Position numbers and translations under genes: made by a program. A DNA stretch of 64,000 bases, taken from an uncultured Bacteroidales bacterium. Its GTDB lineage: Bacteria; Bacteroidota; Bacteroidia; Bacteroidales; FEN-979. The stretch covers positions 7,870 to 71,869 of the forward strand of contig CAIWXI010000055.1 in the NCBI GenBank assembly GCA_903916595.1, written 5' to 3'. Below are positions 1 through 64,000 of the stretch, one piece after another; within the stretch, counting starts at the first letter, position 1; every line of letters starts with the position of its first letter. The notes below the pieces were generated by a model. That model had not been told where the DNA came from. It ran no database searches and worked only from the letters and a program-made list of their open reading frames with translations.

Positions 1-989
1 ATGGAAATCAGGGTGGAAATAATAAAAGCATTTTTCTTCCCGACTTTTGTTGAAATAAAGGTAATAACAGGAATTACAAGAAATGCTGTTGCAATAGCGC
101 TTAAGGTGCCGAACCATGCAGGCCATTGTCCGGCGGCGGTGGTGTCGCCTTTAAACAAATAAAAAATAATGATAAAAAAAGCGAACTGGGCAATGGTCTG
201 AAATCCGTTAAATATCAAAAATGTCGCACCACACAGTTTTAAAAAAGGTTTATTTGTTATGATCTGCTTCATGCTTTTAAAAAGGACTTTCATATTATTA
301 AAAAACTCTTTAACAGACAGATTGATCCTGTTTGTTAAACGTTCCTGATTGATTTCCTTACAAAACAAGGCCGGCATGATTCCTAATATCAGGCACAAAG
401 CACCAACCCAGATCGACAGGTTACGGGCCCCTTCCGGAGCGCTAGCGTAAATATTTTTATCATAAATTATAACCCAGAACCATGGAGCGATCATCCACGC
501 GATCTGCCCCATGAATTGGGAAATTGCCATCAATCGTGTTCTTTCACTATAGTCGGGGGTCATTTCATATCCCAATCCAATAAGAGGTGCTGCAAAAATG
601 GTATACCCAACGTAAAAAAACAACGACATGATCAGAAAGAAGAAAAAGTTATAGGTCTGACCATTTTCAGGATATAACTGCCACATGATCACAAAGGCTA
701 TTCCTACGATAAAAGCCCCGATAAAAATATAGGGCTTCCGTCTTCCCCATCTGGAAACAGTATTATCAGAAACAAATCCCATCACCGGGTCAATCAAAGC
801 ATCAAATAGCCTTGGTAAAGCTGCCAGTAAACCTGCCAGAACAGGATTCATTTTTAATGACAAGACCAGAACGATCATAAAAACCCCCAAAGCGGCGGGT
901 AATAACTGATTGGTTAAATGGCCTGATCCAAAAGCAATTTTTTGCCCCAGTGGTACAACATCTTTCGGGTTTGTTTTGTAATGTTCCAT
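1..989 (-). CDS. GPH-family (MelB/YicJ-like) sugar:cation symporter, C-terminus cut by window edge
   Basis: Not in the ORF track because it is open at the window edge. My minus-strand translation from ATG 989 gives MEHYKTNPKDVVPLGQKIAFGSGHLTNQLL...LFDALIDPVMGFVSDNTVSRWGRRKPYIFIG. The D-P-x-x-G-x-x-S-D-x-T-x-x-R-W-G-R-R-K-P stretch matches the GPH family signature. Hydrophobic segments continue to position 1. Confidence 0.75.
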   Translation of the reverse strand, partial: MEHYKTNPKDVVPLGQKIAFGSGHLTNQLLPAALGVFMIVLVLSLKMNPVLAGLLAALPRLFDALIDPVMGFVSDNTVSRWGRRKPYIFIGAFIVGIAFVIMWQLYPENGQTYNFFFFLIMSLFFYVGYTIFAAPLIGLGYEMTPDYSERTRLMAISQFMGQIAWMIAPWFWVIIYDKNIYASAPEGARNLSIWVGALCLILGIMPALFCKEINQERLTNRINLSVKEFFNNMKVLFKSMKQIITNKPFLKLCGATFLIFNGFQTIAQFAFFIIIFYLFKGDTTAAGQWPAWFGTLSAIATAFLVIPVITFISTKVGKKNAFIISTLIS

Positions 990-998
990 AGTTAGTGT

Positions 999-3900
999 TT
1001 AAAGAGGGGTGTTAAATGAAACTTCTACCCGGACGATTTCTCCTGTACGTTGAAATATTTTTGAACTCATTTCTCTCCCGATGGTATGATCTTCTATAGA
1101 AATCTGTTTTCCGTCGGCGAATGTGACAGAAGTTTTATCTTCGTTTGAGGCAGTGTATAAAACCGGGACCTGGCAGAAAGTAAATCCCAGTTGTCCCTGT
1201 TGAAGGATGATCTGCTGCTGTTCTCCCTTCAGGTCAAAGTATGCGAACGTAGTATCCTGATTCAGCAATTCAGCGGGATCAAGCAATCCGGACCGGAATA
1301 CAATTTCTCCATCCTGTATATGAACCCCTATTTCTCTCATTCGTGATATGAAGTCTTCCTTTACCTGTCCGGTCATGCCTGGTTGCTGCGCACCTGCATT
1401 TCCGGGTGTATGCGAATAGGCATCCGTTGGAAACGCACCGTATAAGCCGGGCGATTTATGTAAGCCTATTCCTGCCTTAATTTCGGAATAGTGATCTTTG
1501 ATTTTGCCAACCAAAGCACGATCATCGCCTTCATACACTCCTTTGAGCCAGCACTCCTGGGCGGCAAGCAATAATTTAGCAACCATGTGCCAGTATATGC
1601 TTCCCAATCCTTCGTACCCATAAAAAGTGCCCGAGCGGCCGGTGAACGACTGGTGGTCGAAAAGCTCTTCGAAAATTGCCAGGACTTTTTCCTTTTCTTC
1701 GGCAAGAAGCGAGCCGTATGCAGCAGGATCCAACTGTTCCAGGGCTTTTTCAAGAACGGCAGCATTACGGAATGACCCGTTAAAGTGAAAATCACCCAGG
1801 TCATCTTTACTTAAGATTGTGGAATCGGAACAGTCAATTAATTTGCTCAGAAGTTTTGATTCATTAACCTTGCTGGCGGGGATATTGTTTTTCAGGGTAA
1901 AAAGAGGCAATTGCCTGTCGGGATAAAGCAGGTAACTATACTGATCATGACGAAACAAACTGCTGCATTTCAGCGAATCGAGCACCTCAAGACTTTCCTG
2001 AACCGACAGATAGCCGGAACTTAAAACAGCCACCTGTCCTTCGAGCATTTCGTACAGATGCCTGATTGATATGCTTTTCTCGGAGAATGAAATCAGGTTG
2101 TAAGCATGATAAAGTCCGTCGCTGCGTTTGTTAACTTTTATGCTTTGATCCATATAATCTAAAGAGAGCCGGATAAAATCACACAAGGCTTTGACCGGCA
2201 CAGGCTTTTTCCTGCCCGAAAAGGATTTTTCGTAAATAGAGTTTCTGTAATCGCTTCCCGCTTCACCAAGACCATCGGTAAAACGCCGTCTTTCGGCATT
2301 TGAAAACCCGGTTCCGAGCAAGGCTGTATTTTCAGTAAAAAGGGTAAATATCCTGTTGAATAATGTTTCGACTTCTTCTGAAACAGGTATTTCTCTGCTG
2401 TCATACTCATTGAGCTTTTCGGACCAGAATTTCAGGAAACGCCTTAAATAATAAAGGGTAACCATCGAAGCCCCGTTGCCCACGAGGGCATTGTTGGCAT
2501 CGTTCCATTCGGGCCGCTGGGTGTTAAGCCAGATGCCGGCTTCGGGTACGAAATTGCTGATCTTGGCCAACAGGGTGACCAGGATTTTCTCAGTCAGGTT
2601 AACCCTGTAGATCTGATGATCCCTGCCTCTCAGCAAAGCGCCGTCAGCCCCGGTTTTTCTTATCAGGTCCCTGATTTTATCATTTAAGGCAAAATCAAAG
2701 ACAATAGTTTGCTTCGGCTTTTTTACAATTTCGGCATATGGTTTTATGCGGTAAGGTACATTAGCATATACAAACATTTCCTTTTTCAACAAGGCATCCA
2801 GGGCGCCCGGATGAAACTCATCGGATAACTCGAGAAATTTCTGGAGGTAAATAATCTGGTGGTCTCCCCAGTAGCCAATGTAAGCCCAGGGGTCGTGCGG
2901 GTCAGGGCATTCCCAGTCCATACCCTCGCGGGTTATGCGGTACGGATTATAGCCGTCGGCAGTTGTAGCATTGACGAATTTGCTGATCATGCCTTCGATA
3001 AACTCAGGAAATGAAAGGCTGAGAGCTTCCCAGTTTTGAAAAATGTCGCGCCAGTTTCCCTGGTAATTTAATTTTACCGAGCCATCCGGGTTTTTTGTTT
3101 CAATTGAGAACTGGTTCCACGGGCGGCTTGGATCGCCATGCCTGCGGCTGAAGGTGAGGGGCAGATATTCCCGGCAGATCCGGATCAGGTCAAAATCGGA
3201 GGTGCTTTCGGCAAGCCGAATCAGTTCAGGATAATCTATCGTTACAGGAAGATGATCGAGCCATGCTTTATGTTTTACTGATATATCCTTGTTAATTTGC
3301 CCCACGAACAGGATAAAATCTGTTTTATCAAGAGTGTAATTGGAAGTGAAAATTCCACCCCTCATTATACTGAATAAGGTATTGGAAAAATGGCGGGCAC
3401 AGCTTAACTCATCATGGCCCATTTGCATTCCATCGGCTTTGGAAACAATTTGCTTCAGGTTCGATGTTCCTTTTTCGATATCAGCTTCAACCAATTGTTT
3501 TATGTTATTCCTGGTTTTAATGGCATGACTGAGGTTTGCAACATCTCCGCTTTCCTGGTTTATTTCGGCGATGATCATCCATTCTTTTTGGGCATTTGGC
3601 TGAAGCTTAAAGCCTGCATTCACGTAATATGCGCCGCGGACGGCCCTTATGTCGGTTTCTGTGTCAACAGCCTGACCTTGTTTGAAAGGCTCAACCTGCC
3701 TGTCTGAAAGAAGGACCTTTGCCGACTGATCCGATCCGCAGGACCAGACCGTTGTAGCTTTGAGGGATTCACTTGGTTCGGCGCGATCGACCGGGATAGA
3801 GCTCAGCATGTATAATCCGAGTCTGGTTTCTTCGATCAATTCACATTTTTTGTAGGCATCAAGTAAACAGCTGAATGTATTCTGGAAATCGGAATCCACG

Positions 3901-4463
3901 TCATTCGGCAGAATATTTCTGATCCCGTCGAGTACATCTACATTAACTGAAACGGCATTCAGATTGCTGACAACCGACTTTTTCACGAACCCGAACTTCT
4001 CGCTGCTGAACCATCCGTAACGAAACCCCACACCCAGGTCAGCATTAATCTCTTCGAATATGATTTTATTGCCGTAAATGTTTTTATAAAGATTTCGTTC
4101 AATTGTGTAAATTTTTTCCGATTCGGTTGAAAAAGGTTCCCATAAATACGTTTTCTCATCCATACCTACAAGCAGGTATGTTTTACTTCCGGTAATGCCT
4201 TTGGCATCGTATATTTTATCGACAGTATAATAGGGGAACAAAGCGTTATTACTGTCTTTCCTTCCGGCCGACAGCGAGCCGTTGCTCGAAATGAACATCC
4301 AGTGATCGGAGCTACTCACAATGGTCATAAAGAAATCGGGCATCTGGTTGCTGTTGCTGATTTTGTAGAATTTCTCGTTTTCAAGTACCACAAACCGGCC
4401 TTCGACCTTAACACTGTTGTAATTTATCTTAGCGTTTCCCAGATAAATGTTTTTGTTATTCAT
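999..4463 (-). CDS. large cytoplasmic protein, possibly a GH94-like (alpha/alpha)6 glycoside phosphorylase/hydrolase
   Basis: 1154-aa ORF whose stop lies 9 nt before the symporter start, suggesting an operon. Resemblance is motif-level only: GNWRDIFQNWE and PEWNDANNAL recall the RD..Q and DWND catalytic-region motifs of GH94-type phosphorylases. No signal peptide. Confidence 0.4.
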   Translation of the reverse strand: MNNKNIYLGNAKINYNSVKVEGRFVVLENEKFYKISNSNQMPDFFMTIVSSSDHWMFISSNGSLSAGRKDSNNALFPYYTVDKIYDAKGITGSKTYLLVGMDEKTYLWEPFSTESEKIYTIERNLYKNIYGNKIIFEEINADLGVGFRYGWFSSEKFGFVKKSVVSNLNAVSVNVDVLDGIRNILPNDVDSDFQNTFSCLLDAYKKCELIEETRLGLYMLSSIPVDRAEPSESLKATTVWSCGSDQSAKVLLSDRQVEPFKQGQAVDTETDIRAVRGAYYVNAGFKLQPNAQKEWMIIAEINQESGDVANLSHAIKTRNNIKQLVEADIEKGTSNLKQIVSKADGMQMGHDELSCARHFSNTLFSIMRGGIFTSNYTLDKTDFILFVGQINKDISVKHKAWLDHLPVTIDYPELIRLAESTSDFDLIRICREYLPLTFSRRHGDPSRPWNQFSIETKNPDGSVKLNYQGNWRDIFQNWEALSLSFPEFIEGMISKFVNATTADGYNPYRITREGMDWECPDPHDPWAYIGYWGDHQIIYLQKFLELSDEFHPGALDALLKKEMFVYANVPYRIKPYAEIVKKPKQTIVFDFALNDKIRDLIRKTGADGALLRGRDHQIYRVNLTEKILVTLLAKISNFVPEAGIWLNTQRPEWNDANNALVGNGASMVTLYYLRRFLKFWSEKLNEYDSREIPVSEEVETLFNRIFTLFTENTALLGTGFSNAERRRFTDGLGEAGSDYRNSIYEKSFSGRKKPVPVKALCDFIRLSLDYMDQSIKVNKRSDGLYHAYNLISFSEKSISIRHLYEMLEGQVAVLSSGYLSVQESLEVLDSLKCSSLFRHDQYSYLLYPDRQLPLFTLKNNIPASKVNESKLLSKLIDCSDSTILSKDDLGDFHFNGSFRNAAVLEKALEQLDPAAYGSLLAEEKEKVLAIFEELFDHQSFTGRSGTFYGYEGLGSIYWHMVAKLLLAAQECWLKGVYEGDDRALVGKIKDHYSEIKAGIGLHKSPGLYGAFPTDAYSHTPGNAGAQQPGMTGQVKEDFISRMREIGVHIQDGEIVFRSGLLDPAELLNQDTTFAYFDLKGEQQQIILQQGQLGFTFCQVPVLYTASNEDKTSVTFADGKQISIEDHTIGREMSSKIFQRTGEIVRVEVSFNTPL

Positions 4464-4773
4464 CGTACTAAGTTAAGCAATGATAGTTTATAACTTATTG
4501 GCAAACATATCTTATTATTAAAGCGATTAAAAATAATCAGGTGCATCAAATATGCAGCAACTCATTACTGACTACTACATCAATATTACATCAGCAGTAC
4601 ATCATAAACCTCAGATTTGCCATATTGTAGCTGGTCGTATAGAAAATTTCAGTAAGTTTGTGTAATAGCTTTATACTTTATTTTTTATTCGCTGTAAAAG
4701 TAGTATTTTAGTTGGAAATATCGGAGCAAGCAACTCATGGTTCTGCCGGCTAAATTGTCTAATTATCAATACA

Positions 4774-5874
4774 ATGATCATGGAAATAATTACGAATGCC
4801 AGCCTTCGCTACGTAAAGGTTAAAGGCAGGCTTGACGCAACGAACAGCAATGAACTGGATCAGACGCTGATGGCATTGACCGGGATTGAACAGGATCTCG
4901 TCATTGACATGACGGAATGTACTTACGTGTCAAGTGCAGGGATCAGGATACTTTTAAAGACAAAGAAGAAGATGCTGACGGTACAAAGCGAACTTTTTCT
5001 GGCCGTAGTGGCTCCTGAAGTTTTCAGGGTTTTTGAGATTGCCGGACTTGACAGCATATTCCGTTTCGAAGCCACTCTTGATGCAGCCCTGGCGCTTTTA
5101 GAAGCTGGCAGGCTGAGGAAGTTGGGGGTCAGCGAGATTGCAATAGGTCATCACAGGCTGATATACCATCCTGAGGGAGATGACAGGATCAAGGGGAAAT
5201 ACATTAACACAAGGAAGGACACAAGTATCGACGAACTCGGTTACGCGGTAGGTTTCGGATCGCTATCTGCAACTGAGGCCGGGGCTTCGGGTTGTCCGGA
5301 TTTCTTTATTTCCACAAAAAAAGGTATTGCTTTTCTGCCTCCGGAGAATTTGGGGGATCCCGACTTCAGGATGATATCCAGTCCCGCGAAGGCTGTTTTT
5401 CCGGTATGCGAGGCTCTGTCGTTTGGTTCAGGCCTCACGGGCATGCTCAAACTTGCTTCTCCGGGTTTGCTTACATTCAGCCAGGTAAATGAAGCGGTTA
5501 ACGGATTGATCAAAAACATCTTTTTACCGGGCTCCATAACCCTGAGGGTAGTGGTTAATTTTGATAAAAGCGCACCTACGGTCAGTATTTTCCTTGCCAA
5601 TGACGAAAACCTTGCAGGCATTATCAGTAAAACCGGTTTGAAAATGTTTGGTGACCTGCTCAGGGAAGGCGACGGAAAGAAAGCCTATATCGGGACCACG
5701 ATTCATTTATCGGGTCTGGAGCTGCCTCCAGCGGAAACTTCGCCGGAAGAGATCCTGATACATAACTTCACGTTTGAAAACCTGAGGGCGATCAAGCCGT
5801 TCAGCATTGGCAACTTCCTTCAAAATCCTGTGATCTGGCTTATCAATGCCGGCAATTTCGAGCGGAATAGCTGA
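4774..5874 (+). CDS. STAS-domain (SpoIIAA-like) fusion protein with unrecognised C-terminal domain
   Basis: The N-terminal ~110 aa (VKVKGRLDATNSNELDQ...CTYVSSAGIRILL...FRVFEIAGLDSIF) fits the STAS anti-sigma-antagonist pattern. The remaining ~250 aa were not recognised. Confidence 0.6.
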   Translation: MIMEIITNASLRYVKVKGRLDATNSNELDQTLMALTGIEQDLVIDMTECTYVSSAGIRILLKTKKKMLTVQSELFLAVVAPEVFRVFEIAGLDSIFRFEATLDAALALLEAGRLRKLGVSEIAIGHHRLIYHPEGDDRIKGKYINTRKDTSIDELGYAVGFGSLSATEAGASGCPDFFISTKKGIAFLPPENLGDPDFRMISSPAKAVFPVCEALSFGSGLTGMLKLASPGLLTFSQVNEAVNGLIKNIFLPGSITLRVVVNFDKSAPTVSIFLANDENLAGIISKTGLKMFGDLLREGDGKKAYIGTTIHLSGLELPPAETSPEEILIHNFTFENLRAIKPFSIGNFLQNPVIWLINAGNFERNS

Positions 5875-5887
5875 GGTGTTCCGGAGC

Positions 5888-7069
5888 CTATTGTAACAAT
5901 CGGTGAGGTATTGAAAAGAAGAATGTGCTGCCCTGGTCCACTACCGATTGAACCCAGATATTCCCTTTAAGTGCTTCAACGTAGGCTTTTGCGATGGATA
6001 GGCCAATTCCAGCACCTTCATGCCCCCGGCTCAAGCTCAAATCAGCCTGAACAAATCGATCAAAAACAGCTTCTATCCGATTAGATGGTATGCCAATACC
6101 GCTATCTTTTACATAAAACACGATAGTGTCATTATCAAGGTAATTGCCAAATTCGATGGTACCCTGCGAAGTAAAAAGAATAGCGTTTTTTAGCAGGTTT
6201 GTTATAATACGATCCAGTTTGAGCTTGTCGGTTTGGACGATGGCGGAGGTTCCTGTAATCTGTTCCGCAATAATCAGTTCCAGTAGTTTCTCCTCAGCCT
6301 GGGGCATAAAAAACTCATAATGGAACTGCATAACTTCCATGATATTTACTTCTGAAAATGACAGTATCGATTTTTCTGCTTCAATAGTTGATAACTCTAT
6401 GATGTCGTTTATAGTATTAAGTAAACGCTGCCCGCTTGAATGAACCATAGTGGAAAAATCTTTTTTTCTTGCTTCATCAAGATCCACCTTATCCAGTAAT
6501 TGTAAGAAGCCAAATATACCGTTCAGCGGAGTCCTTATTTCGTGGGAGATATTAATCAAAAAGGCTGATTTAAGCCGGTCGCTTTCTTCGGCCTTCTCTT
6601 TGGCTTTATTTAATTCAGCAGTCCTTTCAAGAACCTTTACTTCAAGCGATTGGTTCAGGTTTTCGAGTTGTTCCATTTGATTTTTAATGGATAAATGTGT
6701 TTTAACCCGCATGATCAACTCTCTGCTGTCGAAGGGCTTGGTGATGTAATCCTGTGCGCCTATTTCAAATCCTTTTAAAACACTTTCCCTGAAGGTTTCA
6801 GCAGTGAGAAAGATAACCGGCATTTTATCCATTTTGTGGTCGGATCTTATTTTTTTACATACTTCAAATCCATCCATCCCCGGCATGTTAATATCCAGTA
6901 ATATCAGATCAAACGGTTTTATCTCCAACCATTCAAGAGCAGCGCTGCCGTTAATCGCAAACTCTAATTCATACTGCTCATTCTGAAGGAATTTCCCGAG
7001 GACCTGAAGGTTCTTCGGATTATCATCCACGATCAAAATACGGTTTGTAACAGTTGTATGATCATCCAT
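5888..7069 (-). CDS. receiver domain fused to histidine kinase (REC-HisKA-HATPase)
   Basis: Receiver (ILIVDDNPKN...LILLDINMPGMDG...TKP), H-box SHEIRTPLNGI and ATPase G-boxes DSGIGIP and GAGIGLSI. Confidence 0.85.
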   Translation of the reverse strand: MDDHTTVTNRILIVDDNPKNLQVLGKFLQNEQYELEFAINGSAALEWLEIKPFDLILLDINMPGMDGFEVCKKIRSDHKMDKMPVIFLTAETFRESVLKGFEIGAQDYITKPFDSRELIMRVKTHLSIKNQMEQLENLNQSLEVKVLERTAELNKAKEKAEESDRLKSAFLINISHEIRTPLNGIFGFLQLLDKVDLDEARKKDFSTMVHSSGQRLLNTINDIIELSTIEAEKSILSFSEVNIMEVMQFHYEFFMPQAEEKLLELIIAEQITGTSAIVQTDKLKLDRIITNLLKNAILFTSQGTIEFGNYLDNDTIVFYVKDSGIGIPSNRIEAVFDRFVQADLSLSRGHEGAGIGLSIAKAYVEALKGNIWVQSVVDQGSTFFFSIPHRLLQ

Positions 7070-7085
7070 AGTTGGGCGGCTGTAT

Positions 7086-10000
7086 CTAAAGTAATGCCTT
7101 TAATTTATTTACCAGTTCGGGAAACTTATTGATGAGCACCAGGATTCGTTCGATATCAAAGTTATTTGCAGCATGCATCATTTCTTCCCCGAAGCGGATA
7201 ATACTTTTTGCATTATGAGTATTGCCAAGAGTTATTAAGCCGTCGCCAAATTCCTTTATTTCAGCAAGGGGTTGCCGGTTTGCAAAGGCTGCACATTTTT
7301 CTGTAAACCCGGTTTCAAGCGCTTGAACAAGTTCCTTTACCCTATAAACATCCTCCTTATAATCAGTATTCAAAAGAGTAGGACCAGCAGGCTGTTTTTC
7401 CTTCGATGTATAAGGCAGATGCCTGCACAATTCTTTATACAATTCGCTTACAAGAACAGGCTTTAACAATAAACCGGCGAAATCATTTTCAAAAATGCGG
7501 ACCTTACTGGTTTTCATTGCCGAAGCTGTATAGGCGATGACCGGAACATGCCGGAGGGCTTCATCTTGCCTGATCAGTTTCAATAATGCGAAACCATCCA
7601 TCTTTGACATCCTGATGTCGGCAATGATCAGCTGAGGAAGTTCCTTTTTGGCTATAGTAAGCGCCTGATTACCGTTCGAAGCCATAATTACGGTAATCCC
7701 TGAATTTTTCAAGGCGTCTTTCAGATAATTCCGATTTTCTTTATTATCATCAACGACCAGAACTAAGCTTTTTTCAAATACTATTAACTCGGGGCTGAAA
7801 TCATTCTCGGGCATTTTTCGTTCAATATCATTATGGCAAGCCACTTCAGGGATGATCACCTTAAACGTACTGCCCTTGTTCAATGAAGAGGTAAGGCTTA
7901 CCGATCCGCCCATAAGACTGACAAGCCGTTTTGTGATCGCAAGCCCCAGTCCTGTCCCTTGTGTTTTTCTGTCATCCGCCTGTACGAATTCATTGAATAT
8001 ATTTTCCTGAAGCCCAACAGGTATGCCAATTCCCGTATCCTGCACTTCTATTACCAGGCTTGCAAAAGTGTCGGAATTGTAAGGAGAATGTTCGACAATC
8101 CTTAAGTTTTCGGGATACACTTTTAGTCTGATCCTGCCTTTATCGGTGAATTTAATGGCATTACCAATCAAATTTGAAATGATTTGCGATAGCCTGATTT
8201 CATCAATATACAAGCCTGCAGGCGTCGATGGAGCTATTTCCAGCTTGTAGGCGATATTTTTTCTCTCAAATCCCGGGGAGAAGATTCTTTGGAATTGCGA
8301 AAAGAAAAGTTCAGTGCTGACAATTTCAAAATGAAGTTCCAGTTTCCCGGCTTCGATTTTTGATAAATCGAGAATATCATTAATAATTGTGAGAAGATTT
8401 TTACTGCTGGTTTTAATGGATGCGATGTATTCCTTATGCACTTTATTGGTAAGATCGGATTCAAGTATATCGGAATATCCTAAAATAGCATTCATCGGGG
8501 TGCGTATCTCGTGGCTCATGTTGGCCACAAACATGCTTTTCGCCCGGTTTGAGTCTTCCGCAACCTGTCGGGCAATACGTTCCTGTTCAGCCTGCTTGCT
8601 TTGGGTGATATCCCGTCCGATGGATTGAAATTCAATCACCTGATTCTGTTTATCGAAGATGGCGGTGTCGGTCCATTCCTGCCAGACAAAACTGCCATCA
8701 GGCATTTGAGTCTGATGGTTGGATGTGTGTGATGGATGGTTCGTGTTTATCTGCGTGAGTTGTTCGAGTATTTCCTTATGCAAAGTTTCAGGAATTAAGT
8801 CAAGAACTTTCATCCCGAGCAATTGAGTTTCGTTTTTACCAAAAGCCTTGCAGTATGGTTTGTTTACATAGGTAAGAGTAGTATCGGGCAGGAAACGGCA
8901 TATCATTTCCTGCTGGGTTTGAACCACCGAAGCAAGGAGCTGCTCATGCTGACGCAGTTTCTCAATAGAAATGCTACGCAGCTCCTCAACAGCGATACCG
9001 GCACAAATAATCTTCATGATCTGCTTGTCGTTTTCATCCGGCACGTAATCTCTGCAGTAAATCATGGCGAGCGAACCCAGCGGTTTATTTTCCAACAAAA
9101 CGGCAGATCCGATAAATGTTTTCATTTCGTGAAAATTGCAGGTATACCGTTTTTTTAAACGTGAAATCTCATCCGAAGTATAAAATAAAAATGAATCATC
9201 TTTAAGGTTTGTGAACAGATTAAAACACAGCTCACAGTTGCCTCTATGGTGTACATTAGTGTCTGCTTCACAATTTCCGATACAATGAATAAAATTTTGA
9301 TCCAGGCGGAAATAAGCAGCAACATCAGCCTTCATCAACTCCCCGCACAACTTTGTAAGAAGGTCAATGTTTTCCTTTGGGATGGTTCCGAAAGAGATAA
9401 AATTATCGGTGATCCTGGCTAACCTTTTACCGGATGTTTCAATTCTTTCGACCTGCCTGATAATGGTTTTGTTTTTTTTACGATTTACAACTTGTGCCAG
9501 CATCTGCTGAGCAAACAGACTGAAAATTATATCCCTGTCTTTATCCAAAGGTTCATAAAGCAGAACTCCTGATTCGAGAATACCCCCGGCGATGAACAGA
9601 GAAATATTATTTTGCAGATCGGTTAGCCTGATTCCATAAGTCTGCTTTAATGGAAGGATGGGACTTAATAATTCATAGTCGGAAGGCTCTATTGTAAGGA
9701 TATTTCCCGAAGCGTTTGATTCACACAGTGAAGATAAAACAGTATGTATTTTATGAAAGTCTTTTTCTGCTACCGATGCTCCTTCGATCCCGGCTAACTG
9801 TAGGTCAGGGGAGTCTGTGTCGATAATAATAGTCAGGCCCACTTCCACTTCAAAAATGTCGACCACAGATTCGGCAATGAATTTTGAGAATTCGTTATCC
9901 GACATTTCCAGCAGCGCTTTTTTATTGATAGCATGCATTCTTTTATGCATGGTAATTTCATGGTCGAGTCTGGTTCTGATATTGATCATTTGTTGCTCGA

Positions 10001-10109
10001 CCGCTGAAAACCTAGTAACTCTCAGCTGCAGATCGGTATATTTTTTAAGCAGATCTTCGTATGTTCCCGAGAATTCCGGTTTCGTTATTTGAAAATCATC
10101 AGTTTCCAA
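7086..10109 (-). CDS. hybrid sensor histidine kinase (GAF/PAS-HisKA-HATPase-REC-HPt-like)
   Basis: H-box [14 protein letters not shown], boxes [14 protein letters not shown] and GTGLGLAI, receiver [11 protein letters not shown]...[12 protein letters not shown], and a C-terminal HPt-like [11 protein letters not shown]. Confidence 0.85.
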
Positions 10110-10120
10110 TATCCGTTATT

Positions 10121-11308
10121 TTATTTTCTGTATATGGCATACAGGGCAGTTGTGTAATTATGATACATATTCTTACCACCGAGGCGTGCAAATTCTCCGA
10201 AACCATACATCCCGAGCCAGGGGGGGCATTCACCGTCAACTGAAAAAGGGAATTGCATTCTGTTCACAAGTTCTTCTTTCAGCACACGGTTAAAAAGGAA
10301 TTTTCCCCGGGCCAGGCAGTCCGCATGAAAAACAGCAAGCAGTTTTCGCCCTTTTATTCTCTCAACCATCATATTCACCATCAGATCCATCTCTTTGAAG
10401 ATCAAATCCTCATCGCGGGTAGTCAACCATAATCTGGTGCCTTCCTTAATTGTTGTGGCATATAAAATTGCATCGCCTGCATGGTGGGTCACAACTCTGA
10501 GTATGTGACGGTTTCCGTATTCTTTTGCAAGTTCGGGAGTCAATTCTTCGGCCAGAGCCCCTATAGGAATCGAGTCTCCGCAACTTGCAGATTCAGGTAA
10601 TCCCAGTCTGTTTAAAAATTCAGTCCAGGCCGGTTTACCATCAAGCTCCAGTATTTTATAGCCCTCGGCTTTAGTCACGACCATCGGTTCGCCAATGGCT
10701 ACAAATCCATGAGTTGCCTGGGTATCTACGCTGAGACCGGGGTCGGAAAATCCAACCATAAAAGCCGAATGTTCAAAAACGTTCTCGTCAACAGCCTGAT
10801 AACTTATTACTCCATGCATGTTGTCGGATGAAGTGGCGCCGAAAACGGTCACTTTCTCACCAAATACCGATTCAATCCCTGCAATGCAGGCATCATTATC
10901 AATATCAATGCCTGAAGCCAGAAAATAGATCATGTTGATATCTTTATCCTGCGCATAAAGATCCGTGGCGATTTCATGGCATTTTTCATAGGAATTGTAG
11001 CCATAGATTCCATCGGAGTATGAAATAGCAAATTCTTTTCCACGTACAGCCATGATTGCGATATCTTTCATTGATTCGCTTACTCCCTCTTTCCCGACGA
11101 TCCCACAACACGAAGCTGCGACGACCCTTGCATTGGGTGCAAGCTGCTTAACCTGGTTGGTAAGTTCTGAAAAATTATGACCTATCGACGCATGGATAAC
11201 AACAAGATCGCAATCACTCATATCCTTGCCGAGAGCAGACTCCATGCATTCTGTAATGCCTCTTTTTGCATTAACAGCCCTTGTACTGGCAGAAAAAAAC
11301 TCTAACAT
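10121..11308 (-). CDS. FIST-domain sensory protein
   Basis: Soluble 395-aa protein at the head of the kinase operon. The layout and the C-terminal GMYGFGEF motif resemble FIST_N/FIST_C proteins as I recall them. Confidence 0.65.
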   Translation of the reverse strand: MLEFFSASTRAVNAKRGITECMESALGKDMSDCDLVVIHASIGHNFSELTNQVKQLAPNARVVAASCCGIVGKEGVSESMKDIAIMAVRGKEFAISYSDGIYGYNSYEKCHEIATDLYAQDKDINMIYFLASGIDIDNDACIAGIESVFGEKVTVFGATSSDNMHGVISYQAVDENVFEHSAFMVGFSDPGLSVDTQATHGFVAIGEPMVVTKAEGYKILELDGKPAWTEFLNRLGLPESASCGDSIPIGALAEELTPELAKEYGNRHILRVVTHHAGDAILYATTIKEGTRLWLTTRDEDLIFKEMDLMVNMMVERIKGRKLLAVFHADCLARGKFLFNRVLKEELVNRMQFPFSVDGECPPWLGMYGFGEFARLGGKNMYHNYTTALYAIYRK

Positions 11309-11332
11309 AATCTTCTCCTTTCTTTATGATCT

Positions 11333-12013
11333 CTAATTAACAAACGCTGATCCTCTGATGTAACGGTCGTCCTTATAGTAAATAAATAAACAGCTACCTT
11401 CTTTGATAGTCTCAACCACCGGCTTGACCAGATCGGGAGGCAGGGACGGGCAACCAAAGCTTCTTCCGAGCCGACCATTCTTCCTGATGAATTTTTCGGT
11501 GGCATAATCAGCCCCGTGGATGATGATCTCGCGTTTCATGGCGTTGTCGTTAAACCCCTTCTCCAATCCATCGAGGATCAGCGACAGCCCGACACTTTTT
11601 CCCGTAATTTCCTCTTTCGTAATGTAAAAACCCAGGCTGCTTTGACAGGAACCTGAAACATTCGAGAAATGGTCTGCATATTCGCCTCCAGTGTTTTTGC
11701 CATGGGCCACGTATGTATTGAACAAAAGCGCTTTGTGAAGCAGGTCAATCACATAAAACCGTTTATTTTTACTCGATTGGGAAAAGTCGATGATGGTCAA
11801 AATATAATTGTTCTGAAATTTGCCAAGGGTTTCAAGTTTATGGTATCCTTTCAGGGCAAGCTGAAAGACTTCCTTTTTAAGACCCATTGCCGACAGGTTC
11901 AACGCAGCATAGAGATCAGGCTTTTCCTCCATGGCAGGAACCAGAATTCTGGAACCTGAATTGTTAATGACAGGGATCAGCAGCAATAAAATGTAAAAAA
12001 AATAATCTTTCAT
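11333..12013 (-). CDS. L,D-transpeptidase catalytic-domain family protein (YkuD_2-like)
   Basis: Signal peptide. C-terminal IIIHGADY...GRLGRSFGCPSLP matches the His...Gly-Cys catalytic pattern of YkuD-type domains. Confidence 0.65.
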   Translation of the reverse strand: MKDYFFYILLLLIPVINNSGSRILVPAMEEKPDLYAALNLSAMGLKKEVFQLALKGYHKLETLGKFQNNYILTIIDFSQSSKNKRFYVIDLLHKALLFNTYVAHGKNTGGEYADHFSNVSGSCQSSLGFYITKEEITGKSVGLSLILDGLEKGFNDNAMKREIIIHGADYATEKFIRKNGRLGRSFGCPSLPPDLVKPVVETIKEGSCLFIYYKDDRYIRGSAFVN

Positions 12014-12067
12014 TGTACAAAGATAATCGTATAATGAATAATCTCCATTTTTGAAGCAGCCGTTTTT

Positions 12068-13666
12068 TTATTCATTAATCAACAATTCGGCCAGGCGATC
12101 ATCCCTTTCATAAATATCTTCATAAAAGTTTATCTTACCTTGATGATCTACCCAGGTAGTAAGGTAGGCTATATAAACAGGTATTTTATTTTTCAACGAG
12201 TAGCTGCTCTCTATCCCGGCATGCATCGCGGCGTCGATCTTTCCAGGGGTCCAGTTCGGGTCATCCCTGAGAATCTCAATAGCAAGCTCACGAGGTTTTC
12301 CAACGCGTATGCAGCCGTGACTGAATGCCCTGCTTTCCCTTCCAAAGAGGCTTTTGGCAGGAGTGTCATGCATATAAATATCGTTGGAATTCGGAAAAAT
12401 GAACTTGATCAGCCCAAGTGAGTTGTTCTTTCCTGGTTTCTGTCGTACCTGACCATTGTTCCATTCCATGTTATGGATTTCAAGATAATTTTTGTTCTTC
12501 TTCATCCCCGGTTTGACTTCCTTGTTGATGATACTTTGGGGCAGATTCCAGTAAGGACTGAATACAATATAGCTTAACATCCCGCTGAAAATAACCGTCT
12601 TCGTTGTATTTTTCCCCACAACCACCGGTGATTCCAGATCGTTTTTCCCATCGCGGATCAGGTTCAGTCTGAAAGAGGGAATGTTTACGACGATATATTC
12701 TTTCACTTTCGCGAATTCGGGTGAAATCCACCGGCATCGTTCCATGTTGACAATGATTTTTTTGATGCGCTCACTAACGGGAATATTCATCTCCCTGATA
12801 TGTTTCCGGGAAATTAACTTTTCGGGAATATTGCCGTTATGTCGCTGATATTCCATTACCGCCTCTTCCAGCTCACTATCGTATTTGTTGGTTTTGTTGT
12901 TCTGTTTCATTTCACCGGTAACGAACAAGCGTTCCTTAATCTGTAGGATCGCTTCTGCAGTATCACCCGGCTTATAGGCTTTTAACTTTGGATTCAGGTC
13001 AATCGGCTTCCATCCTCCCCTTTTCTCAATTTCACGATATTCCTGGAGCACATCCCTCAGTTTGTAATACTGGTTGAACAACACACTGTCGGCGCGGTTA
13101 AGCAATACAGGGTCGGATTTGATTGAATCGAGCAAGGCGCTGTATGAGACTTCCTTTCGGGGGAGCAACCAACCCAATGCCATGGTCGTGGAATCATCCA
13201 GCCCTTCGTATACATTCTCAGCATAGAAAAGATACAGATTGGTGAGCATCAGCTCGGTCTCTGTTTTCGATAAGGCATTCTCCTTTTCATTTTCAAAGAC
13301 TCCGTCAACTTTTTGCTGGTAAGGGAATTTTGAAGATACACCCTCCACATCAAGGTCTTTAATCTTCCCGAAAAGTGTTTGACCAAATTCCACGACCCCG
13401 TGATTGTCATACCAGATGTGGTTGAAGCGGTGCTGCCGGTATACGCCAAGAACTTCCGGTTCGTATTTGCTCAGTAAAGGATATGTTTTATAGAATGCGA
13501 TCAGCAGGTTGCTGTCGAATGGCAGCTTGCTGTGCTGGTTAATAGCGCCATGGAGGTGAATGTCGGCTCCCTTTGCCAGCTGTCTCTTCTTTTTCAAATT
13601 GCAGGAGCCGGTAGCAAACAATAAGCCAATTGCGATAGCTATAAAAAGTAAGTAAGCTGTTCTCAT
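12068..13666 (-). CDS. L,D-transpeptidase, YcbB/LdtD-like lipoprotein
   Basis: Lipobox-like N-terminus (LLFATGSC). YMHDTPAKSLFGRESRAFSHGCIRV is the YkuD catalytic signature. Confidence 0.75.
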   Translation of the reverse strand: MRTAYLLFIAIAIGLLFATGSCNLKKKRQLAKGADIHLHGAINQHSKLPFDSNLLIAFYKTYPLLSKYEPEVLGVYRQHRFNHIWYDNHGVVEFGQTLFGKIKDLDVEGVSSKFPYQQKVDGVFENEKENALSKTETELMLTNLYLFYAENVYEGLDDSTTMALGWLLPRKEVSYSALLDSIKSDPVLLNRADSVLFNQYYKLRDVLQEYREIEKRGGWKPIDLNPKLKAYKPGDTAEAILQIKERLFVTGEMKQNNKTNKYDSELEEAVMEYQRHNGNIPEKLISRKHIREMNIPVSERIKKIIVNMERCRWISPEFAKVKEYIVVNIPSFRLNLIRDGKNDLESPVVVGKNTTKTVIFSGMLSYIVFSPYWNLPQSIINKEVKPGMKKNKNYLEIHNMEWNNGQVRQKPGKNNSLGLIKFIFPNSNDIYMHDTPAKSLFGRESRAFSHGCIRVGKPRELAIEILRDDPNWTPGKIDAAMHAGIESSYSLKNKIPVYIAYLTTWVDHQGKINFYEDIYERDDRLAELLINE

Positions 13667-13683
13667 GACTTTATTATTGTTTT

Positions 13684-14487
13684 TTACTTATGCTGGCTGA
13701 ATAACCATTCCATCATCAAAGGATCGCTGTAAGCTGCCAACCATGCAAAATGGCCGATACCAGGATAAAAAGTAAGCCCTGCACGTGACCCGGCCCTGGT
13801 CAAAGCGGTAATCATATCAAGGGAATAAAGAGGATTTACAGCGGCGTCTTCTGATCCATGAAAGATCCAGACTGGAATATGTGCAACAGATGCAGCTTTT
13901 GAGACATCACCACCTCCACAAACGGGAACAGCAGCAGCAAATAAACGTGGGTACCTCTCAATCGCATCGTAGGTTCCATAGCCTCCCATCGAAAGCCCGG
14001 TAATATAGATACGGTTCGTGTCGATCGAAAATGTTTTTATAAGCTGATGAATCAGTTCCAATACAAGTTCCATTGGTTTTGACGGATCCGGCCGAAGCCT
14101 CAATTCCCCGGTTTTTTCATTTTCGGCAAAGTTAGACCATTCCTGGTTTGCCGGGCATTGAGGAGCAATGACAATAGCCGGGTGCATGACCATTGCCTGG
14201 TCCGTCGCAAAATTCATTACACCCCATTTTAACTGAGCCTCGTTATCATTTCCCCGTTCACCTGAACCATGCAAGAAAATGACGAGAGGATATTTCCTCA
14301 CAGTATCATAATCAGGGAATAGCAGACGGTAATTCAGGGTATCGCCTTTACCGTTTGCGTACTTGTTAAAACAGAACCGGGATGATGATTGAGCCCATAT
14401 GCAGCTTGAACCTGTCAAACAGAAAAAGGCAATGAGAAAAAGAACTGGTCTCGATTGACCGTTGTTCCGGGAGTTTTTCTGATCCAT
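13684..14487 (-). CDS. secreted alpha/beta hydrolase (esterase / S9-like)
   Basis: Signal peptide, nucleophile elbow GLSMGGYG (G-x-S-x-G), and later HGSEDAAV and GIGHF, consistent with a Ser/Asp/His triad. Confidence 0.7.
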   Translation of the reverse strand: MDQKNSRNNGQSRPVLFLIAFFCLTGSSCIWAQSSSRFCFNKYANGKGDTLNYRLLFPDYDTVRKYPLVIFLHGSGERGNDNEAQLKWGVMNFATDQAMVMHPAIVIAPQCPANQEWSNFAENEKTGELRLRPDPSKPMELVLELIHQLIKTFSIDTNRIYITGLSMGGYGTYDAIERYPRLFAAAVPVCGGGDVSKAASVAHIPVWIFHGSEDAAVNPLYSLDMITALTRAGSRAGLTFYPGIGHFAWLAAYSDPLMMEWLFSQHK

Positions 14488-14645
14488 ACATTGATTTTAT
14501 TTTCCTTATTTCACTGCAAAATTACAGGATAAAAGGGTTGTAGTTTCAAAAATTTTGGTCGCTCCCTTTTACCACAGCAGCTTGCTCCATTTGCTGGTAT
14601 GCTATCAGAAGACACAGAGGCGCAAAAGAAGGCCATTATAACAGT

Positions 14646-14699
14646 TTTTTACGATTATTTACTCCTATTGTTATTTTCTTACTTGTATTTCTTGGAGAA
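14646..14699 (+). promoter_or_regulatory. phased-TTAC conserved element, copy 3 (upstream of lipoprotein / precursor A operon)
   Basis: TTTTTACGATTATTTACTCCTATTGTTATTTTCTTACTTGTATTTCTTGGAGAA. Ungapped hand alignment to copy 1 gives about 40/54 identities. TTAC occurs at offsets 4, 14 and 34. A -7-like TTACTTTG follows at 14715-14722. Confidence 0.55.
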
Positions 14700-14784
14700 C
14701 AGGATTTGTCATTATTACTTTGTTGATGATATTAATGGAGAAATCCAGTTAAACAATATACACTTGAACCTAAAACAAAGTGAC

Positions 14785-15435
14785 ATGAAAAAAAACATTG
14801 GATTATTTATTTGCGGACTCCTCCTTTCAGCAACAATGGGGGTCGCCCAGAAACTAACTTCCGGCAGTCTGGGGGCATTAAAAGGTGAAACGACTCTGAA
14901 TGTAATGTTTGATTATTCAAACGTGACCGTTGGCAATCCGGTAAACCCCTTCATGTCAAAGAAAGGTATTACTGAAAAGGAGTATGTAGAACAAAAAACC
15001 TCAGAACTCAATGCAAAAAAACCAGGTGACGGGGACCGCTGGGCCCAGGCCTGGCAGGATGACCGTCAAAAACTTTTTCAGCCGGCTTTCCTGCAGGAAC
15101 TCAACGATAAACTTGAAAAACAAGGATTAGTCGCGAAAGAAAATGCATCCGATGCCAGGTACACGCTGGTAGTGAAAACTATTCTTGTTAATGTGGGGTT
15201 TAACATCGGGATGTCAAAAAAGGAAGCATATATCAACCTGGTGATCGATATTGTAGAAACAGCAGATCATTCAAAGGTAGCTGCTTCGGTTGAAATGAAT
15301 AATGTACTTAAAAAGGTCCAGATGTCTTACGGTGATATGACTTTCGATTTTGCAGTCGGCCAACGCCTGCAGGCATGTTATGAGCAAGCCGGCATATCCT
15401 TTGGTAAATTTCTCTCAAAAGGATTATCCAAATAA
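14785..15435 (+). CDS. secreted protein or lipoprotein of unknown function
   Basis: The track ORF starts at 14599, but its first 186 nt cover the conserved noncoding element. ATG 14785 gives the signal/lipobox-like peptide MKKNIGLFICGLLLSATMGVAQ. Confidence 0.55.
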   Translation: MKKNIGLFICGLLLSATMGVAQKLTSGSLGALKGETTLNVMFDYSNVTVGNPVNPFMSKKGITEKEYVEQKTSELNAKKPGDGDRWAQAWQDDRQKLFQPAFLQELNDKLEKQGLVAKENASDARYTLVVKTILVNVGFNIGMSKKEAYINLVIDIVETADHSKVAASVEMNNVLKKVQMSYGDMTFDFAVGQRLQACYEQAGISFGKFLSKGLSK

Positions 15436-15596
15436 GAGTTTTGCAGGTTCATGGACAGGCCGGTTATACTGACCACCTTCTGCCGATTTTGTTTTACCAC
15501 CTTACCTTATTATCAATCAATAAAATGGCATGGTCAAATTATTCCGGCGAAGGCTGGTCAATGCGAGCGTTTTTTCCAGGCATGATTAATAAACAT

Positions 15597-15917
15597 ATGA
15601 AAACAAAACAAGTCATTGAAATGCAGCTCATCGAAAAAGCGATGAAAGATCCCGATTTCAGGAAGCGGCTTCTTGAAAACCCGAAAGCAGTCATTCAGGA
15701 AATGACGGGGTTTGAACTTTCTCCATCCCTCAACCTGAGAATTCTCGAAGAGGATCCTCACACAGTGTACCTGATCCTTCCATTTATTCCGTCTCAACTA
15801 AATGAAAATGAACTGGATGAAACTGAGCTGGAAAGGATAGCAGGAGGGGGGCAATTTACAGGGTTCTCTTTTTGTCATACCTGTGGTTGTGACTCTTTTA
15901 CCCGTGAATGTGAGTAG
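15597..15917 (+). CDS. NHLP-leader RiPP/bacteriocin precursor A (core GQFTGFSFCHTCGCDSFTRECE)
   Basis: MKTKQVIEMQLIEKAMKDPDFRKRLLENPKAVIQEMTGF...TVYLILP...ELDETELERIAGG shows the nitrile-hydratase-like leader pattern ending in a double-glycine site. The track start at 15441 (TTG) looks like a spurious extension. An alternative ATG lies at 15582. Confidence 0.85.
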   Translation: MKTKQVIEMQLIEKAMKDPDFRKRLLENPKAVIQEMTGFELSPSLNLRILEEDPHTVYLILPFIPSQLNENELDETELERIAGGGQFTGFSFCHTCGCDSFTRECE

Positions 15918-15965
15918 TACATTCCAAGCTTATATTTTTATCTGAAAACTTTAAACCCAGATCAT

Positions 15966-16535
15966 ATGAAAACCAAATTCTTATTTCTTTTTATCAGTCT
16001 CAGCTGTTTGATCAGCAATTTAAAGTCTCAGGACATCCTGGTTTATAAAAACGGAGACGAAGTCCAGTCTAAAGTTATAGAGGTAACCGATGACAATATA
16101 AAATATAAAAAGTGGGGTAATTTAGACGGACCATCGTATACGGCCATTAAAAAGGACGTTTTAATGATAAAATATCAGAATGGAACAAAAGATGTATTTA
16201 ATAATCAGCCCACTCAGACTAATTCAAATACAGCTGTAACACAGAAAAAGTCTGAACCAGGAAAAATATGCTTTTATTCTTCAGATAAACGGATTGATCA
16301 GATAGATATTTACGTTTATTATTATGACGAAGCCGGAGCAAAGAAATCAAGAGTCGGTCAGTTGGATTTCTATTTCAAAGGCCGTCCCGATTGCGGTCAG
16401 GATGGAACGTATACTTTAAATCTTCCGCCGGGCGATTATGACTATTATGCTGTTGACGACGTTATTTACGAAATGAAAGGTACATTTTCAGTCATAGAAA
16501 ACCAATGTACTTTTCTGGATGTCGTCTGCAGATAA
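15966..16535 (+). CDS. secreted protein of unknown function (4 Cys in C-terminal half)
   Basis: Signal peptide MKTKFLFLFISLSCLISNLKSQ. No family recognised. It lies between precursor A and the C10 peptidase gene. Confidence 0.6.
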   Translation: MKTKFLFLFISLSCLISNLKSQDILVYKNGDEVQSKVIEVTDDNIKYKKWGNLDGPSYTAIKKDVLMIKYQNGTKDVFNNQPTQTNSNTAVTQKKSEPGKICFYSSDKRIDQIDIYVYYYDEAGAKKSRVGQLDFYFKGRPDCGQDGTYTLNLPPGDYDYYAVDDVIYEMKGTFSVIENQCTFLDVVCR

Positions 16536-16574
16536 ATATTCCAGAATAATCCCGCTAAGACCGCCTGGTCGGAA

Positions 16575-16628
16575 TTTTTACAATTTCTTACTCCTTTTTT
16601 TAAATCCTTACCTGTATTGTTTTGAAAC
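16575..16628 (+). promoter_or_regulatory. phased-TTAC conserved element, copy 1 (upstream of C10 peptidase gene)
   Basis: TTTTTACAATTTCTTACTCCTTTTTTTAAATCCTTACCTGTATTGTTTTGAAAC. It is 49/54 identical to copy 2. TTTG (-33-like) lies at 16621-16624 and TAATTTTA (-7-like) at 16645-16652. Confidence 0.65.
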
Positions 16629-16725
16629 ATGATACGGCTGATATTAATTTTACCATACGAAGACTGTTTCTATGCAGAACTATAAACAGCCCATATTATT
16701 TTAAACAAACATTAACAAAAATTTT

Positions 16726-19329
16726 ATGAAAAAAATAATCCTGTCTCTCCTGTTTGCTGTGGTATTGATCAGCAGCGGGTTTGGAAAAACCGTTGAAGTA
16801 AACCGTGCAAAAAATGTTGCGTCAAATTACCTGGCTTCAATGCCAACCCGGTTTCCACAGGGAATTCCCGGAGGTCTGAGCCTGTGTTATACGGCTGCGG
16901 AAAACAACACCTCCGCAATGAAGGCATCCTCAGCGCCATTATATTATGTTTTTAATATAAACAGCGCCTATGGTTTTATCATTATTTCGGCGGATGATGT
17001 TGTCATTCCGGTGCTGGCTTATTCCGATGAAACCAGTTTCTCTGCTGATAACATTCCACCTAATGTTGCAGGCTGGCTGAAGGGGTATGAGAATGAGATC
17101 AGTCATGCCATCAGCACGAACCTGGATCAGGCTCCTGAAGTTCAGTCGGAATGGACCGCCCTGGTCAAAGGCCCTCTGCAGGGCCATGCGCTTAAGTCGG
17201 CAACCGGAGTTAATGCTCTTATCACAACCATCTGGGGTCAGGACCCGTTCTATAATGATCTATGTCCGTACGATAATACCGCTGCTGAGCGGACCGTAAC
17301 CGGATGTGTTGCCACAGCTATGGCCCAGGTCATGAAATATCATGCTTATCCCACCACCGGTATCGGAAGTTATTCTTACAGCACCACCCGTTATGGAACC
17401 CTGTCGGCTAATTTCGGGGCAACGACTTATAACTGGACCGCCATGCCCAACAACGTGACCACAGCAAACACTGCCGTGGCCACCCTGATGTATCATTGCG
17501 GGGTGGGTGCCAAAATGGACTACAACGTGAGTGCCCAGGGAGGAAGTGCAGCATACGTCGTTGCTACCGACGATCCGAAATGTGCTGAAAATGCACTGAA
17601 AGACTATTTCGGTTATGCCACAACTTTGCAGGGCAAAACGAAATCAAATTACACCAACACCGAGTGGATCAACCTGCTGAAAACCGAACTTAATGCCAGC
17701 AGGCCGATGGTCTATGCAGGGGGAGCGCATTGCTTTGTCTGTGACGGTTATGATGACAGTGATAAGTTCCACTTCAACTGGGGCTGGTCGGGAAGTTACG
17801 ACGGATTTTACGCCCTTACAGCTCTGATACCGGGTGGGACCGGGACCGGCGGGGGCAACGGGAATTACACCAACGGACAGGAAGCTGTTATCGGGATTCG
17901 TAAGCCGGCTTCGGGGGGAGGCGGAGACAGGTTTTTCAAGCTTGCATTAAATGCAGCGGTCACCTGCCCATCCGACATCATCAATTACGAAGATTCCCTC
18001 TCCTTTCACACCGATATCATTAACAATGGCCAGTCGACGTTCAGCGGCGATATTTCAGCCTGTATCTTTGATACCAACGGGATCTTTATTCATGAAGTCC
18101 AGACCATCAAGGGAGTTGCACTCACCGCCGGCAGCCATTTGCCAAACGGTGCAACTTTCACAAACCCCGGGCTCACCTCCATGCTTCCCAACACGTATTT
18201 CGTGGGTATTATGTACAGGTCGGCCGATACAAACTGGATCATTGTTCCCGATACCAATGCCTTCCACAACAATAAACGGCTGGTGGTCATAAACACCAAC
18301 CCCGTCGAAATGTATGCGGCCATGAACATAAGCCCCGGCTTAAATATGACACAGGGAGATGCAGTATCGGTGCAGGCCGACATCGTCAATCACGGAACCA
18401 CCGATTTTAACGGCACTCTGGACCTTTCGATTTACGACATGGAAGGGTATTATGTGAATTTTATAGGCGAGAAGACAAATTTCACACTCCCGGTGAACCA
18501 GCACACCATGGGTCTGACATTCAGTACATCCAGCATCAATGTCCAGCCCGGCAGCTATCTTATAGCTATGCTGTTTCAGCCCGCCGGATCGTCGGACTGG
18601 CAGTTGATAGGATCCACCGCTTATGCAAACCCGGTTAAAATCCAGGTCAATGCAGTTCCTTTGATCGCCGATCAGTATGAGCCCAATAACACTTCCGCAA
18701 CGGCTTCTTCCCTGCCGGTAAGTTTCGCAACAAACCCGGCCATTATTAATACTGTTGGTGCAAACTGCCATACAGGCATAGATTTTGACTTTTACACACT
18801 TTCTCTCCCTGCAGGCTATAATTATGTTATTACCGGCAATCTGGTTGATGCTTATAATGACCCTGACCAGGTATATACCCTGGATGCACTCTGGTCGTAT
18901 TCCACCAACGGCATAACCTGGTCTGAGGCTTATGATGACACCATTCCTGATATTACAATGAACAACGGCGGAACTATTATGTTCGACGTTGAACCATATT
19001 ACCCCGGTCAGACAGGAACGTACCAGTCAGTTGTACGGATAAGCAGGAACGCGCTTGGCGTAAATGATAAAACGCAGCCTGATCAAGTCATGGTTTACCC
19101 CAATCCTGTTACTGATTACCTCTTTATTGAATCAGCAGACCAACGGGCAGTCTTATCAGGAATTAAGCTGTTCAGCGTGACTGGATGCGAGCTTACCACA
19201 GTGAACTTTACCGGGCTTAAGTCCGGCTGCAGCATGTCCGTTACTAACCTTCAGGATGGAACATATATCCTTGCAGTGACAACTGTCAGCGGCATTATTC
19301 ACAGGCAGATCGTCATCCGGAAAAAATAA
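16726..19329 (+). CDS. C10-family (streptopain/SpeB-like) cysteine peptidase with PPC domain and T9SS C-terminal sorting domain
   Basis: Catalytic Cys motif TGCVATAMAQVMKYH, His motif GGAHCFVCDGYD, and FHFNWGWSG. There is an N-terminal Spi-inhibitor-like propeptide. EPNNTSATASSL...DFDFYTL indicates a PPC domain, and the C-terminal VYPNPVTDYLFIE...GTYIL indicates a T9SS CTD. Confidence 0.85.
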   Translation: MKKIILSLLFAVVLISSGFGKTVEVNRAKNVASNYLASMPTRFPQGIPGGLSLCYTAAENNTSAMKASSAPLYYVFNINSAYGFIIISADDVVIPVLAYSDETSFSADNIPPNVAGWLKGYENEISHAISTNLDQAPEVQSEWTALVKGPLQGHALKSATGVNALITTIWGQDPFYNDLCPYDNTAAERTVTGCVATAMAQVMKYHAYPTTGIGSYSYSTTRYGTLSANFGATTYNWTAMPNNVTTANTAVATLMYHCGVGAKMDYNVSAQGGSAAYVVATDDPKCAENALKDYFGYATTLQGKTKSNYTNTEWINLLKTELNASRPMVYAGGAHCFVCDGYDDSDKFHFNWGWSGSYDGFYALTALIPGGTGTGGGNGNYTNGQEAVIGIRKPASGGGGDRFFKLALNAAVTCPSDIINYEDSLSFHTDIINNGQSTFSGDISACIFDTNGIFIHEVQTIKGVALTAGSHLPNGATFTNPGLTSMLPNTYFVGIMYRSADTNWIIVPDTNAFHNNKRLVVINTNPVEMYAAMNISPGLNMTQGDAVSVQADIVNHGTTDFNGTLDLSIYDMEGYYVNFIGEKTNFTLPVNQHTMGLTFSTSSINVQPGSYLIAMLFQPAGSSDWQLIGSTAYANPVKIQVNAVPLIADQYEPNNTSATASSLPVSFATNPAIINTVGANCHTGIDFDFYTLSLPAGYNYVITGNLVDAYNDPDQVYTLDALWSYSTNGITWSEAYDDTIPDITMNNGGTIMFDVEPYYPGQTGTYQSVVRISRNALGVNDKTQPDQVMVYPNPVTDYLFIESADQRAVLSGIKLFSVTGCELTTVNFTGLKSGCSMSVTNLQDGTYILAVTTVSGIIHRQIVIRKK

Positions 19330-19397
19330 AGCTTACTTTTGATTCTGCAAGGGTCTGCTGCCTGACCGGAAAAAAATTGATTACGCATTGAACACCA

Positions 19398-20462
19398 ATG
19401 ACTGGAGCTCTTCAAGTTTTGATTGCTGAAGCCATCAGCAGCGCAATAGGTTTTCTGTTATGTTCAAGGGATGGGCAAGGGCTGTGGTCCGATTTCCGCC
19501 TTCCCATCGGGGAGAGCAGCGGGTGGGTCACCGGGTTTGTAGGTTCAGTCCTCGCCGGCTCTGGTGATGACCGTGTCATAAGGGAAACGAAGAATGTCTG
19601 GAATGTGTTTGCCGCTCAAAAACTGTTCACCGGTCACGGGGGATGGGGATATAACTTGCTCACCCCCGAGGATGCCGACAGCACGGTATGGGGTATCAGG
19701 TTTGCTCTAAGCCTCGGCCTGGATGGGAAGTTCAGGACAAAGGCAGCGGAGGAGTTTCTTCTGAAGCATTGGTTAACAGATGGCGGGATCACCACATACA
19801 TCCTTGAAAAAGAGCTTAGAAAACTGATTGGCGCCACGCCTGAAGAGGACATCCGGGGATGGACGGGTTCACACCTCTGTGTGACCGCCGCGGCTGCAGG
19901 GATTCCTGGGTTCAGCAGCATCCTTTTACCCTACATCCTGGAACATCAGCTTCCCGCCGGGAACTGGAATGGTTACTGGTGGAGCGATTCCGCTTATGCC
20001 ACAGCTCTTGCGACGGAGGCCCTGCTTGTCGCAGGAATGACTGAACACCGCGATGCAATTGACCGGGCGTTCTCCTGGGCGATGCAGCATTTCGGCAGGG
20101 AAGCTTTCGTTTCAAATGATATCTTTCGTGAGGGATCTCCCTTTGCCACAGCCCTGGCTTTAAAGACCCTGCTTCTTGCCGGGGAGGTTGACAAGACCCG
20201 TGAAAAATCCGGGGCGGTTGCCCGATGGCTCATCAGCCGGCAGCAGGACAACGGATCGTGGCAACCCTCTGCCTTGCTGCAGGTTCCTCCGCCTTTTATG
20301 AAAATACCGGTCGATCCCGGGAGCTGGCCTGATGGAAAAGGAGCTGCCTGGGGCACCGTGGTTACCGATCACAGGTCGTTGTTTACCACGGCAGCCGTAC
20401 TCGATTCGCTGGTGTTCTATCAGAAGACCCATTCAGGAACGATAAAGCCGGAAGCACTATGA
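19398..20462 (+). CDS. QW-repeat alpha/alpha-toroid protein (squalene-cyclase / prenyltransferase-repeat-like), single domain
   Basis: Repeats of the type a..(F/W/Y)L...Q..dG.W are present: GFLLCSRDGQGLW, YILEHQLPAGNW, RWLISRQQDNGSW and GHGGWGY. PEDADSTVWGIRFAL resembles the DxDD(T/S)A segment of class II cyclases. No signal peptide. Confidence 0.6.
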   Translation: MTGALQVLIAEAISSAIGFLLCSRDGQGLWSDFRLPIGESSGWVTGFVGSVLAGSGDDRVIRETKNVWNVFAAQKLFTGHGGWGYNLLTPEDADSTVWGIRFALSLGLDGKFRTKAAEEFLLKHWLTDGGITTYILEKELRKLIGATPEEDIRGWTGSHLCVTAAAAGIPGFSSILLPYILEHQLPAGNWNGYWWSDSAYATALATEALLVAGMTEHRDAIDRAFSWAMQHFGREAFVSNDIFREGSPFATALALKTLLLAGEVDKTREKSGAVARWLISRQQDNGSWQPSALLQVPPPFMKIPVDPGSWPDGKGAAWGTVVTDHRSLFTTAAVLDSLVFYQKTHSGTIKPEAL

Positions 20463-21526
20463 AACATTCGACCCCAGCCGAAAAGTATGCTAAACTTTAT
20501 ATCACGCAGGATCAGGTGCTTGGCGCTATGTCCGGCCGTTTCGGGCCCTTTTATCTTTCGGGTGGCGCTGCCCTCTCAAGGTATTACCTGAACCATCGCT
20601 TCACCTACGATCTGGATTTTTCAGCTAACATTTTACCCTGCTTTGAGAGAAAGGCTGCTCCTGTAGTTGACGTGCTGAAAACACAATGCCATGTTACTGA
20701 TGACGAACCAGCAGTTTACGCGCGATATTTCCACCTGTGGATACAGGGCAGCGAAAAGCTCAAGATCAGTATTTCAAACGACATTTCCGAACAATTGGGG
20801 TTGCCGTTTATGGCAGGGCAGGTTCCTGTGGATAATATGAAGAACATGCTGGTTAAAAAACTCAAAACCATTCTGGATCGTGATAACCCTAAAGATCTGT
20901 TCGATATCGTAAGTATTGCATCGGCCTACAGTTTTCATTGGGGTGATGTGTTGAAGTATGCGCAAAAGAAAGCCGTCATGGCCCAGGTGAATCTCTTATT
21001 GCAATTCAGCCGGGTTGCCTTCCGGTTTAACAGTATATGGCGCGGACGGGAACCAAAAGATCTGTTCAGCCTTTTGGGGGCTCCTCCGCCTATAGGTTTC
21101 AACAGGGTCTATCTGACTGCAAATATCGGGCGGAACGGCAGTAATTATGAAAAACCTTCTTCCACCATGGAATCCCTTTCGCGAGAGCTGCGACGTACTG
21201 CCTACAGGCTTAAAGCGATTTCAGAGTCGGATGGCCTCGCGAATGAGGCGCAGATCGCTGACATTCCTTCCTGTTTCAATCTGACACTGGGAGGGGCCTC
21301 CATAAGGATTGACCTGCCAGCGGTTTCTGTAAGGGACAAGGCCCTTAAACAATTCAGCCGGGTTCCGGCAGGACTTTACCAGGGTCTGGAATGGATGCAC
21401 TCTCCTGTTGCGGCAGAAGAACTGAAAGCGAAGTTCAAAATGATCAGGAATGATCTTTTCCTGGCCGGAGAAAATTCACTTGGCATTGGAAAAACTCCCA
21501 TTGATAAGGCCAGGCCGGGGCTATAA
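20459..21526 (+). CDS. AbiEii/DUF1814-like nucleotidyltransferase-fold protein
   Basis: N-terminal FYLSGGAALSRYYLNHRFTYDLDF fits the GG(T/A)AL...R.(S/T).D(I/L)DF pattern of AbiEii-family NTases. The start overlaps the upstream stop (ATGA at 20459-20462). Confidence 0.5.
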   Translation: MKHSTPAEKYAKLYITQDQVLGAMSGRFGPFYLSGGAALSRYYLNHRFTYDLDFSANILPCFERKAAPVVDVLKTQCHVTDDEPAVYARYFHLWIQGSEKLKISISNDISEQLGLPFMAGQVPVDNMKNMLVKKLKTILDRDNPKDLFDIVSIASAYSFHWGDVLKYAQKKAVMAQVNLLLQFSRVAFRFNSIWRGREPKDLFSLLGAPPPIGFNRVYLTANIGRNGSNYEKPSSTMESLSRELRRTAYRLKAISESDGLANEAQIADIPSCFNLTLGGASIRIDLPAVSVRDKALKQFSRVPAGLYQGLEWMHSPVAAEELKAKFKMIRNDLFLAGENSLGIGKTPIDKARPGL

Positions 21527-21568
21527 GTTCAATCAGGGCAAGGACTGGTCGATGATTCCGGACTTTCC

Positions 21569-22600
21569 CTAGCGTATCATGGTTCCGAAATAGCCCTTGC
21601 ATTCAATAGGTGCATTTTCTTTGTACACAATTTTCAGGTGGTTTAGACCCCTGATATAGTTTGCCGGATAGGGAAACCTGCACTTTGTTTTTCCGCAGAA
21701 GCTCAGCAGGGCCTCCCGTTTTCCAGAGGTCACCAAATTGTCCGATTCCAGCACATCCAGCGCAGCCTCCCACCCCGGATTAAACCGGGGCTGGCTGAGA
21801 TTGTTAAAAAGCATCTCCAGGGCCAGATATGGAAGGATCTCCTTCCCTGTATTGATATTGCAGGCGAAGTAATCGAAAAGGCCGGCATATCGATCGGTCA
21901 GGAACCTGACTTTCTGAAAATCACCCGGCCAGCCGATATCCCGGAGGTAAGCTTCCAGGCGCACAGCGTTTATTTTTGTCAGCACCAGCCTCACTGCCTC
22001 CATATACCTGGGGATCATCAGACCGGTCTGGTATAAATTTGCATGTTCGGGAAGTGCATGGACGGCTGTTCTCAGACTTCCGGCCATCTCATCCGGGAAC
22101 GGAGTACCGGTAATGATCCGGTAGATTTCATCAAGGACACGGAGGGTTCCTTCAGATTGGGCTTTTCGGCCTGCTTTTTCGTCAACAATGATCCCGAAAA
22201 AAATATTCGGGCAGCGATTATACGATATTCCGTCAAAGTCAAACTCAAGCCAGACGGACCCTACCGAGACATCTAAAAGATGTCCCTGGGTATTCCATGC
22301 AATAAAAAACTTCCTTATTCTTTGCCAGAGGGGATCAGCGAGCAAATTTTCATGCAGATCCGACATTGGACTGGTACCGGCCAGTATCTTTGCCCCTTCA
22401 GTGTCTTTCCCGATCAGAAACGAAAAATCGCAGGCGGCCGCGGGCTCACCCAGCCGGCTTTCAAAGCCAAAATCGCGCGACAGGTCAAAAGGAAAAAGTG
22501 AACATAGCTCTTTCAATGAGTCCATGCAGCCACCCCCCATCAAGGTGGAATGAAGGGGGGTGGAAATGATTTCGATATGATCGGCGAAGGAAAGTTTCAT
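21569..22600 (-). CDS. 343-aa cytoplasmic orphan protein, last gene of the precursor B operon
   Basis: Long ORF with no signal peptide or TM segment. No family recognised. Strand-like segments (WLEFDFDG, HLKIVYK, ECKGYFG) vaguely recall ABBA prenyltransferase K-x-Y strands, but this is unverified. Confidence 0.6.
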   Translation of the reverse strand: MKLSFADHIEIISTPLHSTLMGGGCMDSLKELCSLFPFDLSRDFGFESRLGEPAAACDFSFLIGKDTEGAKILAGTSPMSDLHENLLADPLWQRIRKFFIAWNTQGHLLDVSVGSVWLEFDFDGISYNRCPNIFFGIIVDEKAGRKAQSEGTLRVLDEIYRIITGTPFPDEMAGSLRTAVHALPEHANLYQTGLMIPRYMEAVRLVLTKINAVRLEAYLRDIGWPGDFQKVRFLTDRYAGLFDYFACNINTGKEILPYLALEMLFNNLSQPRFNPGWEAALDVLESDNLVTSGKREALLSFCGKTKCRFPYPANYIRGLNHLKIVYKENAPIECKGYFGTMIR

Positions 22601-22642
22601 AAAAATTTTTTGCCCGAAAAGCGCTCACCGTGCTGGCCGGGG

Positions 22643-22930
22643 CTATGATCCCTGGCCGGGCCCCCCCCAACCTGTCCCCCCGGCAACTGAAGCCAGCTCT
22701 GCTTCGGTGAGTTCGTCTTCAGCAGCATCTCCCCGAAAGGGAGGAAGAACAAGGTAAACGGTTTTCTGATCCTCCTGCAGAATCTTTATTTTTATTGTTT
22801 CCGGAAGATTTATTCCAGTCTCCAGTTCGAAAATTAATTTTGGATTATCAATCAGCTTCTTACGGAATGAATCATCTTTCATCGCTTTTTCGATGATTTG
22901 CTCTTCAAGCTTTTTTCTGAGATTTGACAT
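22643..22930 (-). CDS. NHLP-leader precursor B (core TGWGGPGQGS as assembled)
   Basis: MSNLRKKLEEQIIEKAMKDDSFRKKLIDNPKLIFELETG...TVYLVLPP...ELTEAELASVAGG has the same leader family as precursors A and C. The core-coding part contains a G8 homopolymer, so the C-terminus is uncertain. Confidence 0.8.
   Translation of the reverse strand: MSNLRKKLEEQIIEKAMKDDSFRKKLIDNPKLIFELETGINLPETIKIKILQEDQKTVYLVLPPFRGDAAEDELTEAELASVAGGTGWGGPGQGS
22661..22668 (-). repeat. G8 homopolymer (C8 on plus strand) inside the core-coding region of precursor B
   Basis: Coding strand reads ACA GGT TGG GGG GGG CCC GGC CAG GGA TCA TAG. Confidence 0.95.
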
Positions 22931-22959
22931 GGCTCTCTATGAATTTATTTTATTATTTA

Positions 22960-24918
22960 TTATCGTTTGACGACAAGTTTCTTTGTCTCCATCCAGTCGG
23001 CTGTTTTAATTACGATATTATAGATTCCCTGGGAAGCCTGGGAAAGGTCAATACTATATTCTTTTTTTCCGCTGAATTTTTTCTCAAGGATGGCCCTGCC
23101 TGACTGATCTTCAACAAGGACATTCAGCGTTAAACAGCTTTCATTTGATGGTACGATCCGGAAAATACCCATTGTGGGATTCGGGTAGATCGAAACCTGG
23201 TTGCCCGAGCTTCCTGCCGGGTTGGAAACCCCGAGGGGGTCAATTATTTTAAAGGAAGCGATCCTTGTCTTGGGAGTACCAGCTCCTGTTGCATACTGAT
23301 TCGTGTACCAGAAAGTCTGGTCATCGGAAGGATCCACAGAGAGGGATGTATAATCACCCCAGCGTTCTGGCGATGAACCGCCGGACTGTGAGGTAGTACC
23401 CACCCATATTGTATCTTCAGCAATGTCGAGGATAGAGTTACCGGCCAGGTAAGCGGTAGCGGACTGACCACAGTAGCGAATCCCGGGGTATTCGCCATCG
23501 CTGGATATCGAATATCCCAGCCCTATGGTGTTGGATCCGTTCAACATGATGCTGCCCATCCACCGGCTGTTTGTATCAGGGGCATAAGTGCCTTCCTGTC
23601 TTATGCTCCAGTCGCTGCCGGTTTTTCGCAATTCATACCATCTGATCCCGGCCTGGCCCTTCTGATCTATATTTACAGTGTGGCAGCAAACGATGGTCTG
23701 GTACGATCCGAAGTTACGGTACTGGGGCACATTCATGATAATAGTGGGCACGGCATCAACTTTCTGGGTGGTTCCTTTCTGCCTGATATCTTCCCAGTTA
23801 CTGCCGAAGTTACTGTTAAAGGGTGTCACATCCAGTTGTTGAACACGGTTGAATGTCGATGCCGCCGTGTCGGTCCAGTTCACAGCCAGTTCATATATCC
23901 AAATCTGGTCTTTGGTTCCGCTGGAAGCATCATCGTTAATGGCAATATAAATGCCGGGAGATCCTGCCGGAGCAAAGGGTCCGTCATTATCTACAGGAGG
24001 AACAACCCTGAATCCTCCGCTTCCGCCCGGACGATAGGGATTTTTAATTCCGAAAAACTTGGGAATACTATCTCCCACCAGCATCTTCGACCTCTCATAA
24101 ACATAGGTATCCCTTCCCCCACTATTATTATTATCCCCCATATAATACCCATCCTGCCATACGCCGAATTTAGGGTAATCGGGCATTATGTCGGCCTTGA
24201 AAGAATACGGGTACCAGGTTCCCGTAGGGTCGTTTGTTGAGGATACGGCCATAAGAATATAATTCGGGGTCCCGTCTTTGGGCACCGAGAATTCTGTGGC
24301 CAGCCAGCGATCGGCCTGTTCGTCATACAGGATGACCGGATCACCGTCGTTCCGGTTTGCTCCCGGCTTATTGCCAAACAGCAGGTTCATATCAGTAGGC
24401 CCGGCTACAAGTGTGCCTGTTTTATCATATATAGCATACGTGTCATTCATCGTCTGCATGTAATGGTTTTTACCAACGGTCCCGTTATCGTCGGAAGGCC
24501 GGGATCCTGACTCCTGTCCTTCAAAATTTTTCAGCGGACTGCGGAAAAGCTTCTGAGTTCCCATATTTTTCTGCCAGGCCCCGTCCTCACCTTTTGGGAG
24601 GGCTGTTTCAGCAAAAGGATAGGTACGCTCCGACTTTTCTTCATTAATTGTCCGTTTGCTGTTTTTAAGTTTCAGCGCATTGAATTCATCAGCAGTTAAT
24701 GCAGGAAGATCGCGTAAAGGACGGGTTTCACCCAGGAAAGTCCCGGTCCCCACTATGGTAGGGTGAACCGGTATTGTTGGTGTGAATGAGTTTTGATCTG
24801 GCTTTTTAGCCGAAGAAGATGATTGGTTCTGGGCATAGACGCCCCTTGCCAGGAGCAGTATTATCAGCAACATGAAAAGGGAATAATAGTTCCCCGAAGA
24901 AGCAGAATGTGTTTTCAT
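22960..24918 (-). CDS. T9SS-secreted protein of unknown function (possible beta-propeller)
   Basis: Signal peptide (LLIILLLARGVYAQ). C-terminal VSIYPNPTMGIFRIV...GIYNIVIKT...KKLVVKR indicates a T9SS sorting domain. There are Asp-box-like segments such as SSTNDPTGTW. The stop lies 29 nt before precursor B. Confidence 0.75.
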   Translation of the reverse strand: MKTHSASSGNYYSLFMLLIILLLARGVYAQNQSSSSAKKPDQNSFTPTIPVHPTIVGTGTFLGETRPLRDLPALTADEFNALKLKNSKRTINEEKSERTYPFAETALPKGEDGAWQKNMGTQKLFRSPLKNFEGQESGSRPSDDNGTVGKNHYMQTMNDTYAIYDKTGTLVAGPTDMNLLFGNKPGANRNDGDPVILYDEQADRWLATEFSVPKDGTPNYILMAVSSTNDPTGTWYPYSFKADIMPDYPKFGVWQDGYYMGDNNNSGGRDTYVYERSKMLVGDSIPKFFGIKNPYRPGGSGGFRVVPPVDNDGPFAPAGSPGIYIAINDDASSGTKDQIWIYELAVNWTDTAASTFNRVQQLDVTPFNSNFGSNWEDIRQKGTTQKVDAVPTIIMNVPQYRNFGSYQTIVCCHTVNIDQKGQAGIRWYELRKTGSDWSIRQEGTYAPDTNSRWMGSIMLNGSNTIGLGYSISSDGEYPGIRYCGQSATAYLAGNSILDIAEDTIWVGTTSQSGGSSPERWGDYTSLSVDPSDDQTFWYTNQYATGAGTPKTRIASFKIIDPLGVSNPAGSSGNQVSIYPNPTMGIFRIVPSNESCLTLNVLVEDQSGRAILEKKFSGKKEYSIDLSQASQGIYNIVIKTADWMETKKLVVKR

Positions 24919-24977
24919 AGCGTTGATTTTTAATAATTATTACTGAAGGATTAAATGGTTTTTTTGTTTCACTCCAA

Positions 24978-24985
24978 CAAATATA
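24978..24985 (-). promoter_or_regulatory. -7-type promoter box TATATTTG for the T9SS-cargo / precursor B operon
   Basis: Exact match to the Bacteroides TAnnTTTG consensus on the minus strand. It lies 60 nt upstream of ATG 24918 and 19 nt downstream of the TTTG in element copy 2. Confidence 0.5.
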
Positions 24986-25000
24986 ATTGCAGGACAGTTT

Positions 25001-25054
25001 GTTTCAAAATAAAACAAGTAAGGATTTGTAAAAAGGAGTAAGAAATTGTAAAAA
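25001..25054 (-). promoter_or_regulatory. phased-TTAC conserved element, copy 2 (upstream of T9SS-cargo / precursor B operon)
   Basis: Minus strand reads TTTTTACAATTTCTTACTCCTTTTTACAAATCCTTACTTGTTTTATTTTGAAAC. TTAC occurs at offsets 4, 14, 24 and 34, an exact 10-bp phasing. Confidence 0.65.
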
Positions 25055-25074
25055 CCTGCAATGTGGGTTGCAGG
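25050..25074 (-). terminator. putative intrinsic terminator after the TPR-AraC gene
   Basis: Minus strand reads CCTGCA-ACCCACAT-TGCAGG followed by TTTTT, starting 7 nt after the stop codon. The 6-bp stem is short. The T-run overlaps the first TTAC of element copy 2. Confidence 0.4.
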
Positions 25075-25080
25075 AAGCAT

Positions 25081-26967
25081 CTAAGAAAGATTATCTTCAT
25101 TTTCACGACTGCTGGCAATGGAATTCCTAAAATAAGAAGGCGTTATACCGATCTGTTTTTTGAAGATAGAATGAAACGTAACTTTTGTACTGAAACCTAC
25201 CATTTCCCCTATGCCTTCTATGGAGAGATGGTCATATTTTGATTCTGTAAGAAGCCTCCTCGCCTCCTTGATCCTCAGCTCGTTTATAAAGCTGTTGAAG
25301 TTCTGTTTGTAATTATCATGGATCATGTGCGAAAGGTAAGTGCGGTTTGTGTTTAATTTCCTGCAGATATCATCTACAGTGAGGCCTGGTTCAAGGAAAG
25401 GTTTTTCGTCCTGCATTAACCGGCTGAACTTTACCAACAGACCCAGGGTAGTGTTTTCAATTTCATTATCCGGAGGGATAACCATGATTTGATCATCAGA
25501 GATGCTTATGCTTCTCCGGGCTTCAATCTGTTTCTCGGTTTTTACGATTTCCAGGTTCTTCCTGACGATTTGCCTGAATGCCCTGCTCTTTTGCCGGTAT
25601 AACATCGAAATCACAAAACCCAGCACTAAAAGTACAAAAGCAACTCCGGCTAAGAATTTTATCTGTAATTTCTGAAGATTGTTGGCTTTTTGCAATAAAA
25701 GATTTTCCTGCTCTTTCTTTTCTGTTTCAAAACGGGTTTGCATTTCAAGAATTGCCTTGGTTTTATCTTCGCTAAAGATGCTGTCACCTGCAATCCGGTA
25801 TCTCGAAAAAAAATCTTTGGCAGCAGATTTATCGCCGGTGATTATACTTATTTCGGTCAAATAGCGGCTGCATTTCTGTATCATTTCAAGTGAATTTTCC
25901 TCACTGGCATAGTCGAATGCTTCCCGGAACATTTTGGTCGCAGCTGCCAGATTGCCTTTATTATATAAGATTTCACCCAGGCTCACGTTCAAGCTGGCAA
26001 TCTCAGCGCCCGATCCGATACTATTGGCCAGGGCCAGGGCTTGCTCATAATATTCAATTGCTTTTGGTTCGTTCTTCAGCAAATCAGCATATACATCTCC
26101 CAGACAGTGAAGGGAAATTACGATCCCGTATTTATTGCCGATTTCTTTTTTCAGCTCAAGAGATTTCCGATGATAAAATAAGGCTGAATCCGGTTGTTTG
26201 AGGTCTACGTAGAGATCTCCAAGAGCAGTATAATTAGTGGCCAGGTATTTCTTGTTCTTCCTTTTCAGGTTAATTGAGATGGCTTTCTTCAAAAACAAGC
26301 TGGTCATTTTATTATTGTCCCAGTCAAAATATACCAAACCGAGATTGTTATAGGTTGCCGCCAGGCCGTCTGAATCGGCAAGCTCCTCTTTCAGCCTGGC
26401 TGATTCGAGAAAGTATTTTGTGGCTTTTTCATAGAATGATGTTTGTTTATAGGTGGAAGCCATGTTGTTGTATAGCTTCGCCATTTGCGGCTTGTCATTT
26501 ACAGGCAGAAGTATTTCCCTTGCCTTTTCATAATAATTCAACGCGTCGGAAAATCTGCCCATGTAATAGTAAGTAGTTCCGATATCAGTATAAATTTTTC
26601 CGATGTCAAGTGGTTCTTTTAGTTCCCGGGCTATGCTTAGCGCATGATCATAGCAGGCCAGAGAACTGTCATATTCGCCCAGCATCTGATAAATGTTGGC
26701 AAGATTCCGCTGCATGGACATGCCGGCTAATGTTTTTCCGAAATCATGCTTTTTGCTGAATTGCAGCAGCTTTTCTTTTGCTATAAGGTAATTTCCTGAT
26801 AACCTGAAAAGCTCAAAAGACTTCTGTAAAAAAAACAGGGCGCTGTCTGATTTACCTGAATTGATAAAGCCTTCAGAAAGTAAAAGACAGGAGTCGGCCG
26901 ATTTCTCCTGGGTAAAAACGAAATAGCCGGATAGAAAAAAAATCAGCAATAAAATCAATCGCTTCAT
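25081..26967 (-). CDS. transmembrane one-component regulator: extracytoplasmic TPR domain - TM - cytoplasmic AraC-type HTH
   Basis: N-terminal signal/anchor MKRLILLLIFFLSGYFVF, then about 400 aa of TPR-like repeats, a TM segment FLAGVAFVLLVLGFVISMLY, and a C-terminal AraC HTH (TVDDICRKLNTNRTYLSHMI...IGEMVGFSTKVTFHSIFKKQIGITPSYFR). Confidence 0.8.
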   Translation of the reverse strand: MKRLILLLIFFLSGYFVFTQEKSADSCLLLSEGFINSGKSDSALFFLQKSFELFRLSGNYLIAKEKLLQFSKKHDFGKTLAGMSMQRNLANIYQMLGEYDSSLACYDHALSIARELKEPLDIGKIYTDIGTTYYYMGRFSDALNYYEKAREILLPVNDKPQMAKLYNNMASTYKQTSFYEKATKYFLESARLKEELADSDGLAATYNNLGLVYFDWDNNKMTSLFLKKAISINLKRKNKKYLATNYTALGDLYVDLKQPDSALFYHRKSLELKKEIGNKYGIVISLHCLGDVYADLLKNEPKAIEYYEQALALANSIGSGAEIASLNVSLGEILYNKGNLAAATKMFREAFDYASEENSLEMIQKCSRYLTEISIITGDKSAAKDFFSRYRIAGDSIFSEDKTKAILEMQTRFETEKKEQENLLLQKANNLQKLQIKFLAGVAFVLLVLGFVISMLYRQKSRAFRQIVRKNLEIVKTEKQIEARRSISISDDQIMVIPPDNEIENTTLGLLVKFSRLMQDEKPFLEPGLTVDDICRKLNTNRTYLSHMIHDNYKQNFNSFINELRIKEARRLLTESKYDHLSIEGIGEMVGFSTKVTFHSIFKKQIGITPSYFRNSIASSRENEDNLS

Positions 26968-26985
26968 GCAATGGCGGGGCCGGTC

Positions 26986-27279
26986 CTAGTAAAAACACAT
27001 AGGAGAGCAGCTATAATCATTTACATAGCCTCCGGCAACTGCCTCCAGTTCTGCATCGGTCAATTCCGAGTCAACTTCAGTTGAAGCCAGACGAGGCAGC
27101 ACCAGGTATATGGTGCCCGGGTCTTCTTCGAGAATTTTCAAGGTTACTGATTCAGAAACTGCTACACCCATTTCATTAATAATTACTGCTGCCGGGTTGT
27201 CAATAAGTCTTTTTCTGAAATCCATATCTTTCAGGGACATTTCGATGAGCTTTGGTTCGATTTCTTTTCTCAGGTTCAT
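26986..27279 (-). CDS. NHLP-leader precursor C (core YVNDYSCSPMCFY)
   Basis: MNLRKEIEPKLIEMSLKDMDFRKRLIDNPAAVIINEMG...TIYLVLP...ELTDAELEAVAGG. The gene ends 18 nt before the TPR-AraC gene on the same strand. Confidence 0.85.
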   Translation of the reverse strand: MNLRKEIEPKLIEMSLKDMDFRKRLIDNPAAVIINEMGVAVSESVTLKILEEDPGTIYLVLPRLASTEVDSELTDAELEAVAGGYVNDYSCSPMCFY

Positions 27280-27361
27280 GTGGTTGAGATTAACGGGAGT
27301 AAATATAAATACATTTATTAAGATTCTGCAAAGGCAGTCTATGATAATTAATAAAAAAAAC

Positions 27362-27369
27362 TATATTTG
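27362..27369 (+). promoter_or_regulatory. -7-type promoter box TATATTTG for the exporter operon
   Basis: Exact TAnnTTTG match 25 nt upstream of ATG 27395, in the 115-nt divergent intergenic region. Confidence 0.45.
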
Positions 27370-27394
27370 TTCCTAATAATTATTCCTTTCTGAT

Positions 27395-28201
27395 ATGATT
27401 GGCCGGCAGATTTTCAGAAAAACGTCGCTTGAGAAAATGATGACCCCCGAGGACCTGGATGAATTATTGCAGGTCAACCCGACCAGGACATGGCTGATGT
27501 TTGCAGGTATAGGTGTTGTTATTGCCGGGATGCTGGCCTGGGGAATCCTTGGGTCGGTAACGCAGTATGTGAAAGGATTCGGGATCATCAAGACCCGGGA
27601 GCTGCCCCGGGAGGTAGTATCGGTTTGTTCGGGGCAGGTTGATTCGATTTTCTGTAAGACCGGTGATGAGGTTGCCCAGGGCCAAAAATTGTTAATGATT
27701 CTCCAGCTGCACGAACAAACAGGTGTAACTATTTTCGCTTCCTGCCCGGGCGAAATCACCGGACTGAATGTCAGGGAAGGCACTTATGTTGAAACGGGCG
27801 CTCCAGTGCTTGAGATGATGCGAAATGAAGGCCATACCGGGACCTTTCCCGAGGTGATCTTCTTTGTGGAGGAACAGGAGGTTTCAAAGCTGAAAAAGGG
27901 GATGGTTTCCAACCTGCAAATTGATAAGGGGGGAGTGCCTCCTGAATTTTTAAATGCGGTGATCAATTTTATTGCTGATTACCCGGTTTCGAAAAATTCA
28001 ATCCAAAAATATTTTCCGGATGAGGAAATAACGAAGCAACTCAGCAACAGGGATTTCCATGAAGTCAGGGCAAGCCTGATTATCGATACGGTCGGGAAAA
28101 CGGCCCGCGCAAAGGAGGCTCTGCATTCATTAAACGGCCTATCCTGCCGCACTGTTACCACAGTGGCCCGCCGAAGTCCGGTTGCTTATCTTTTAAACTG
28201 A
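27395..28201 (+). CDS. HlyD-family membrane-fusion/adaptor protein of the NHLP bacteriocin export system, unusually short
   Basis: N-terminal TM segment (WLMFAGIGVVIAGMLAWGILG). The split lipoyl-like halves GQVDSIFCKTGDEVAQGQKLLMI and GEITGLNVREGTYVETGAPVLEM are only about 16 aa apart. It is the first gene of the exporter trio. Confidence 0.65.
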   Translation: MIGRQIFRKTSLEKMMTPEDLDELLQVNPTRTWLMFAGIGVVIAGMLAWGILGSVTQYVKGFGIIKTRELPREVVSVCSGQVDSIFCKTGDEVAQGQKLLMILQLHEQTGVTIFASCPGEITGLNVREGTYVETGAPVLEMMRNEGHTGTFPEVIFFVEEQEVSKLKKGMVSNLQIDKGGVPPEFLNAVINFIADYPVSKNSIQKYFPDEEITKQLSNRDFHEVRASLIIDTVGKTARAKEALHSLNGLSCRTVTTVARRSPVAYLLN

Positions 28202-28224
28202 TCAGGCTAATCATACTCTTCTGC

Positions 28225-30423
28225 ATGAGCTTTGAACCGATTCACTTCCTTCATTCAGTTTACTGCCGGCTTGCAGGTATAAGGCGGGTTAAAACTCCCA
28301 CGGTTCTGCAGATGGAGGCCCTGGAATGCGGGGCAGCTTCTCTGGGGATCGTATTGGCCTGCTTCGGGAAGAATGTTCCCCTCGAAAAGCTGAGGGTCGA
28401 CTGCGGTGTATCACGCGACGGGAGCTCGGCAAGCAACATCTCCAAAGCAGCAAGGAATTATGGCCTGGAAGTAAAGGCTTATAAAAAAGAGCCGGAAGAA
28501 CTTAAAAAGCTTCCTCTCCCGATGATCGTATTCTGGAATTTTTACCATTTCCTGGTTGTCGAAGGGTTTGGGAAAAACAAAGTTTACCTAAACGACCCGG
28601 CTTCCGGCCCACGTACGGTGGACTATAAAACCTTTGATGAATCCTTTACAGGAGTGGTATTGACTTTTAAACCCGGACCCGGATTTCAGAAAGAAGGCGA
28701 AAAAACGAAGTTTCTTCCCTTGTTGCTGAAATGGTTAAAAGGGTATGGAAACAGCCTGTTGTTCCTTTTCCTTGTAGGACTTGCCCTTATTATCCCCGGA
28801 CTGGCCATCCCGGTATTTTCAAAAATATTTGTCGACCAGATCCTGATCCGGCATACGGAAGCCTGGATCGTTCCCCTGCTTACAGGCATTGCAATTACTA
28901 CCATACTACGTGCTCTGTTGTCGTGGTTGCAGCAGCATAGCCTGGTACGATTGGAAATGAGTCTTTCACTTAAGAATTCCTCGAAATTTCTCTGGCACGT
29001 ACTCCATCTTCCAATGTCGTTTCATAACCAGCGGCCGGCCGGTGATATTACCATGCGGGTAAACATCAACGACCAGATTGCCATGCTGCTTTCGGGGCAG
29101 CTTGGCAATACTTTCCTGAATTTATTCATGATCGCATTTTACGCGGCCCTGATGTGTTATTACAGCCTTCCGCTGGCTGCGGTTGCCATTTTCATCTCAC
29201 TGGTAAACCTTCTCGCACTGAGATATATTTCAAGGAAACGGGTTGATTCAAATCAAAAACTCCTGCAGGATAACGGCCGTTTATTCGGGCTTTCTTCTTC
29301 AGGTTTGCAGATGATAGAGTCATTAAAAGCAACAGCTTCCGAATCGGAATTTTTCTCACGCTGGGCCGGCTACCAGGCAAAATTGCTGAACATCCAGCAG
29401 AGACTGGGGGTGCTTACCCAGACCCTGCAGGTAATCCCTGTATTTCTTACTACTCTGAGCACCCTGGTGATACTGTTTCTCGGGTCACATTATATTATCA
29501 GCGGGGTGATAACTGTGGGTACTTTTGTCGCATTCCAGTCGCTGATGGCCAGTTTTAATCAGCCTATCGTAGCCCTGGTTAACCTTGGAAGCGCACTGCA
29601 GGATGTGCAGGGAGGGCTGAAACGGATAGAGGATGTTTATAATTATCCTACAGGCCAGCCGGATGCTGATGCAACTGAATCTCAAAAAGCCGGAAAAGTT
29701 TTAAAACTGCAGGGATCGGTTGAACTTAAGGATGTGACGTTTGGTTACAGCCCGCTGGATTCGCCCCTGATCACTGGTTTTTCTCTGCACCTGAACCCGG
29801 GATCCAGGGTCGCTATCGTTGGAAGGACCGGTTGCGGAAAGTCGACCATGGCCAACCTGGTCAGCGGATTGTATGATCCATGGAAAGGAGAGATACTGTT
29901 TGACGGCAAACCCAGAGAGAGCTTTTCTCATACTACCCTGAATAATTCCATTTCCATGGTCGATCAGAACCTCTTCCTTTTTGAAGGAACTGCCAAGGAG
30001 AATATTACTTTCTGGGATCAGACCATTGCCGACAAAGATGTAATACAGGCGGCTAAAGACGCCTGCATTCATGAAGACATTGCGGCCAGACCCGGAGCAT
30101 ATGAAAGCATGATATCCGAAAACGGGAGGAATCTGAGCGGGGGTCAGAGGCAGCGGATCGAAATTGCAAGGGCGCTTGCCACCAAACCATCTGTATTGAT
30201 ACTTGATGAGGCCACCAGTGCCCTGGATGCAAAGACAGAGCAGATGATAGATATCAATATCCGTAAAAAAGGATGCACCTGCCTCATCATCGCTCACCGC
30301 CTGAGCACGATCCGTGACTGCGACGAAATCATCGTGATGGACAGGGGGAGGATAGTGCAAAGAGGAACCCACCAGGAACTGATAATCCAGCAGGGATTAT
30401 ATAACGAACTGATCAAAGAATAA
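28225..30423 (+). CDS. bacteriocin-processing ABC transporter with N-terminal C39 peptidase domain (double-glycine leader cleavage/export)
   Basis: C39 motifs QMEALECGAASLG (Cys), NFYHFLVVEG (His) and NDPASG. There is a 6-TM ABC membrane domain, Walker A GRTGCGKST, signature LSGGQRQRIEIARAL and Walker B LILDEATSALD. Confidence 0.9.
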   Translation: MSFEPIHFLHSVYCRLAGIRRVKTPTVLQMEALECGAASLGIVLACFGKNVPLEKLRVDCGVSRDGSSASNISKAARNYGLEVKAYKKEPEELKKLPLPMIVFWNFYHFLVVEGFGKNKVYLNDPASGPRTVDYKTFDESFTGVVLTFKPGPGFQKEGEKTKFLPLLLKWLKGYGNSLLFLFLVGLALIIPGLAIPVFSKIFVDQILIRHTEAWIVPLLTGIAITTILRALLSWLQQHSLVRLEMSLSLKNSSKFLWHVLHLPMSFHNQRPAGDITMRVNINDQIAMLLSGQLGNTFLNLFMIAFYAALMCYYSLPLAAVAIFISLVNLLALRYISRKRVDSNQKLLQDNGRLFGLSSSGLQMIESLKATASESEFFSRWAGYQAKLLNIQQRLGVLTQTLQVIPVFLTTLSTLVILFLGSHYIISGVITVGTFVAFQSLMASFNQPIVALVNLGSALQDVQGGLKRIEDVYNYPTGQPDADATESQKAGKVLKLQGSVELKDVTFGYSPLDSPLITGFSLHLNPGSRVAIVGRTGCGKSTMANLVSGLYDPWKGEILFDGKPRESFSHTTLNNSISMVDQNLFLFEGTAKENITFWDQTIADKDVIQAAKDACIHEDIAARPGAYESMISENGRNLSGGQRQRIEIARALATKPSVLILDEATSALDAKTEQMIDINIRKKGCTCLIIAHRLSTIRDCDEIIVMDRGRIVQRGTHQELIIQQGLYNELIKE

Positions 30424-30434
30424 GGATAGCTGCC

Positions 30435-33344
30435 ATGCCGCAAGAACTGTTTTCTGCAACAATTCGCAACAAGGGCCAAACGGTAAAAACCGGGGGGAAC
30501 CGGTCTTTCCTGTTGAATCAGCCTGAGTATGCCTGGTATTTTGCCCATGGTTACGCAGATGTTTTTTCTGTCAGGCTCGACCATGAGCAGCCCCGTGGTT
30601 CAAGGAATTATTTTTTCTCAGCCCGCCAGGGGGAATTTCTTTTTGGCATCAGCAGCAAGCATTCGGGCGATGAACGCAGTTTGATTGCCTCTCCTTCTCC
30701 GGATGCGGAAATCATTATGATCAGTATGGATCAGGTCAAAGAGCTGTGGAGCCGGACTGAGTTTACTGCAATTTTTACAGGGATACTCGAACTCTGGATC
30801 ACCCATCTTTCCCTGGCTATTTCAAAAGATATCAACCCGCGTACTGATCTGCTGCTTGAAGCCCCCATTCCGGCCAGCGTGGATGCCCATCTGAAGATCC
30901 GCTCAAGAAAAGGAATTGTATGGACGGAATTCTTTTCCGGAAACGCCTTATTTCTGGGGATGAAGGAAATCATGGAATCCGGGGAACACCTGAAATTCCC
31001 GGTTTCACAGGATTCCTGGCTGCAGACCATGGAAACTTCTGAAATCAGGTCATTTCGAACAGCCGACATTTACTTGCTGGGAGAGCTCTGGAATTACCTT
31101 GAAAATTTTTATGCAGTAATTTTTTTCTGTGAATTTTTCATTACCCGTCTCACTGCTGTTGACGACTTCAACCGTTTGAACGAGAAAACTGTTCATAGCT
31201 CAAGGGTACGTTCCTCGGCTCTCCTTAACATTGCCTCGGTTATCAATGAGAAGCTGAGAAAATCATATATTGATACCGGTTACGATGCATTGCTCACCTC
31301 ATGCCGCATTATTGCTGATTATTCGGGGATTACCATCACCACACCCAAACAACCCAGAAGTGAGGAAGCCCCTCCGCTGAGCCTGAACGACATTTTGCGT
31401 TCTTCAAGGTTCAGGGCCCGAAAAGTAAAACTCACAGGCAAGTGGTGGGAAGAGGACCATGGACCCTTGCTGGCCTGGACAACAGATGAAAATCTTCCTG
31501 TTGCCCTGATCCCGAAATCTCCCGGGAAATATGAATATATCAGCCCGGGTGAAAATATAAGACAGCCTTTAACTTCGAAAACAGCCCTGCAGCTGGCCCC
31601 GGAAGCTCAACAGTTTTATCGTCCTTTCCCCGATCAGCCCATCGGAGGCATGCATCTGATCAGGTTTGGGCTGAAGAACTGCTTCCGGGATATCCTTCTC
31701 GTCATCTTGATGGGACTGGCAGGCGGCTTCCTCGCCTTACTTATCCCGGTGTTGACGGGAAACATCTTTGATGCTGTAATCCCCCAATCCGACTACCGGC
31801 AGTTATACGTTTTTTCGATGGTCATCTTTTTCAGCATTGTCGCTATTTCCCTGTTTCAGATGGTGAGGAGTTTCGCGATGATCAGGATAGAAACAAAGCT
31901 CGATTTTTCGCTGCAATCGGCATTATGGGACCGCCTGCTCAATTTACCCGTTTCCTTTTTCAGGAGATACCAGGCCGGCGATCTTGCTAATAAGGCAAAC
32001 GGCCTGATGATGCTGCGTAAAACACTTTCCGATACCGTGATTTACAGTGTGCTTGGCGCAGTTTTCATGCTGTTTAACTTTTTCCTGCTGTTTTTTTATG
32101 ACGTTGCTCTTACCTTGTATGTTTTTCTTTTCCTGGTCATATCCCTTCTCTTTATTTTTTATTTCGGGAAGCAGATCCAAAAGCGTCAGCAAATTATCAC
32201 TCAGCTTCAGGGCAGGATTTTCGGTATGCTGATCCAGTTTTTATCCAGTATCTCCAAGATAAAGATCGCCGGCGCTGAAGTCCATGCCTTTTCGCAATGG
32301 GCCATGAAGGTCTCGGTGGTTAAAAGACAAACCTATGAAGTAAGAAAGCTGTTTAAGGTGGTCTCCGTGTTTTCGATGGTAGTGCCCCTTGTAATCACAC
32401 TGTTTGTTATTGCGGTTATTTCCTGGCAGCCGCCAGATACACTCTCGACCGGTCAGTTCATGGGATTTTACACCGCATTGACTATGACCGTTGTATCGTT
32501 CTTTCAGTTTGGAATGGCCGTCATTTCGTTTTTCATGGCAATTCCGATGCTCGAAAGCATACGCCCGATACTGGAGGCTCTGCCCGAGAATATCGCCCTG
32601 AAGGAGGACATCAGGGAACTTTCAGGCGAAATTGAGGTTGCCAATGTCAGTTTCAGATACCAGCCTGATTTGCCCTTAGTGCTTCATGATGTTTCTTTAC
32701 ACATCCGGCCCGGAGAATTCGTAGCTATTGCTGGAGCTTCAGGTTCAGGAAAATCGACTTTATTACGCTTGCTGCTTGGCTTTGAATCACCCGAGGTCGG
32801 CTCAATATTTTATGACCGCCAGGATATTTCAGCATTTGATCCTGCATCAATAAGAAGGCAGGCCGGAACAGTGCTTCAGCAATCGCAGCTGTCGGTGGGG
32901 ACCCTGCTCACCAATATCACCGGCATGGGTAACGCGACGTTTGAAGATGCGTGGGAAGCAGCCCGGAATGTGGGCCTCGACGAGGACATCAAGCAAATGC
33001 CGATGGGGATGCACACCATGATTACAGGGGGATTGAGCACTATTTCAGGCGGTCAGTGTCAGCGCATCATGATCGCCCGGGCTATCGTGAACAAGCCCCG
33101 TATACTGTTCTTTGATGAAGCTACCAGCGCACTCGATAATAAAACCCAGAATATCGTCAGTAAAAGCCTTGAAACGCTCCAGGCCACGAGGGTGGTTATC
33201 GCCCATCGTCTGACTACGGTTCAGCATGCCGACCGGATTTACCTGATGGAACATGGAAGTATCGAAGAATCGGGAACCTATGAAGATCTGCTCAGAAAAG
33301 GCGGAAAATTCGCTGAACTGGTAAAGCGGCAGATGCTTGAATAA
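30435..33344 (+). CDS. second ABC permease/ATPase of the NHLP export system, with ~400-aa non-peptidase N-terminal extension
   Basis: Walker A GASGSGKST, signature ISGGQCQRIMIARAI and Walker B LFFDEATSALD. There is a TM domain. The N-terminal region lacks the C39 Cys motif, and as I recall such paralogues are described as cNMP-binding-like. Confidence 0.85.
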   Translation: MPQELFSATIRNKGQTVKTGGNRSFLLNQPEYAWYFAHGYADVFSVRLDHEQPRGSRNYFFSARQGEFLFGISSKHSGDERSLIASPSPDAEIIMISMDQVKELWSRTEFTAIFTGILELWITHLSLAISKDINPRTDLLLEAPIPASVDAHLKIRSRKGIVWTEFFSGNALFLGMKEIMESGEHLKFPVSQDSWLQTMETSEIRSFRTADIYLLGELWNYLENFYAVIFFCEFFITRLTAVDDFNRLNEKTVHSSRVRSSALLNIASVINEKLRKSYIDTGYDALLTSCRIIADYSGITITTPKQPRSEEAPPLSLNDILRSSRFRARKVKLTGKWWEEDHGPLLAWTTDENLPVALIPKSPGKYEYISPGENIRQPLTSKTALQLAPEAQQFYRPFPDQPIGGMHLIRFGLKNCFRDILLVILMGLAGGFLALLIPVLTGNIFDAVIPQSDYRQLYVFSMVIFFSIVAISLFQMVRSFAMIRIETKLDFSLQSALWDRLLNLPVSFFRRYQAGDLANKANGLMMLRKTLSDTVIYSVLGAVFMLFNFFLLFFYDVALTLYVFLFLVISLLFIFYFGKQIQKRQQIITQLQGRIFGMLIQFLSSISKIKIAGAEVHAFSQWAMKVSVVKRQTYEVRKLFKVVSVFSMVVPLVITLFVIAVISWQPPDTLSTGQFMGFYTALTMTVVSFFQFGMAVISFFMAIPMLESIRPILEALPENIALKEDIRELSGEIEVANVSFRYQPDLPLVLHDVSLHIRPGEFVAIAGASGSGKSTLLRLLLGFESPEVGSIFYDRQDISAFDPASIRRQAGTVLQQSQLSVGTLLTNITGMGNATFEDAWEAARNVGLDEDIKQMPMGMHTMITGGLSTISGGQCQRIMIARAIVNKPRILFFDEATSALDNKTQNIVSKSLETLQATRVVIAHRLTTVQHADRIYLMEHGSIEESGTYEDLLRKGGKFAELVKRQMLE

Positions 33345-33770
33345 TTAATGAGGCCCTTCCCGACGGCGGTTTTTCATCTCTTCAACCATTTTCAGGTATT
33401 CTTTAAACTGAGTATCTGTTAGAATACCTTTCAGATCTTTCTCTTTCTGGGTCTGGAAGTTCTTCATAGTCTTGCGCTGAACGGCCGTATCTGCGATATT
33501 CCTGGCATCTCCTATTCTCTTTGCATATTTGAGGTTGATGTCGGCTACCTTTGGTTCCTGAGCTGCAGTAAGGTTCAACTGTGTTTTCATCATCTCGGTC
33601 TGACGTTTCGCACGATCTTCGGGGGTAGGTCCACCTTGTCCCTGTCCACGGCCTCCCTGCTGGGCAAAACCAGATGTTCCAAGCACCAGTACAAAGAGCA
33701 ATGCAAAAAGCCTCAATACGGCCGATGAAAGACAATTTTGTCGCTGCATGTTTTTAGAATGTGTTTTCAT
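33345..33770 (-). CDS. small periplasmic helical protein (DUF4890/Spy-like)
   Basis: Signal peptide, a Gly/Gln-rich linker, then charged helical repeats (LTAAQEPKV...LTDTQFKEYLKM). Confidence 0.55.
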   Translation of the reverse strand: MKTHSKNMQRQNCLSSAVLRLFALLFVLVLGTSGFAQQGGRGQGQGGPTPEDRAKRQTEMMKTQLNLTAAQEPKVADINLKYAKRIGDARNIADTAVQRKTMKNFQTQKEKDLKGILTDTQFKEYLKMVEEMKNRRREGPH

Positions 33771-33811
33771 GGTTTTTTTAGATGTTCAAATTTCGGTTAA
33801 TAATTTTATAA

Positions 33812-35440
33812 TTATGATAATGTGCGCATGTTTTCGAGTTTTTTCTTCGCAAGGAAACTATGAATATCGCCCAGGTGTTCTCTTATTCGTTTGTCGCCGA
33901 ATTCGTAGACCTTCGAAACCAGGCCATCCAGAAAATCACGGTCGTGAGAAACAAGGATGAGCGTACCATCATACTCTCTCAACGCATTTTTCAGGATATC
34001 TTTTGTGCGCAGGTCAAGATGATTGGTAGGCTCATCAAGGATGAGCAGGTTCACCGGTTCAAGCAGCAGCTTGATCATGGCAAGCCGGGTGCGTTCTCCG
34101 CCCGACAGCACCTTTACTTTCTTGTTCCAGTCGTCACCCCCGAACATGAAAGCGCCGAGAAGGTCTCTGATCCTGGCGCGGATATCGCCTTTGGCCACGT
34201 CATCAATGGTTTCAAATACCGTAATTTCTTCGTTCAGCAGCGATGCTTCATTCTGTGCGAAATACCCGATCATGGTATTGTGGCCGATGGTAAATTTACC
34301 ATCGTGAGTGGTTTCGCCCATCATGATCTTTACCAGGGTTGATTTGCCTTCCCCGTTTTTGCCCACGAATGCAACACGTTCCCCGCGCTGAATACTGAAC
34401 GAAGCGTTCGCGAATACAGTATGAGCTCCATAGCTTTTCGAAACCCCTTCGAGTATCACCGGGTAACTCCCCGAACGTGGTGATGGCGGGAATCTGAGAC
34501 GAAGGGTGGAGGTATCTTCCTCGTCTATTTCAACTATAGTGATCTTTTCCAGCATCTTAACCCTTGACTGAACCTGGTTGGTTTTCGAATAGGTCCCCTT
34601 GAACCTATCGATAAAATCCTGGTTGTCGGCAATGAATTTCTGCTGTTCATTATACTGTTTTTGCTGTTGTTCGCGTCTTTCAACACGTAGGCCGAGATAT
34701 GTTGAATAATTCACCTTGTAATCATAGATCCGACCCAGGGTCACTTCGATGGTGCGGGTGGTGATATTATCAACAAAGGCACGGTCGTGAGAGATAACGA
34801 TCACGGCTTTGGCGCTATTTATAAGGAAATCTTCGAACCATTGGATCGACTCAATATCCATGTGGTTAGTAGGTTCGTCAAGAAGGAGTAAATCGGGCTT
34901 CTGGAGCAGGATCTTGGCAAGTTCAAGGCGCATTCGCCAGCCCCCGCTGAACTCGCCCGTGGGCCTGGTGAAATCTTCCCGAACGAACCCCAGGCCAAGC
35001 AGTATTTTTTCTACTTCAGCATCGTAGTTGGTTTCTGCCATGGAATAAAATTTTTCGCTTAAGGACGAAACCTGTTCTATCAGTTCATAATATCCGGCCG
35101 ATTCATAATCGGTACGGGTTGAAAGCTGGTTATTGAGCTCTGCGATTTCGCGTTCCATATCAAGGACATGCGAAAAGGCCTGGGCCGCTTCTTCAAAAAC
35201 CGTGCGGCTGTCGACCGTAAGCAGGTGCTGAGGCAGGTAAGCGATTACAGCGTCTTTAGGTGAAGACACCTTGCCTCGTGTAGGTGTTTTATTGCCTGCA
35301 ATTATTTTAAGAAGAGTAGATTTTCCCGCGCCATTCTTACCCATGAGCGCAATCCTGTCCTTGTCGTTAATCGCAAAGGATATATCCTTAAAAAGTGTTG
35401 TCCCTCCAAACTCAACTGTAAGCCCGTCAACTGAAATCAT
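33812..35440 (-). CDS. ABC-F family ATPase (two ABC cassettes, no TM domain)
   Basis: Two Walker A sites (GKNGAGKST, GKNGEGKST), two signatures (FSGGWRMRLELA, LSGGERTRLAMI) and an inter-domain linker. Confidence 0.9.
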   Translation of the reverse strand: MISVDGLTVEFGGTTLFKDISFAINDKDRIALMGKNGAGKSTLLKIIAGNKTPTRGKVSSPKDAVIAYLPQHLLTVDSRTVFEEAAQAFSHVLDMEREIAELNNQLSTRTDYESAGYYELIEQVSSLSEKFYSMAETNYDAEVEKILLGLGFVREDFTRPTGEFSGGWRMRLELAKILLQKPDLLLLDEPTNHMDIESIQWFEDFLINSAKAVIVISHDRAFVDNITTRTIEVTLGRIYDYKVNYSTYLGLRVERREQQQKQYNEQQKFIADNQDFIDRFKGTYSKTNQVQSRVKMLEKITIVEIDEEDTSTLRLRFPPSPRSGSYPVILEGVSKSYGAHTVFANASFSIQRGERVAFVGKNGEGKSTLVKIMMGETTHDGKFTIGHNTMIGYFAQNEASLLNEEITVFETIDDVAKGDIRARIRDLLGAFMFGGDDWNKKVKVLSGGERTRLAMIKLLLEPVNLLILDEPTNHLDLRTKDILKNALREYDGTLILVSHDRDFLDGLVSKVYEFGDKRIREHLGDIHSFLAKKKLENMRTLS

Positions 35441-35472
35441 CCCCTATCATTTAATGGAATTGCAAAGATACC

Positions 35473-35480
35473 TATCTTTG
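35473..35480 (+). promoter_or_regulatory. -7-type promoter box TATCTTTG upstream of the decarboxylase gene
   Basis: TAnnTTTG match 48 nt upstream of ATG 35529. Confidence 0.4.
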
Positions 35481-35528
35481 TTTCAGAAAAAGTAATACAT
35501 CCATCATCTTAATCAACCGAAAGAATTT

Positions 35529-37196
35529 ATGAATGAGAATTATACTGTTTCCCGTTATATTCTGCATCGACTGCAGGAGATAGGAATAAAGCACATTTTC
35601 GGGGTTCCCGGAGATTATAACCTCGATTTTCTTGACGATGTTGTTGTGAGTCCTATACAGTGGGTTGGAAATTGCAACGAGCTGAATGCCGGTTACGCGG
35701 CCGACGGGTATGCCCGTCTTAACGGGGTTGGAGCCGCGGTGGTGACCTATGGCGTGGGAGGTTTCAGTATTTTAAATGCCGTGGCAGGCGCTTTTGCAGA
35801 GTGTGTGCCCATTATCGTGATCAGCGGGGCACCCCCGGGACACCGCAGGGAATCAGGCGCCATGGTACATCACCTGATTTCCAATTATTACCTTCAGCTT
35901 GATATTTTCAAAAAAATTACAACAGATGCAGCCCTTCTCACCAATCCCGACACGGCTCCTGACGAGATTGACCGGGTAATCAGGAATTGCATGGCAAACA
36001 AACTTCCAGCCTACCTTGAGCTTCCTTCCGACATGGTTAATGTCCCTTGCCGGGCACCCGGGGATATGCTGTTTTCGAAACCCCCGGTTTCCAAAGCCGA
36101 TAGCCTTGCAGAGTGCGTTGCAGAAGCAGCGGAAATGCTTAAAAAGGCTAATAATCCGCTGATCCTGGCCGGCGTGGAACTACTCCGCTTCGGACTTGGA
36201 GCCGGGGCCCTTCGCCTGGTTGAAAGCATTGAAATTCCATTTGCCACTATGCTTAGCAGTAAATCGGTATTGCCTGAGCTTCATCCCCAGTTCGTCGGCA
36301 TTTACCAGGGAGGATGGAGCCGCCCGGCCGTTCGCGGTCAGGTGGAAGATTCCGACTGCCTGCTTTCACTCGGGACCTGGATGACAGACCTTGATACGGG
36401 TTTGTTCAGCATGAAGCTCGATGAACGGCGGATGATTACCGTGGGTGGAGGACAGGTGCGTATAGGGAACCATTATTATCACCAGGTCCAGTTGGGCGAT
36501 TTTATCAGGGAACTGTCGCTGGTAGCTCAGCCCCGTTCCTACCTCGCTTCCCACCCGGCTGAATCATACCGCCCAAACGAGACCTTTGTGCCTGAACCTC
36601 ACTGTAAACTCTCCGCGGCAAGGCTTTACGAATGTATTAACTACCATCTCGACGACCGGATGGTACTCCTTGCAGAACCCGGGGATGCTTTTTGCGCAAG
36701 CCCGGAATTTCATATCGAAGAAGCAGAGAACTTTATCGTGCAGGCTTATTATTGCTCTATAGGGTATTGTACTCCTGCAGCTTTGGGCGTGGCTCTGGCG
36801 CGACCCGGAAAAAGGCCGGTCGTCTTATCCGGCGACGGGGCCTTCCAGATGACGGCTCAGGAAATTTCAACCCTGATCAGGGAACGCTGCCCTGCCGTGA
36901 TCGTGATCATCAACAACGACGGTTATCTTATCGAACGCTACCTTCATAAAGACGGGCCTTACAACGATATACAGATGTGGCAGTATTCAAAACTGCCAGG
37001 AGTCTTTGGCGATGGATCGTTCGTGTCGACGTTCAAGGTTACAAACGAGGAAGAGCTGGAATTTGCAATGAAAACTGCTGTAGCTGAGACCGGCAAACTT
37101 GTATTTATCGAAGTCTGCCTTCCCGACCGTGATTGTTCATCAGGTCTGGATCGTTTGGGCAAGGCCTTCCACGAATCACAAAAAAAATCATCATAG
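35529..37196 (+). CDS. thiamine-diphosphate-dependent 2-keto-acid decarboxylase (indolepyruvate/phenylpyruvate/pyruvate decarboxylase family)
   Basis: N-terminus YTVSRYILHRLQEIGIKHIFGVPGDYNLDFLD and the TPP-binding motif GDGAFQMTAQE...NNDGY are typical of this family. Confidence 0.8.
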   Translation: MNENYTVSRYILHRLQEIGIKHIFGVPGDYNLDFLDDVVVSPIQWVGNCNELNAGYAADGYARLNGVGAAVVTYGVGGFSILNAVAGAFAECVPIIVISGAPPGHRRESGAMVHHLISNYYLQLDIFKKITTDAALLTNPDTAPDEIDRVIRNCMANKLPAYLELPSDMVNVPCRAPGDMLFSKPPVSKADSLAECVAEAAEMLKKANNPLILAGVELLRFGLGAGALRLVESIEIPFATMLSSKSVLPELHPQFVGIYQGGWSRPAVRGQVEDSDCLLSLGTWMTDLDTGLFSMKLDERRMITVGGGQVRIGNHYYHQVQLGDFIRELSLVAQPRSYLASHPAESYRPNETFVPEPHCKLSAARLYECINYHLDDRMVLLAEPGDAFCASPEFHIEEAENFIVQAYYCSIGYCTPAALGVALARPGKRPVVLSGDGAFQMTAQEISTLIRERCPAVIVIINNDGYLIERYLHKDGPYNDIQMWQYSKLPGVFGDGSFVSTFKVTNEEELEFAMKTAVAETGKLVFIEVCLPDRDCSSGLDRLGKAFHESQKKSS

Positions 37197-37199
37197 AAT

Positions 37200-37886
37200 T
37201 CAGTTTCCGAATTTTCTGTTAATTTTTTCAAAATGCCGGAGGATTTGCAGCACATCTTCCGCCGTAAGATCATTAAATAATTTATCGGTAAAATACAGGC
37301 GGGCCCAGGCTGACTGAAGAGGAAGGAAGTTGCTGAGCAGGGGAGCATCTCCGCTGCGGATGACAAGATCTACAGGTGTTGTGATTTGTAAATGGGTTAT
37401 AAACTCATTCATATTACCTGAACTTTTTACAGCCTTAATTATTTCTTCATGCGGATCGTAGGCCAGCAGCAGGTTGATCCGGCCTGAAGAATAATTGATC
37501 GTTTGCTGCTCGATCGATTCTATTGCAGTCCTCAGAGAAGCCGGGAGAATGTCGAGGTTCCCTGCTATTACAACCCTTAATTGCCTGTGCCTGGCAAGTT
37601 GGGTGATCTGATTGTTCAATGAGGATTCCAAGATCGCCAGATAGGGTTCCAGGTCCTCCGGTTCTCTTCTGAAATTCTGAATGCTCGAGAGATAAATACT
37701 GAGCTCCTGTACCCCTTTATTGAAAAACATTTCAACAAGAAGCTGCAGAAAAGAGCGAGTACAGGCATATGATTCCCCAAGGGAGCAGCCGTGAGCCTTT
37801 GCCCACCGGCGGCCTCCGTCGGGAATGATCCCCACATGAAGGGGAACTGCTTCAACTGAAGGGTGATAGTAGGCAGTAGTTTCCAT
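37200..37886 (-). CDS. divergent cis-prenyltransferase (UppS-family isoprenyl diphosphate synthase paralogue)
   Basis: GIIPDGGRRWA (compare DGNGRWA) and RSGDAPLLSNFLPLQSAWARLYF (compare RTSGE.R.SNFLLWQ.aYaE.yF). Confidence 0.65.
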   Translation of the reverse strand: METTAYYHPSVEAVPLHVGIIPDGGRRWAKAHGCSLGESYACTRSFLQLLVEMFFNKGVQELSIYLSSIQNFRREPEDLEPYLAILESSLNNQITQLARHRQLRVVIAGNLDILPASLRTAIESIEQQTINYSSGRINLLLAYDPHEEIIKAVKSSGNMNEFITHLQITTPVDLVIRSGDAPLLSNFLPLQSAWARLYFTDKLFNDLTAEDVLQILRHFEKINRKFGN

Positions 37887-37912
37887 TCAGAATCTTATGA
37901 TGGTTTTCTATT

Positions 37913-38872
37913 TTACCTGTTATCCGGCTTTGCTTTGTTAACATATCCCTTTCGGTCAATAATTCTGATCATTGAGTCGCAAAAAATCTTGACCCCGTTC
38001 TGATTTAAATGATCAGCATCATAAAAATCCAGACTATCATTAAGGTTAAGTAAATTGTTAAAATTGTACATAATCCCATTGCTTAAGAAACAGGAATCTA
38101 TTTCTTTCGTATTTATCCAGGATTGATATTTGAACTTGGTAACAGGTGACTGAACTAAAATAAAAGGGATCCCTCTGCTTTTTATAAGCTCCAGGGATTT
38201 TGTGAATGCCTTAAGCTGCATGTTGTTAAAGATCAGCTTGTCTTTTGTAATACTGCCATGGCCAGAAAAATACTTTAACTTGCTTTCAACAAAACCGCCA
38301 TGTATATAAGTATTATCTCCGCTTGTGTATACTTTTTTTAATTTCTTATTCCTGTTGAATATCTGACGGTAGTATGCATATATCAAGGTGTTGTATGCCT
38401 TGACCTGATTAAGGGTAATCACCATTTTTACTGTTTGTAAATCTATTCTGTCGCTGGCAAGAAGATCCAGACCCGATTCGAGGCCATCAAGTGAAAATGT
38501 AAACGGATAAACTTCATATATTATCAGTTTAGGCTGAAGAATACCAAGATATTTTTCCAGCAGCATTTCAGTCTGTATGGGTGTTTGAGCGCTGGAGCCA
38601 AAGTTTAATGAAGTATAACCATGATCACTGAAAATCCTTGTATCGAAACTCCTGTAGGCATGCGAGGACCCAAGAAATAAAATATCTACCTTTTTAAAAT
38701 CAGGAATGTCATTGATCCGGAAAGACATCGCATTATAATAACCAATATAATAATGCATGTTTTTCTTATACGAAGGATTATGAATCAGCTCACCCCATAA
38801 AATTATCGATGAACAATAAAATACAACTGTAAAGAGAGTGAATAAAAATATTTTCATTAAAAACGATCTCAT
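37913..38872 (-). CDS. membrane-anchored SGNH/DltD-AlgX-like partner of the MBOAT acyltransferase
   Basis: N-terminal TM anchor. GSSHAY (Ser) and C-terminal DADHLN (Asp-His) resemble SGNH catalytic residues. The gene lies directly downstream of the MBOAT gene. Confidence 0.5.
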   Translation of the reverse strand: MRSFLMKIFLFTLFTVVFYCSSIILWGELIHNPSYKKNMHYYIGYYNAMSFRINDIPDFKKVDILFLGSSHAYRSFDTRIFSDHGYTSLNFGSSAQTPIQTEMLLEKYLGILQPKLIIYEVYPFTFSLDGLESGLDLLASDRIDLQTVKMVITLNQVKAYNTLIYAYYRQIFNRNKKLKKVYTSGDNTYIHGGFVESKLKYFSGHGSITKDKLIFNNMQLKAFTKSLELIKSRGIPFILVQSPVTKFKYQSWINTKEIDSCFLSNGIMYNFNNLLNLNDSLDFYDADHLNQNGVKIFCDSMIRIIDRKGYVNKAKPDNR

Positions 38873-38882
38873 CTATGACAAT

Positions 38883-40364
38883 TTAGAATTGAAAATAAAT
38901 GAAAGGCGATTCATTTGTCGACATAAACATACCGATCAGGAAAATAATTATGCAATATAGGCACCATCTCAATAGAACCGGCCATTTTAAGCCAATCCCC
39001 GCGATGGCGTATTCCTGTTTTCTGCCAAGCCATTCAACAATAAAAAATAAAGCAATCAGAAAAAATAACACAGGGTCCGTTTTTATATCCGGAGCTGAAA
39101 ATACAGATCTTGTAAAAATTCCGGAAATATATTTAAATGCATCCCCAACGTTATCCGCTCTGAAAAAAATCCAGGAAAACATAATAATTGTCAACGTGAA
39201 CAGAGTCTCAATAAAAATGAAAATACTGTTATTATTGCTGAGGTGTATTCGCTTCAGTAGCCTTTTCCTGGGTTTTACGCTTACATGATAAAAAATCAGA
39301 AAAACACCCTGGATCAGACCCCAGACAATAAACGTATAATTGGCGCCATGCCACAAGCCGGTCAGCATCCATGTTACTGTAATCCCTGTAATATAAATCA
39401 GGAATTCAGTATTTATAAAGTAGAATTTCTCGGATTTTATTTTTCCGGAAACCCAATAAGCGACAGGCAGGAACGTATAATCCCTGAACCATGTAGTAAG
39501 CGACATATTCCATCTTTTCCAGAAATCCCTGATATCCCTTGAAAAATAAGGATAGGCGAAATTCTGCATAATATTAAATCCAAGTAACTTGCCTATTCCT
39601 ATAGCGATATTGGAATATCCGGCAAAATCCGCATAAATCTGAACTGTGAACAAAAATGCTCCGAGTACAAGTGCGCTGCCATTATAGGATTCAAAATCAT
39701 GAAAGACCGAGCTTACATAACCGACACAATTATCGGCAATCACCATCTTCATAAAAACGCCCCAGAGAATTTGTTTTAAGCCGCTTGCTGCACGGGCCTT
39801 ATCGAAGATTCTCAGGGTCTGAATCTGGGGCAGCAACCCTATCGGACGATGGATTGGCCCGGCAAGGATTATCGGGAAAAAGCTAAACGTAAGCAATGCA
39901 TCAAAAACGTTTCGAACAGCCTCAAGCTTATTCTGATAAACATCAATGATGTAGCTTATAGAAAGAAAAATGTAAAAGCTTATTCCCAGCGGCAGAATAA
40001 TGTTGAAAGTTACAATGCTTACTTTAACACCGGACAAGGAAATAAGGCTGGCCAGGCCATCAATAAAAAAATTAAAATATTTAAAAATTATTAAGGTGCC
40101 TATATTGATTATCAGTGCTGCTAAGAAATAGGGTTTACGTTGTGATTTCTTTTCCTTTTTCCTGATCTCAATTGCCAGTAAATAATTTGAAAGCGATATA
40201 AAAAACAACAGGAGTAGAAACCTCCAATCCCACCATCCGTAAAAGATATAGCTGCTGATAAGAAGTACAAAATTCTGAAGTTTCAGGTTGCGGTTAAAAA
40301 CGAACCAGTATAATGAGAAGACAGCAACAAAGAATAAAACAAAGGGAAGCGAAGTAAAAAGCAT
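38883..40364 (-). CDS. MBOAT-family (AlgI/DltB-like) membrane O-acyltransferase
   Basis: 493-aa multi-TM protein with a conserved His region GLWHGANYTFIVWG. Confidence 0.8.
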   Translation of the reverse strand: MLFTSLPFVLFFVAVFSLYWFVFNRNLKLQNFVLLISSYIFYGWWDWRFLLLLFFISLSNYLLAIEIRKKEKKSQRKPYFLAALIINIGTLIIFKYFNFFIDGLASLISLSGVKVSIVTFNIILPLGISFYIFLSISYIIDVYQNKLEAVRNVFDALLTFSFFPIILAGPIHRPIGLLPQIQTLRIFDKARAASGLKQILWGVFMKMVIADNCVGYVSSVFHDFESYNGSALVLGAFLFTVQIYADFAGYSNIAIGIGKLLGFNIMQNFAYPYFSRDIRDFWKRWNMSLTTWFRDYTFLPVAYWVSGKIKSEKFYFINTEFLIYITGITVTWMLTGLWHGANYTFIVWGLIQGVFLIFYHVSVKPRKRLLKRIHLSNNNSIFIFIETLFTLTIIMFSWIFFRADNVGDAFKYISGIFTRSVFSAPDIKTDPVLFFLIALFFIVEWLGRKQEYAIAGIGLKWPVLLRWCLYCIIIFLIGMFMSTNESPFIYFQF

Positions 40365-40444
40365 CTTCAGTACTGATTAAATATTTGACAGTAAAAATAC
40401 GAAAACAAAATCCGGGTACAATTTCTCAGAAACTTTTTTCATCT

Positions 40445-41245
40445 TTATAAATCAGGCATTGTAAACAAATAAGCATCCGGGGGTTGATAACAGGCTTGAA
40501 AATTAATACCGGAAAGACAGATCCTGAAGTCGTTTTTGTTTTTCAGCGATTCCATCAATATCCTGAGTTCAGAGGAAGGGGTATATAAGCTCACTGCAGA
40601 TAACAATCCTGAAATTTCGGAAGATTTCGTATTCATCGGGTCACTGTTATGATATATTACAGAAATCCCGACAAATCCGGTTTGTTTTCCCGACAGGGCG
40701 TGTTGTATAAGCATATCGTAAATGATCCCGAACTGGGACATGATTAAATTATCGGGCAGGTCTGTCAGTCTGATCCCTCTGAAACCGCAGGCTACATCAG
40801 GAAAAGTCAGGTTAAGAAAATGTTTAAACAGGTGAACGGCAAACATGTTGGAGGCAATTTTACTTGCTGGAATACCTGAAAGATCATGAAAACGGTTCCC
40901 CGAAACCAAGTCGTACTTTTCCAGGGCTATGATAAACTGCGGAATATATTGCGGGTCATGCTGGCCGTCTCCATCCAATGCAATAAGATGAGTATAATCA
41001 TGCCTTAATCCATACTCTTTCGCGGTCCTGAAAAACTCGGAAAGGCCCAGGTTCGACTCTCTTGAGAGACAAGTAAACCCACTTTCTCTGACCAGGCTTG
41101 CAGTCTTGTCCTCGCTGCCGTCATCGATCACGACGACATCCTTTTTCCACGTCCCCAGCTTTGCCAGTAAATTCTGGATGTTCTGCTCCTCGTTGTAAGC
41201 AGGAATTGCAATAAGCGCTCTGACGATATCCTTTGAATGTTTCAT
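40445..41245 (-). CDS. GT2 glycosyltransferase (polyprenol-phosphate sugar synthase-like)
   Basis: IAIPAYNEE...VVIDDGSEDKT...ALDGDGQHDP. Confidence 0.75.
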   Translation of the reverse strand: MKHSKDIVRALIAIPAYNEEQNIQNLLAKLGTWKKDVVVIDDGSEDKTASLVRESGFTCLSRESNLGLSEFFRTAKEYGLRHDYTHLIALDGDGQHDPQYIPQFIIALEKYDLVSGNRFHDLSGIPASKIASNMFAVHLFKHFLNLTFPDVACGFRGIRLTDLPDNLIMSQFGIIYDMLIQHALSGKQTGFVGISVIYHNSDPMNTKSSEISGLLSAVSLYTPSSELRILMESLKNKNDFRICLSGINFQACYQPPDAYLFTMPDL

Positions 41246-42006
41246 TCAAACAGATATTTTGGGGACTTAATAAAATGGGCTACAGGTCTCATGGTTTTCA
41301 GGAACAGGGTGAACAGGTTTCCAAATCCGTTTTTTTTCATGGCACGGTAATCTTCCCTCCATTTTTTTCTCACATTTTTCATAGTGCGGTTGCTTACGCC
41401 CCCAACTCTCATTCTTACCATCACTTCAGGAATATATGCAGCGCTGAGTCTGTTTTTTACCAGAAAACGAAGTATGCAATCATAATCAGCTGCGATATCA
41501 AAGCTGGTATCGAAAGCCCCGTATTTCTTATAAAATTCACGTTTCGCATAAAATGTGGGATGAGGTGGTGACCAGCCTAATTTAAATTTCCAAAGCCGGC
41601 AGTTCCCGTATCTGCGGTTTGTAAGAATTTTGCTGATGTCGGCCTGGTCTACATACTGAATATCCCCGTATACCGAATCAGGATTGTCATGCGCGAACAC
41701 TTCCGCCACCTTTTCGAGGACTTTCTCATGGGTAAAGAAATCATCGGAATGCAAAAAACCAATCACATCACCGCTTGCCATGCCGATCCCTTTGTTCAGC
41801 GCATCGTATAATCCTTCATCAGGTTCGCTCACCCATTTGGTGATCCCTGATCCGAAAGAGCGGATGATTTCCGGGGTCCTGTCATGCGAATTCCCGTCAA
41901 CAAGGATATATTCAATATCGGGATGTGTCTGGGACAATACCGATTGTATGGTCTGGGCAATGAATGTTTCGCTGTTATGGCAGATGGTGATGACAGAGAT
42001 CTTCAT
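41242..42006 (-). CDS. GT2 glycosyltransferase
   Basis: ISVITICHNSE...VDGNSHDRT...FLHSDD. It has 4-nt overlaps with both neighbours. Confidence 0.8.
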   Translation of the reverse strand: MKISVITICHNSETFIAQTIQSVLSQTHPDIEYILVDGNSHDRTPEIIRSFGSGITKWVSEPDEGLYDALNKGIGMASGDVIGFLHSDDFFTHEKVLEKVAEVFAHDNPDSVYGDIQYVDQADISKILTNRRYGNCRLWKFKLGWSPPHPTFYAKREFYKKYGAFDTSFDIAADYDCILRFLVKNRLSAAYIPEVMVRMRVGGVSNRTMKNVRKKWREDYRAMKKNGFGNLFTLFLKTMRPVAHFIKSPKYLFE

Positions 42007-43358
42007 TTCTGATCAAGGATCTTTTTAGTAATGTAAAAAGTCAGAAAAGTTATAATGGCAGCTTTTGTAAGATAGTTAATAACAGTAGCAAAATCCGTTT
42101 CCGCCTTCATCACCTGGAAAAACAAGAATGGTATCCATAAGATCAGAGTAGGATTGTTTTTGGATAATGAAACCACGTAAACTATCACCCAGTTATACAG
42201 TAATGAAATGAAGAATATAAAAGCCATTCCTCCCAGGAGTCCGAAGTTGGCATATCCTTCTCCAACAAGTGATATATCCATGCTCGTGGTTTCTGGCAGA
42301 ACGGTGCCGGTGAATCTTTCAAAATTTGCATGGCCGCCGGCCTTTGCCTTGCTGGGTGCAAGAAATCGTGGAAGAAGCGATGCATACAAGGCCGTTTTAA
42401 TGGTTTCACCCCTTACAAAAGGCTGCTTTTCAGGGATGTGGCCCATTATACGTGCAATGATCCACCCCTGATTTAGCCTGGCTGCCATATTGGCCATTGA
42501 TCCCGGACTGAAAATACTGGAAGGGTTGGATAAACGGACCATAATGATCTCTTTATAGATCTCCGAATTGGTCTTTGTGTTGCTGGCGTACCATGTTGCC
42601 AAACGGTACTCCTCTTTGGTTGATTGAACAAGCATTGTAGCAAAGATTCCGAAAGAAACCAGTGCTATTTTGGCCCACATCGGAATTTTTGTAACCATAG
42701 CAATGATCAGGAATGAAAGCATTAACCATTGAAGCACTTCGCCAAACATTCCCTCGAGAATGGCTGCTGAACTGGCAAGCCCCAGAATACCTGCAAAAAC
42801 CAGCCATTTGAACCTGGAGTCACTGAATAGAATCATATACACTCCCACATATTGAAGGTTTGTTACCAGGAACATAAGGAATGTAAGACTTGAAGGCAGG
42901 CTTTTTGTTGCAAACCCTGCAGCAAGTCCGATTCCAGCAAGAATATAGCCCAGATACGGATGTTCATTAAGGTATACTTTCAAGGGCGGGATATCGTCAT
43001 GGTTCACGATCCGCTCATCCTTCAGCGGCAGGTATAAACCCAGAACCATGAAATAGCAGACAGGCACTACGAAATCCATATACACATTTTCCGGAACAGC
43101 CATATAGTAGAGCTCGTCGTAAGGAAGGATATTATAAGCCATGACAGGACCGATAATCCATTGCAATACCGACATGAACGAGATCAGATCGCGGATCTCA
43201 ATACGTTTCCCTAAATCCTGTAAGAACTTCACTGCTAGTCCCGCAAACAGCGCGATACCGAGTTCCGACATATAATAAAGACCGGTAAAAACCTGAAGGT
43301 ATGCGAAGACCACAAGACCAAGCGCTAATAATCGTATGCTGCGATCGGACAAATACAT
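42003..43358 (-). CDS. Wzy/O-antigen-ligase-like polytopic membrane protein
   Basis: About 10 hydrophobic segments with one larger loop. I prefer Met at 43358 (MYLSDRS). The track start at 43421 would overlap the upstream gene by 53 nt. Confidence 0.55.
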   Translation of the reverse strand: MYLSDRSIRLLALGLVVFAYLQVFTGLYYMSELGIALFAGLAVKFLQDLGKRIEIRDLISFMSVLQWIIGPVMAYNILPYDELYYMAVPENVYMDFVVPVCYFMVLGLYLPLKDERIVNHDDIPPLKVYLNEHPYLGYILAGIGLAAGFATKSLPSSLTFLMFLVTNLQYVGVYMILFSDSRFKWLVFAGILGLASSAAILEGMFGEVLQWLMLSFLIIAMVTKIPMWAKIALVSFGIFATMLVQSTKEEYRLATWYASNTKTNSEIYKEIIMVRLSNPSSIFSPGSMANMAARLNQGWIIARIMGHIPEKQPFVRGETIKTALYASLLPRFLAPSKAKAGGHANFERFTGTVLPETTSMDISLVGEGYANFGLLGGMAFIFFISLLYNWVIVYVVSLSKNNPTLILWIPFLFFQVMKAETDFATVINYLTKAAIITFLTFYITKKILDQK

Positions 43359-43368
43359 TCCTGCGGGC

Positions 43369-44541
43369 TTATTTAATGGAACTGAAAATATGATCTTCAA
43401 AACTTTTGCACTCAGCTTCAAACGACCAGTCTGAGATTATTTTCTTCGAAATTTTTCCCATCTCCCGGGCGATCTCAGCCGAAGCCGTCATCTTATCAAG
43501 CAGTTCCACACATTGCTCAACATCCCCTGAAGCAAGGATATAACCGTTTTTACCCTGCTCAACCAGATTGATGGCACAGCCCGATTTATCGCTCACCAGG
43601 ACAGCCTTTCCGCAGGCCATCGCTTCATTCACAACCAGTCCCCAGGTTTCGCCCGGCCCCTGAGACGGTAATGCGAGGATATCGCTCATGTAATAAACCG
43701 CTGGCATCCTGCTCTGGTTTTGAAAGGGGATAAAATGAAACTGGCTTTTTCCCGCTGTGAGATCTTTCATCTGCTGTTCAAGTTGGCCGTTCCCCACAAA
43801 CAGGTAATGAACCCCCTCTCTATTCAGTTTCACTGCTGACTGTATAAGCAGCAGCGGATTTTTCTTCGCTTCAAATTTCCCGACGAAAAGTACAGCAATA
43901 TCGCCAGTCCTAATGCCCAGTTCAGTTCTCCATTGTTCAGCTTCGAGGCTCATCCTGCCTGAAGGGTCGCTAAACCGCCGGTTGTCGATCGCATGCGGGG
44001 CAAAAAACAGATGACCCTCACTGAATCCATGCTTTAAAAAATATTGACGGCTGTTCTCCCCCACATAAAAAGCAAAGTCAGCGCTCCGGTATACATATTT
44101 CAGGATCATCCTTCGAATTGCAGCTTTAATTCCTCCCGATTCATCCAGCAGAGTAGAATCACCTCTGAACGACACCGGGATACGGCCTTTAAAATGACGC
44201 ATGGCATGGTAGTGGGCATGGTAATTCCAGCCGTAAACAAGCAGGGCTTCAGCGCCCCATTCGGTTATATGGGTGTTCAGAGAGGGGCATACGATTCCAC
44301 GGAAGGAACCGGGTCCGGGATTTTTCGAAACGTTGTCAGTAAATTCGTAAGGGTAGCCCTCAAGCAAAGGAATATCCCATTGAATGGTCTTTCCGAAATC
44401 TTTATCAAACAATGAATCTTTACTCTGACTCCAGGTATAAAACACTTTGAGTTCAAGCTTCTCCGAATTTGCAAGCATTGCAAACAAAGGAGCATTATAC
44501 TGGATCGGGTGACTGCTTATAATAGCAAGTTTCTTTTTCAT
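43369..44541 (-). CDS. GT4 (GT-B fold) glycosyltransferase
   Basis: C-terminal PSQGPGETWGLVVNEAMACGKAV is an E-x7-E-type region. The N-terminal KKLAIISSHP is Rossmann-like. Confidence 0.8.
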   Translation of the reverse strand: MKKKLAIISSHPIQYNAPLFAMLANSEKLELKVFYTWSQSKDSLFDKDFGKTIQWDIPLLEGYPYEFTDNVSKNPGPGSFRGIVCPSLNTHITEWGAEALLVYGWNYHAHYHAMRHFKGRIPVSFRGDSTLLDESGGIKAAIRRMILKYVYRSADFAFYVGENSRQYFLKHGFSEGHLFFAPHAIDNRRFSDPSGRMSLEAEQWRTELGIRTGDIAVLFVGKFEAKKNPLLLIQSAVKLNREGVHYLFVGNGQLEQQMKDLTAGKSQFHFIPFQNQSRMPAVYYMSDILALPSQGPGETWGLVVNEAMACGKAVLVSDKSGCAINLVEQGKNGYILASGDVEQCVELLDKMTASAEIAREMGKISKKIISDWSFEAECKSFEDHIFSSIK

Positions 44542-44569
44542 GATTATAGCGCAGGGTTCATTAGAATAA

Positions 44570-45601
44570 TTAATTCCGCATCATCTGGATAACACCAAAA
44601 CGCATCAGGTCAAAAGTTTCTTCATTCATCGACATACCAACCGCAATTCTGGGCAGCTCAAACAGTTTGTGCTCATGCTCCCTTGAAATGCTTGCCGAAA
44701 TAAGAGTTACAGCGGTTTCATAACCACAGGATGCGGCTAGTTTATATTCCCGGGAGGTGGCTTCTTTTATCCCACCGAAAGGATATGCAAAATGTTTGAC
44801 CGCTGTCCCCGTTTCCTTCTCAATTCTCAGTTTTGATCGTTTGATCTCTTCTAGCGAATCTTTCCCGGTAAGCTGGGACAGAACCGGATGACTCACGGTA
44901 TGTGCACCCATGGTTACGAGCTTATCCCTGCTCATCTGTCTTACTTCATCCCAGCTTAAAGCCAGTTCCCCAATCGATTTAAAGGGATCGGTATTGAATA
45001 TCCGGCAAAACATCAGGGCTCTTTCTTTTATCGTAAGTTCACTGCCTTCCTGGATAAGGCTATGGATCTTTCCAAAGGTTTCATTTTTTTCGGCGGATGA
45101 GGAACAGCGGAACTGCATCTTTTCACCAAACCATTCAAACGAAAGATCGGTGTTCTGCAGGATTACATCCTCAACAACATTCCACCAGAGAATCGTCTTT
45201 TTATCGGGGAAGTCGGTGGTGATGTATATATTCAAAGGAACATTATATTTTTGCAGAACCGGTAGCGCATGGTAAAGGTTATCTCTGAAGCCATCATCAA
45301 AAGTAAATACAACGAATTTATTCTTTGCATGAAAGCCCTTTAAAACCAGGTCGTCCATACTTAAAAAATCGAACTTGTGGGCTCTGTAATATAATATCAC
45401 TTTTTCGAGGTAATCGGTGGTTACTTCAAGGTATGAATTTGACCAGATACGCTCCCGCTTATTTTCGGGGATCACTCTGTGGAATGCCAGAATCTGACCT
45501 ATGCCACCATACATTTGTTTGAAAGGGAAGCCGTCGACCACTTTAAGACATCTGGCAGCGATCAGCATGGCCCGGGTCTTTGAAGATGATTTTTCTTTCA
45601 T
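44570..45601 (-). CDS. polysaccharide deacetylase (NodB-homology domain)
   Basis: FTFDDGFRDN and GAHTVSHP motifs. Confidence 0.75.
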   Translation of the reverse strand: MKEKSSSKTRAMLIAARCLKVVDGFPFKQMYGGIGQILAFHRVIPENKRERIWSNSYLEVTTDYLEKVILYYRAHKFDFLSMDDLVLKGFHAKNKFVVFTFDDGFRDNLYHALPVLQKYNVPLNIYITTDFPDKKTILWWNVVEDVILQNTDLSFEWFGEKMQFRCSSSAEKNETFGKIHSLIQEGSELTIKERALMFCRIFNTDPFKSIGELALSWDEVRQMSRDKLVTMGAHTVSHPVLSQLTGKDSLEEIKRSKLRIEKETGTAVKHFAYPFGGIKEATSREYKLAASCGYETAVTLISASISREHEHKLFELPRIAVGMSMNEETFDLMRFGVIQMMRN

Positions 45602-46899
45602 CAGTTTTTCTTTTGTCGGTTTTCCAGAACCTGTTCGAACAGCTTCGACTGCTCCCTGGCTTTAAAATCAGCCTTGTATTGATTGAAATTATCCCAGTTT
45701 GTCTGAGGTTGAAAAGGCAGCCTGCTGATAATTTCCTTTAGTTTCGGCGTTATTTTCAAACTTAATTCATCAACTGATTCATCGGTAAAAGTAATGTAGT
45801 CCCCGGCCGAAAGGGAGTCAATTATTTTTGAGACATTGCTGTTGCCATGAAAAACAGCAAGGATATTGATTTTCGCAAGAATATAGGGAAATAACTTCGA
45901 GGCGGTATAATCTGCATCCCGGGTTCCCGGAATGATAGCAAAATCCGCATCCTTAATAACGGTAAGTGTTTCGAAATAAGGTAATCTTACAACTTCTTCA
46001 AATACAATATCTTCAATACCAAACTCTTTTGCCAGAGGCATTACGGTTTCCCGGGCAAGATGCCTGGGAGCGTAACTTGTTCCCAGGAAAAAGAACCGTA
46101 TACGGTTAATGAGCTCATCCTTAATGCGGTTATCGCTGACCGATTTGAACAAGGCACGAATGGTATAGGCCATGGGAGGAGGGGTAACCCCAACGTAGAC
46201 AATGTTTATATTCTCACCTTTCCTGAAATACCGGTTTAGGATGTTAACCGAATCCAGCACTTTGAAATCAATGTCGGAGGCGCCGAAAGTCAATGTCAGG
46301 GCCGGAACACTCTTAAGAGCAGGGTATCTCTCTCTAAGGGTTTCAATATACCCGGGAGCCACAGAGATCAGGCCATCGGCATGAGGCATAGTCCAGGCTT
46401 CAAGTTTACTGTTCAGCTTATAATCGAACCAGAATTTTTTAGGTCTTTCAGCAGGTTTGAATTTCAGGTAATAGTCATTTCTCCAGGGATCCTGCATGTC
46501 AACAACAAAGGGTATCCTGTATTTTTTTTTCCAGATCCGGCCCAATACGATAACAGTAAACATGGTAGTTGAAAAATAAACCAGGTCGAAACTGTTCTTC
46601 TTCAGGTTCTGTTTTCCCCATTTGTAATAATACCACAGACTTCGGATACCCAGGTTGCCCAGTCCGAACTTACGCGTGAGGCCAACAGGAAATGCATCCA
46701 CATGGTGAATTTCTGATCCTGCAGGGATTGTTTTCAAAAGGATCTCATCCTGCGCCATCTCAATCCGGCCGGGATCAACAGCAACAACGGTAGGCTTCCA
46801 TCCCGTGCTTTCGAAATACGGCAAACTCTGCCTTACCCTTTGCATATCAGCAGCATTGACAGGAGGAAAGCTGGGTGAAATGATGAGAAGCTTTTTCAT
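45601..46899 (-). CDS. GT-B-like glycosyltransferase (weak call)
   Basis: KKLLIISPSFPP N-terminus and GT-B-like size. It lies within the glycosyltransferase run. No sharp motif was recognised. Confidence 0.45.
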   Translation of the reverse strand: MKKLLIISPSFPPVNAADMQRVRQSLPYFESTGWKPTVVAVDPGRIEMAQDEILLKTIPAGSEIHHVDAFPVGLTRKFGLGNLGIRSLWYYYKWGKQNLKKNSFDLVYFSTTMFTVIVLGRIWKKKYRIPFVVDMQDPWRNDYYLKFKPAERPKKFWFDYKLNSKLEAWTMPHADGLISVAPGYIETLRERYPALKSVPALTLTFGASDIDFKVLDSVNILNRYFRKGENINIVYVGVTPPPMAYTIRALFKSVSDNRIKDELINRIRFFFLGTSYAPRHLARETVMPLAKEFGIEDIVFEEVVRLPYFETLTVIKDADFAIIPGTRDADYTASKLFPYILAKINILAVFHGNSNVSKIIDSLSAGDYITFTDESVDELSLKITPKLKEIISRLPFQPQTNWDNFNQYKADFKAREQSKLFEQVLENRQKKN

Positions 46900-48138
46900 T
46901 CAGATTATGTTTTTAATCCATCCCAGCAACCAGGATTTCTGAACATCCCAGCAGAAATATTCTTCTGAGATACGTAGAGCAGTCTTTCTGGCGAACTCAA
47001 GTTTTTCATGATCTGATACGAGAAGGCTGATTTGTTTTGCAAGCTGTTCCGGGTTGTTCTGTGAATACAGAAATACCGATTCGGGCGCTTTGCCAGCCAC
47101 TTCTTTTTGTCCATCGGTATCAGAAGCAATCACAGCAATCCCGGCAAGCAGGTATTGCATGATCTTATTTACAATTGTGAGGTTACGGTTCACCGGTTCG
47201 TATAATTCAGAAGCCAGGCCAACATCGTGCTCCATGATGCGTGAAGTAAGTTCAAGGTGGGGAACCAGGTCATGAAAAATGAGTTTATGCCCTTTATTGT
47301 AAGGGAACACCCCTTCAAATTCCGCTTTGTAATTTCCGGTAAGAAGGCCCCTTAGATGCAATTCCACAGGATTGGGAACCAGAGCAAGTGCCTTTGCCAC
47401 GATTTCAAGTCCGCGGTCGGGGCCTATGGTCTGGGAATACCAATGTATTGAGAATACAGTGCTGCCTCCTTTATCTTTATTCAGATGATCATTTTGATTT
47501 CTTTCGGCCAGTGGGAAGACATTATTCAGGACCCGGGGCTTCTCCGATCCTGCGAATTCAGCAAGGGCGGATGAAAGGCTATGCGAGGTGGTATAGCACA
47601 GCAAGCCATGTTTCAGAGCATATTTCTCATATTTCTCAAACAACTTTGAAGGCCTTCGTTTGCCCGACTCGCCTGAAAATGCGTGAGAGTACCAGTCTTC
47701 AAAGTCGAAGGCAACTTTATATCCGGCTTCAATAAGTTTACAGCCCATGATGGTTGAGATCTCTTCATGGCAAATATACAGATCAGCGTTTTCGGCTTTC
47801 GCTCCGCGAAGGTTCTTGCAATATCCGTAACCGGCTGCTGAAATGGTCTCAATGTTAAACCGGCCTGCCAGTTCTTCAGCCAGGCGCTTGACCAGTCTGT
47901 GTTTAAGAATTGACCATCCTGACGCCTGTCCGGGGATCAGATTGATGATCCCTTTATAATTAATCTCACGGGTATTGATCAGCGTCTTGTCTTCCTTCAG
48001 TAATTTATCCAGTGCAAATGTGGTCAGAATGGTAACGTCATAACCTGCTTCATTGAGTGCATTGGCTTCCTTCACCACGCGGGGGTTTCGGCAGAGGTGA
48101 CTCTGAGTGAGGATGCATATACGTTTCTTTCCCGACAT
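46900..48138 (-). CDS. GT4-like glycosyltransferase
   Basis: KRICILTQSHL N-terminus and a C-terminal EPVNRNLTIVNKIMQYLLAGIAV region. Confidence 0.65.
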   Translation of the reverse strand: MSGKKRICILTQSHLCRNPRVVKEANALNEAGYDVTILTTFALDKLLKEDKTLINTREINYKGIINLIPGQASGWSILKHRLVKRLAEELAGRFNIETISAAGYGYCKNLRGAKAENADLYICHEEISTIMGCKLIEAGYKVAFDFEDWYSHAFSGESGKRRPSKLFEKYEKYALKHGLLCYTTSHSLSSALAEFAGSEKPRVLNNVFPLAERNQNDHLNKDKGGSTVFSIHWYSQTIGPDRGLEIVAKALALVPNPVELHLRGLLTGNYKAEFEGVFPYNKGHKLIFHDLVPHLELTSRIMEHDVGLASELYEPVNRNLTIVNKIMQYLLAGIAVIASDTDGQKEVAGKAPESVFLYSQNNPEQLAKQISLLVSDHEKLEFARKTALRISEEYFCWDVQKSWLLGWIKNII

Positions 48139-48142
48139 ATTG

Positions 48143-49123
48143 TTAAAGTTTGTGCAAATGATAGCTAAGCCAGCGGGCGGCTTTCCAGCCCAGAATGAAT
48201 TTTACAGTTTCAATGGTTTTTCCGCCAAAAACAGGGATCACCGGAGGCTGACCCTGGGCTTTGCATTTCTGCAGGGCCTCCTGGCAGATATCTTTAAAAG
48301 CAGGATATGCTTCGCCGGCCACCTGCATGTATTGATTGGCGATTGCCCGCCTCAGCCTTGGATTATCTCCTCTTTGCAGAACATAACTGCTTTTAAGATC
48401 CAGTGCCCTGAGTTTGCTCTTCAGGTTATCGGGCTTATGAGCCCTTGACGCGACATTGGAGCCGTAGACAAATTTTCGGTAATAATTAACTCCTCTGCAC
48501 ATCCTTATCCCCTTCCCTGCCAGCATTACACGAGTGAAGAATTCACCATCCTGATCCAGTAAGACAGATTCGTCCCAGGGGCCTGATTTTATGATCAATG
48601 AAGCCGGACTGAGCCACGCGCTGGTCTGGACCATCCATAGAATTCCATCGGCGCCCCAAAGCCGGGCGAGAAATTCAGGTATATCGGAGGTGTTGTACAA
48701 ATAGTGAGATTCGTTGGGTAAAGGCTCGGCATAAGGATCAGCGCCATCACGGAAATGAACTGTGGTGCATACTGCAAGATGATCGGGATATAGTTCAAGC
48801 TCTTTAACCTGTTCAGAAATTTTATCGGTACTCAGCAGATCGTCGGCATCGAGGAACTGAATGTACTTGCCTTTACTGAGTTTCAGACCTGTGTTCCGTG
48901 CCTGGCAGGCGCCACCGTTTTTTTGGGAAACGAGCGTGACTTTTTCAGGCACATATCTGCTGACGATTGAAATGGTATCATCAGATGAACCATCGTCGAC
49001 GACAAAAATTTCAATATTCGGGTATGATTGGTTAAATACAGAAACCAACGTGCTTTCAATATGCTTTGCAGAGTTGTATGCAGGGATCACTACAGATACC
49101 AGGGGTAATGTATTTTCAGCCAT
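48143..49123 (-). CDS. GT2 glycosyltransferase
   Basis: VSVVIPAYNSAKHI...VVDDGSSDDT...FLDADD. I moved the start to ATG 49123 (MAENTLPL). The track extension to 49285 overlaps the upstream acetyltransferase gene. Confidence 0.75.
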   Translation of the reverse strand: MAENTLPLVSVVIPAYNSAKHIESTLVSVFNQSYPNIEIFVVDDGSSDDTISIVSRYVPEKVTLVSQKNGGACQARNTGLKLSKGKYIQFLDADDLLSTDKISEQVKELELYPDHLAVCTTVHFRDGADPYAEPLPNESHYLYNTSDIPEFLARLWGADGILWMVQTSAWLSPASLIIKSGPWDESVLLDQDGEFFTRVMLAGKGIRMCRGVNYYRKFVYGSNVASRAHKPDNLKSKLRALDLKSSYVLQRGDNPRLRRAIANQYMQVAGEAYPAFKDICQEALQKCKAQGQPPVIPVFGGKTIETVKFILGWKAARWLSYHLHKL

Positions 49124-49895
49124 CGGGATGTGTCTTCTTGATAAATTTCGCGGGGATGCCTGCAAAGATTTCCCCGGCAGGAACCGATTTGGTAACAACG
49201 GAACCGGCAGCGACAACGGCATTCTTTCCAATAGAGACATCCGGCAGCAAGGTAACCCTTGCGCCGACCCAGGCGCCGTCTTCAATGATAATCTTCCCTG
49301 TTATTACCCCACCCTTCCATGCCGCATCAGGATTCGAAACATAGTCATGGTCATGAGTATATAAAATACAATCCGGGCCTACTGCAACCATTTTCCCTAT
49401 AATCACATCGTCGCTGGTGTCGATGATGGTGTTATCGCCTATGTTTGATCCTTCGCCCATGATGAACCTGCCGTCATAGCCCGGTTCACGGGGAAATATA
49501 TTGCAGTAGCTCGAAATGGAACTTCCGTTGCCCATCTCAACGCCTTTGCCATTGCGCAAAGTTGCATGAGTCAGCACAGAACATTTCTCTCCAAGTCTGA
49601 TCATGGTGTCTTTCCCTGCATGAATGTTGGTTTCAGAATGAATCCGTGAACCACCTCCGATGATCACCTGGCTGCCTGTTGAGAGTCCGATAGACACCCG
49701 TTTCATCAGTTCAGCCCTGTCGCCGATAGTAAGTTTGCCGCTTCCTTCAACCACTACAGGGAAAGTGATCTTAATCCCTTTCCCCAGTGTTGCCTGGGCC
49801 AGCCTGAGGTTCCAGAAAAAGAACCTTGACAGGCTCCTGCCGAGGTGCCCCAGGTAGGAAAGTTTTATCCTGATCAGGTTAAGAATGGTCTTCAT
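49116..49895 (-). CDS. hexapeptide-repeat (left-handed beta-helix) O-acetyltransferase
   Basis: Repeats IGDNTIIDTSDDVIIG and IEDGAWVGARVTLLPDVSIGKNAVVAAGSVV. Confidence 0.8.
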   Translation of the reverse strand: MKTILNLIRIKLSYLGHLGRSLSRFFFWNLRLAQATLGKGIKITFPVVVEGSGKLTIGDRAELMKRVSIGLSTGSQVIIGGGSRIHSETNIHAGKDTMIRLGEKCSVLTHATLRNGKGVEMGNGSSISSYCNIFPREPGYDGRFIMGEGSNIGDNTIIDTSDDVIIGKMVAVGPDCILYTHDHDYVSNPDAAWKGGVITGKIIIEDGAWVGARVTLLPDVSIGKNAVVAAGSVVTKSVPAGEIFAGIPAKFIKKTHPDG

Positions 49896-49898
49896 AGT

Positions 49899-50789
49899 TT
49901 AGAATTTTGGTTCTTTCCATGCAAGTTTGAACAGTTTCAGGTATGAGAAGCCAGTCTGCTTGCGTAACTCCTGCATGGTTTTGCGAGAATGGTTCTTGCC
50001 GACCCCAAGGATGTAACGAGCCTGGTTCCAGTGTATTTTACCGAGGGCTTTTTTACGGTCTTCAGGTGAGAGAGGACATTCGGCACGATTGATCATTTCT
50101 TCGGCGCACAGCAGGTATTTGAATGGAATAGTGAAATCGCTGCGGTTATCCTGCATTTCCTGTTCTTCATGTTCACGGTACCAAACTACGCCATGGGGCA
50201 TCAGCACTACAGGAAACCGGGCTGCAAGGATATGCCACATTTCAAAGTCCCCCAGGTAACGCCGGCCGGTAAATCCACCCACCGCGTCAAACGTATCCTT
50301 ACGGATGATTGCCGACAAGGGAGCCTTATGGAACAGCTGTTCTTTAAAATAGTGACGGTGATAAGCTTCAGCGGGTGTAAGCATGAAAGGGAAAATCCTG
50401 AATTTATCCTGCGGAAGAGATCCAAGGCCGAAGCCTGCGGTGGGAAATTTTTCCATTCCGCTTACCAGGACTTCAAGTCCGGTGGGGTAGATCAGGTCAT
50501 CGGCATCGACATATTTCAGGTATTTGCCCGTAGCAAGACTGGCAGCTTTATTCCGGTTAGGATAATCGCCGAGGTTTTTTTCGTTCAGGACTACCTTTAC
50601 CCGGGAGTCTTTGGTGGCAAAATCACGGGCAATGGCCAGGCTGCTGTCTTTTGACTGGTCATCGGCAATGATCAGTTCAAAATTCTCATAGGTTGAAGCA
50701 AGTACGCTCTCGACCGCCTGAGCGAGGTATTTCTCGCGGTTGTAGGTGGTCATAAGCACACTCACCAGTGGTTTCATATTCTGTGTCAT
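49899..50789 (-). CDS. GT2 glycosyltransferase
   Basis: VSVLMTTYNREKYL...IADDQSKDSS...YVDADD. Confidence 0.8.
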   Translation of the reverse strand: MTQNMKPLVSVLMTTYNREKYLAQAVESVLASTYENFELIIADDQSKDSSLAIARDFATKDSRVKVVLNEKNLGDYPNRNKAASLATGKYLKYVDADDLIYPTGLEVLVSGMEKFPTAGFGLGSLPQDKFRIFPFMLTPAEAYHRHYFKEQLFHKAPLSAIIRKDTFDAVGGFTGRRYLGDFEMWHILAARFPVVLMPHGVVWYREHEEQEMQDNRSDFTIPFKYLLCAEEMINRAECPLSPEDRKKALGKIHWNQARYILGVGKNHSRKTMQELRKQTGFSYLKLFKLAWKEPKF

Positions 50790-51781
50790 ACTCTGTTTTG
50801 TTTTATCCCGGCCTGGGAGCCCTGGGGAGGATAGCCCACAAAATATTTTTGTGAGGCTTCAACGCCATTCATCCCCCGGAAAAAGGCATTCAGAGAAAAA
50901 ATCAGGGCAGCCGACCATGCGGCTGTCACCAGGATCAAATTATATCGGATCCATTTGAGCTTTTCCTTAAAAGGAAGATTTTTCCTTACCAGCCTTACAA
51001 CGATCTGAGGAATCCAGGTCAGGGGGTTTTTCGGAAAATGGATGTAATCGTAGAATTTATAGTTCTGGTATAAAATGATGTAGGTGCGTTTAAAATAAAA
51101 ATTAAAATTCTGATGATGGTAATGGTACACCCTCGATCTGTAATCGTATACAATGGCATATCCTCGCGAAAGCGCATCTTTGGCCCAGAGGGTGTCTTCT
51201 GAAAACATCAGTTTTTTGAACGGCAGTTTTTCCTTGATAGATTTGCGATAGACTGCATTCACATCGTCCCAGTTGCAGTATTCATGCTGCTTTTTACCCG
51301 GCAGAGAAGTAAACGAAGAAGTATTCGTAAACTGTACCAGCCTGGGAACGGCTTCACTTACCGGCAGGAACCATTGCAGAGGGTTCTTGTCAGGATAGCA
51401 ACCAACGATCTGTTGTCCGCAAACTCCGGCCACCTCGGGGTTGTCGAAATGAGGCAGCATGAGTTCGATCCAGTTCGTGGTGGCAGGGGTGGCATCCTGC
51501 ACAGTGAGCACGACAAAGGTTCCCCGGGCCAGGCTGATACCCAGATTGCGGGTTTCTCCGTGATTGAATTCTTTGGAAGGCAGATTGTGAACTCTTACAG
51601 GATACCCTCTGAGCAGTTCCAAAGTACCATCGGTGGAACCTGAGTCAATGACGATCACCTCCAGTTTATCGGCAAGGGTTTGACTGAATATCCCGTCAAG
51701 ACAGGACTTCAGCGTATCGGCCCCGTTTTTCACAGGGATGACAACCGAAATCAAAGGATCGTTAACCGGGTTTGTTTCCAT
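50786..51781 (-). CDS. GT2 glycosyltransferase with C-terminal TM segment
   Basis: ISVVIPVKNGADTL...VIDSGSTDGT and a hydrophobic C-terminal segment LILVTAAWSAALIFSL. Confidence 0.75.
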   Translation of the reverse strand: METNPVNDPLISVVIPVKNGADTLKSCLDGIFSQTLADKLEVIVIDSGSTDGTLELLRGYPVRVHNLPSKEFNHGETRNLGISLARGTFVVLTVQDATPATTNWIELMLPHFDNPEVAGVCGQQIVGCYPDKNPLQWFLPVSEAVPRLVQFTNTSSFTSLPGKKQHEYCNWDDVNAVYRKSIKEKLPFKKLMFSEDTLWAKDALSRGYAIVYDYRSRVYHYHHQNFNFYFKRTYIILYQNYKFYDYIHFPKNPLTWIPQIVVRLVRKNLPFKEKLKWIRYNLILVTAAWSAALIFSLNAFFRGMNGVEASQKYFVGYPPQGSQAGIKQNRV

Positions 51782-51782
51782 T

Positions 51783-52805
51783 TCAGACTGCTTGAATATA
51801 TGGATGTTTGCCTATGTTTGAATCCTGTCGGTAAACTTTTGTAAACTGCCAGATCATCCTGTCGAGAGAGGATATTTTATTTAACCGTAAAAAGTAAAAA
51901 AGCTGGATCAGCAGAAGTTTCAGTGCGGTTCCTGTTGAAAAGATCCCTTTGCTGTATCCGAAACTGATCACCGACCGGCAGATTCCCGGATTAATTGCTT
52001 TGGCCGAACCGATTGCGATGTTTCCTCCCAGCAGCCTCAGGTCTTCTTTGATCTCAGGGGTCAATACTTTCAAAAGTGAAGCGGTATGGTTTATAAAAAT
52101 CTCCCTCCGGCTTTTCAGTTTTGCAGGGGAGCTTATCTCACCCTGGCTTACGCTTTGGGTTTCATGCTGGCGGTATAGAATATCGGGTTGCTCTTGGTAA
52201 AACTTCTTTCCTTTCAATCCTGAAGTAAGCGCTTTGAGGTGAAAATCCACATCCTGCCAGCAGGCGAGTCCTTCGGTAAAACCTCCGATCTTTTCAACAG
52301 CCTCTTTCCGCCATACAGGTCCTGAAGTCTGCCAGGGTGCATCAAGGATGAGGAAACGGTGAAGATCCTGTTTGCCGTTATCAACATTCCACAGAACATT
52401 TGCTTTTTGAGGATCCTTACGAAACATAAGTATAGGAAAGACCCAGAAATCATAATCCGGTTCTTTAAGGATTATCGCCGCCCGCTGCGAAAGCGCAAAT
52501 GGTTTCAGCAAGTCATCTGAATCTAAAAAAACAAGGAAATGGCCTTTTGCACGACCGATACCGATATTCCGGCACGCAGGTGCGCCGGAGGGCATGTGGT
52601 CACGCTTGTAAAAACTGATACGCCGGTCTTGCTGAATGAAGTTTGTTACAGTTTCCTCACTGTTATCATCCGAACCGTCATCGACTACAATGGCTTCCCA
52701 GTTCTGGTAATCCTGCGATACAAGTGATCCGAGTGTTTCCCCCAACAAATCTCCGCGATTGTAGTTAGGTATGATCACTGATATGTATGGGTTGTCTGGA
52801 GACAT
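51783..52805 (-). CDS. GT2 glycosyltransferase
   Basis: ISVIIPNYNRGDLL...VVDDGSDDNS...FLDSDD. Confidence 0.8.
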   Translation of the reverse strand: MSPDNPYISVIIPNYNRGDLLGETLGSLVSQDYQNWEAIVVDDGSDDNSEETVTNFIQQDRRISFYKRDHMPSGAPACRNIGIGRAKGHFLVFLDSDDLLKPFALSQRAAIILKEPDYDFWVFPILMFRKDPQKANVLWNVDNGKQDLHRFLILDAPWQTSGPVWRKEAVEKIGGFTEGLACWQDVDFHLKALTSGLKGKKFYQEQPDILYRQHETQSVSQGEISSPAKLKSRREIFINHTASLLKVLTPEIKEDLRLLGGNIAIGSAKAINPGICRSVISFGYSKGIFSTGTALKLLLIQLFYFLRLNKISSLDRMIWQFTKVYRQDSNIGKHPYIQAV

Positions 52806-52823
52806 TAGATCTGAGTCAATGGG

Positions 52824-53948
52824 TTAGGTGTTTTTAGGCCGGAAAAATGATTTCACAGCCACGCCGGTATTTACAAGCCGGTCTCCAAAAATGGGGAAAA
52901 GCAGCATCTTCCAGCTGCGAACATCTTTCCATCCATCACGCAGGATTTCGCCCCCGATTTTTCTTACCTGGGGCCAGTCCCTTGCATTTACAACCAATCC
53001 GTACATATAATCGAGGTCATCCCGAAAATGTTTACCGCCTGAAACGGGCGGAGTCTGTTTCTTCCCAACATCGGCCGGGGATGGAGCCTGAGGGGCCGGG
53101 GATGGAGCCTGAGAGGCCGGGGATGGAGCCTGAGGGGCCGGGGATGGAGCAAGCGGAGATTGAGGAGGAGCCACAGGTTCACCCCGCATGATCGGGTCGG
53201 TGCCGGTCTGCCGCCTCTGAACCGAATAATCAATGAGCAGCTGGCGGAAATGCTGGATCTTGCCGGCATGCCGCTGGGTCGCCGATGAACCATGCAGCCT
53301 CATAAAATAGGAACATTCATTCAACACAGCGATTTTGTACTTTTCAAGCAGCCGAAGCCAGAGATCGTTATCTTCCGAGACGGTAAATTCAGTTCTGTAT
53401 TTCCCCAGCTGTATTACTTCCGCCCTTCGGAAACAGGCGGTACCGTGAACTACGGGACTTGAGCTGCTGATGGTAAAATGACTGAATTCAAGATCAACCA
53501 CATCCCTCCCTTTAAAAAAACCAGCATTTGGCAAACGAAACCGCCGGGCAATTTTTCCGCTGGCGGTCATAAAAGCCTGCTGGCCGCAGACCATCACATA
53601 CTCAGGATGCTTCTCCAGGAAATCGATCTGAATCTGAAAGGAATCCGGGCTGGAGGTATCATCGGCGTCATGCCGCCTGATATACTTCCCGCGAGCGAGG
53701 TCCAGTCCGTTATTCAGGGATCGTGCAACACCCTGGTTTTTCTGGGATATGGCCACGATGCGCGGATCCAGGTAGGATTCGATAATGGACTGTGTGCCAT
53801 CGGTGGAGCCGTCGTTGACTATAATGAGTTCGAAGTCCCTGTAAGTCTGGGCCAGGATACTGTCGATAGCAGGTATGAGATATTCCATGCCGTTATAAAC
53901 CGGCATCAGAACACTCAGTGTTGGCAGGGATTCCATACTGCTGATCAT
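52824..53948 (-). CDS. GT2 glycosyltransferase with internal Pro/Ser/Ala tandem-repeat linker and extra C-terminal domain
   Basis: LSVLMPVYNGMEYL...VNDGSTDGT...RHDADD, followed by APSPAPQAPSPASQAPSPAPQAPSPA and an ~85-aa tail. Confidence 0.8.
   Translation of the reverse strand: MISSMESLPTLSVLMPVYNGMEYLIPAIDSILAQTYRDFELIIVNDGSTDGTQSIIESYLDPRIVAISQKNQGVARSLNNGLDLARGKYIRRHDADDTSSPDSFQIQIDFLEKHPEYVMVCGQQAFMTASGKIARRFRLPNAGFFKGRDVVDLEFSHFTISSSSPVVHGTACFRRAEVIQLGKYRTEFTVSEDNDLWLRLLEKYKIAVLNECSYFMRLHGSSATQRHAGKIQHFRQLLIDYSVQRRQTGTDPIMRGEPVAPPQSPLAPSPAPQAPSPASQAPSPAPQAPSPADVGKKQTPPVSGGKHFRDDLDYMYGLVVNARDWPQVRKIGGEILRDGWKDVRSWKMLLFPIFGDRLVNTGVAVKSFFRPKNT
53073..53150 (-). repeat. 21-bp in-frame tandem repeat, about 3.7 copies
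   Basis: The plus-strand unit ggccggggatggagcctgagg repeats at 53073, 53094, 53115 and 53136 (the last is partial), with one mismatch in copy 2. It encodes (APSPAPQ)n on the minus strand. Confidence 0.9.
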
Positions 53949-55201
53949 TTAAAGTTCCAGGTGGACTGCAGCACGGTTTTAGCTCTTTTATCGAACGGGA
54001 AAGGCCTTCCGATGAATTTATCACCCTGTTTGATTGTAAACCGTATGCAGTTCTCAATATAATCGAAGGTCCCGTATGAGTTCCCGAGCCATAGTGAAAT
54101 GTAATATGTCCCGGGTGAAAAGGAGATGTTCTTTACAGTTACCGATAAGCCGATGGTCTTGCCTTTTGTGATGTTTTTTATCTCAAACCCGTCGTCGGCA
54201 TTGGTAATATGGCCGATAAATTCGTTGGAGTCATTCCTGATATCAAGAGTCATATCGCAGATATCGATCTGTTCATTGGACCTGGCGTTAGCTGTAACCG
54301 AAAAATGATCCCCAAGGAACACTTCATCTATCGTTTTACCCGAAAGGTCCGACATCTTATAATCAAGAAATTCAATAACCCTGGTGCCGCTTCTGCGCAA
54401 CTCATTCTCATCGACCGACATTTGTTTGTAAGCCGAAGTGATATCATGCACTTTGCCTTCCATTTTAAGGGTGCCGTTCTGCATCAGTATGCCTTTAGTG
54501 CATAGCTGTTCAACGGCGGTAAGGTTATGGCTGACGAACAGGACAGTACGCCCGCTGCGTGAAACCGACTGCATTTTACCGATTGCTTTCTTCTGAAATT
54601 CAGCATCCCCCACAGCAAGGACCTCATCCACGATAAGGATCTCCGGTTCGAGGTGGGCGGCGACTGCAAAAGCCAGACGTACATACATCCCTGATGAATA
54701 TCGTTTTACCGGGGTATTCACATATTTTTTAACGCCCGAGAATTCTACAATCTCATCAAACTTTGAAGTGATCTCCTTTTTGGTCATCCCCAGGATGGCT
54801 CCGTTGAGATATATATTCTCTTTCCCTGTTAGTTCTGGATGAAATCCGGTACCTACTTCGAGTAAACTGGCGATCCTCCCTTTGATTTTAATATCTCCGG
54901 TTGTAGGGGATGTGACTCTCGACATAAGTTTCAAAAGGGTTGATTTTCCGGCCCCGTTTTTTCCTACTATTCCCAGGACTTCTCCATCGCAGATTTCGAG
55001 GTTCACATCCTGAAGGGCCCAAACATAACGGCCATCGACGGTATCGAGCTTGTTCGCAACCCCGACTTTCATGGCAGGATCATCCCGGCCTGCAATTTTT
55101 GCAAAAAAACGGTTCAGGTCATGACTTAAGGTCCCGGTACCAACATTTCCCAGCCTGTACTGTTTGGATACGTTTTCGAGTTTTATAACGACATTCTGCA
55201 T
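53945..55201 (-). CDS. wzt: polysaccharide/O-antigen ABC exporter ATPase with C-terminal extension (Wzt/TagH-like)
   Basis: Walker A GKNGAGKST, signature YSSGMYVRL and Walker B ILIVDE, with an extra ~170-aa C-terminal domain. Confidence 0.8.
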   Translation of the reverse strand: MQNVVIKLENVSKQYRLGNVGTGTLSHDLNRFFAKIAGRDDPAMKVGVANKLDTVDGRYVWALQDVNLEICDGEVLGIVGKNGAGKSTLLKLMSRVTSPTTGDIKIKGRIASLLEVGTGFHPELTGKENIYLNGAILGMTKKEITSKFDEIVEFSGVKKYVNTPVKRYSSGMYVRLAFAVAAHLEPEILIVDEVLAVGDAEFQKKAIGKMQSVSRSGRTVLFVSHNLTAVEQLCTKGILMQNGTLKMEGKVHDITSAYKQMSVDENELRRSGTRVIEFLDYKMSDLSGKTIDEVFLGDHFSVTANARSNEQIDICDMTLDIRNDSNEFIGHITNADDGFEIKNITKGKTIGLSVTVKNISFSPGTYYISLWLGNSYGTFDYIENCIRFTIKQGDKFIGRPFPFDKRAKTVLQSTWNFK

Positions 55202-55233
55202 TTTAAATGATTTTAGCTGAATGAACAGCTGTG

Positions 55234-56112
55234 TTAAACGGTGTCCATAAAGGTTTTCTCAACTTTATTAAAGATGATCACACCTACGATAAGAAGTACA
55301 ATAGTGAAGCAGAAGCTGTATAACAGATGCAGATAGTTAATCTGCCCAACACCAAGCAATGCTGTTTTAAAGGTTTCCACAACTGCTGTCATCGGATTGG
55401 CAAGCACGAAGATCCTGTATTTTTCAGGTATCCCCGATAAAGGGTAAATGATTGGAGTAGCATACATCCACAGCGTTACTCCGAAGGTCACAAGGTGGGT
55501 CAGGTCGCGGTATTTGGTGGTCAGCGAGGAGATAATAATGCCAAAACCCAGTCCTAGTCCGGCCATAAGTAACACAAGAAAAGGAATCCAAAGAACGAGA
55601 TAATTCGGACTCACATTGGACCCTTTTATCATAAAATAAGCCAGAAAAAATAAAAGGAATACAAACTGAATAACAAAACTCACCAGGTTCGAGATAACTA
55701 CCGAGATAGGTAAAGCCAGCCTGGGAAAGTACACCTTTCCGAAAATGGAAGCATTCTTGATAAATGTCTGGGAAGTTTCGTTCAGACAGGTTGAAAAATA
55801 GGTCCAGCCCACTATCCCCGTCATATAGAACAATATTTTGGGTATTCCATTAGTAGGGATTCCGGCAATATTCCCGAAGATGATTGTAAACATAATGGTG
55901 GTGAGCAAAGGCTGGATAATGAACCATAAGGGCCCCAGTATTGTTTGTTTGAATTTGGAGACAAAATCCCTCTTTACGAAAAGCATGATCAGGTCGCGGT
56001 ATTGCCACAGCTCTTTCAGGTTGATGTCGAGAAGACTGCGTTTTGGCCGAAGGATCATAGTCCATTCGTCGGGAAGTATGTTTGCCTGCTGTTGGTTGTT
56101 CATTGTGTTCAT
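55234..56112 (-). CDS. wzm: ABC-2 type polysaccharide exporter permease (Wzm-like)
   Basis: Six hydrophobic segments. It lies directly upstream of the ATPase gene and has the typical ~290-aa size. Confidence 0.8.
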   Translation of the reverse strand: MNTMNNQQQANILPDEWTMILRPKRSLLDINLKELWQYRDLIMLFVKRDFVSKFKQTILGPLWFIIQPLLTTIMFTIIFGNIAGIPTNGIPKILFYMTGIVGWTYFSTCLNETSQTFIKNASIFGKVYFPRLALPISVVISNLVSFVIQFVFLLFFLAYFMIKGSNVSPNYLVLWIPFLVLLMAGLGLGFGIIISSLTTKYRDLTHLVTFGVTLWMYATPIIYPLSGIPEKYRIFVLANPMTAVVETFKTALLGVGQINYLHLLYSFCFTIVLLIVGVIIFNKVEKTFMDTV

Positions 56113-57098
56113 AGTCTGATGCCTGAAAATTCCTTGCCATGTTTATTTATAAAATCCTCATAGGTGCCTGCAATTCCATCCCTCAGCTGGATTGTGGGAG
56201 TAAACCCCAGGGACGTTAGCCGGGAAACATCAAGAAGTTTGCGGTGCGTTCCGTCGGGTTTTGAATGATCGAAAACGAGTTCACCTTTGAACCCGACAAC
56301 TTCTTTAATAATACCGGCCAAATCCTTAATGCTGATGTCTTTCCCCCATCCGACATTAAAAAAGTCATTCCCTGTATAATTTTCCATCAGGAAGACAGAA
56401 GCTGCGGCAAGGTCATCGACATGCATAAATTCACGAAGAGGTGCTCCGCTTCCCCAGATATCGACATGCGATGATCCTGAGACCTTTGCTTCATGAAATT
56501 TCCTGATCAGCGCGGGAAGAACATGAGAATTCTGCAGATCGTAATTGTCATTGGGACCATAAAGATTGGTGGGCATGGCCGAAATATAATTTGTGCCATA
56601 CTGCAGGTTGTAGTTCTCACACATTTTCATCCCGGCGATCTTGGCGATAGCATAGGGTTCGTTGGTATATTCCAGGGGCCCGGTCAGAAGGTACTCTTCC
56701 TTAATGGGCTGAGGGCAATTTTTCGGGTAGATGCAGGAACTGCCCAAATACAGCAGCTTCTTCACCTGTGTCATGTGTGATGTGTGGATGATGTTGTTTT
56801 GTATCTGAAGGTTGTCGTACAAAAACTGAGCCCGGTATGTATTGTTTGCAACAATACCCCCGACTTTAGCCGCAGCATAAAATACGATATCCGGTTCTTC
56901 TTCCGTAAAAAGATAACCGGTAGCATGAGGGTCAAGAAAATCGACACGCCGGTAACGGACATTTGAATGCTTGTCAGGAACATTCCTGAAATATGTCCCT
57001 ATCAGGTTTGTAAACCCGTTCCTGATCAGGTTCCTCATGATGGCGCTTCCGACCATCCCTGCCGAACCGGCCACAAGGATTTTATCGCTCTTATTCAT
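56109..57098 (-). CDS. fcl: GDP-L-fucose synthase (GDP-4-keto-6-deoxymannose 3,5-epimerase/4-reductase)
   Basis: SDR fold GSAGMVGSA and YAIAKIAG (YxxxK). It overlaps the end of gmd by 8 nt. Confidence 0.85.
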
Positions 57099-58206
57099 AA
57101 TAGTTTTTTACATCAAAACCACCTTCTCTGAGGTATTTATCTTTTTTCATCAGCCGCAGGTCACCTGCCACCATATCCTTTACAAGTGAGGCAAGGTCAT
57201 GTTTCGGCACCCAGCCAAGTTTTGTCTTGGCTTTTGTGGGATCTCCGATTAACAACTCTACTTCAGTAGGCCTGAAATATCTCGGGTCAACACTTACTAC
57301 GACACTCCCTGGCGCCACCTGGTATTCGGGATCAAGGCATTCTCTCACAATGCCTTTTTCGTTCACTCCTTCACCTTCAAAGCCAACGACTATTCCAAGT
57401 TCATTGAATGCCATCCTCACAAAGTCCCGTACTTCGGTGGTAACGCCTGTTGCTATCACAAAATCTTCAGGGGTTTCCTGCTGCAGAATCAGGTACATGG
57501 CCTTCACGTAATCCTTTGCATGGCCCCAGTCGCGTTTAGCCGACAAATTGCCGAGGTGGATCGTCTCCTGAAGACCAAGAGCGATTTTTGCCACGGCCCG
57601 GGTTATTTTACGTGTGACGAAAGTTTCGCCCCTGATGGGTGATTCGTGGTTGAACAATATTCCGTTGCAGGCAAACATATTGTATGCCTCGCGGAAGTTC
57701 ACAACGATCCAGTACCCGTAAAGCTTGGCCACGGCATAAGGGGAGCGGGGATAGAAGGGAGTCTTTTCCGTTTGGGGGACTTCCTGCACCAGGCCATAAA
57801 GTTCGCTTGTAGAAGCCTGGTAGAACCTGGTTTTTTTAGTAAGGCCCAGCAGCCTGATAGCTTCCAGCAACCTTAAAGTGCCCAGGGCATCGGCATTGGC
57901 CGTGTATTCAGAAGTTTCAAAACTAACCTGCACGTGCGACATGGCCGCGATATTGTAAATTTCGTCGGGTTGGGTCTCCTGCACTATCCTGATCAGGTTG
58001 GTCGAATCGGTCATATCGCCATAATGCAGGAAGAAATTCTTGTTCGTTGCGAAGGGATCCTGATAAAGGTGGTCGATACGGTCGGTATTGAAGAGTGAGG
58101 CCCTTCGCTTGATTCCATGAACAATATATCCAAGTTTAAGAAGATATTCCGACAAGTATGCTCCATCCTGTCCTGTGACTCCGGTAATTAATGCAACTTT
58201 ACTCAT
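57091..58206 (-). CDS. gmd: GDP-mannose 4,6-dehydratase
   Basis: Canonical N-terminus [29 protein letters not shown] and [16 protein letters not shown]. Confidence 0.9.
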
Positions 58207-58241
58207 AGCTGTATGTTTATGTAAATCTATAAAAATTCCAA

Positions 58242-60614
58242 TTAAAATCTCCTGTTAAGATCATTGAAAAACTGTCGGATTCCAGGAATTATCCGTAACC
58301 TCATCTGCCTTTTATCAGGATTAAATGAATTGAAACTGATATCTCGTACTTTAATCTTCTGTTTCACATCAGTGAAAACGATGTTCAGCCGCCTCATGTT
58401 ATTTTCGACAGCTTCAGTAACTGAAGTAGCAAATTGTTTCTTTATCGAATAATTATATCTGACAACAAAGAGCGTCACATCAGCATAACGGTTGAGCAAA
58501 TAAGCATCTCCCACGAAACCGATGGCAGGTGTATCCATGATGATGAATTCGTACATCTTGCGGAGTTCGGTAAACATCTGCCGGGTTTTCTCCGATTCGA
58601 TCAGCTCGTCGGGATTCGGCGGGACAGGTCCTGAAAGTAAAATATCCAGGTTCTTGGTAACCGTTTTCTGAATGACCTGATTTACAGGAATGTCATTGAT
58701 GAGGTAGTTTGTGATACCTTCACTGCGTGTAAGATTAAATGTTTCTGCAATTTTAGGCCGCTGGAGGTCAAAACCAAGCAGAAGGGTACGTTTCCCGGCA
58801 AGCGCATAGATCGAAGCCAGGTTAGTGGCAAGAAACGTCTTTCCTTCCTCAACAAAAGAAGAAGTGATGGCAATTACCTGTTCTCCTTTCTGAGGGTCGA
58901 GGTTAAGCTTGATTTTAATGACACGCAAAATCTCGGTGAACACAGAATTTGCATGAAGAAGGGCTTTCCCCGTCCGCTTGTCGGTGTTCCTGATAAGTAC
59001 TCCTACTATGGGTAAATCAGAAATAGCTTCGATATCATCCTGCGACATAATACGGTTGTTGAACAACACAATCATAAACAGTAAAACAGCAGGGATCAGC
59101 AGCGCCCAAATAATGGCATTAACATACGCATTACCTGGGCTGGCAGAAACAATGCTTATTCCGGTGTCGCCGGCATAATCTACAATTTCATGATCAGGCA
59201 TGTTTCCTGCACGCTGGATTTCCACCTCTGATTTTCGCTGGAGCAAAAAATCATACAATGTATTGTATACTTTATATTTCCTTTCTATTTGCAGGTATTC
59301 GCGTTCGATCCCGGGAAGTTCCGCGAACTTTGCTTCCTTTTCCTGAAGTTGTTTGTCAGTATCATTAATTTTTGTTTTAGTAGTTGCAATGACGCTGTTC
59401 ATGTTTTCGATCAATGCAGTCTTCATGTTGAGGATTTGTTCTTCCAGCGTCAGGATATATGGATTCTTCCTGGAAGAATTGGCGATAAGGTTATCTTTCT
59501 CGAGAGTGACCGTCGATAATTTCAATACCAGATCAGAAAAAAGCGGCAAACTTAGTCCAACAGTAGAAGGCATCACAACATCTTCAAACCTGCTGTGGGT
59601 TAGCAGGTAATTCAGCAAATATTCATAATACTTCAGGTCAGCTATAAAACCGGCCTTGGTTTTCGAATCATTGTTCATCTCGCTGAGAATCATTGCAGCC
59701 TTGGCCGACAACTGCATGAATTTATTGCTTTTGCGGAATTCTTCAAGCTGATGGGCGGCCGAATCAAGGTCAACACCCATCTGACGAACCTGACCATTGA
59801 TGAATTCGATAGTGTTTGTCAGTATCTTGTTTTTCTTTTCCATATTGGTGGTTAGCAACATCCGAGTCAGCTCATTAAGATAATCTTTCTCTTTTTCCTT
59901 GTTCGGACCCGAAGAGGAAATGATAATGACGGATGCTTCTTTTGCAGGCTCAATTAAAGTTTTATTCCGGTACTGGCTTGTTAACTGGTTGATGTCATTA
60001 ACAATAAATCCGTATACCTGGTTATAGTAATCCTGAGGATGAATACTGTCTTTCAATGCCACCGAGAAGGAATAGTCTTTACCGGCAATCTGGTCGCCGA
60101 ACCGGTATGTTTTCGCATCTTTGAGAAGCGAAGGATTTTCAGACCATATCTGAAATTTATCCTCCCCGATGAATTTAAGATTAAATTGTTCAGATTTTAT
60201 CTGCTGATGGTTCGAGTCAAGCCTGACAATAAACGGACTGCGTTTATAAATCTCCTCCCAGATATACTTCCCTTTCGCAAAGTAAGTGATACGGAAATCA
60301 AGAGTCTGAATGATCAGCCTGATCTGGGAGAAAGACTTTAAAATAGCAATCTGGTTATCAATTAGTTTTGAATTCAGAAAGAGAGGATCAGCCGAAATTG
60401 AACCTCGCTGTTCAAGAACCGATTTATTGCTTTTATCCTCAATAAGAACCGATGTGGAAAGGCTGTAAATGGGAATAACATACCTGTTTTTTACCATTGC
60501 GAACACACAAGCCAGTATCAATGCAAAGACAAACAAATACCAGTTTCTCAGATATTTATTCAGCACCCTTTTGAAATCAAGCCCGCCTGTCAGGCCGGAA
60601 CTGGCTTTTCCCAC
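58242..60614 (-). CDS. wzc: polysaccharide co-polymerase with C-terminal P-loop (BY-kinase-like) domain, Wzc/GumC-like
   Basis: Two TM segments flank a long coiled periplasmic region. The C-terminal P-loop is [16 protein letters not shown]. No C-terminal Tyr cluster is visible. Confidence 0.75.
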
Positions 60615-60617
60615 AGC

Positions 60618-61409
60618 TTATAATTTTGTTAATGTCAGAACCAAAACTGCCAATGATGCCAGAGACATCAGTACGGTCAATGAAAATGTCGGGGTGATAC
60701 CAAACGATTTTGCTTTCATAGGCTCGGCGTAAATAATGTCGTTGGGATATACATAAAACATATTTTTACTGATCAGCCCACCGCTCCTGAGGTCAATAAC
60801 GTACATCTTTTTCTCTCCATGTTCATTACGCAACACTTTTATTTTTCCCCTCTTGGCATAATCGGTCAAACCTTCGGCCAGTGAAATCGCTTCAAAAATC
60901 GAAAGTTTGTTGCGTGTCATATTATAGGTTCCCTGTTTTGTAAACTCCCCCAGCATATAAATCGTGTTGTTGATCAGAGTAAGTTCAACCCGGCATCGCG
61001 AAACAAGAGAGCCAGCATGAGCCTTTATAGTATCTCGTGCCTGACGAAGAGTAAGACCTCCCAGCTTAATGATTCCCAGATAAGGGAAATAAATAGTTCC
61101 GTCTTCATATACATGGTACCCCACAAGCGCCTGGTTCTCAGCATTCAAATAATTGATGCCTGCAACGGGCTCAATAAATTCGGTAAGAGGTTTTTCAACA
61201 GAAGTAATGCTGATGTACAGATAATCATTCGATTGGATCCGGTAGATCGAATCTTCAAATTGTTTTCCGTTAAAGTGGTTTGCATAAGTACTGTCGATCA
61301 GCTTATCGTACTGCATCAGCAGAAGGTTCTTCTGAGGAATGCATGAAGAGAAAAAAAGAAGAGTCGAAATAACGATAAATTGAAGCAGACGATTTCTATG
61401 GAATAACAT
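60618..61409 (-). CDS. wza: outer-membrane polysaccharide export lipoprotein (Wza/Poly_export-SLBB family)
   Basis: Lipobox LLFFSSC, the YRIQSNDYLYISI Poly_export pattern, and a C-terminal hydrophobic helix. Confidence 0.75.
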   Translation of the reverse strand: MLFHRNRLLQFIVISTLLFFSSCIPQKNLLLMQYDKLIDSTYANHFNGKQFEDSIYRIQSNDYLYISITSVEKPLTEFIEPVAGINYLNAENQALVGYHVYEDGTIYFPYLGIIKLGGLTLRQARDTIKAHAGSLVSRCRVELTLINNTIYMLGEFTKQGTYNMTRNKLSIFEAISLAEGLTDYAKRGKIKVLRNEHGEKKMYVIDLRSGGLISKNMFYVYPNDIIYAEPMKAKSFGITPTFSLTVLMSLASLAVLVLTLTKL

Positions 61410-61503
61410 ATTAAATGATCCCTTTATTATTTACGTTCGAGCTTAATAGGTAACAAACTTACATAAAATTAAAATCAGAATAACAGACCGTGGACAAGGC
61501 CCG

Positions 61504-61511
61504 CAAATATA
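61504..61511 (-). promoter_or_regulatory. -7-type promoter box TATATTTG upstream of the wza-like gene
   Basis: Exact TAnnTTTG match on the minus strand, about 95 nt upstream of ATG 61409. Confidence 0.35.
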
Positions 61512-61520
61512 CTTCCGGTT

Positions 61521-63092
61521 CTATTTGCACCTCTTGTTGATAAAGCGAAGTACGTCACTCCGGGTGATGGGTTTAAGCAAATGTCCCTGAAATTTATTTT
61601 CGGCAATCCGGTCGATGTAACTTTTTGCAGTAAAAGCAGTCTGGGCCAGAAACGGCACCGAATGATATTCGGGCCATCGCTTCTCAATCTCTTTTTTCAG
61701 CAGTATGCCATCCCAGGGTTTGGGCAAGCCAATATCCATGACCACTGCATTGAATATGACCCCTTTATTGTACAAGATCTCGACAATATTCAGAGCTTCG
61801 TTACCAGAATAAGCCAATGAAACATCGCAAATATCTTCAACATACATCTTCAGTATCCTGGCGGTGAATTTCTCATCTTCCACGATGAGTATGTTTAATG
61901 ATTTACTGCGGATGGCATCTTCCAGAGCCGAAAGATCGTCGGTATTTTCATTCTCTGTAGCAAGCGGCAGGATGAGCTGGGCAATTTCACCCATGGTTGC
62001 TCCGGTAGCAAATTTTATTTTACCGTTAATACGGTTGAGGGAATGCAGCATAGTTTTGATCTCAGGGTTTTGAGCGATAACCGGGTTGCTGAGGTCGTAA
62101 TCTTCATTTCCGTTTTCCCTTTTGATAAAATTGATAATCCCCTGAGGAATATCCTGCCCCAGGTTGTCGATTGCAATAGTTACCTTTCCGGCCTTGTGAT
62201 CTTCGGTGACTTCCAAAAGTACTTCATCATTACGAGTATAAAGCAGGGCCTTTTCAAGCAAAAATTTTAGCAGCTCCTGAAGCAGTAATTCATCGGAAAA
62301 CACGGTTAAGTCATCAGTCTGCTTTATCCTGATGCTGATGTTGTTTTGTCGTGCAACAGGATCGAGAAGGATTCCTGCTTTTTGTAAAACAGGCGCCAGT
62401 TTTACAAGTGATTTAACAACCTCATAAGAATCTTTTTCACCAATACTGATCTGGTTAAGCAATTTTTTCAGATGATTTCCGCTTTTAAGAATTGAATCCA
62501 GATTGCCTGATAATTTTTCATCCTTTGATATAGCCGGGTCTCTTGCAAGGATAGAACCAAATCCGAGCATGTTATTCAGCTGGTTTCTGATCTGGTGCTC
62601 AAAATCAGCGGGCCAGCGAATCTGAGTCTCATTCCCCGGTAGAAGTTTCGCCCCCTGCGGAAGTTCTTCCTGGAACGGAACCGCAATCTCCCTTGGAGTC
62701 ATGCCAATCTCCTTATCAGCGATCTCAACGCAGGTACAGAGGAATTTCTGTCCTTCGATTTCCTTGAAATCAACCATGACGGGAATCAGGTAGCGGCGGG
62801 TATCAAGCAGAAACAGCCTGGTTGTAAATTCTGAAAATTGCCGTGAATCGAAAGGATTGTCAATATTTTTAACAGTAATAAAAATATCCCTTACATGAAA
62901 CTCTTTAGCTTCCTCTTCTGAATAGCCTGTCAATTGTTGTGCTTTATTGTTCAGAAGAAACAAATCCCCGTCTGTATCGGTAAGAAATGTGGCTTCCTTT
63001 TTACTGTCAACCAGAGTTTTATAATACTCTTTATTGGCAAGGGATTTTTTTTCCCGGCTATCACGATTTCCGAATACTGTCCGAATGGCCAT
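61521..63092 (-). CDS. PAS - histidine-kinase-like (degenerate ATPase) - receiver protein
   Basis: PAS-like N-terminus (FLTDTDGDLFLLNNKAQQLTGYSEEEA) and H-box-like FEHQIRNQLNNMLGF. The ATPase boxes are poorly conserved (LLEKALLYT, IDNLGQDIP). C-terminal receiver is ILIVEDEKF...VVMDIGLPKPWDG...LLKP. Confidence 0.65.
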   Translation of the reverse strand: MAIRTVFGNRDSREKKSLANKEYYKTLVDSKKEATFLTDTDGDLFLLNNKAQQLTGYSEEEAKEFHVRDIFITVKNIDNPFDSRQFSEFTTRLFLLDTRRYLIPVMVDFKEIEGQKFLCTCVEIADKEIGMTPREIAVPFQEELPQGAKLLPGNETQIRWPADFEHQIRNQLNNMLGFGSILARDPAISKDEKLSGNLDSILKSGNHLKKLLNQISIGEKDSYEVVKSLVKLAPVLQKAGILLDPVARQNNISIRIKQTDDLTVFSDELLLQELLKFLLEKALLYTRNDEVLLEVTEDHKAGKVTIAIDNLGQDIPQGIINFIKRENGNEDYDLSNPVIAQNPEIKTMLHSLNRINGKIKFATGATMGEIAQLILPLATENENTDDLSALEDAIRSKSLNILIVEDEKFTARILKMYVEDICDVSLAYSGNEALNIVEILYNKGVIFNAVVMDIGLPKPWDGILLKKEIEKRWPEYHSVPFLAQTAFTAKSYIDRIAENKFQGHLLKPITRSDVLRFINKRCK

Positions 63093-63191
63093 GGGCAGAA
63101 TAATAATATCCTGTTAATCAGCAGGGGATGCTGATTTTTCAACAAATTTAGTTAATTATTATTTAATGAAGAAAATAAATTGATCATTCCA

Positions 63192-63698
63192 TTATGAATA
63201 CAGCCACAGCAGGGTCATTGCGGCCAGGGCAAGGATCAATACAATGACCAGAAACCGTTGCTTGTATTTTTTTATCTGTTGTTTGTTTCTTGCCATTTCC
63301 CCGCGTAACTTCATGGAATCGAGAACCTGGCTTAATGTTTTTGTAAGATTTGGGACCAGATCCTCATCCTTCACAATAAAATCAACGGCTCCTTTTTTTA
63401 ACATCCCGGTAGCCTGATCTATATCGGTATTCGAAGTAAGGATGATAACCGGGAGACTTTTACTAATTCTGCGGATGAAGCGCAGGATTTTATCTCCGTT
63501 CATGGCAACACCCTGTTCACTTTCAATAAAATAATCAAGCAGGATAATGTCGGGGTCTTCTTCCCAGAAAGAGATCATTTGTTCGCCTGAACTGAAAGTT
63601 TGAGCCGAATATCCGTGAATTTCAAGTGAAACACGCAAGGTTTCAGCAAACATTTCATTGTCTTCAACAATGAAAATAGTGGGTTTAATCTTTTCCAT
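63192..63698 (-). CDS. stand-alone receiver domain with C-terminal membrane anchor
   Basis: IFIVEDNEMF...IILLDYFIESE...KGAVDFIVK is followed by the hydrophobic tail FLVIVLILALAAMTLLWLY. The start overlaps the upstream stop by 14 nt. Confidence 0.7.
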   Translation of the reverse strand: MEKIKPTIFIVEDNEMFAETLRVSLEIHGYSAQTFSSGEQMISFWEEDPDIILLDYFIESEQGVAMNGDKILRFIRRISKSLPVIILTSNTDIDQATGMLKKGAVDFIVKDEDLVPNLTKTLSQVLDSMKLRGEMARNKQQIKKYKQRFLVIVLILALAAMTLLWLYS

Positions 63699-63999
63699 CT
63701 TTATCTTCCAGATTATCCATTAACAGCCGGTTATCGACTTTCATTCTGAGGGTTTTATTTTGCAGCTTCCGACTCATGAATAACGCCTTTATGAGTTTGT
63801 ACAGGGTCAGAAATTCCGAAAACAAAATCACTTCAAGTATCAAAAGCGGAGCAACCAGCGACAATTTTTCGGAGCGCAGCAGAAATCCGGTAACAATAAT
63901 TACAATATTTGCGGTGTATAGAACTTTTGCCGATTTAGGGTGGTTGAATCCGGTTTGCATCAACAGGTGATGAATATGTGTTTTGTCGGGACTGAAGGG
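63685..63999 (-). CDS. C-terminal part of a WecA/MraY-family (GT4-family phospho-sugar) initiating transferase, N-terminus outside window
   Basis: Extending the track ORF to the window edge gives PFSPDKTHIHHLLMQTGFNHPKSAKVLY. This matches the conserved (S/Q)(P/A)D..H(I/L)HH.L motif near the C-terminus of WecA/WbpL-type enzymes. TM segments follow. Confidence 0.65.
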   Translation of the reverse strand, partial: PFSPDKTHIHHLLMQTGFNHPKSAKVLYTANIVIIVTGFLLRSEKLSLVAPLLILEVILFSEFLTLYKLIKALFMSRKLQNKTLRMKVDNRLLMDNLEDKDGKD

Positions 64000-64000
64000 C

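Follow-up and report, generated by a model that had tools for sequence, protein, structure and literature searches.

The 343-aa protein encoded on the reverse strand of the window (the whole stretch of DNA analyzed here, 64,000 nucleotides) is probably a soluble PT-barrel peptide prenyltransferase belonging to the sequence family of MppC and of the P domain of NctPC. It would alkylate the Trp in the core of the adjacent precursor B, after which the neighbouring cyclase would cyclise the attached isoprenoid. In the sequence-only reading the protein was a candidate tailoring enzyme acting on precursor B, and this view is supported by the predicted fold, the linkage of the gene to precursor genes, the cyclase neighbour and a Nostoc fusion of the two partners in an NHLP/LanM cluster, beside the conservation of the gene and its membership of that sequence family. 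The features are collected in Table 1.

Table 1 Features in the window around the candidate prenyltransferase gene
Feature	Position	Strand	Basis
Precursor A, NHLP leader, Cys/Ser/Thr-rich core GQFTGFSFCHTCGCDSFTRECE	15597..15917	+	
Monodomain class II terpene cyclase, MstE type	19398..20462	+	PDB 6sbg (MstE) match, Nostoc fusion match
AbiEii-like nucleotidyltransferase-fold protein	20459..21526	+	PF08843, E=5e-10
343-aa candidate peptide prenyltransferase, PT-barrel (ABBA fold)	21569..22600	−	ORF, homologues, model, Foldseek, conservation
Precursor B, probable substrate	22643..22930	−	TIGR03793, orthologous cores, DNA alignment
Precursor B, core	22646-22675	−	
Precursor B, leader (residues 1-85)	22676-22930	−	
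TPR + AraC-type HTH regulator	25081..26967	−	Pfam
Precursor C, NHLP leader, core YVNDYSCSPMCFY	26986..27279	−	
Export/leader-removal trio	27395..33344	+	Pfam
Short HlyD-like adaptor	27395-28201	+	Pfam
C39-peptidase ABC transporter	28225-30423	+	Pfam
Second ABC transporter	30435-33344	+	Pfam

The ORF is intact from ATG to stop and present as a single copy in the genome, and its product aligns end to end with 61 homologue clusters at 26-99% identity; by this measure it is a real, conserved gene. The sequence-only reading could assign no family by motif, and neither could our searches: Pfam, NCBIfam and PHROGs (E≤1) returned nothing apart from a single NCBIfam line at chance level (E=0.007; 16 bits, cut-off 291), and a sequence search of the PDB with the protein gave no match. 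A profile search placed the protein in a family of 3,924 representative clusters, some other members of which are fused to 2OG oxygenases, methyltransferases, sulfotransferases or cyclases. The enzyme had been called a candidate new one, and this holds insofar as the family has no Pfam or NCBIfam model, but the family itself was recognised in 2024-2025 through NctPC and MppC (PMC13290415, PMC12715784). Because no such model exists for this family of about 3,900 clusters, genome-mining tools call these maturases "hypothetical" and the clusters maturase-less. Among 150 family representatives differing by 50% or more, eleven charged or aromatic residues (E47, D58, E119, D121, R198, R204, E262, H321, K323, K335 and Y337) are invariant or nearly so. 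The motifs singled out earlier from the letters (HLKIVYK, ECKGYFG and WLEFDFDG) are real: conservation within the family is highest at W117-L-E119-F-D121, H321-x-K323 and K335-x-Y337, which vary little or not at all among these representatives.

The AlphaFold2 model of the protein is confident (pLDDT 95, pTM 0.92) and contains five alpha-beta-beta-alpha repeats in which strand pairs are separated by helix pairs (DSSP; strands 43-49/57-64, 113-120/132-137, 188-194/203-208, 244-251/255-264 and 313-327/333-342), with a short extra strand (303-307) preceding the last pair. The repeats form the ten-stranded antiparallel barrel by which the ABBA superfamily is defined. When the model was compared with the PDB by Foldseek, the best 50 matches were all ABBA (PT-barrel) aromatic prenyltransferases, including 5-DMATS (E=1.5e-6), PriB, NphB/Orf2, IptA, CymD, FgaPT2, PatF, PirF and LimF, and no housekeeping family was found among these 50. 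The likeness to ABBA prenyltransferases suspected from the letters is upheld in this way, at a TM-score of about 0.5, an rmsd of 7-9 Å and an identity of 9-14%. Profile searches of the PDB with 46 and 120 sequences found no ABBA enzyme, and a Pfam scan of the protein and 120 relatives gave no family, PTase_Orf2 and Trp_DMAT included. Since the single-sequence, profile and Pfam searches were all empty, the link to known ABBA prenyltransferases is one of fold and not of sequence. Ten of the eleven conserved residues lie on or directly beside barrel strands in the model (R204, H321, K323, K335 and Y337 on the strands themselves) and R198 lies in a short helix that follows strand 5 and precedes strand 6; judging from strand periodicity and alternation with hydrophobic residues in the model, they may face the barrel interior. 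Roles as a HopA1-like lyase or in class V lanthipeptide formation were dropped once the fold was clear.

The neighbouring QW-repeat protein, which had been thought to fit a prenyltransferase, turned out to be an MstE-type terpene cyclase. It matches MstE (PDB 6sbg) over residues 10-339 with E=1.3e-61, keeps the DxD motif in "PEDADSTVW", and is probably the partner that cyclises the attached isoprenoid. Rank 13 in the profile search is held by a Nostoc protein of 726 aa that has a family domain at its N-terminus and a SQHop_cyclase domain at its C-terminus. Against a Nostoc 707-aa fusion, the 343-aa protein aligns with residues 12-348 (32% identity, BLASTP E=8e-49) and the window cyclase with residues 379-703 (40% identity, E=7e-69); because the two window proteins match its two halves, the window carries a split form of the Nostoc fusion. 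The fusion (prenyltransferase-cyclase, P-C) scores 297 bits against the family profile and groups with the Bacteroidota clade in a midpoint-rooted tree read for its topology only, and its locus contains HlyD, C39-ABC, LanM and a pair of NHLP precursors whose core has a single Trp. Its organism, architecture and locus suggest that this protein (P0210) may be NctPC, a fusion of prenyltransferase and cyclase that makes polycyclic-isoprenoid RiPPs (Hubrich et al., Chem 2024, 10:3224, as described in PMC13290415 and PMC12715784). NctPC attaches a geranylgeranyl chain to a Trp and cyclises it (PMC13290415).

Another family member, a Moorena producens 375-aa protein encoded beside an MppE-type precursor, aligns with the family profile at an hhalign probability of 100% (E=3.4e-49) and retains all invariant motifs. 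It (P0231) is probably MppC, judging from organism and locus and from F334, which matches the published F340 at an offset of +6. MppC is a leader-dependent Trp C5 geranyltransferase acting on a lanthipeptide (PMC12715784). The homology of the 343-aa protein to the NctPC P domain and MppC family members extends over the full length. An unannotated 354-aa Moorena protein also considered as MppC is unrelated to the family and has no PDB match.

Co-occurrence with NHLP precursors had been proposed as a check, and its outcome was positive: an NHLP precursor lies within 10 kb of 21 of 24 homologues, directly upstream in 12. LanM is found near 18 of the 24 and an MstE-type cyclase near eight. The AbiEii-like gene, whose start overlaps the cyclase stop in the window, is near seven of the prenyltransferase genes, and the cyclase is also present in six of these seven. 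Exporter orthologues stand beside half of the 24 (12, within the fetched DNA), the distance from the 343-aa gene to the exporter being 4.8 kb in the window, and regulator orthologues recur in the related loci L004, L006 and L007. The genome also encodes an IdsA/GGPP-synthase-type enzyme for making short-chain isoprenyl diphosphates.

Precursor B scores 83.8 bits against TIGR03793 (cut-off 50.9), which marks it as a genuine precursor of the NHLP-leader type; its leader contains the L(X)4L motif ELTEAEL as well as an AGG cleavage site. Its core, TGWGGPGQGS, is Cys-free and has a single Trp, at position 3. The precursor stop is separated from the prenyltransferase start by 42 nt, and within the clade of the 343-aa protein this pairing is conserved with a spacing of 42-56 nt. 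The same or near-identical cores, all with the Trp, lie directly upstream of the orthologous prenyltransferase genes in L006, L007 and L001, and the clade cores share x-W-G/T (TGWGGPGQGS, TANWGGPGQGT and GAWTDRGDPMDS), the Trp being their sole aromatic residue. The single Trp of core B, earlier taken to fit a prenyltransferase, is conserved in these orthologous cores. A G7 frame had also been considered for precursor B; it would indeed give an ATGA overlap with the 343-aa gene, together with a 25-aa extended core, but it is not the native one. In the closest relative, GGGGGGGA stands at the G7/G8 place, the frame is unchanged and the core is identical, and both L006 and L007, which carry GGGGGGGA, have the frame of precursor B with the 10-aa core and stop the same or nearly so. 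Because these relatives read G7A with the frame kept in the DNA alignment, we reject the coupling. An operon in which a T9SS cargo gene leads precursor B and the 343-aa gene had also been proposed; the cargo gene is on the same strand, 29 nt upstream of precursor B, but the arrangement is not conserved. No T9SS cargo gene adjoins any of the 23 related loci examined, so we do not count it as a component of the system and treat it as an insertion specific to the window.

Searches with PF05147, PF13575 and a LanM protein query detected no LanM in the 97.8%-complete genome; PF13575 did recover LanM from the positive controls, the genomes that carry L006 and L007. Since the core is Cys-free and the genome is without LanM, the substrate cannot be a lanthipeptide, unlike in the published systems. 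Lack of Cys sets the prenyltransferase-adjacent cores apart: Cys is absent from five of these 12, versus three of 44 other cores.

The protein might instead be an active peptide prenyltransferase of this family whose target is not Trp3 of core B but, for example, the N-terminus or a Tyr in precursor A or C, or some other residue; or the cyclase might not act on its product. Nine of the 12 adjacent cores contain Trp, and the three that do not have Tyr first or at position 2; core C likewise begins with Tyr. Trp is not enriched in the prenyltransferase-adjacent cores, amounting to 4.2% of residues versus 4.9% in the remaining cores of these clusters. Besides Trp, the acceptors known for ABBA peptide prenyltransferases include Tyr, Ser/Thr, His, Arg and N-termini (PMC12715784), and the cyclase accompanies only the eight homologues mentioned above. 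Against a different acceptor stand the conserved pairing of precursor and prenyltransferase and the x-W-G/T core with its sole aromatic residue, and both characterised relatives, NctPC and MppC, modify Trp. We consider this alternative unlikely, though worth keeping in mind, and precursor A is probably not a substrate.

It is quite improbable that the barrel protein performs no prenyl transfer at all and instead serves the cyclase or exporter as a chaperone or leader-binding scaffold, or that it uses a non-isoprenoid electrophile. The ABBA link is by fold only, PatF, an inactive cyanobactin homologue, is among the Foldseek matches, and a cluster without LanM departs from the published model, all of which would suit such a protein. 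However, the eleven polar barrel residues, invariant or nearly so in 150 members at ≤50% identity, look like the signature of a catalytic site and not that of a scaffold, and the 343-aa protein, the Nostoc fusion and the Moorena protein keep all of them. Prenylation of a small aromatic metabolite, as by NphB, by CloQ or in the MstE pathway, with the adjacency of the peptide gene incidental, is hardly credible: MstE does act on a prenylated small aromatic acid and the leading Foldseek matches prenylate small molecules or free Trp, but linkage to NHLP/Nif11 precursors, LanM and C39 exporters persists across rearranged loci in Bacteroidota and two cyanobacterial genera, no polyketide or shikimate-type genes are found among the annotated neighbours of the 343-aa gene, and MppC rejects free L-Trp (PMC12715784).

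For a peptide prenyltransferase acting on core B, we infer the following reaction course, including its donor and acceptor residue. The 343-aa protein would recognise the NHLP leader of precursor B, by analogy with MppC, and bind an isoprenyl diphosphate inside the barrel, where R198, R204, H321, K323, K335 and Y337 are the putative ligands and the acidic E47, D58, E119, D121 and E262 may act with or without Mg2+. A donor of C15-C20 is favoured because of the presence of the cyclase. Once the donor is ionised, the indole of the sole Trp in the core would be alkylated; the MstE-type class II cyclase would then protonate the terminal double bond via its DxD motif and cyclise the isoprenoid. Finally, the C39-ABC exporter would cleave behind the GG in the AGG site and secrete a short linear peptide with a terpenoid on its Trp. 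Such a lanthionine-free linear decapeptide might be a ComX-like signal sensed by the TPR-AraC regulator, and not an antibiotic, which we regard as a doubtful suggestion; if true, an isoprenylated peptide pheromone system would for the first time be found beyond Bacillota, and for the first time with a cyclised terpene.

Fused cyanobacterial enzymes gave the first reported peptide-terpene hybrids with cyclised isoprenoids, in 2024. In the window, the two predicted activities are encoded as separate genes in an uncultured freshwater Bacteroidota bacterium, with a conserved Cys-free 10-residue core and no lanthionine synthetase in the genome. If the prediction is true, prenylation and cyclisation need no pre-formed macrocycle and a very small linear peptide suffices as substrate, which would be useful for biocatalytic lipidation.

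Among known systems, the best structural matches are the small-molecule ABBA/DMATS enzymes (NphB/Orf2, CloQ, 5-/6-DMATS, PriB and FgaPT2; E=1.5e-6 to 1e-3, TM-score 0.47-0.59), which share with the 343-aa protein basic and Tyr strand residues including K-x-Y; unlike them, the protein lies outside their Pfam families and in a peptide context. The cyanobactin F-family (PagF, PirF, LimF and PatF) has the same PT-barrel fold and peptide substrates, as predicted here, and its members PatF, PirF and LimF are matched by Foldseek at E=2e-3 to 2e-2, while Pfam, NCBIfam and PDB profile searches detected no sequence similarity to it. These enzymes need no leader and modify N-C macrocycles that PatA/PatG proteases have formed; no proteases of that type were seen among the annotated neighbours of the 343-aa gene. 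The predicted product resembles that of ComQ/ComX of Bacillus in being a short, linear, exported peptide with an isoprenoid on Trp, although ComQ is an all-helical enzyme similar to trans-isoprenyl-diphosphate synthases, with a fold unrelated to that of the 343-aa protein (PMC13290415).

Provided that the Moorena 375-aa protein is MppC, MppC is a member of the same sequence family; its gene likewise adjoins a precursor in which an L(X)4L motif is combined with a GG site, Trp being the acceptor in MppC and the predicted one in the window. On the same assumption, the two enzymes are about 25% identical and fall on different main branches of the tree. The MppC precursor has a Nif11 leader instead of the NHLP leader of precursor B, and MppC prefers a LanM-cyclised core, unlike the Cys-free core B. 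The leader-contacting residues of MppC fall in a C-terminal insertion that is missing from the clade of the 343-aa protein. To our knowledge, MppC is not reported to work with a partner cyclase. In both published systems, lanthionine rings are formed before prenylation. NctPC differs from the window system in that the two activities of the latter are separate genes on opposite strands, with the AbiEii-like gene between them, in an uncultured Bacteroidota host, and that its core is a Cys-free 10-mer in a genome without LanM. The NctPC and window systems are alike in having an ABBA-fold part with low similarity to cyanobactin prenyltransferases and an MstE-like monodomain class II cyclase part, a Trp acceptor (predicted in the window), a C39-ABC exporter and a leader that is long and of the NHLP type.

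Our analysis supports the sequence-only reading that the 343-aa protein is an ABBA-like tailoring enzyme for precursor B. The overall mechanism we consider probable is that the barrel enzyme would prenylate Trp3 of core B under the guidance of the leader, the MstE-type cyclase would cyclise the attached chain, and the C39-ABC system would cut the leader at the AGG site and export the product. The 343-aa protein had been said to lack any assignable family, and indeed it has no match in Pfam, NCBIfam or PHROGs, nor with any PDB sequence. Because 61 homologue clusters (26–99% identity) align with it from the first to the last residue, the ORF, which starts 42 nt past the stop of the precursor B gene, is not a chance one. 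All the homologues are named "hypothetical", and Bacteroidota metagenome bins are their main source; the gene is rare, with 4 carriers among 301 Bacteroidota genomes sampled, and is single-copy in the window's own genome. A profile search across 1.84 billion representative proteins gave 3,924 members at E<=1e-3, including 1,378 at E<=1e-30; the family is large and has no curated model.

Features of the window and of related loci
Sequence	Positions	Strand	Feature	Remark
Window	15597-15917	+	Precursor A
Window	19398-20462	+	MstE-like class II terpene cyclase	PDB 6sbg match
Window	20459-21526	+	AbiEii-like nucleotidyltransferase-fold gene	Start overlaps cyclase gene stop
Window	21569-22600	-	343-codon ORF, predicted prenyltransferase-fold protein	ATG to TAG
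Window	22643-22930	-	Precursor B, 95 codons	NHLP leader (TIGR03793), 83.8 bits vs cut-off 50.9
Window	22960-24918	-	T9SS cargo, 652-aa T9SS-sorted protein	Between TPR-AraC regulator and precursor B
Window	26986-27279	-	Precursor C
Window	30435-33344	+	Second ABC transporter
L010	1-12704		Bacteroidia contig
L034	8001-9761		Oxygenase fusion	Leptolyngbya boryana
L035	7674-10100		699-aa protein
L036	12231-14381	-	716-aa fusion	Moorena producens

We favour the view that the acceptor is the Trp of core B; a different acceptor or precursor is unlikely. Precursor B ends in ...ELTEAELASVAGG followed by the core TGWGGPGQGS. A G7 frame, ATGA-coupling precursor B to the next gene, had been suggested, but the homopolymer at 22661-22668 (C8, or G8 in the coding direction) reads GGGGGGGA in the related loci L006 and L007 with identical frame and stop, so that the assembled G8 frame is native and the G7 version is not supported. 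The cores directly upstream of the orthologous genes in the three nearest relatives are TGWGGPGQGS in L006, identical to that of the window, TANWGGPGQGT in L007 and GAWTDRGDPMDS in L001; they are short and Cys-free, with Trp as the sole aromatic residue. Trp occurs in 9 of 12 prenyltransferase-adjacent cores, and the other three carry Tyr at the first or second position. Across the clusters Trp makes up 4–5% of core residues, several times a typical proteome value, and the adjacent cores do not exceed the rest. What distinguishes them is the lack of Cys (5 of 12 adjacent cores are Cys-free vs 3 of 44 others). The T9SS cargo gene was not found beside the prenyltransferase gene at any related locus; an exporter or regulator fills its slot in relatives, and the cargo occurs there only in this genome.

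The window's genome is 97.8% complete, and its three NHLP precursors all lie inside the window. A search of it for LanM found none, although the same model detected the gene in those of L006 and L007 (one to three copies); the window enzyme would therefore have to modify a linear peptide. The cores of precursors A and C are rich in Cys and resemble those of lanthipeptides despite the LanM-free genome; either LanM has been lost, A and C being relics or disulfide peptides, or it lies in unassembled sequence. Since one of the three polyprenyl synthases of this genome is of the short-chain IdsA/GGPP-synthase type, C15–C20 donors are plausible for the enzyme.

The AlphaFold2 model of the 343-aa protein, built from a 46-sequence alignment (mean pLDDT 95, pTM 0.92), has five alpha-beta-beta-alpha units. 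Foldseek with this model gave 30 PDB matches at E<=1e-3, and the best 50 were all PT-barrel (ABBA) prenyltransferases, which bears out the weak likeness noticed earlier. They include small-molecule or free-Trp enzymes (5-DMATS, E=1.5e-6; PriB, NphB/Orf2, IptA, AnaPT, AmbP3, CymD, FunA, AtaPT, CdpNPT, FgaPT2, NotF and CloQ) and the cyanobactin enzymes PatF, PirF and LimF. TM-scores are ~0.5 and identities 9–14%, and therefore the predicted kinship is at the fold level. Profile searches of the PDB with 46 or 120 family members recovered no ABBA enzyme, and none of the 120 members matched a Pfam prenyltransferase family. Over 150 representatives with mutual identity <=50%, eleven polar positions show no or almost no variation (E47, D58, E119, D121, R198, R204, E262, H321, K323, K335 and Y337). 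The segments WLEFDFDG, HLKIVYK and ECKGYFG, already singled out from the sequence, hold the invariant W117, E119, F120, D121, H321, K323, K335 and Y337. Ten of the eleven lie on or directly beside predicted barrel strands, R198 being in a short helix joining strands 5 and 6, and because they alternate with hydrophobic residues along the strands, we infer that they would point into the barrel. A barrel with no catalysis, or with a different one, is improbable.

That the substrate is a small molecule, as for many enzymes in the Foldseek list, is the least probable reading: in our survey of 24 family genes (23 non-redundant loci, the window among them, with up to 10 kb fetched on either side), 21 genes have an NHLP precursor in the locus, the co-occurrence that had been proposed as a check. 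The precursor is directly upstream on the same strand in 12/24 and directly downstream of several further genes; the fetched DNA also holds LanM (18/24), HlyD/C39-ABC exporter (12/24), MstE-like cyclase (8/24) and AbiEii-like (7/24) genes. Gene order and orientation vary among the loci, and thus the association goes beyond simple inherited synteny. Six of the seven genes near an AbiEii-like gene also have the cyclase (in the window, L001, L004 with two prenyltransferase genes, L006 and L007); no antitoxin partner was noticed alongside the AbiEii-like gene of the window. On the 12.7-kb contig L010, a single prenyltransferase gene and a single LanM gene share the space with two MstE-like cyclase genes and at least ten NHLP precursor genes. 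The second ABC transporter, kept with the cluster in relatives (57–83% identity), has a ~400-residue N-terminal extension without a Pfam match.

The cyclase of the window is, by its sequence, a clear homologue of the monodomain class II terpene cyclase MstE (E=1.3e-61, residues 10-339), and keeps the D-x-D acid motif (PEDADSTVW vs GDADTTGW in MstE), whose role in such cyclases has been described (PMC12324236). Some family members are fused to 2OG-Fe(II) oxygenase, SAM methyltransferase or sulfotransferase domains, a hint that the prenylated residue or the isoprenoid is processed further; others carry a C-terminal SQHop_cyclase domain, and this fusion is the most telling. Its representative (rank 13 of the 3,924 matches) stands for a 90% cluster of Nostoc proteins of 707–745 aa; in the 707-aa fusion, the 343-aa protein matches residues 12-348 (32% identity, E=8e-49) and the window cyclase residues 379-703 (40%, E=7e-69). 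At the Nostoc locus, genes for HlyD and a C39-ABC exporter accompany that of the fusion, together with genes for two NHLP precursors whose core (TDTQNHSWTGCASGQSGC...) contains a single Trp, a PhyH oxygenase and LanM. The oxygenase fusion at L034 lies in a Nif11/LanM cluster with a precursor terminating in ...EIKW, and P0193 and P0183 represent the methyltransferase and sulfotransferase types. In L035, a ~330-aa unannotated domain precedes a C-terminal family domain, beside a 53-aa peptide ending in ...DNDGWV; as this is a radical-SAM/SPASM cluster, the family is not confined to NHLP/Nif11-LanM clusters.

The 343-aa protein very probably belongs to a family with two assayed peptide prenyltransferases among its members. 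NctPC (Hubrich et al., Chem 2024) attaches a C20 geranylgeranyl group to a Trp and then cyclises that group, as summarised in a 2026 review (PMC13290415). MppC of Moorena producens, an alpha-beta-beta-alpha enzyme, adds a geranyl group to C5 of Trp in a LanM-cyclised peptide with a Nif11 leader, and only while that leader is attached; genes for relatives of MppC occur together with LanM, Nif11 and NHLP genes (Wakeel et al., PMC12715784). With the MppE precursor sequence from the supplement of that paper we located the Moorena locus, in which the adjoining 375-aa protein matches the family profile (probability 100%, E=3.4e-49) and has every invariant motif; the only other unannotated protein there is unrelated to the family and was ruled out as MppC. 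Because the Nostoc fusion and the Moorena protein match the family, we regard it as including both assayed enzymes, NctPC and MppC being identified through these loci and not by comparing deposited sequences. In a quick midpoint-rooted tree, indicative only as branch support was not read, the Nostoc fusion adjoins the Bacteroidota clade, with the Moorena protein placed in the other half of the family. The 716-aa fusion of L036 (amine-oxidase-type flavoenzyme and SQHop_cyclase_C) lies ~360 nt from the MppC-like gene, alongside a Trp halogenase, so a cyclase-type domain may also be part of the mpp cluster.

Novelty is limited by the 2024–2025 papers on such enzymes; the variant features here are split prenyltransferase and cyclase genes, a LanM-free genome and a conserved Cys-free decapeptide core. 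The leader-contacting F340 and W336 of MppC (PMC12715784) align with F334 and Y330 of the Moorena protein, in a ~15-20-residue insertion (within residues 312-336) that is missing from the window's clade (~residues 303-313); NHLP leaders may therefore be bound differently. Both published enzymes act on lanthipeptide-type substrates, unlike the window enzyme with its presumed linear peptide.

Follow-up and report, generated by a model that had tools for sequence, protein, structure and literature searches.

A predicted membrane-tethered TPR-AraC regulator and its candidate 40-bp operator in NHLP-peptide clusters of Bacteroidota

We analyzed a 64,000-nucleotide stretch of DNA (the window) from an uncultured Bacteroidales bacterium, in which the gene for a 628-aa regulator lies among genes for exported peptides, an exporter and secreted proteins (Table 1). 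The source setting is that of uncultured lake and freshwater Bacteroidota, and freshwater Bacteroidota are abundant. Within the cluster (14.6-33.3 kb), the regulator is the sole DNA-binding protein. An earlier note on this DNA had placed the end of precursor C 18 nt before a regulator on the same strand, with the exporter diverging from the same 115-nt intergenic region, and the coordinates agree on both counts. Precursor C (stop codon 26986-26988) and the regulator (ATG 26965-26967) lie on the minus strand, separated by exactly 18 nt, and the intergenic region between precursor C and the divergent plus-strand exporter genes spans 27280-27394. Precursor C and the regulator are predicted to form a bicistron of their own, with a housekeeping-type promoter candidate (-33 TTTG at 27329-27332, 21 nt, -7 TATATTTA at 27300-27307, then 20 nt to the ATG) and a terminator-like hairpin that separates the regulator gene from operator copy 1. 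All promoter boxes in the window are pattern matches. A sigma-70 promoter scan returned no more matches than it did in shuffled sequences, and its consensus is wrong for Bacteroidota; the terminator output alone was used.

Table 1 Features of the cluster, in order of position in the window.
Feature	Position	Strand	Basis or remark
Operator copy 3	14646..14685	+	30/40 matches; upstream of the secreted 218-aa protein gene
Secreted 218-aa protein	likely start ATG 14779	+	Operator copy 3 upstream
Precursor A, NHLP leader	15597..15917	+	Core GQFTGFSFCHTCGCDSFTRECE; same cluster
Operator copy 2	16575..16614	+	37/40 matches
Boxes at operator copy 2	16621-16652	+	-33 TTTG 16621-16624; -7-like TAATTTTA 16645-16652
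C10-family cysteine peptidase with Inhibitor_I69 propeptide and T9SS sorting domain	16726..19329	+	Peptidase_C10 2.8e-59; operator upstream
Conserved accessory pair	19398..21526	+	SQHop_cyclase-like 19398..20462; AbiEii-like nucleotidyltransferase 20459..21526; synteny
unk343, 343 aa	21569..22600	-	No Pfam match
Precursor B, NHLP leader	22643..22930	-	Core TGWGGPGQGS; TIGR03793 83.8 bits; 29 nt after the T9SS gene
652-aa secreted protein (T9SS652), T9SS C-terminal sorting domain	22960..24918	-	Por_Secre_tail 7.8e-12; operator upstream
Candidate promoter of the T9SS652-precursor B-unk343 operon	24978..25008	-	-33 TTTG 25005-25008, 19 nt, -7 TATATTTG 24978-24985
Operator copy 1	25015..25054	-	Tandem repeat TTTTTACAATTTCTTACTCC / TTTTTACAAATCCTTACTTG, directly after regulator stop codon and terminator hairpin
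Terminator-like hairpin	25055..25074	-	CCTGCAA-CCCACA-TTGCAGG then TTTTT; 6 nt past regulator stop codon
TPR-AraC one-component regulator, predicted to span the membrane, 628 aa	25081..26967	-	Pfam; orthologs at 46-100% identity; AF2
Predicted cytoplasmic AraC/XylS-type two-HTH DNA-binding domain, aa 507-627	25087..25449	-	HTH_18; seven AF2 helices
Predicted single transmembrane helix, aa 438-457	25597..25656	-	Kyte-Doolittle maximum 2.77
Predicted periplasmic TPR superhelix, aa 24-395, ~370 aa	25783..26898	-	AF2 helices
Predicted signal peptide, aa 1-20	26908..26967	-	MKRLILLLIFFLSGYFVFT before Q; N-terminal hydropathy peak (1-19)
Precursor C, 97 aa	26986..27279	-	NHLP leader + 13-aa core YVNDYSCSPMCFY
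Precursor C core, 13 aa	26989-27027	-	YVNDYSCSPMCFY
Precursor C leader, aa 1-84, ending GG	27028-27279	-	TIGR03793
Candidate promoter of the precursor C-regulator bicistron	27300..27332	-	Housekeeping-type Bacteroidota; pattern match only
Candidate -7 box of the exporter operon, TATATTTG	27362..27369	+	25 nt before HlyD-like ATG; operator-less
Exporter operon (HlyD-like adaptor, NHLM ABC1, NHLM ABC2)	27395..33344	+
HlyD-like adaptor, short, 268 aa	27395..28201	+	TIGR03794 94 bits, below cutoff 156
NHLM ABC1 with C39 peptidase domain	28225..30423	+	TIGR03796 1054 bits, above cutoff
NHLM ABC2	30435..33344	+	TIGR03797 826 bits, above cutoff

The leader of precursor C matches the NCBIfam model leader_NHLP (TIGR03793) over residues 4-84 with 78.2 bits (cutoff 50.9). 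It ends in a double-glycine-type cleavage site (...AVAGG before YVNDYSCSPMCFY), after which the short core of 13 residues is left, as had been called before. With the leader score, the GG site and a nearby NHLM exporter all present, precursor C falls among the NHLP leader RiPP precursors of TIGR03793. Profile searches of the window found no known RiPP enzyme family; the unk343, SQHop-like and AbiEii-like proteins are candidates for core-modifying enzymes. By synteny, unk343 follows B-type (WGG-type) precursors in most lineages.

In Pfam, the regulator matches TPR_12 (1.4e-41), other TPR families and HTH_18 (8e-16). The DNA-binding match lies at residues 534-615, where HTH_18 scores 58.5 bits (cutoff 33.6) and HTH_AraC 30.6 bits (cutoff 26.6), and no HisKA, HATPase or Response_reg domain was found by Pfam in the protein. 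Across the regulator family, the first putative recognition helix, TNRTYLS, hardly varies; we take the recognition helices to be those that correspond to MarA by analogy. AlphaFold modelled the regulator with a mean pLDDT of 82. The model places the transmembrane segment within a continuous 83-residue helix (aa 397-479), followed by a disordered linker before the AraC domain; only about 50 residues lie between the transmembrane segment and that domain. Just past the transmembrane segment lies a K/R-rich stretch (5 K/R in residues 464-483). The hydrophobic N-terminal segment is followed by Gln at +1 in most or nearly all orthologs, and under the 'Q-rule' Gln follows the cleavage site in Bacteroidota signal peptidase I substrates. 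Because a signal peptide, a single transmembrane helix and a C-terminal HTH occur together, the TPR domain is predicted to lie outside the cytoplasmic membrane and the AraC HTH inside. The earlier note had proposed this topology, and the signal peptide with Gln at +1, the single transmembrane helix and the positive-inside rule support it. It had also described about 400 aa of TPR repeats; profiles and model confirm the repeats and shorten them to about 370 aa.

We then considered the phased TTAC element that had been noticed beside the regulator gene and at three promoters. The element is a 40-bp operator of two 20-bp direct repeats, with four TTAC-like boxes at 10-bp phase, and three copies were recovered in the window, the first of them directly 3' of the regulator gene and the other two imperfect. 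Applying a threshold of at least 27 of 40 matches, we obtained 40 matches in orthologous loci against 0 in 540 kb of unrelated control loci. The 29 unique instances share a strongly conserved consensus and a fixed spacing to the -33 and -7 boxes, the operator ending 6-7 bp upstream of a Bacteroidota-type -33 TTTG. In orthologs its usual place is next to the 3' end of the regulator gene, and the genes that follow it across loci encode NHLP precursors, a C10 peptidase or further T9SS cargo. Within 27280-27394, upstream of precursor C and the regulator or of the exporter, no operator reaches 25 of 40 matches, so the window holds no autoinduction loop at this site. A partial TTAC match upstream of precursor A (15487-15514) fell below the operator threshold, and precursor A is more likely read from the operator at 14646 through the 218-aa gene. 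A blast match, GGAATTTTTACCATTTC, inside the ABC1 coding sequence (28535-28551) was judged to be chance, as it is conserved only because the ABC1 gene is.

We compared the locus with about 16 distinct orthologous lineages and three more distant relatives, all of them MAGs or metagenome contigs. The regulator lies beside NHLP precursors and/or an NHLM exporter in about 14 of the 16 orthologous lineages (at least 48% identity); the 48% relative, L079, has it in a LanM-containing NHLP cluster. The usual order is regulator, operator, precursor, and the adjoining precursor resembles A, B or C or is an NHLP ORF that lacks the GG. Only the window lineage (94-100% identity) and a 65% ortholog (L002/L032) have the precursor ahead of the regulator. 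In the latter, the upstream ORF is a 71-aa leader remnant with neither GG site nor core, and the regulator has its own promoter. The adjacency of precursor and regulator, which had been offered as something to check in related genomes, thus varies in the type, order and integrity of the NHLP ORF and does not amount to a conserved pair. A short regulator form (628-644 aa, about 120 N-terminal TPR residues fewer) paired with an upstream precursor would fit both short-form lineages; since one of the two has a leader remnant only, a signal-receptor pair is unsupported. The operator persists beyond the NHLP clusters: it lies by the regulator in L036 and L039/L078 (55-59% identity), where no NHLP gene was present within flanks of at most 10 kb. 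Among the 28-38% relatives, the intergenic regions of L080, L082 and L083 contained no recognisable repeat, and only L081 (33% identity) shows one. It keeps the two-repeat geometry with boxes changed to TGAC/TAAC, and the second putative recognition helix is changed in parallel (KVTFHS to RVVFYK). The suggested link between regulator and element is thereby strengthened, by the 29 instances, mostly just 3' of the gene, and by this sequence-shifted version.

Taken together, the architecture, topology signals, linkage and operator geometry, all read from sequence, make it probable that the regulator is a membrane-tethered, one-component, cluster-situated activator of the NHLP-peptide/PCAT-exporter/T9SS-cargo cluster that acts via the 40-bp operator. 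Co-location and the general AraC paradigm suggest that it binds DNA, although a factor from another locus may be the one that binds the operator. For the regulator as activator, we infer activation rather than repression and control by a periplasmic ligand in the TPR groove. A Sec-exported periplasmic TPR superhelix would be joined through a long stalk helix and the single transmembrane segment to the cytoplasmic AraC/XylS domain. Two monomers would occupy the operator, each HTH facing one of the two TTAC-like boxes that lie 10 bp apart in a 20-bp repeat. With 6-7 bp between the operator and the -33 TTTG, activation at these promoters would be of the class II kind. The predicted regulon comprises the T9SS652-precursor B-unk343 operon, the C10 peptidase operon, probably with the SQHop-like and AbiEii-like genes, and the operon of the 218-aa secreted protein, probably with precursor A. 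The exporter operon would be read from an operator-less promoter, like the precursor C-regulator bicistron.

What the TPR domain senses is a separate matter. In the circuit proposed by the earlier note, the C39-ABC exporter releases peptide C (YVNDYSCSPMCFY, with a possible disulfide loop), which binds the TPR domain and switches on the operator promoters; peptide and regulator would form a dedicated signal-receptor pair. We consider this very unlikely, although several observations agree with it. Precursor C and the regulator share a bicistron with a constitutive-type promoter, an arrangement reminiscent of the co-transcribed signal-receptor pairs of comCDE or agr. In Foldseek, the TPR region is closest to the peptide-binding TPRs of LGN/Pins (E 7e-13), with Rap proteins at E 3e-7. 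Among 5.8 billion proteins, no more than two lineages have the C-type core, in both cases beside this regulator, a weak point at n = 2. Relative to a 77% ortholog with core YVNDYSCSPMCYY, the core of precursor C has changed far less than its leader (95% against 76% nucleotide identity; 2 of 13 against 45 of 84 codons changed, Fisher p = 0.015). However, the B-type core is conserved likewise relative to its leader, so core conservation is not specific to precursor C. Most orthologous regulators (70-77% identity; TPR domain 71-78% identical) adjoin unrelated cores, with no C-type peptide in the recovered contig portions, and despite these unrelated neighbours conservation of the TPR domain is close to that of the DNA-binding domain. 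An operator precedes the C-type precursor in L005/L084 (in L005 an operator-like site), which would make that precursor a target there. Export to the outside is normal for a PCAT with adaptor in diderms (PMC12219008), and a 1.5-kDa peptide would then need to re-enter the periplasm. The proposal that precursor C is the sensed signal thus found little to sustain it, the pairing being unconserved, the operator missing upstream of it in the window and some relatives having no NHLP genes nearby.

In our view, the cue is more likely to be one shared by the lineages than peptide C itself; it would be a periplasmic peptide or segment of a protein, which may or may not be a product of the cluster. Sensing of the mature cluster product or products by the TPR domain, in the manner of bacteriocin autoinduction, appears unlikely. 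The candidates are the B-type WGG-type peptide (WGGPGQG in the window) after unk343 processing, or any exported core. Most precursors are operator-driven, so that a sensed product would close a positive loop, and the B-type precursor with unk343 is the most widely shared cargo of the regulon. Adaptors contact TolC-type channels through a long helical hairpin; the adaptor here has no hairpin of that type, which makes periplasmic release conceivable. Yet relatives at 30-59% identity adjoin T9SS cargo genes with no NHLP or exporter genes within flanks of at most 10 kb, and B-type cores differ among lineages. We also doubt a broader scheme of diderm autoinduction, in which a PCAT-exported NHLP peptide, perhaps confined to the periplasm, is sensed by the TPR domain and activates peptides, C10 protease and T9SS cargo, with peptide C as a primer signal. 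It is possible, and we put it forward tentatively, that the cue is unrelated to the cluster peptides and that secreted weapons and enzymes (peptides, C10 protease, T9SS cargo) are deployed on demand. Such a cue could be envelope or secretion stress, peptides or proteins of foreign or prey origin, or polymers serving as nutrients; alternatively, cleavage of the periplasmic domain by a protease could control the regulator. Modules of the TPR-TM-output type are widespread in Bacteroidota and occur in many contexts, their outputs being of the kinase, phosphatase, cyclase, LuxR and AraC types, and the best NCBIfam match of the sensor region is the TPR kinase FimS. The relatives beside T9SS cargo without NHLP genes, and the conservation of the TPR domain across lineages with different peptide repertoires, point the same way, as does the precedent of SusR, which senses an external nutrient periplasmically with the same topology (PMC3878776). 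Against an unrelated cue, no candidate can be named from sequence, and the regulator's close association with NHLP clusters, which holds down to 48% identity, fits product sensing equally well.

We found no description of TPR-TM-AraC regulators or of NHLP-cluster regulation in Bacteroidota in the full-text literature, where only SusR and general PCAT papers were relevant; regulation of RiPP and bacteriocin clusters in this phylum is essentially uncharted. The proposed module is compact, combining a membrane-tethered sensor-activator, a 40-bp operator, canonical Bacteroidota promoter geometry and a regulon that joins exported peptides with T9SS-secreted proteases. The operator consensus is directly usable for predicting regulons in metagenomes, and silent NHLP clusters could be placed under inducible control with it. 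Should a cluster product be what the periplasmic TPR domain senses, Gram-negative peptide signalling would gain a new type. With any other cue, the regulator would still point to the input that sets off the secretion of peptides and proteases in abundant freshwater Bacteroidota.

Among known systems, SusR (BT3705) of Bacteroides starch utilisation, an inner-membrane one-component activator, has a periplasmic sensor, a transmembrane segment and a cytoplasmic C-terminal DNA-binding domain, and it activates adjacent operons through direct repeats (PMC3878776). The regulator shares this topology by prediction and has a weak TPR_SusR/SusR-model similarity, but it scores only 22 bits against the SusR model NF058541 (cutoff 480), over TPR residues 78-265 only, and lies outside that family. 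Unlike the regulator's, the DNA-binding domain of SusR is not AraC-type; its ligand is maltose or a starch oligosaccharide, and its predicted sites are 67-77 bp apart, whereas the 20-bp repeats here are contiguous. In the AraC/XylS paradigm of MarA, SoxS and Rob, direct repeats of about 20 bp contain two sub-boxes one helical turn apart and abut the -35 element. The regulator has the C-terminal two-HTH domain of about 100 aa (HTH_18) that defines this family and a repeat operator abutting a -35-equivalent element. Classical members are soluble proteins whose N-terminal domain, for ligand binding or dimerisation, is cytoplasmic, whereas the regulator is predicted to be membrane-tethered with an extracytoplasmic sensor. 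As in ToxR, CadC and TcpP, a single pass through the membrane would link the periplasmic sensor straight to the cytoplasmic DNA-binding domain, with no phosphotransfer step; in those proteins the DNA-binding domain is an N-terminal OmpR-type winged helix in an N-in/C-out arrangement, in contrast to N-out (TPR) and C-in (AraC) here. With no kinase or receiver between sensor and AraC domain, the regulator is not a hybrid two-component protein with AraC output.

Peptide-signalling systems offer partial parallels. RRNPP receptors (Rap, NprR, PlcR, PrgX, Rgg) also sense through a TPR superhelix, and Rap structures, 8rte and 4i1a among them, can be detected as structural neighbours (Rap proteins at E 3e-7). 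They are cytoplasmic, bind re-imported peptides and carry their HTH, if any, as an N-terminal XRE-type domain; a protein with a predicted periplasmic TPR and a C-terminal AraC-type HTH falls outside this group. In the GG-peptide pheromone circuits of Firmicutes (ComC/ComAB/ComDE, BlpC/BlpAB/BlpRH, PlnA), the peptide is exported by a C39 PCAT, the receptor is co-transcribed and bacteriocin-like genes are controlled via direct repeats. The window resembles these in its GG-cleaved peptide, its C39 PCAT and a peptide gene co-transcribed with a putative receptor. Receptors there are histidine kinases with response regulators, and autoinduction of the pheromone operon is the rule, whereas here precursor C has no operator or receptor-dependent promoter and the pairing is not conserved. 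NHLP/NHLM bacteriocin systems were reportedly described by Haft et al. in 2010. With these and with bacteroidetocin or class II microcin-like clusters, the window shares NHLP leaders, a GG site, export by two ABC proteins and an adaptor, and several precursors per cluster. In Bacteroidaceae, GG peptides that depend on a PCAT are antibacterial (PMC12219008). The window differs in lacking genes for LanM, a cyclodehydratase or a radical-SAM protein (the 48% relative does have LanM), in its very short cores of 10-22 aa, and in placing T9SS cargo and a C10 protease in the same predicted regulon as the peptides.

The regulator is encoded in a cluster spanning ~14.6 to 33.3 kb of the window and is the only DNA-binding protein there. 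The earlier note had described an NHLP precursor gene separated by 18 nt from a downstream TPR-AraC regulator ORF, with the exporter operon and precursor C diverging from a 115-nt intergenic region (27280-27394), and this description was right in all checkable details. Precursor C scored 78.2 bits against TIGR03793 (cutoff 50.9), making it a bona fide NHLP precursor by model, and its core after the GG is YVNDYSCSPMCFY. Besides precursors A and B, the cluster encodes a C10 cysteine peptidase that bears a T9SS sorting domain, another T9SS-tailed protein (T9SS652, 652 aa), two small secreted proteins and a conserved 343-aa protein (unk343) that matched no Pfam or NCBIfam family. Its SQHop-like and AbiEii-like proteins could be peptide tailoring enzymes; this gene pair has its own TTAC operator in L026 (L numbers denote loci carrying regulator orthologs or relatives). 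As far as we can tell, the signalling-gene block at 4774-11308 is unconnected with these findings.

Coordinates of features in the window and, where a locus is named, in orthologous loci
Feature	Position	Strand	Remarks
1154-aa ORF	999-4463	-	No Pfam match at E <= 1e-5
Signalling genes	4774-11308		Beside the 1154-aa ORF: STAS-domain protein, two hybrid kinase/receiver proteins, FIST protein; then two L,D-transpeptidase genes
Operator	14646-14685	+	40-mer scan
Precursor A	15597..15917	+	NHLP precursor
Operator	16575-16614	+	40-mer scan
SQHop-cyclase-like (alpha/alpha-toroid) and AbiEii-like nucleotidyltransferase	19398-21526	+	4-nt overlap; conserved cluster members, also in L003, L026, L030, L079
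unk343	21569-22600	-	Directly after B-type precursor; also L001 4516-5544, L003 10382-11410, L030 19623-20651
Precursor B	22643..22930	-	NHLP precursor
Operator	25015-25054	-	40-mer scan
Hairpin	25055-25074		7-bp, GC-containing, then TTTTT; 6 nt after regulator stop, immediately before operator
Regulator	25081..26967	-	628 aa; strong TPR matches, AraC-type HTH_18 at residues 534-615
Precursor C	26986..27279	-	97 aa; residues 4-84 match TIGR03793 (NHLP leader), ending in GG
Promoter boxes, precursor C	TTTG 27329-27332, 21 nt, TATATTTA 27300-27307	-	20 nt before precursor C start
Promoter box, exporter	TATATTTG 27362-27369	+	25 nt before adaptor start
Exporter operon		+	Divergent; short HlyD-like adaptor (27395-28201), NHLM C39-peptidase ABC (TIGR03796, 1054 bits), second NHLM ABC (TIGR03797, 826 bits)
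GG-less or leader-only NHLP-leader-like ORFs	L003 3585-3875, L029 11171-11521, L004 3275-3532, L005 7118-7369, L002 2259-2474		Directly beside regulator

Only two segments of the regulator were hydrophobic by hydropathy analysis, residues 1-19 and residues 438-457, with a K/R-rich stretch just after the second. In nearly all orthologs the first of these resembles a Sec signal peptide followed by Gln, a residue typical of Bacteroidota signal peptidase I substrates at this position. An AlphaFold2 model built on an 11-sequence alignment (mean pLDDT 82) comprised ~10 helical hairpins (residues 24 to 395) and an uninterrupted 83-residue helix (397-479) that includes the TM segment; a disordered linker connects this helix to a seven-helix AraC domain. 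Since the HTH has to lie in the cytoplasm, the TPR domain has to be periplasmic. The signal-peptide-like N-terminus, single TM segment, K/R-rich stretch and model thus support the topology claimed previously, with TPR repeats outside and the AraC HTH inside. The short-form regulator of the window lineage and L002/L032 is without ~120 N-terminal residues found in ~750-aa orthologs. The solved folds nearest to the TPR domain were the TPR superhelices of LGN/Pins, which bind peptides (Foldseek E 7e-13), while Rap proteins of the RRNPP group ranked much lower (3e-7). This similarity of a predicted fold would fit either a peptide or a protein as ligand but proves neither.

A 55-nt inverted match between 16575-16629 and 25000-25054 resolved to a 40-bp element consisting of two 20-bp direct repeats, TTTTTACAATTTCTTACTCC and TTTTTACAAATCCTTACTTG. 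We used this 40-mer to scan the window, the orthologous loci and unrelated control loci. The three sites in the 64-kb window all sit within the cluster, each pointing to a downstream gene, and the orthologous loci held 40 sites (29 unique sequences); at the same threshold, 540 kb of unrelated loci contained none. The consensus, tTTTTtACaATTncTTACTCCTTTTgttAAATCCTTACcTG, is followed by 6-7 nt, TTG(g/a), ~19 nt and TAnnTTT(g), which we take to be the -33 TTTG and -7 TAnnTTTG boxes of Bacteroidota housekeeping promoters. These boxes are perfect at operator copy 1 (TTTG 25005-25008, TATATTTG 24978-24985). Within the operator, the strongest boxes, cTTACTCC and CCTTACcTG, lie 20 bp apart, each with a weaker T-rich box 10 bp upstream. 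This layout matches what would be expected if two AraC monomers bound in tandem beside the -35-equivalent box, each contacting two adjacent major grooves.

In most loci the operator starts ~30-90 nt from the regulator stop codon. It is kept beside 55-59% identical orthologs without NHLP genes, and at 33% identity (L081) the two-repeat, fixed-spacing layout directly follows the regulator gene with its boxes shifted to TGAC/TAAC; in that protein the second putative recognition helix changes from KVTFHS to RVVFYK. Together with the empty control loci, these observations uphold the proposed regulator-element link and provide strong circumstantial evidence, at the sequence level, for binding of the element by the regulator and for a regulon made up of the element-bearing genes. 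Genes 3' of the operator encode NHLP precursors, the C10 peptidase, other T9SS cargo, the SQHop/AbiEii pair and small secreted proteins; in L032 the operator precedes what appears to be a giant uninterrupted ORF, judging from the lack of any closed ORF listed on that strand. In L022, which is related to the window at 94% identity, an insertion of 1.36 kb (11885-13244) coding for a 392-aa transposase-like protein (judged by eye) parts the regulator from its downstream operator, and mobile elements can therefore break this adjacency.

No operator (at least 25/40 matches) was found in the intergenic region at 27280-27394. We infer an operator-independent bicistron of precursor C and the regulator, with the exporter operon likewise operator-independent. 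The operator-dependent units would be T9SS652-precursor B-unk343, the C10 operon and the operon led by a 218-aa secreted protein. A 278-aa ORF at 14599-15435 (+) was rejected as over-extended, with a signal-peptide-like start (MKKNIGLFICGLLLSATMGVAQ) at 14779; the operator at 14646-14685 falls within its spurious 5' extension.

A protein search identified regulator orthologs at 46 to 100% identity, and scans of GTDB genomes and JGI metagenomes with contig look-ups yielded ~16 distinct orthologous lineages with flanking DNA, all from uncultured freshwater Bacteroidota/Bacteroidales; loci L001-L005 and L021-L035 came from ELA, Loclat and related lake samples. When the window proteins were mapped onto these loci, nearly all lineages with a regulator of 48% identity or more had an NHLP precursor and/or NHLM exporter adjoining it, which supports the regulator as a member of an NHLP cluster. 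No NHLP or exporter gene was found in the available flanks, up to 10 kb per side, of the 55-59% orthologs (L036, L039/L078); the L039/L078 ortholog adjoins T9SS and Fib_succ_major genes. A 38% relative lies beside a C10 T9SS peptidase, and a 30% relative beside a row of four T9SS cargo genes.

Gene order around the regulator was not conserved. The precursor-then-regulator order occurred only in the window lineage (L021, L022; 94% identity) and in L002/L032 (65%), where the upstream ORF is a 71-aa NHLP leader with no GG site and no core, and the 200 nt before the regulator carry a separate TATATTTG promoter box for it. In long-form orthologs the regulator precedes the precursor or is convergent with the exporter, and the NHLP ORF beside it is B-like, A-like, C-like or NHLP-like without a GG motif. 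Some of the GG-less or leader-only ORFs are conserved between lineages (L003 vs L029), and they may be precursors in decay or leader-domain proteins that have their own function. The cluster of L079 (48% ortholog) includes a class II lanthipeptide synthetase LanM (DUF4135 + LANC_like; 14576-17860 and surrounding). By tblastn it also has no fewer than nine NHLP-type precursors, of which six were called with a match to NHase_alpha; the organisation is prochlorosin-like, and a diverged operator lies directly 3' of its regulator gene. In L084, the second C-type lineage, a TPR membrane protein with a GerE/LuxR-type HTH (5495-7510, -) is divergent from the regulator ortholog, with a response-regulator gene next to it, so TPR-TM-HTH sensors of differing outputs cluster together.

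RiPP precursors usually show a conserved leader and a variable core. The C- and B-type precursors here show the reverse, with 95-97% DNA identity between lineages in the cores (26989-27027 vs L005 and 22646-22675 vs L003) and ~75% in the leaders, a pattern that strong constraint could explain, as could a recent swap of core segments. A single Trp in a Gly-rich sequence marks the B-type cores (TGWGGPGQGS, TANWGGPGQGT, GGPWGNAGPGS and AAPWGGGGGGPPS). In most lineages where it is intact, unk343 lies directly 3' of the B-type precursor, and in L026 after an A-like, Cys-containing precursor; it is a candidate for a new peptide-modifying or immunity protein. Whereas the family model spans 421 positions, the HlyD-type adaptor is only 268 aa long in every locus, and its score stays under the curated cutoff. 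The long helical hairpin that would separate its two lipoyl half-motifs seems to be missing; periplasmic release is therefore conceivable, and peptide export might end in the periplasm rather than in the medium.

The earlier note had proposed that peptide C, released by the C39-ABC exporter, is sensed by the TPR domain and switches on the three element-bearing promoters. The topology, regulator-operator link and cluster membership within this proposal were supported, whereas a role of peptide C as the autoinducer was not demonstrated, and the conservation pattern does not point to it. In its favour, peptide C is predicted to share a transcript with the receptor gene in the window lineage, and the C-type core occurs in only two lineages in a 5.8-billion-protein collection, with the regulator adjoining in both. 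Its core is also conserved beyond the leader (codons changed 2/13 vs 45/84, Fisher p = 0.015; nucleotide identity 95% vs 76%), but the B-type core is equally over-conserved (97% vs 75% in the leader), so this property is not confined to C. Moreover, the pairing of C with the regulator is not kept across orthologs, one short-form ortholog retaining a core-less leader only, and in the other lineage with a C-type core an operator-like site precedes the precursor, which thus behaves as a target. Among orthologs of at least 64% overall identity with unrelated neighbouring cores, the TPR and DNA-binding domains are conserved to a similar degree (0.69-0.85 vs 0.72-0.86 identity with the window protein). 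The wider regulator family is associated with T9SS cargo, not peptides. Finally, a diderm PCAT working with its adaptor usually delivers its substrate outside the cell through TolC (PMC12219008), so peptide C would need a route back into the periplasm. We consider it very unlikely that peptide C specifically is the signal.

That another product of the cluster serves as the signal is doubtful, and a cue unrelated to the cluster's peptides is a tentative but substantial possibility. Regulation without a small ligand, or an error in the model, takes up the remaining probability. Peptide signalling in Bacteroidota would be the exciting part, if true; it perhaps holds in some form, although we think this unlikely. 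The regulatory module, in which the TPR-TM-AraC protein would act through its operator, is clean and open to direct testing, and it is new for the phylum.

In the literature searched, we found no account of an NHLP/PCAT/T9SS regulon that has a defined operator and is governed by a TPR-TM-AraC activator encoded in the cluster itself. SusR of Bacteroides combines a periplasmic sensor, a TM segment and a cytoplasmic DNA-binding domain and activates adjacent operons via direct repeats (PMC3878776). The regulator has the same topology and its operator also consists of direct repeats, but it scores 22 bits against 480 on the SusR model and its DNA-binding domain is of the AraC type. It shares output domain and operator logic with AraC/XylS activators, which are, however, soluble. 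AraC domains likewise form the C-terminal end of Bacteroidota hybrid two-component systems, but these contain kinase and receiver modules, neither of which the regulator has, and with RRNPP receptors, which are cytoplasmic, it has the TPR fold alone in common. Gram-positive GG-pheromone circuits resemble the window in their PCAT-exported peptide and co-transcription of peptide and receptor, but they use kinase receptors and are autoinduced. The regulator is therefore filed in the AraC/XylS family by its DNA-binding domain and, by topology rather than homology, as a SusR-like one-component membrane sensor.
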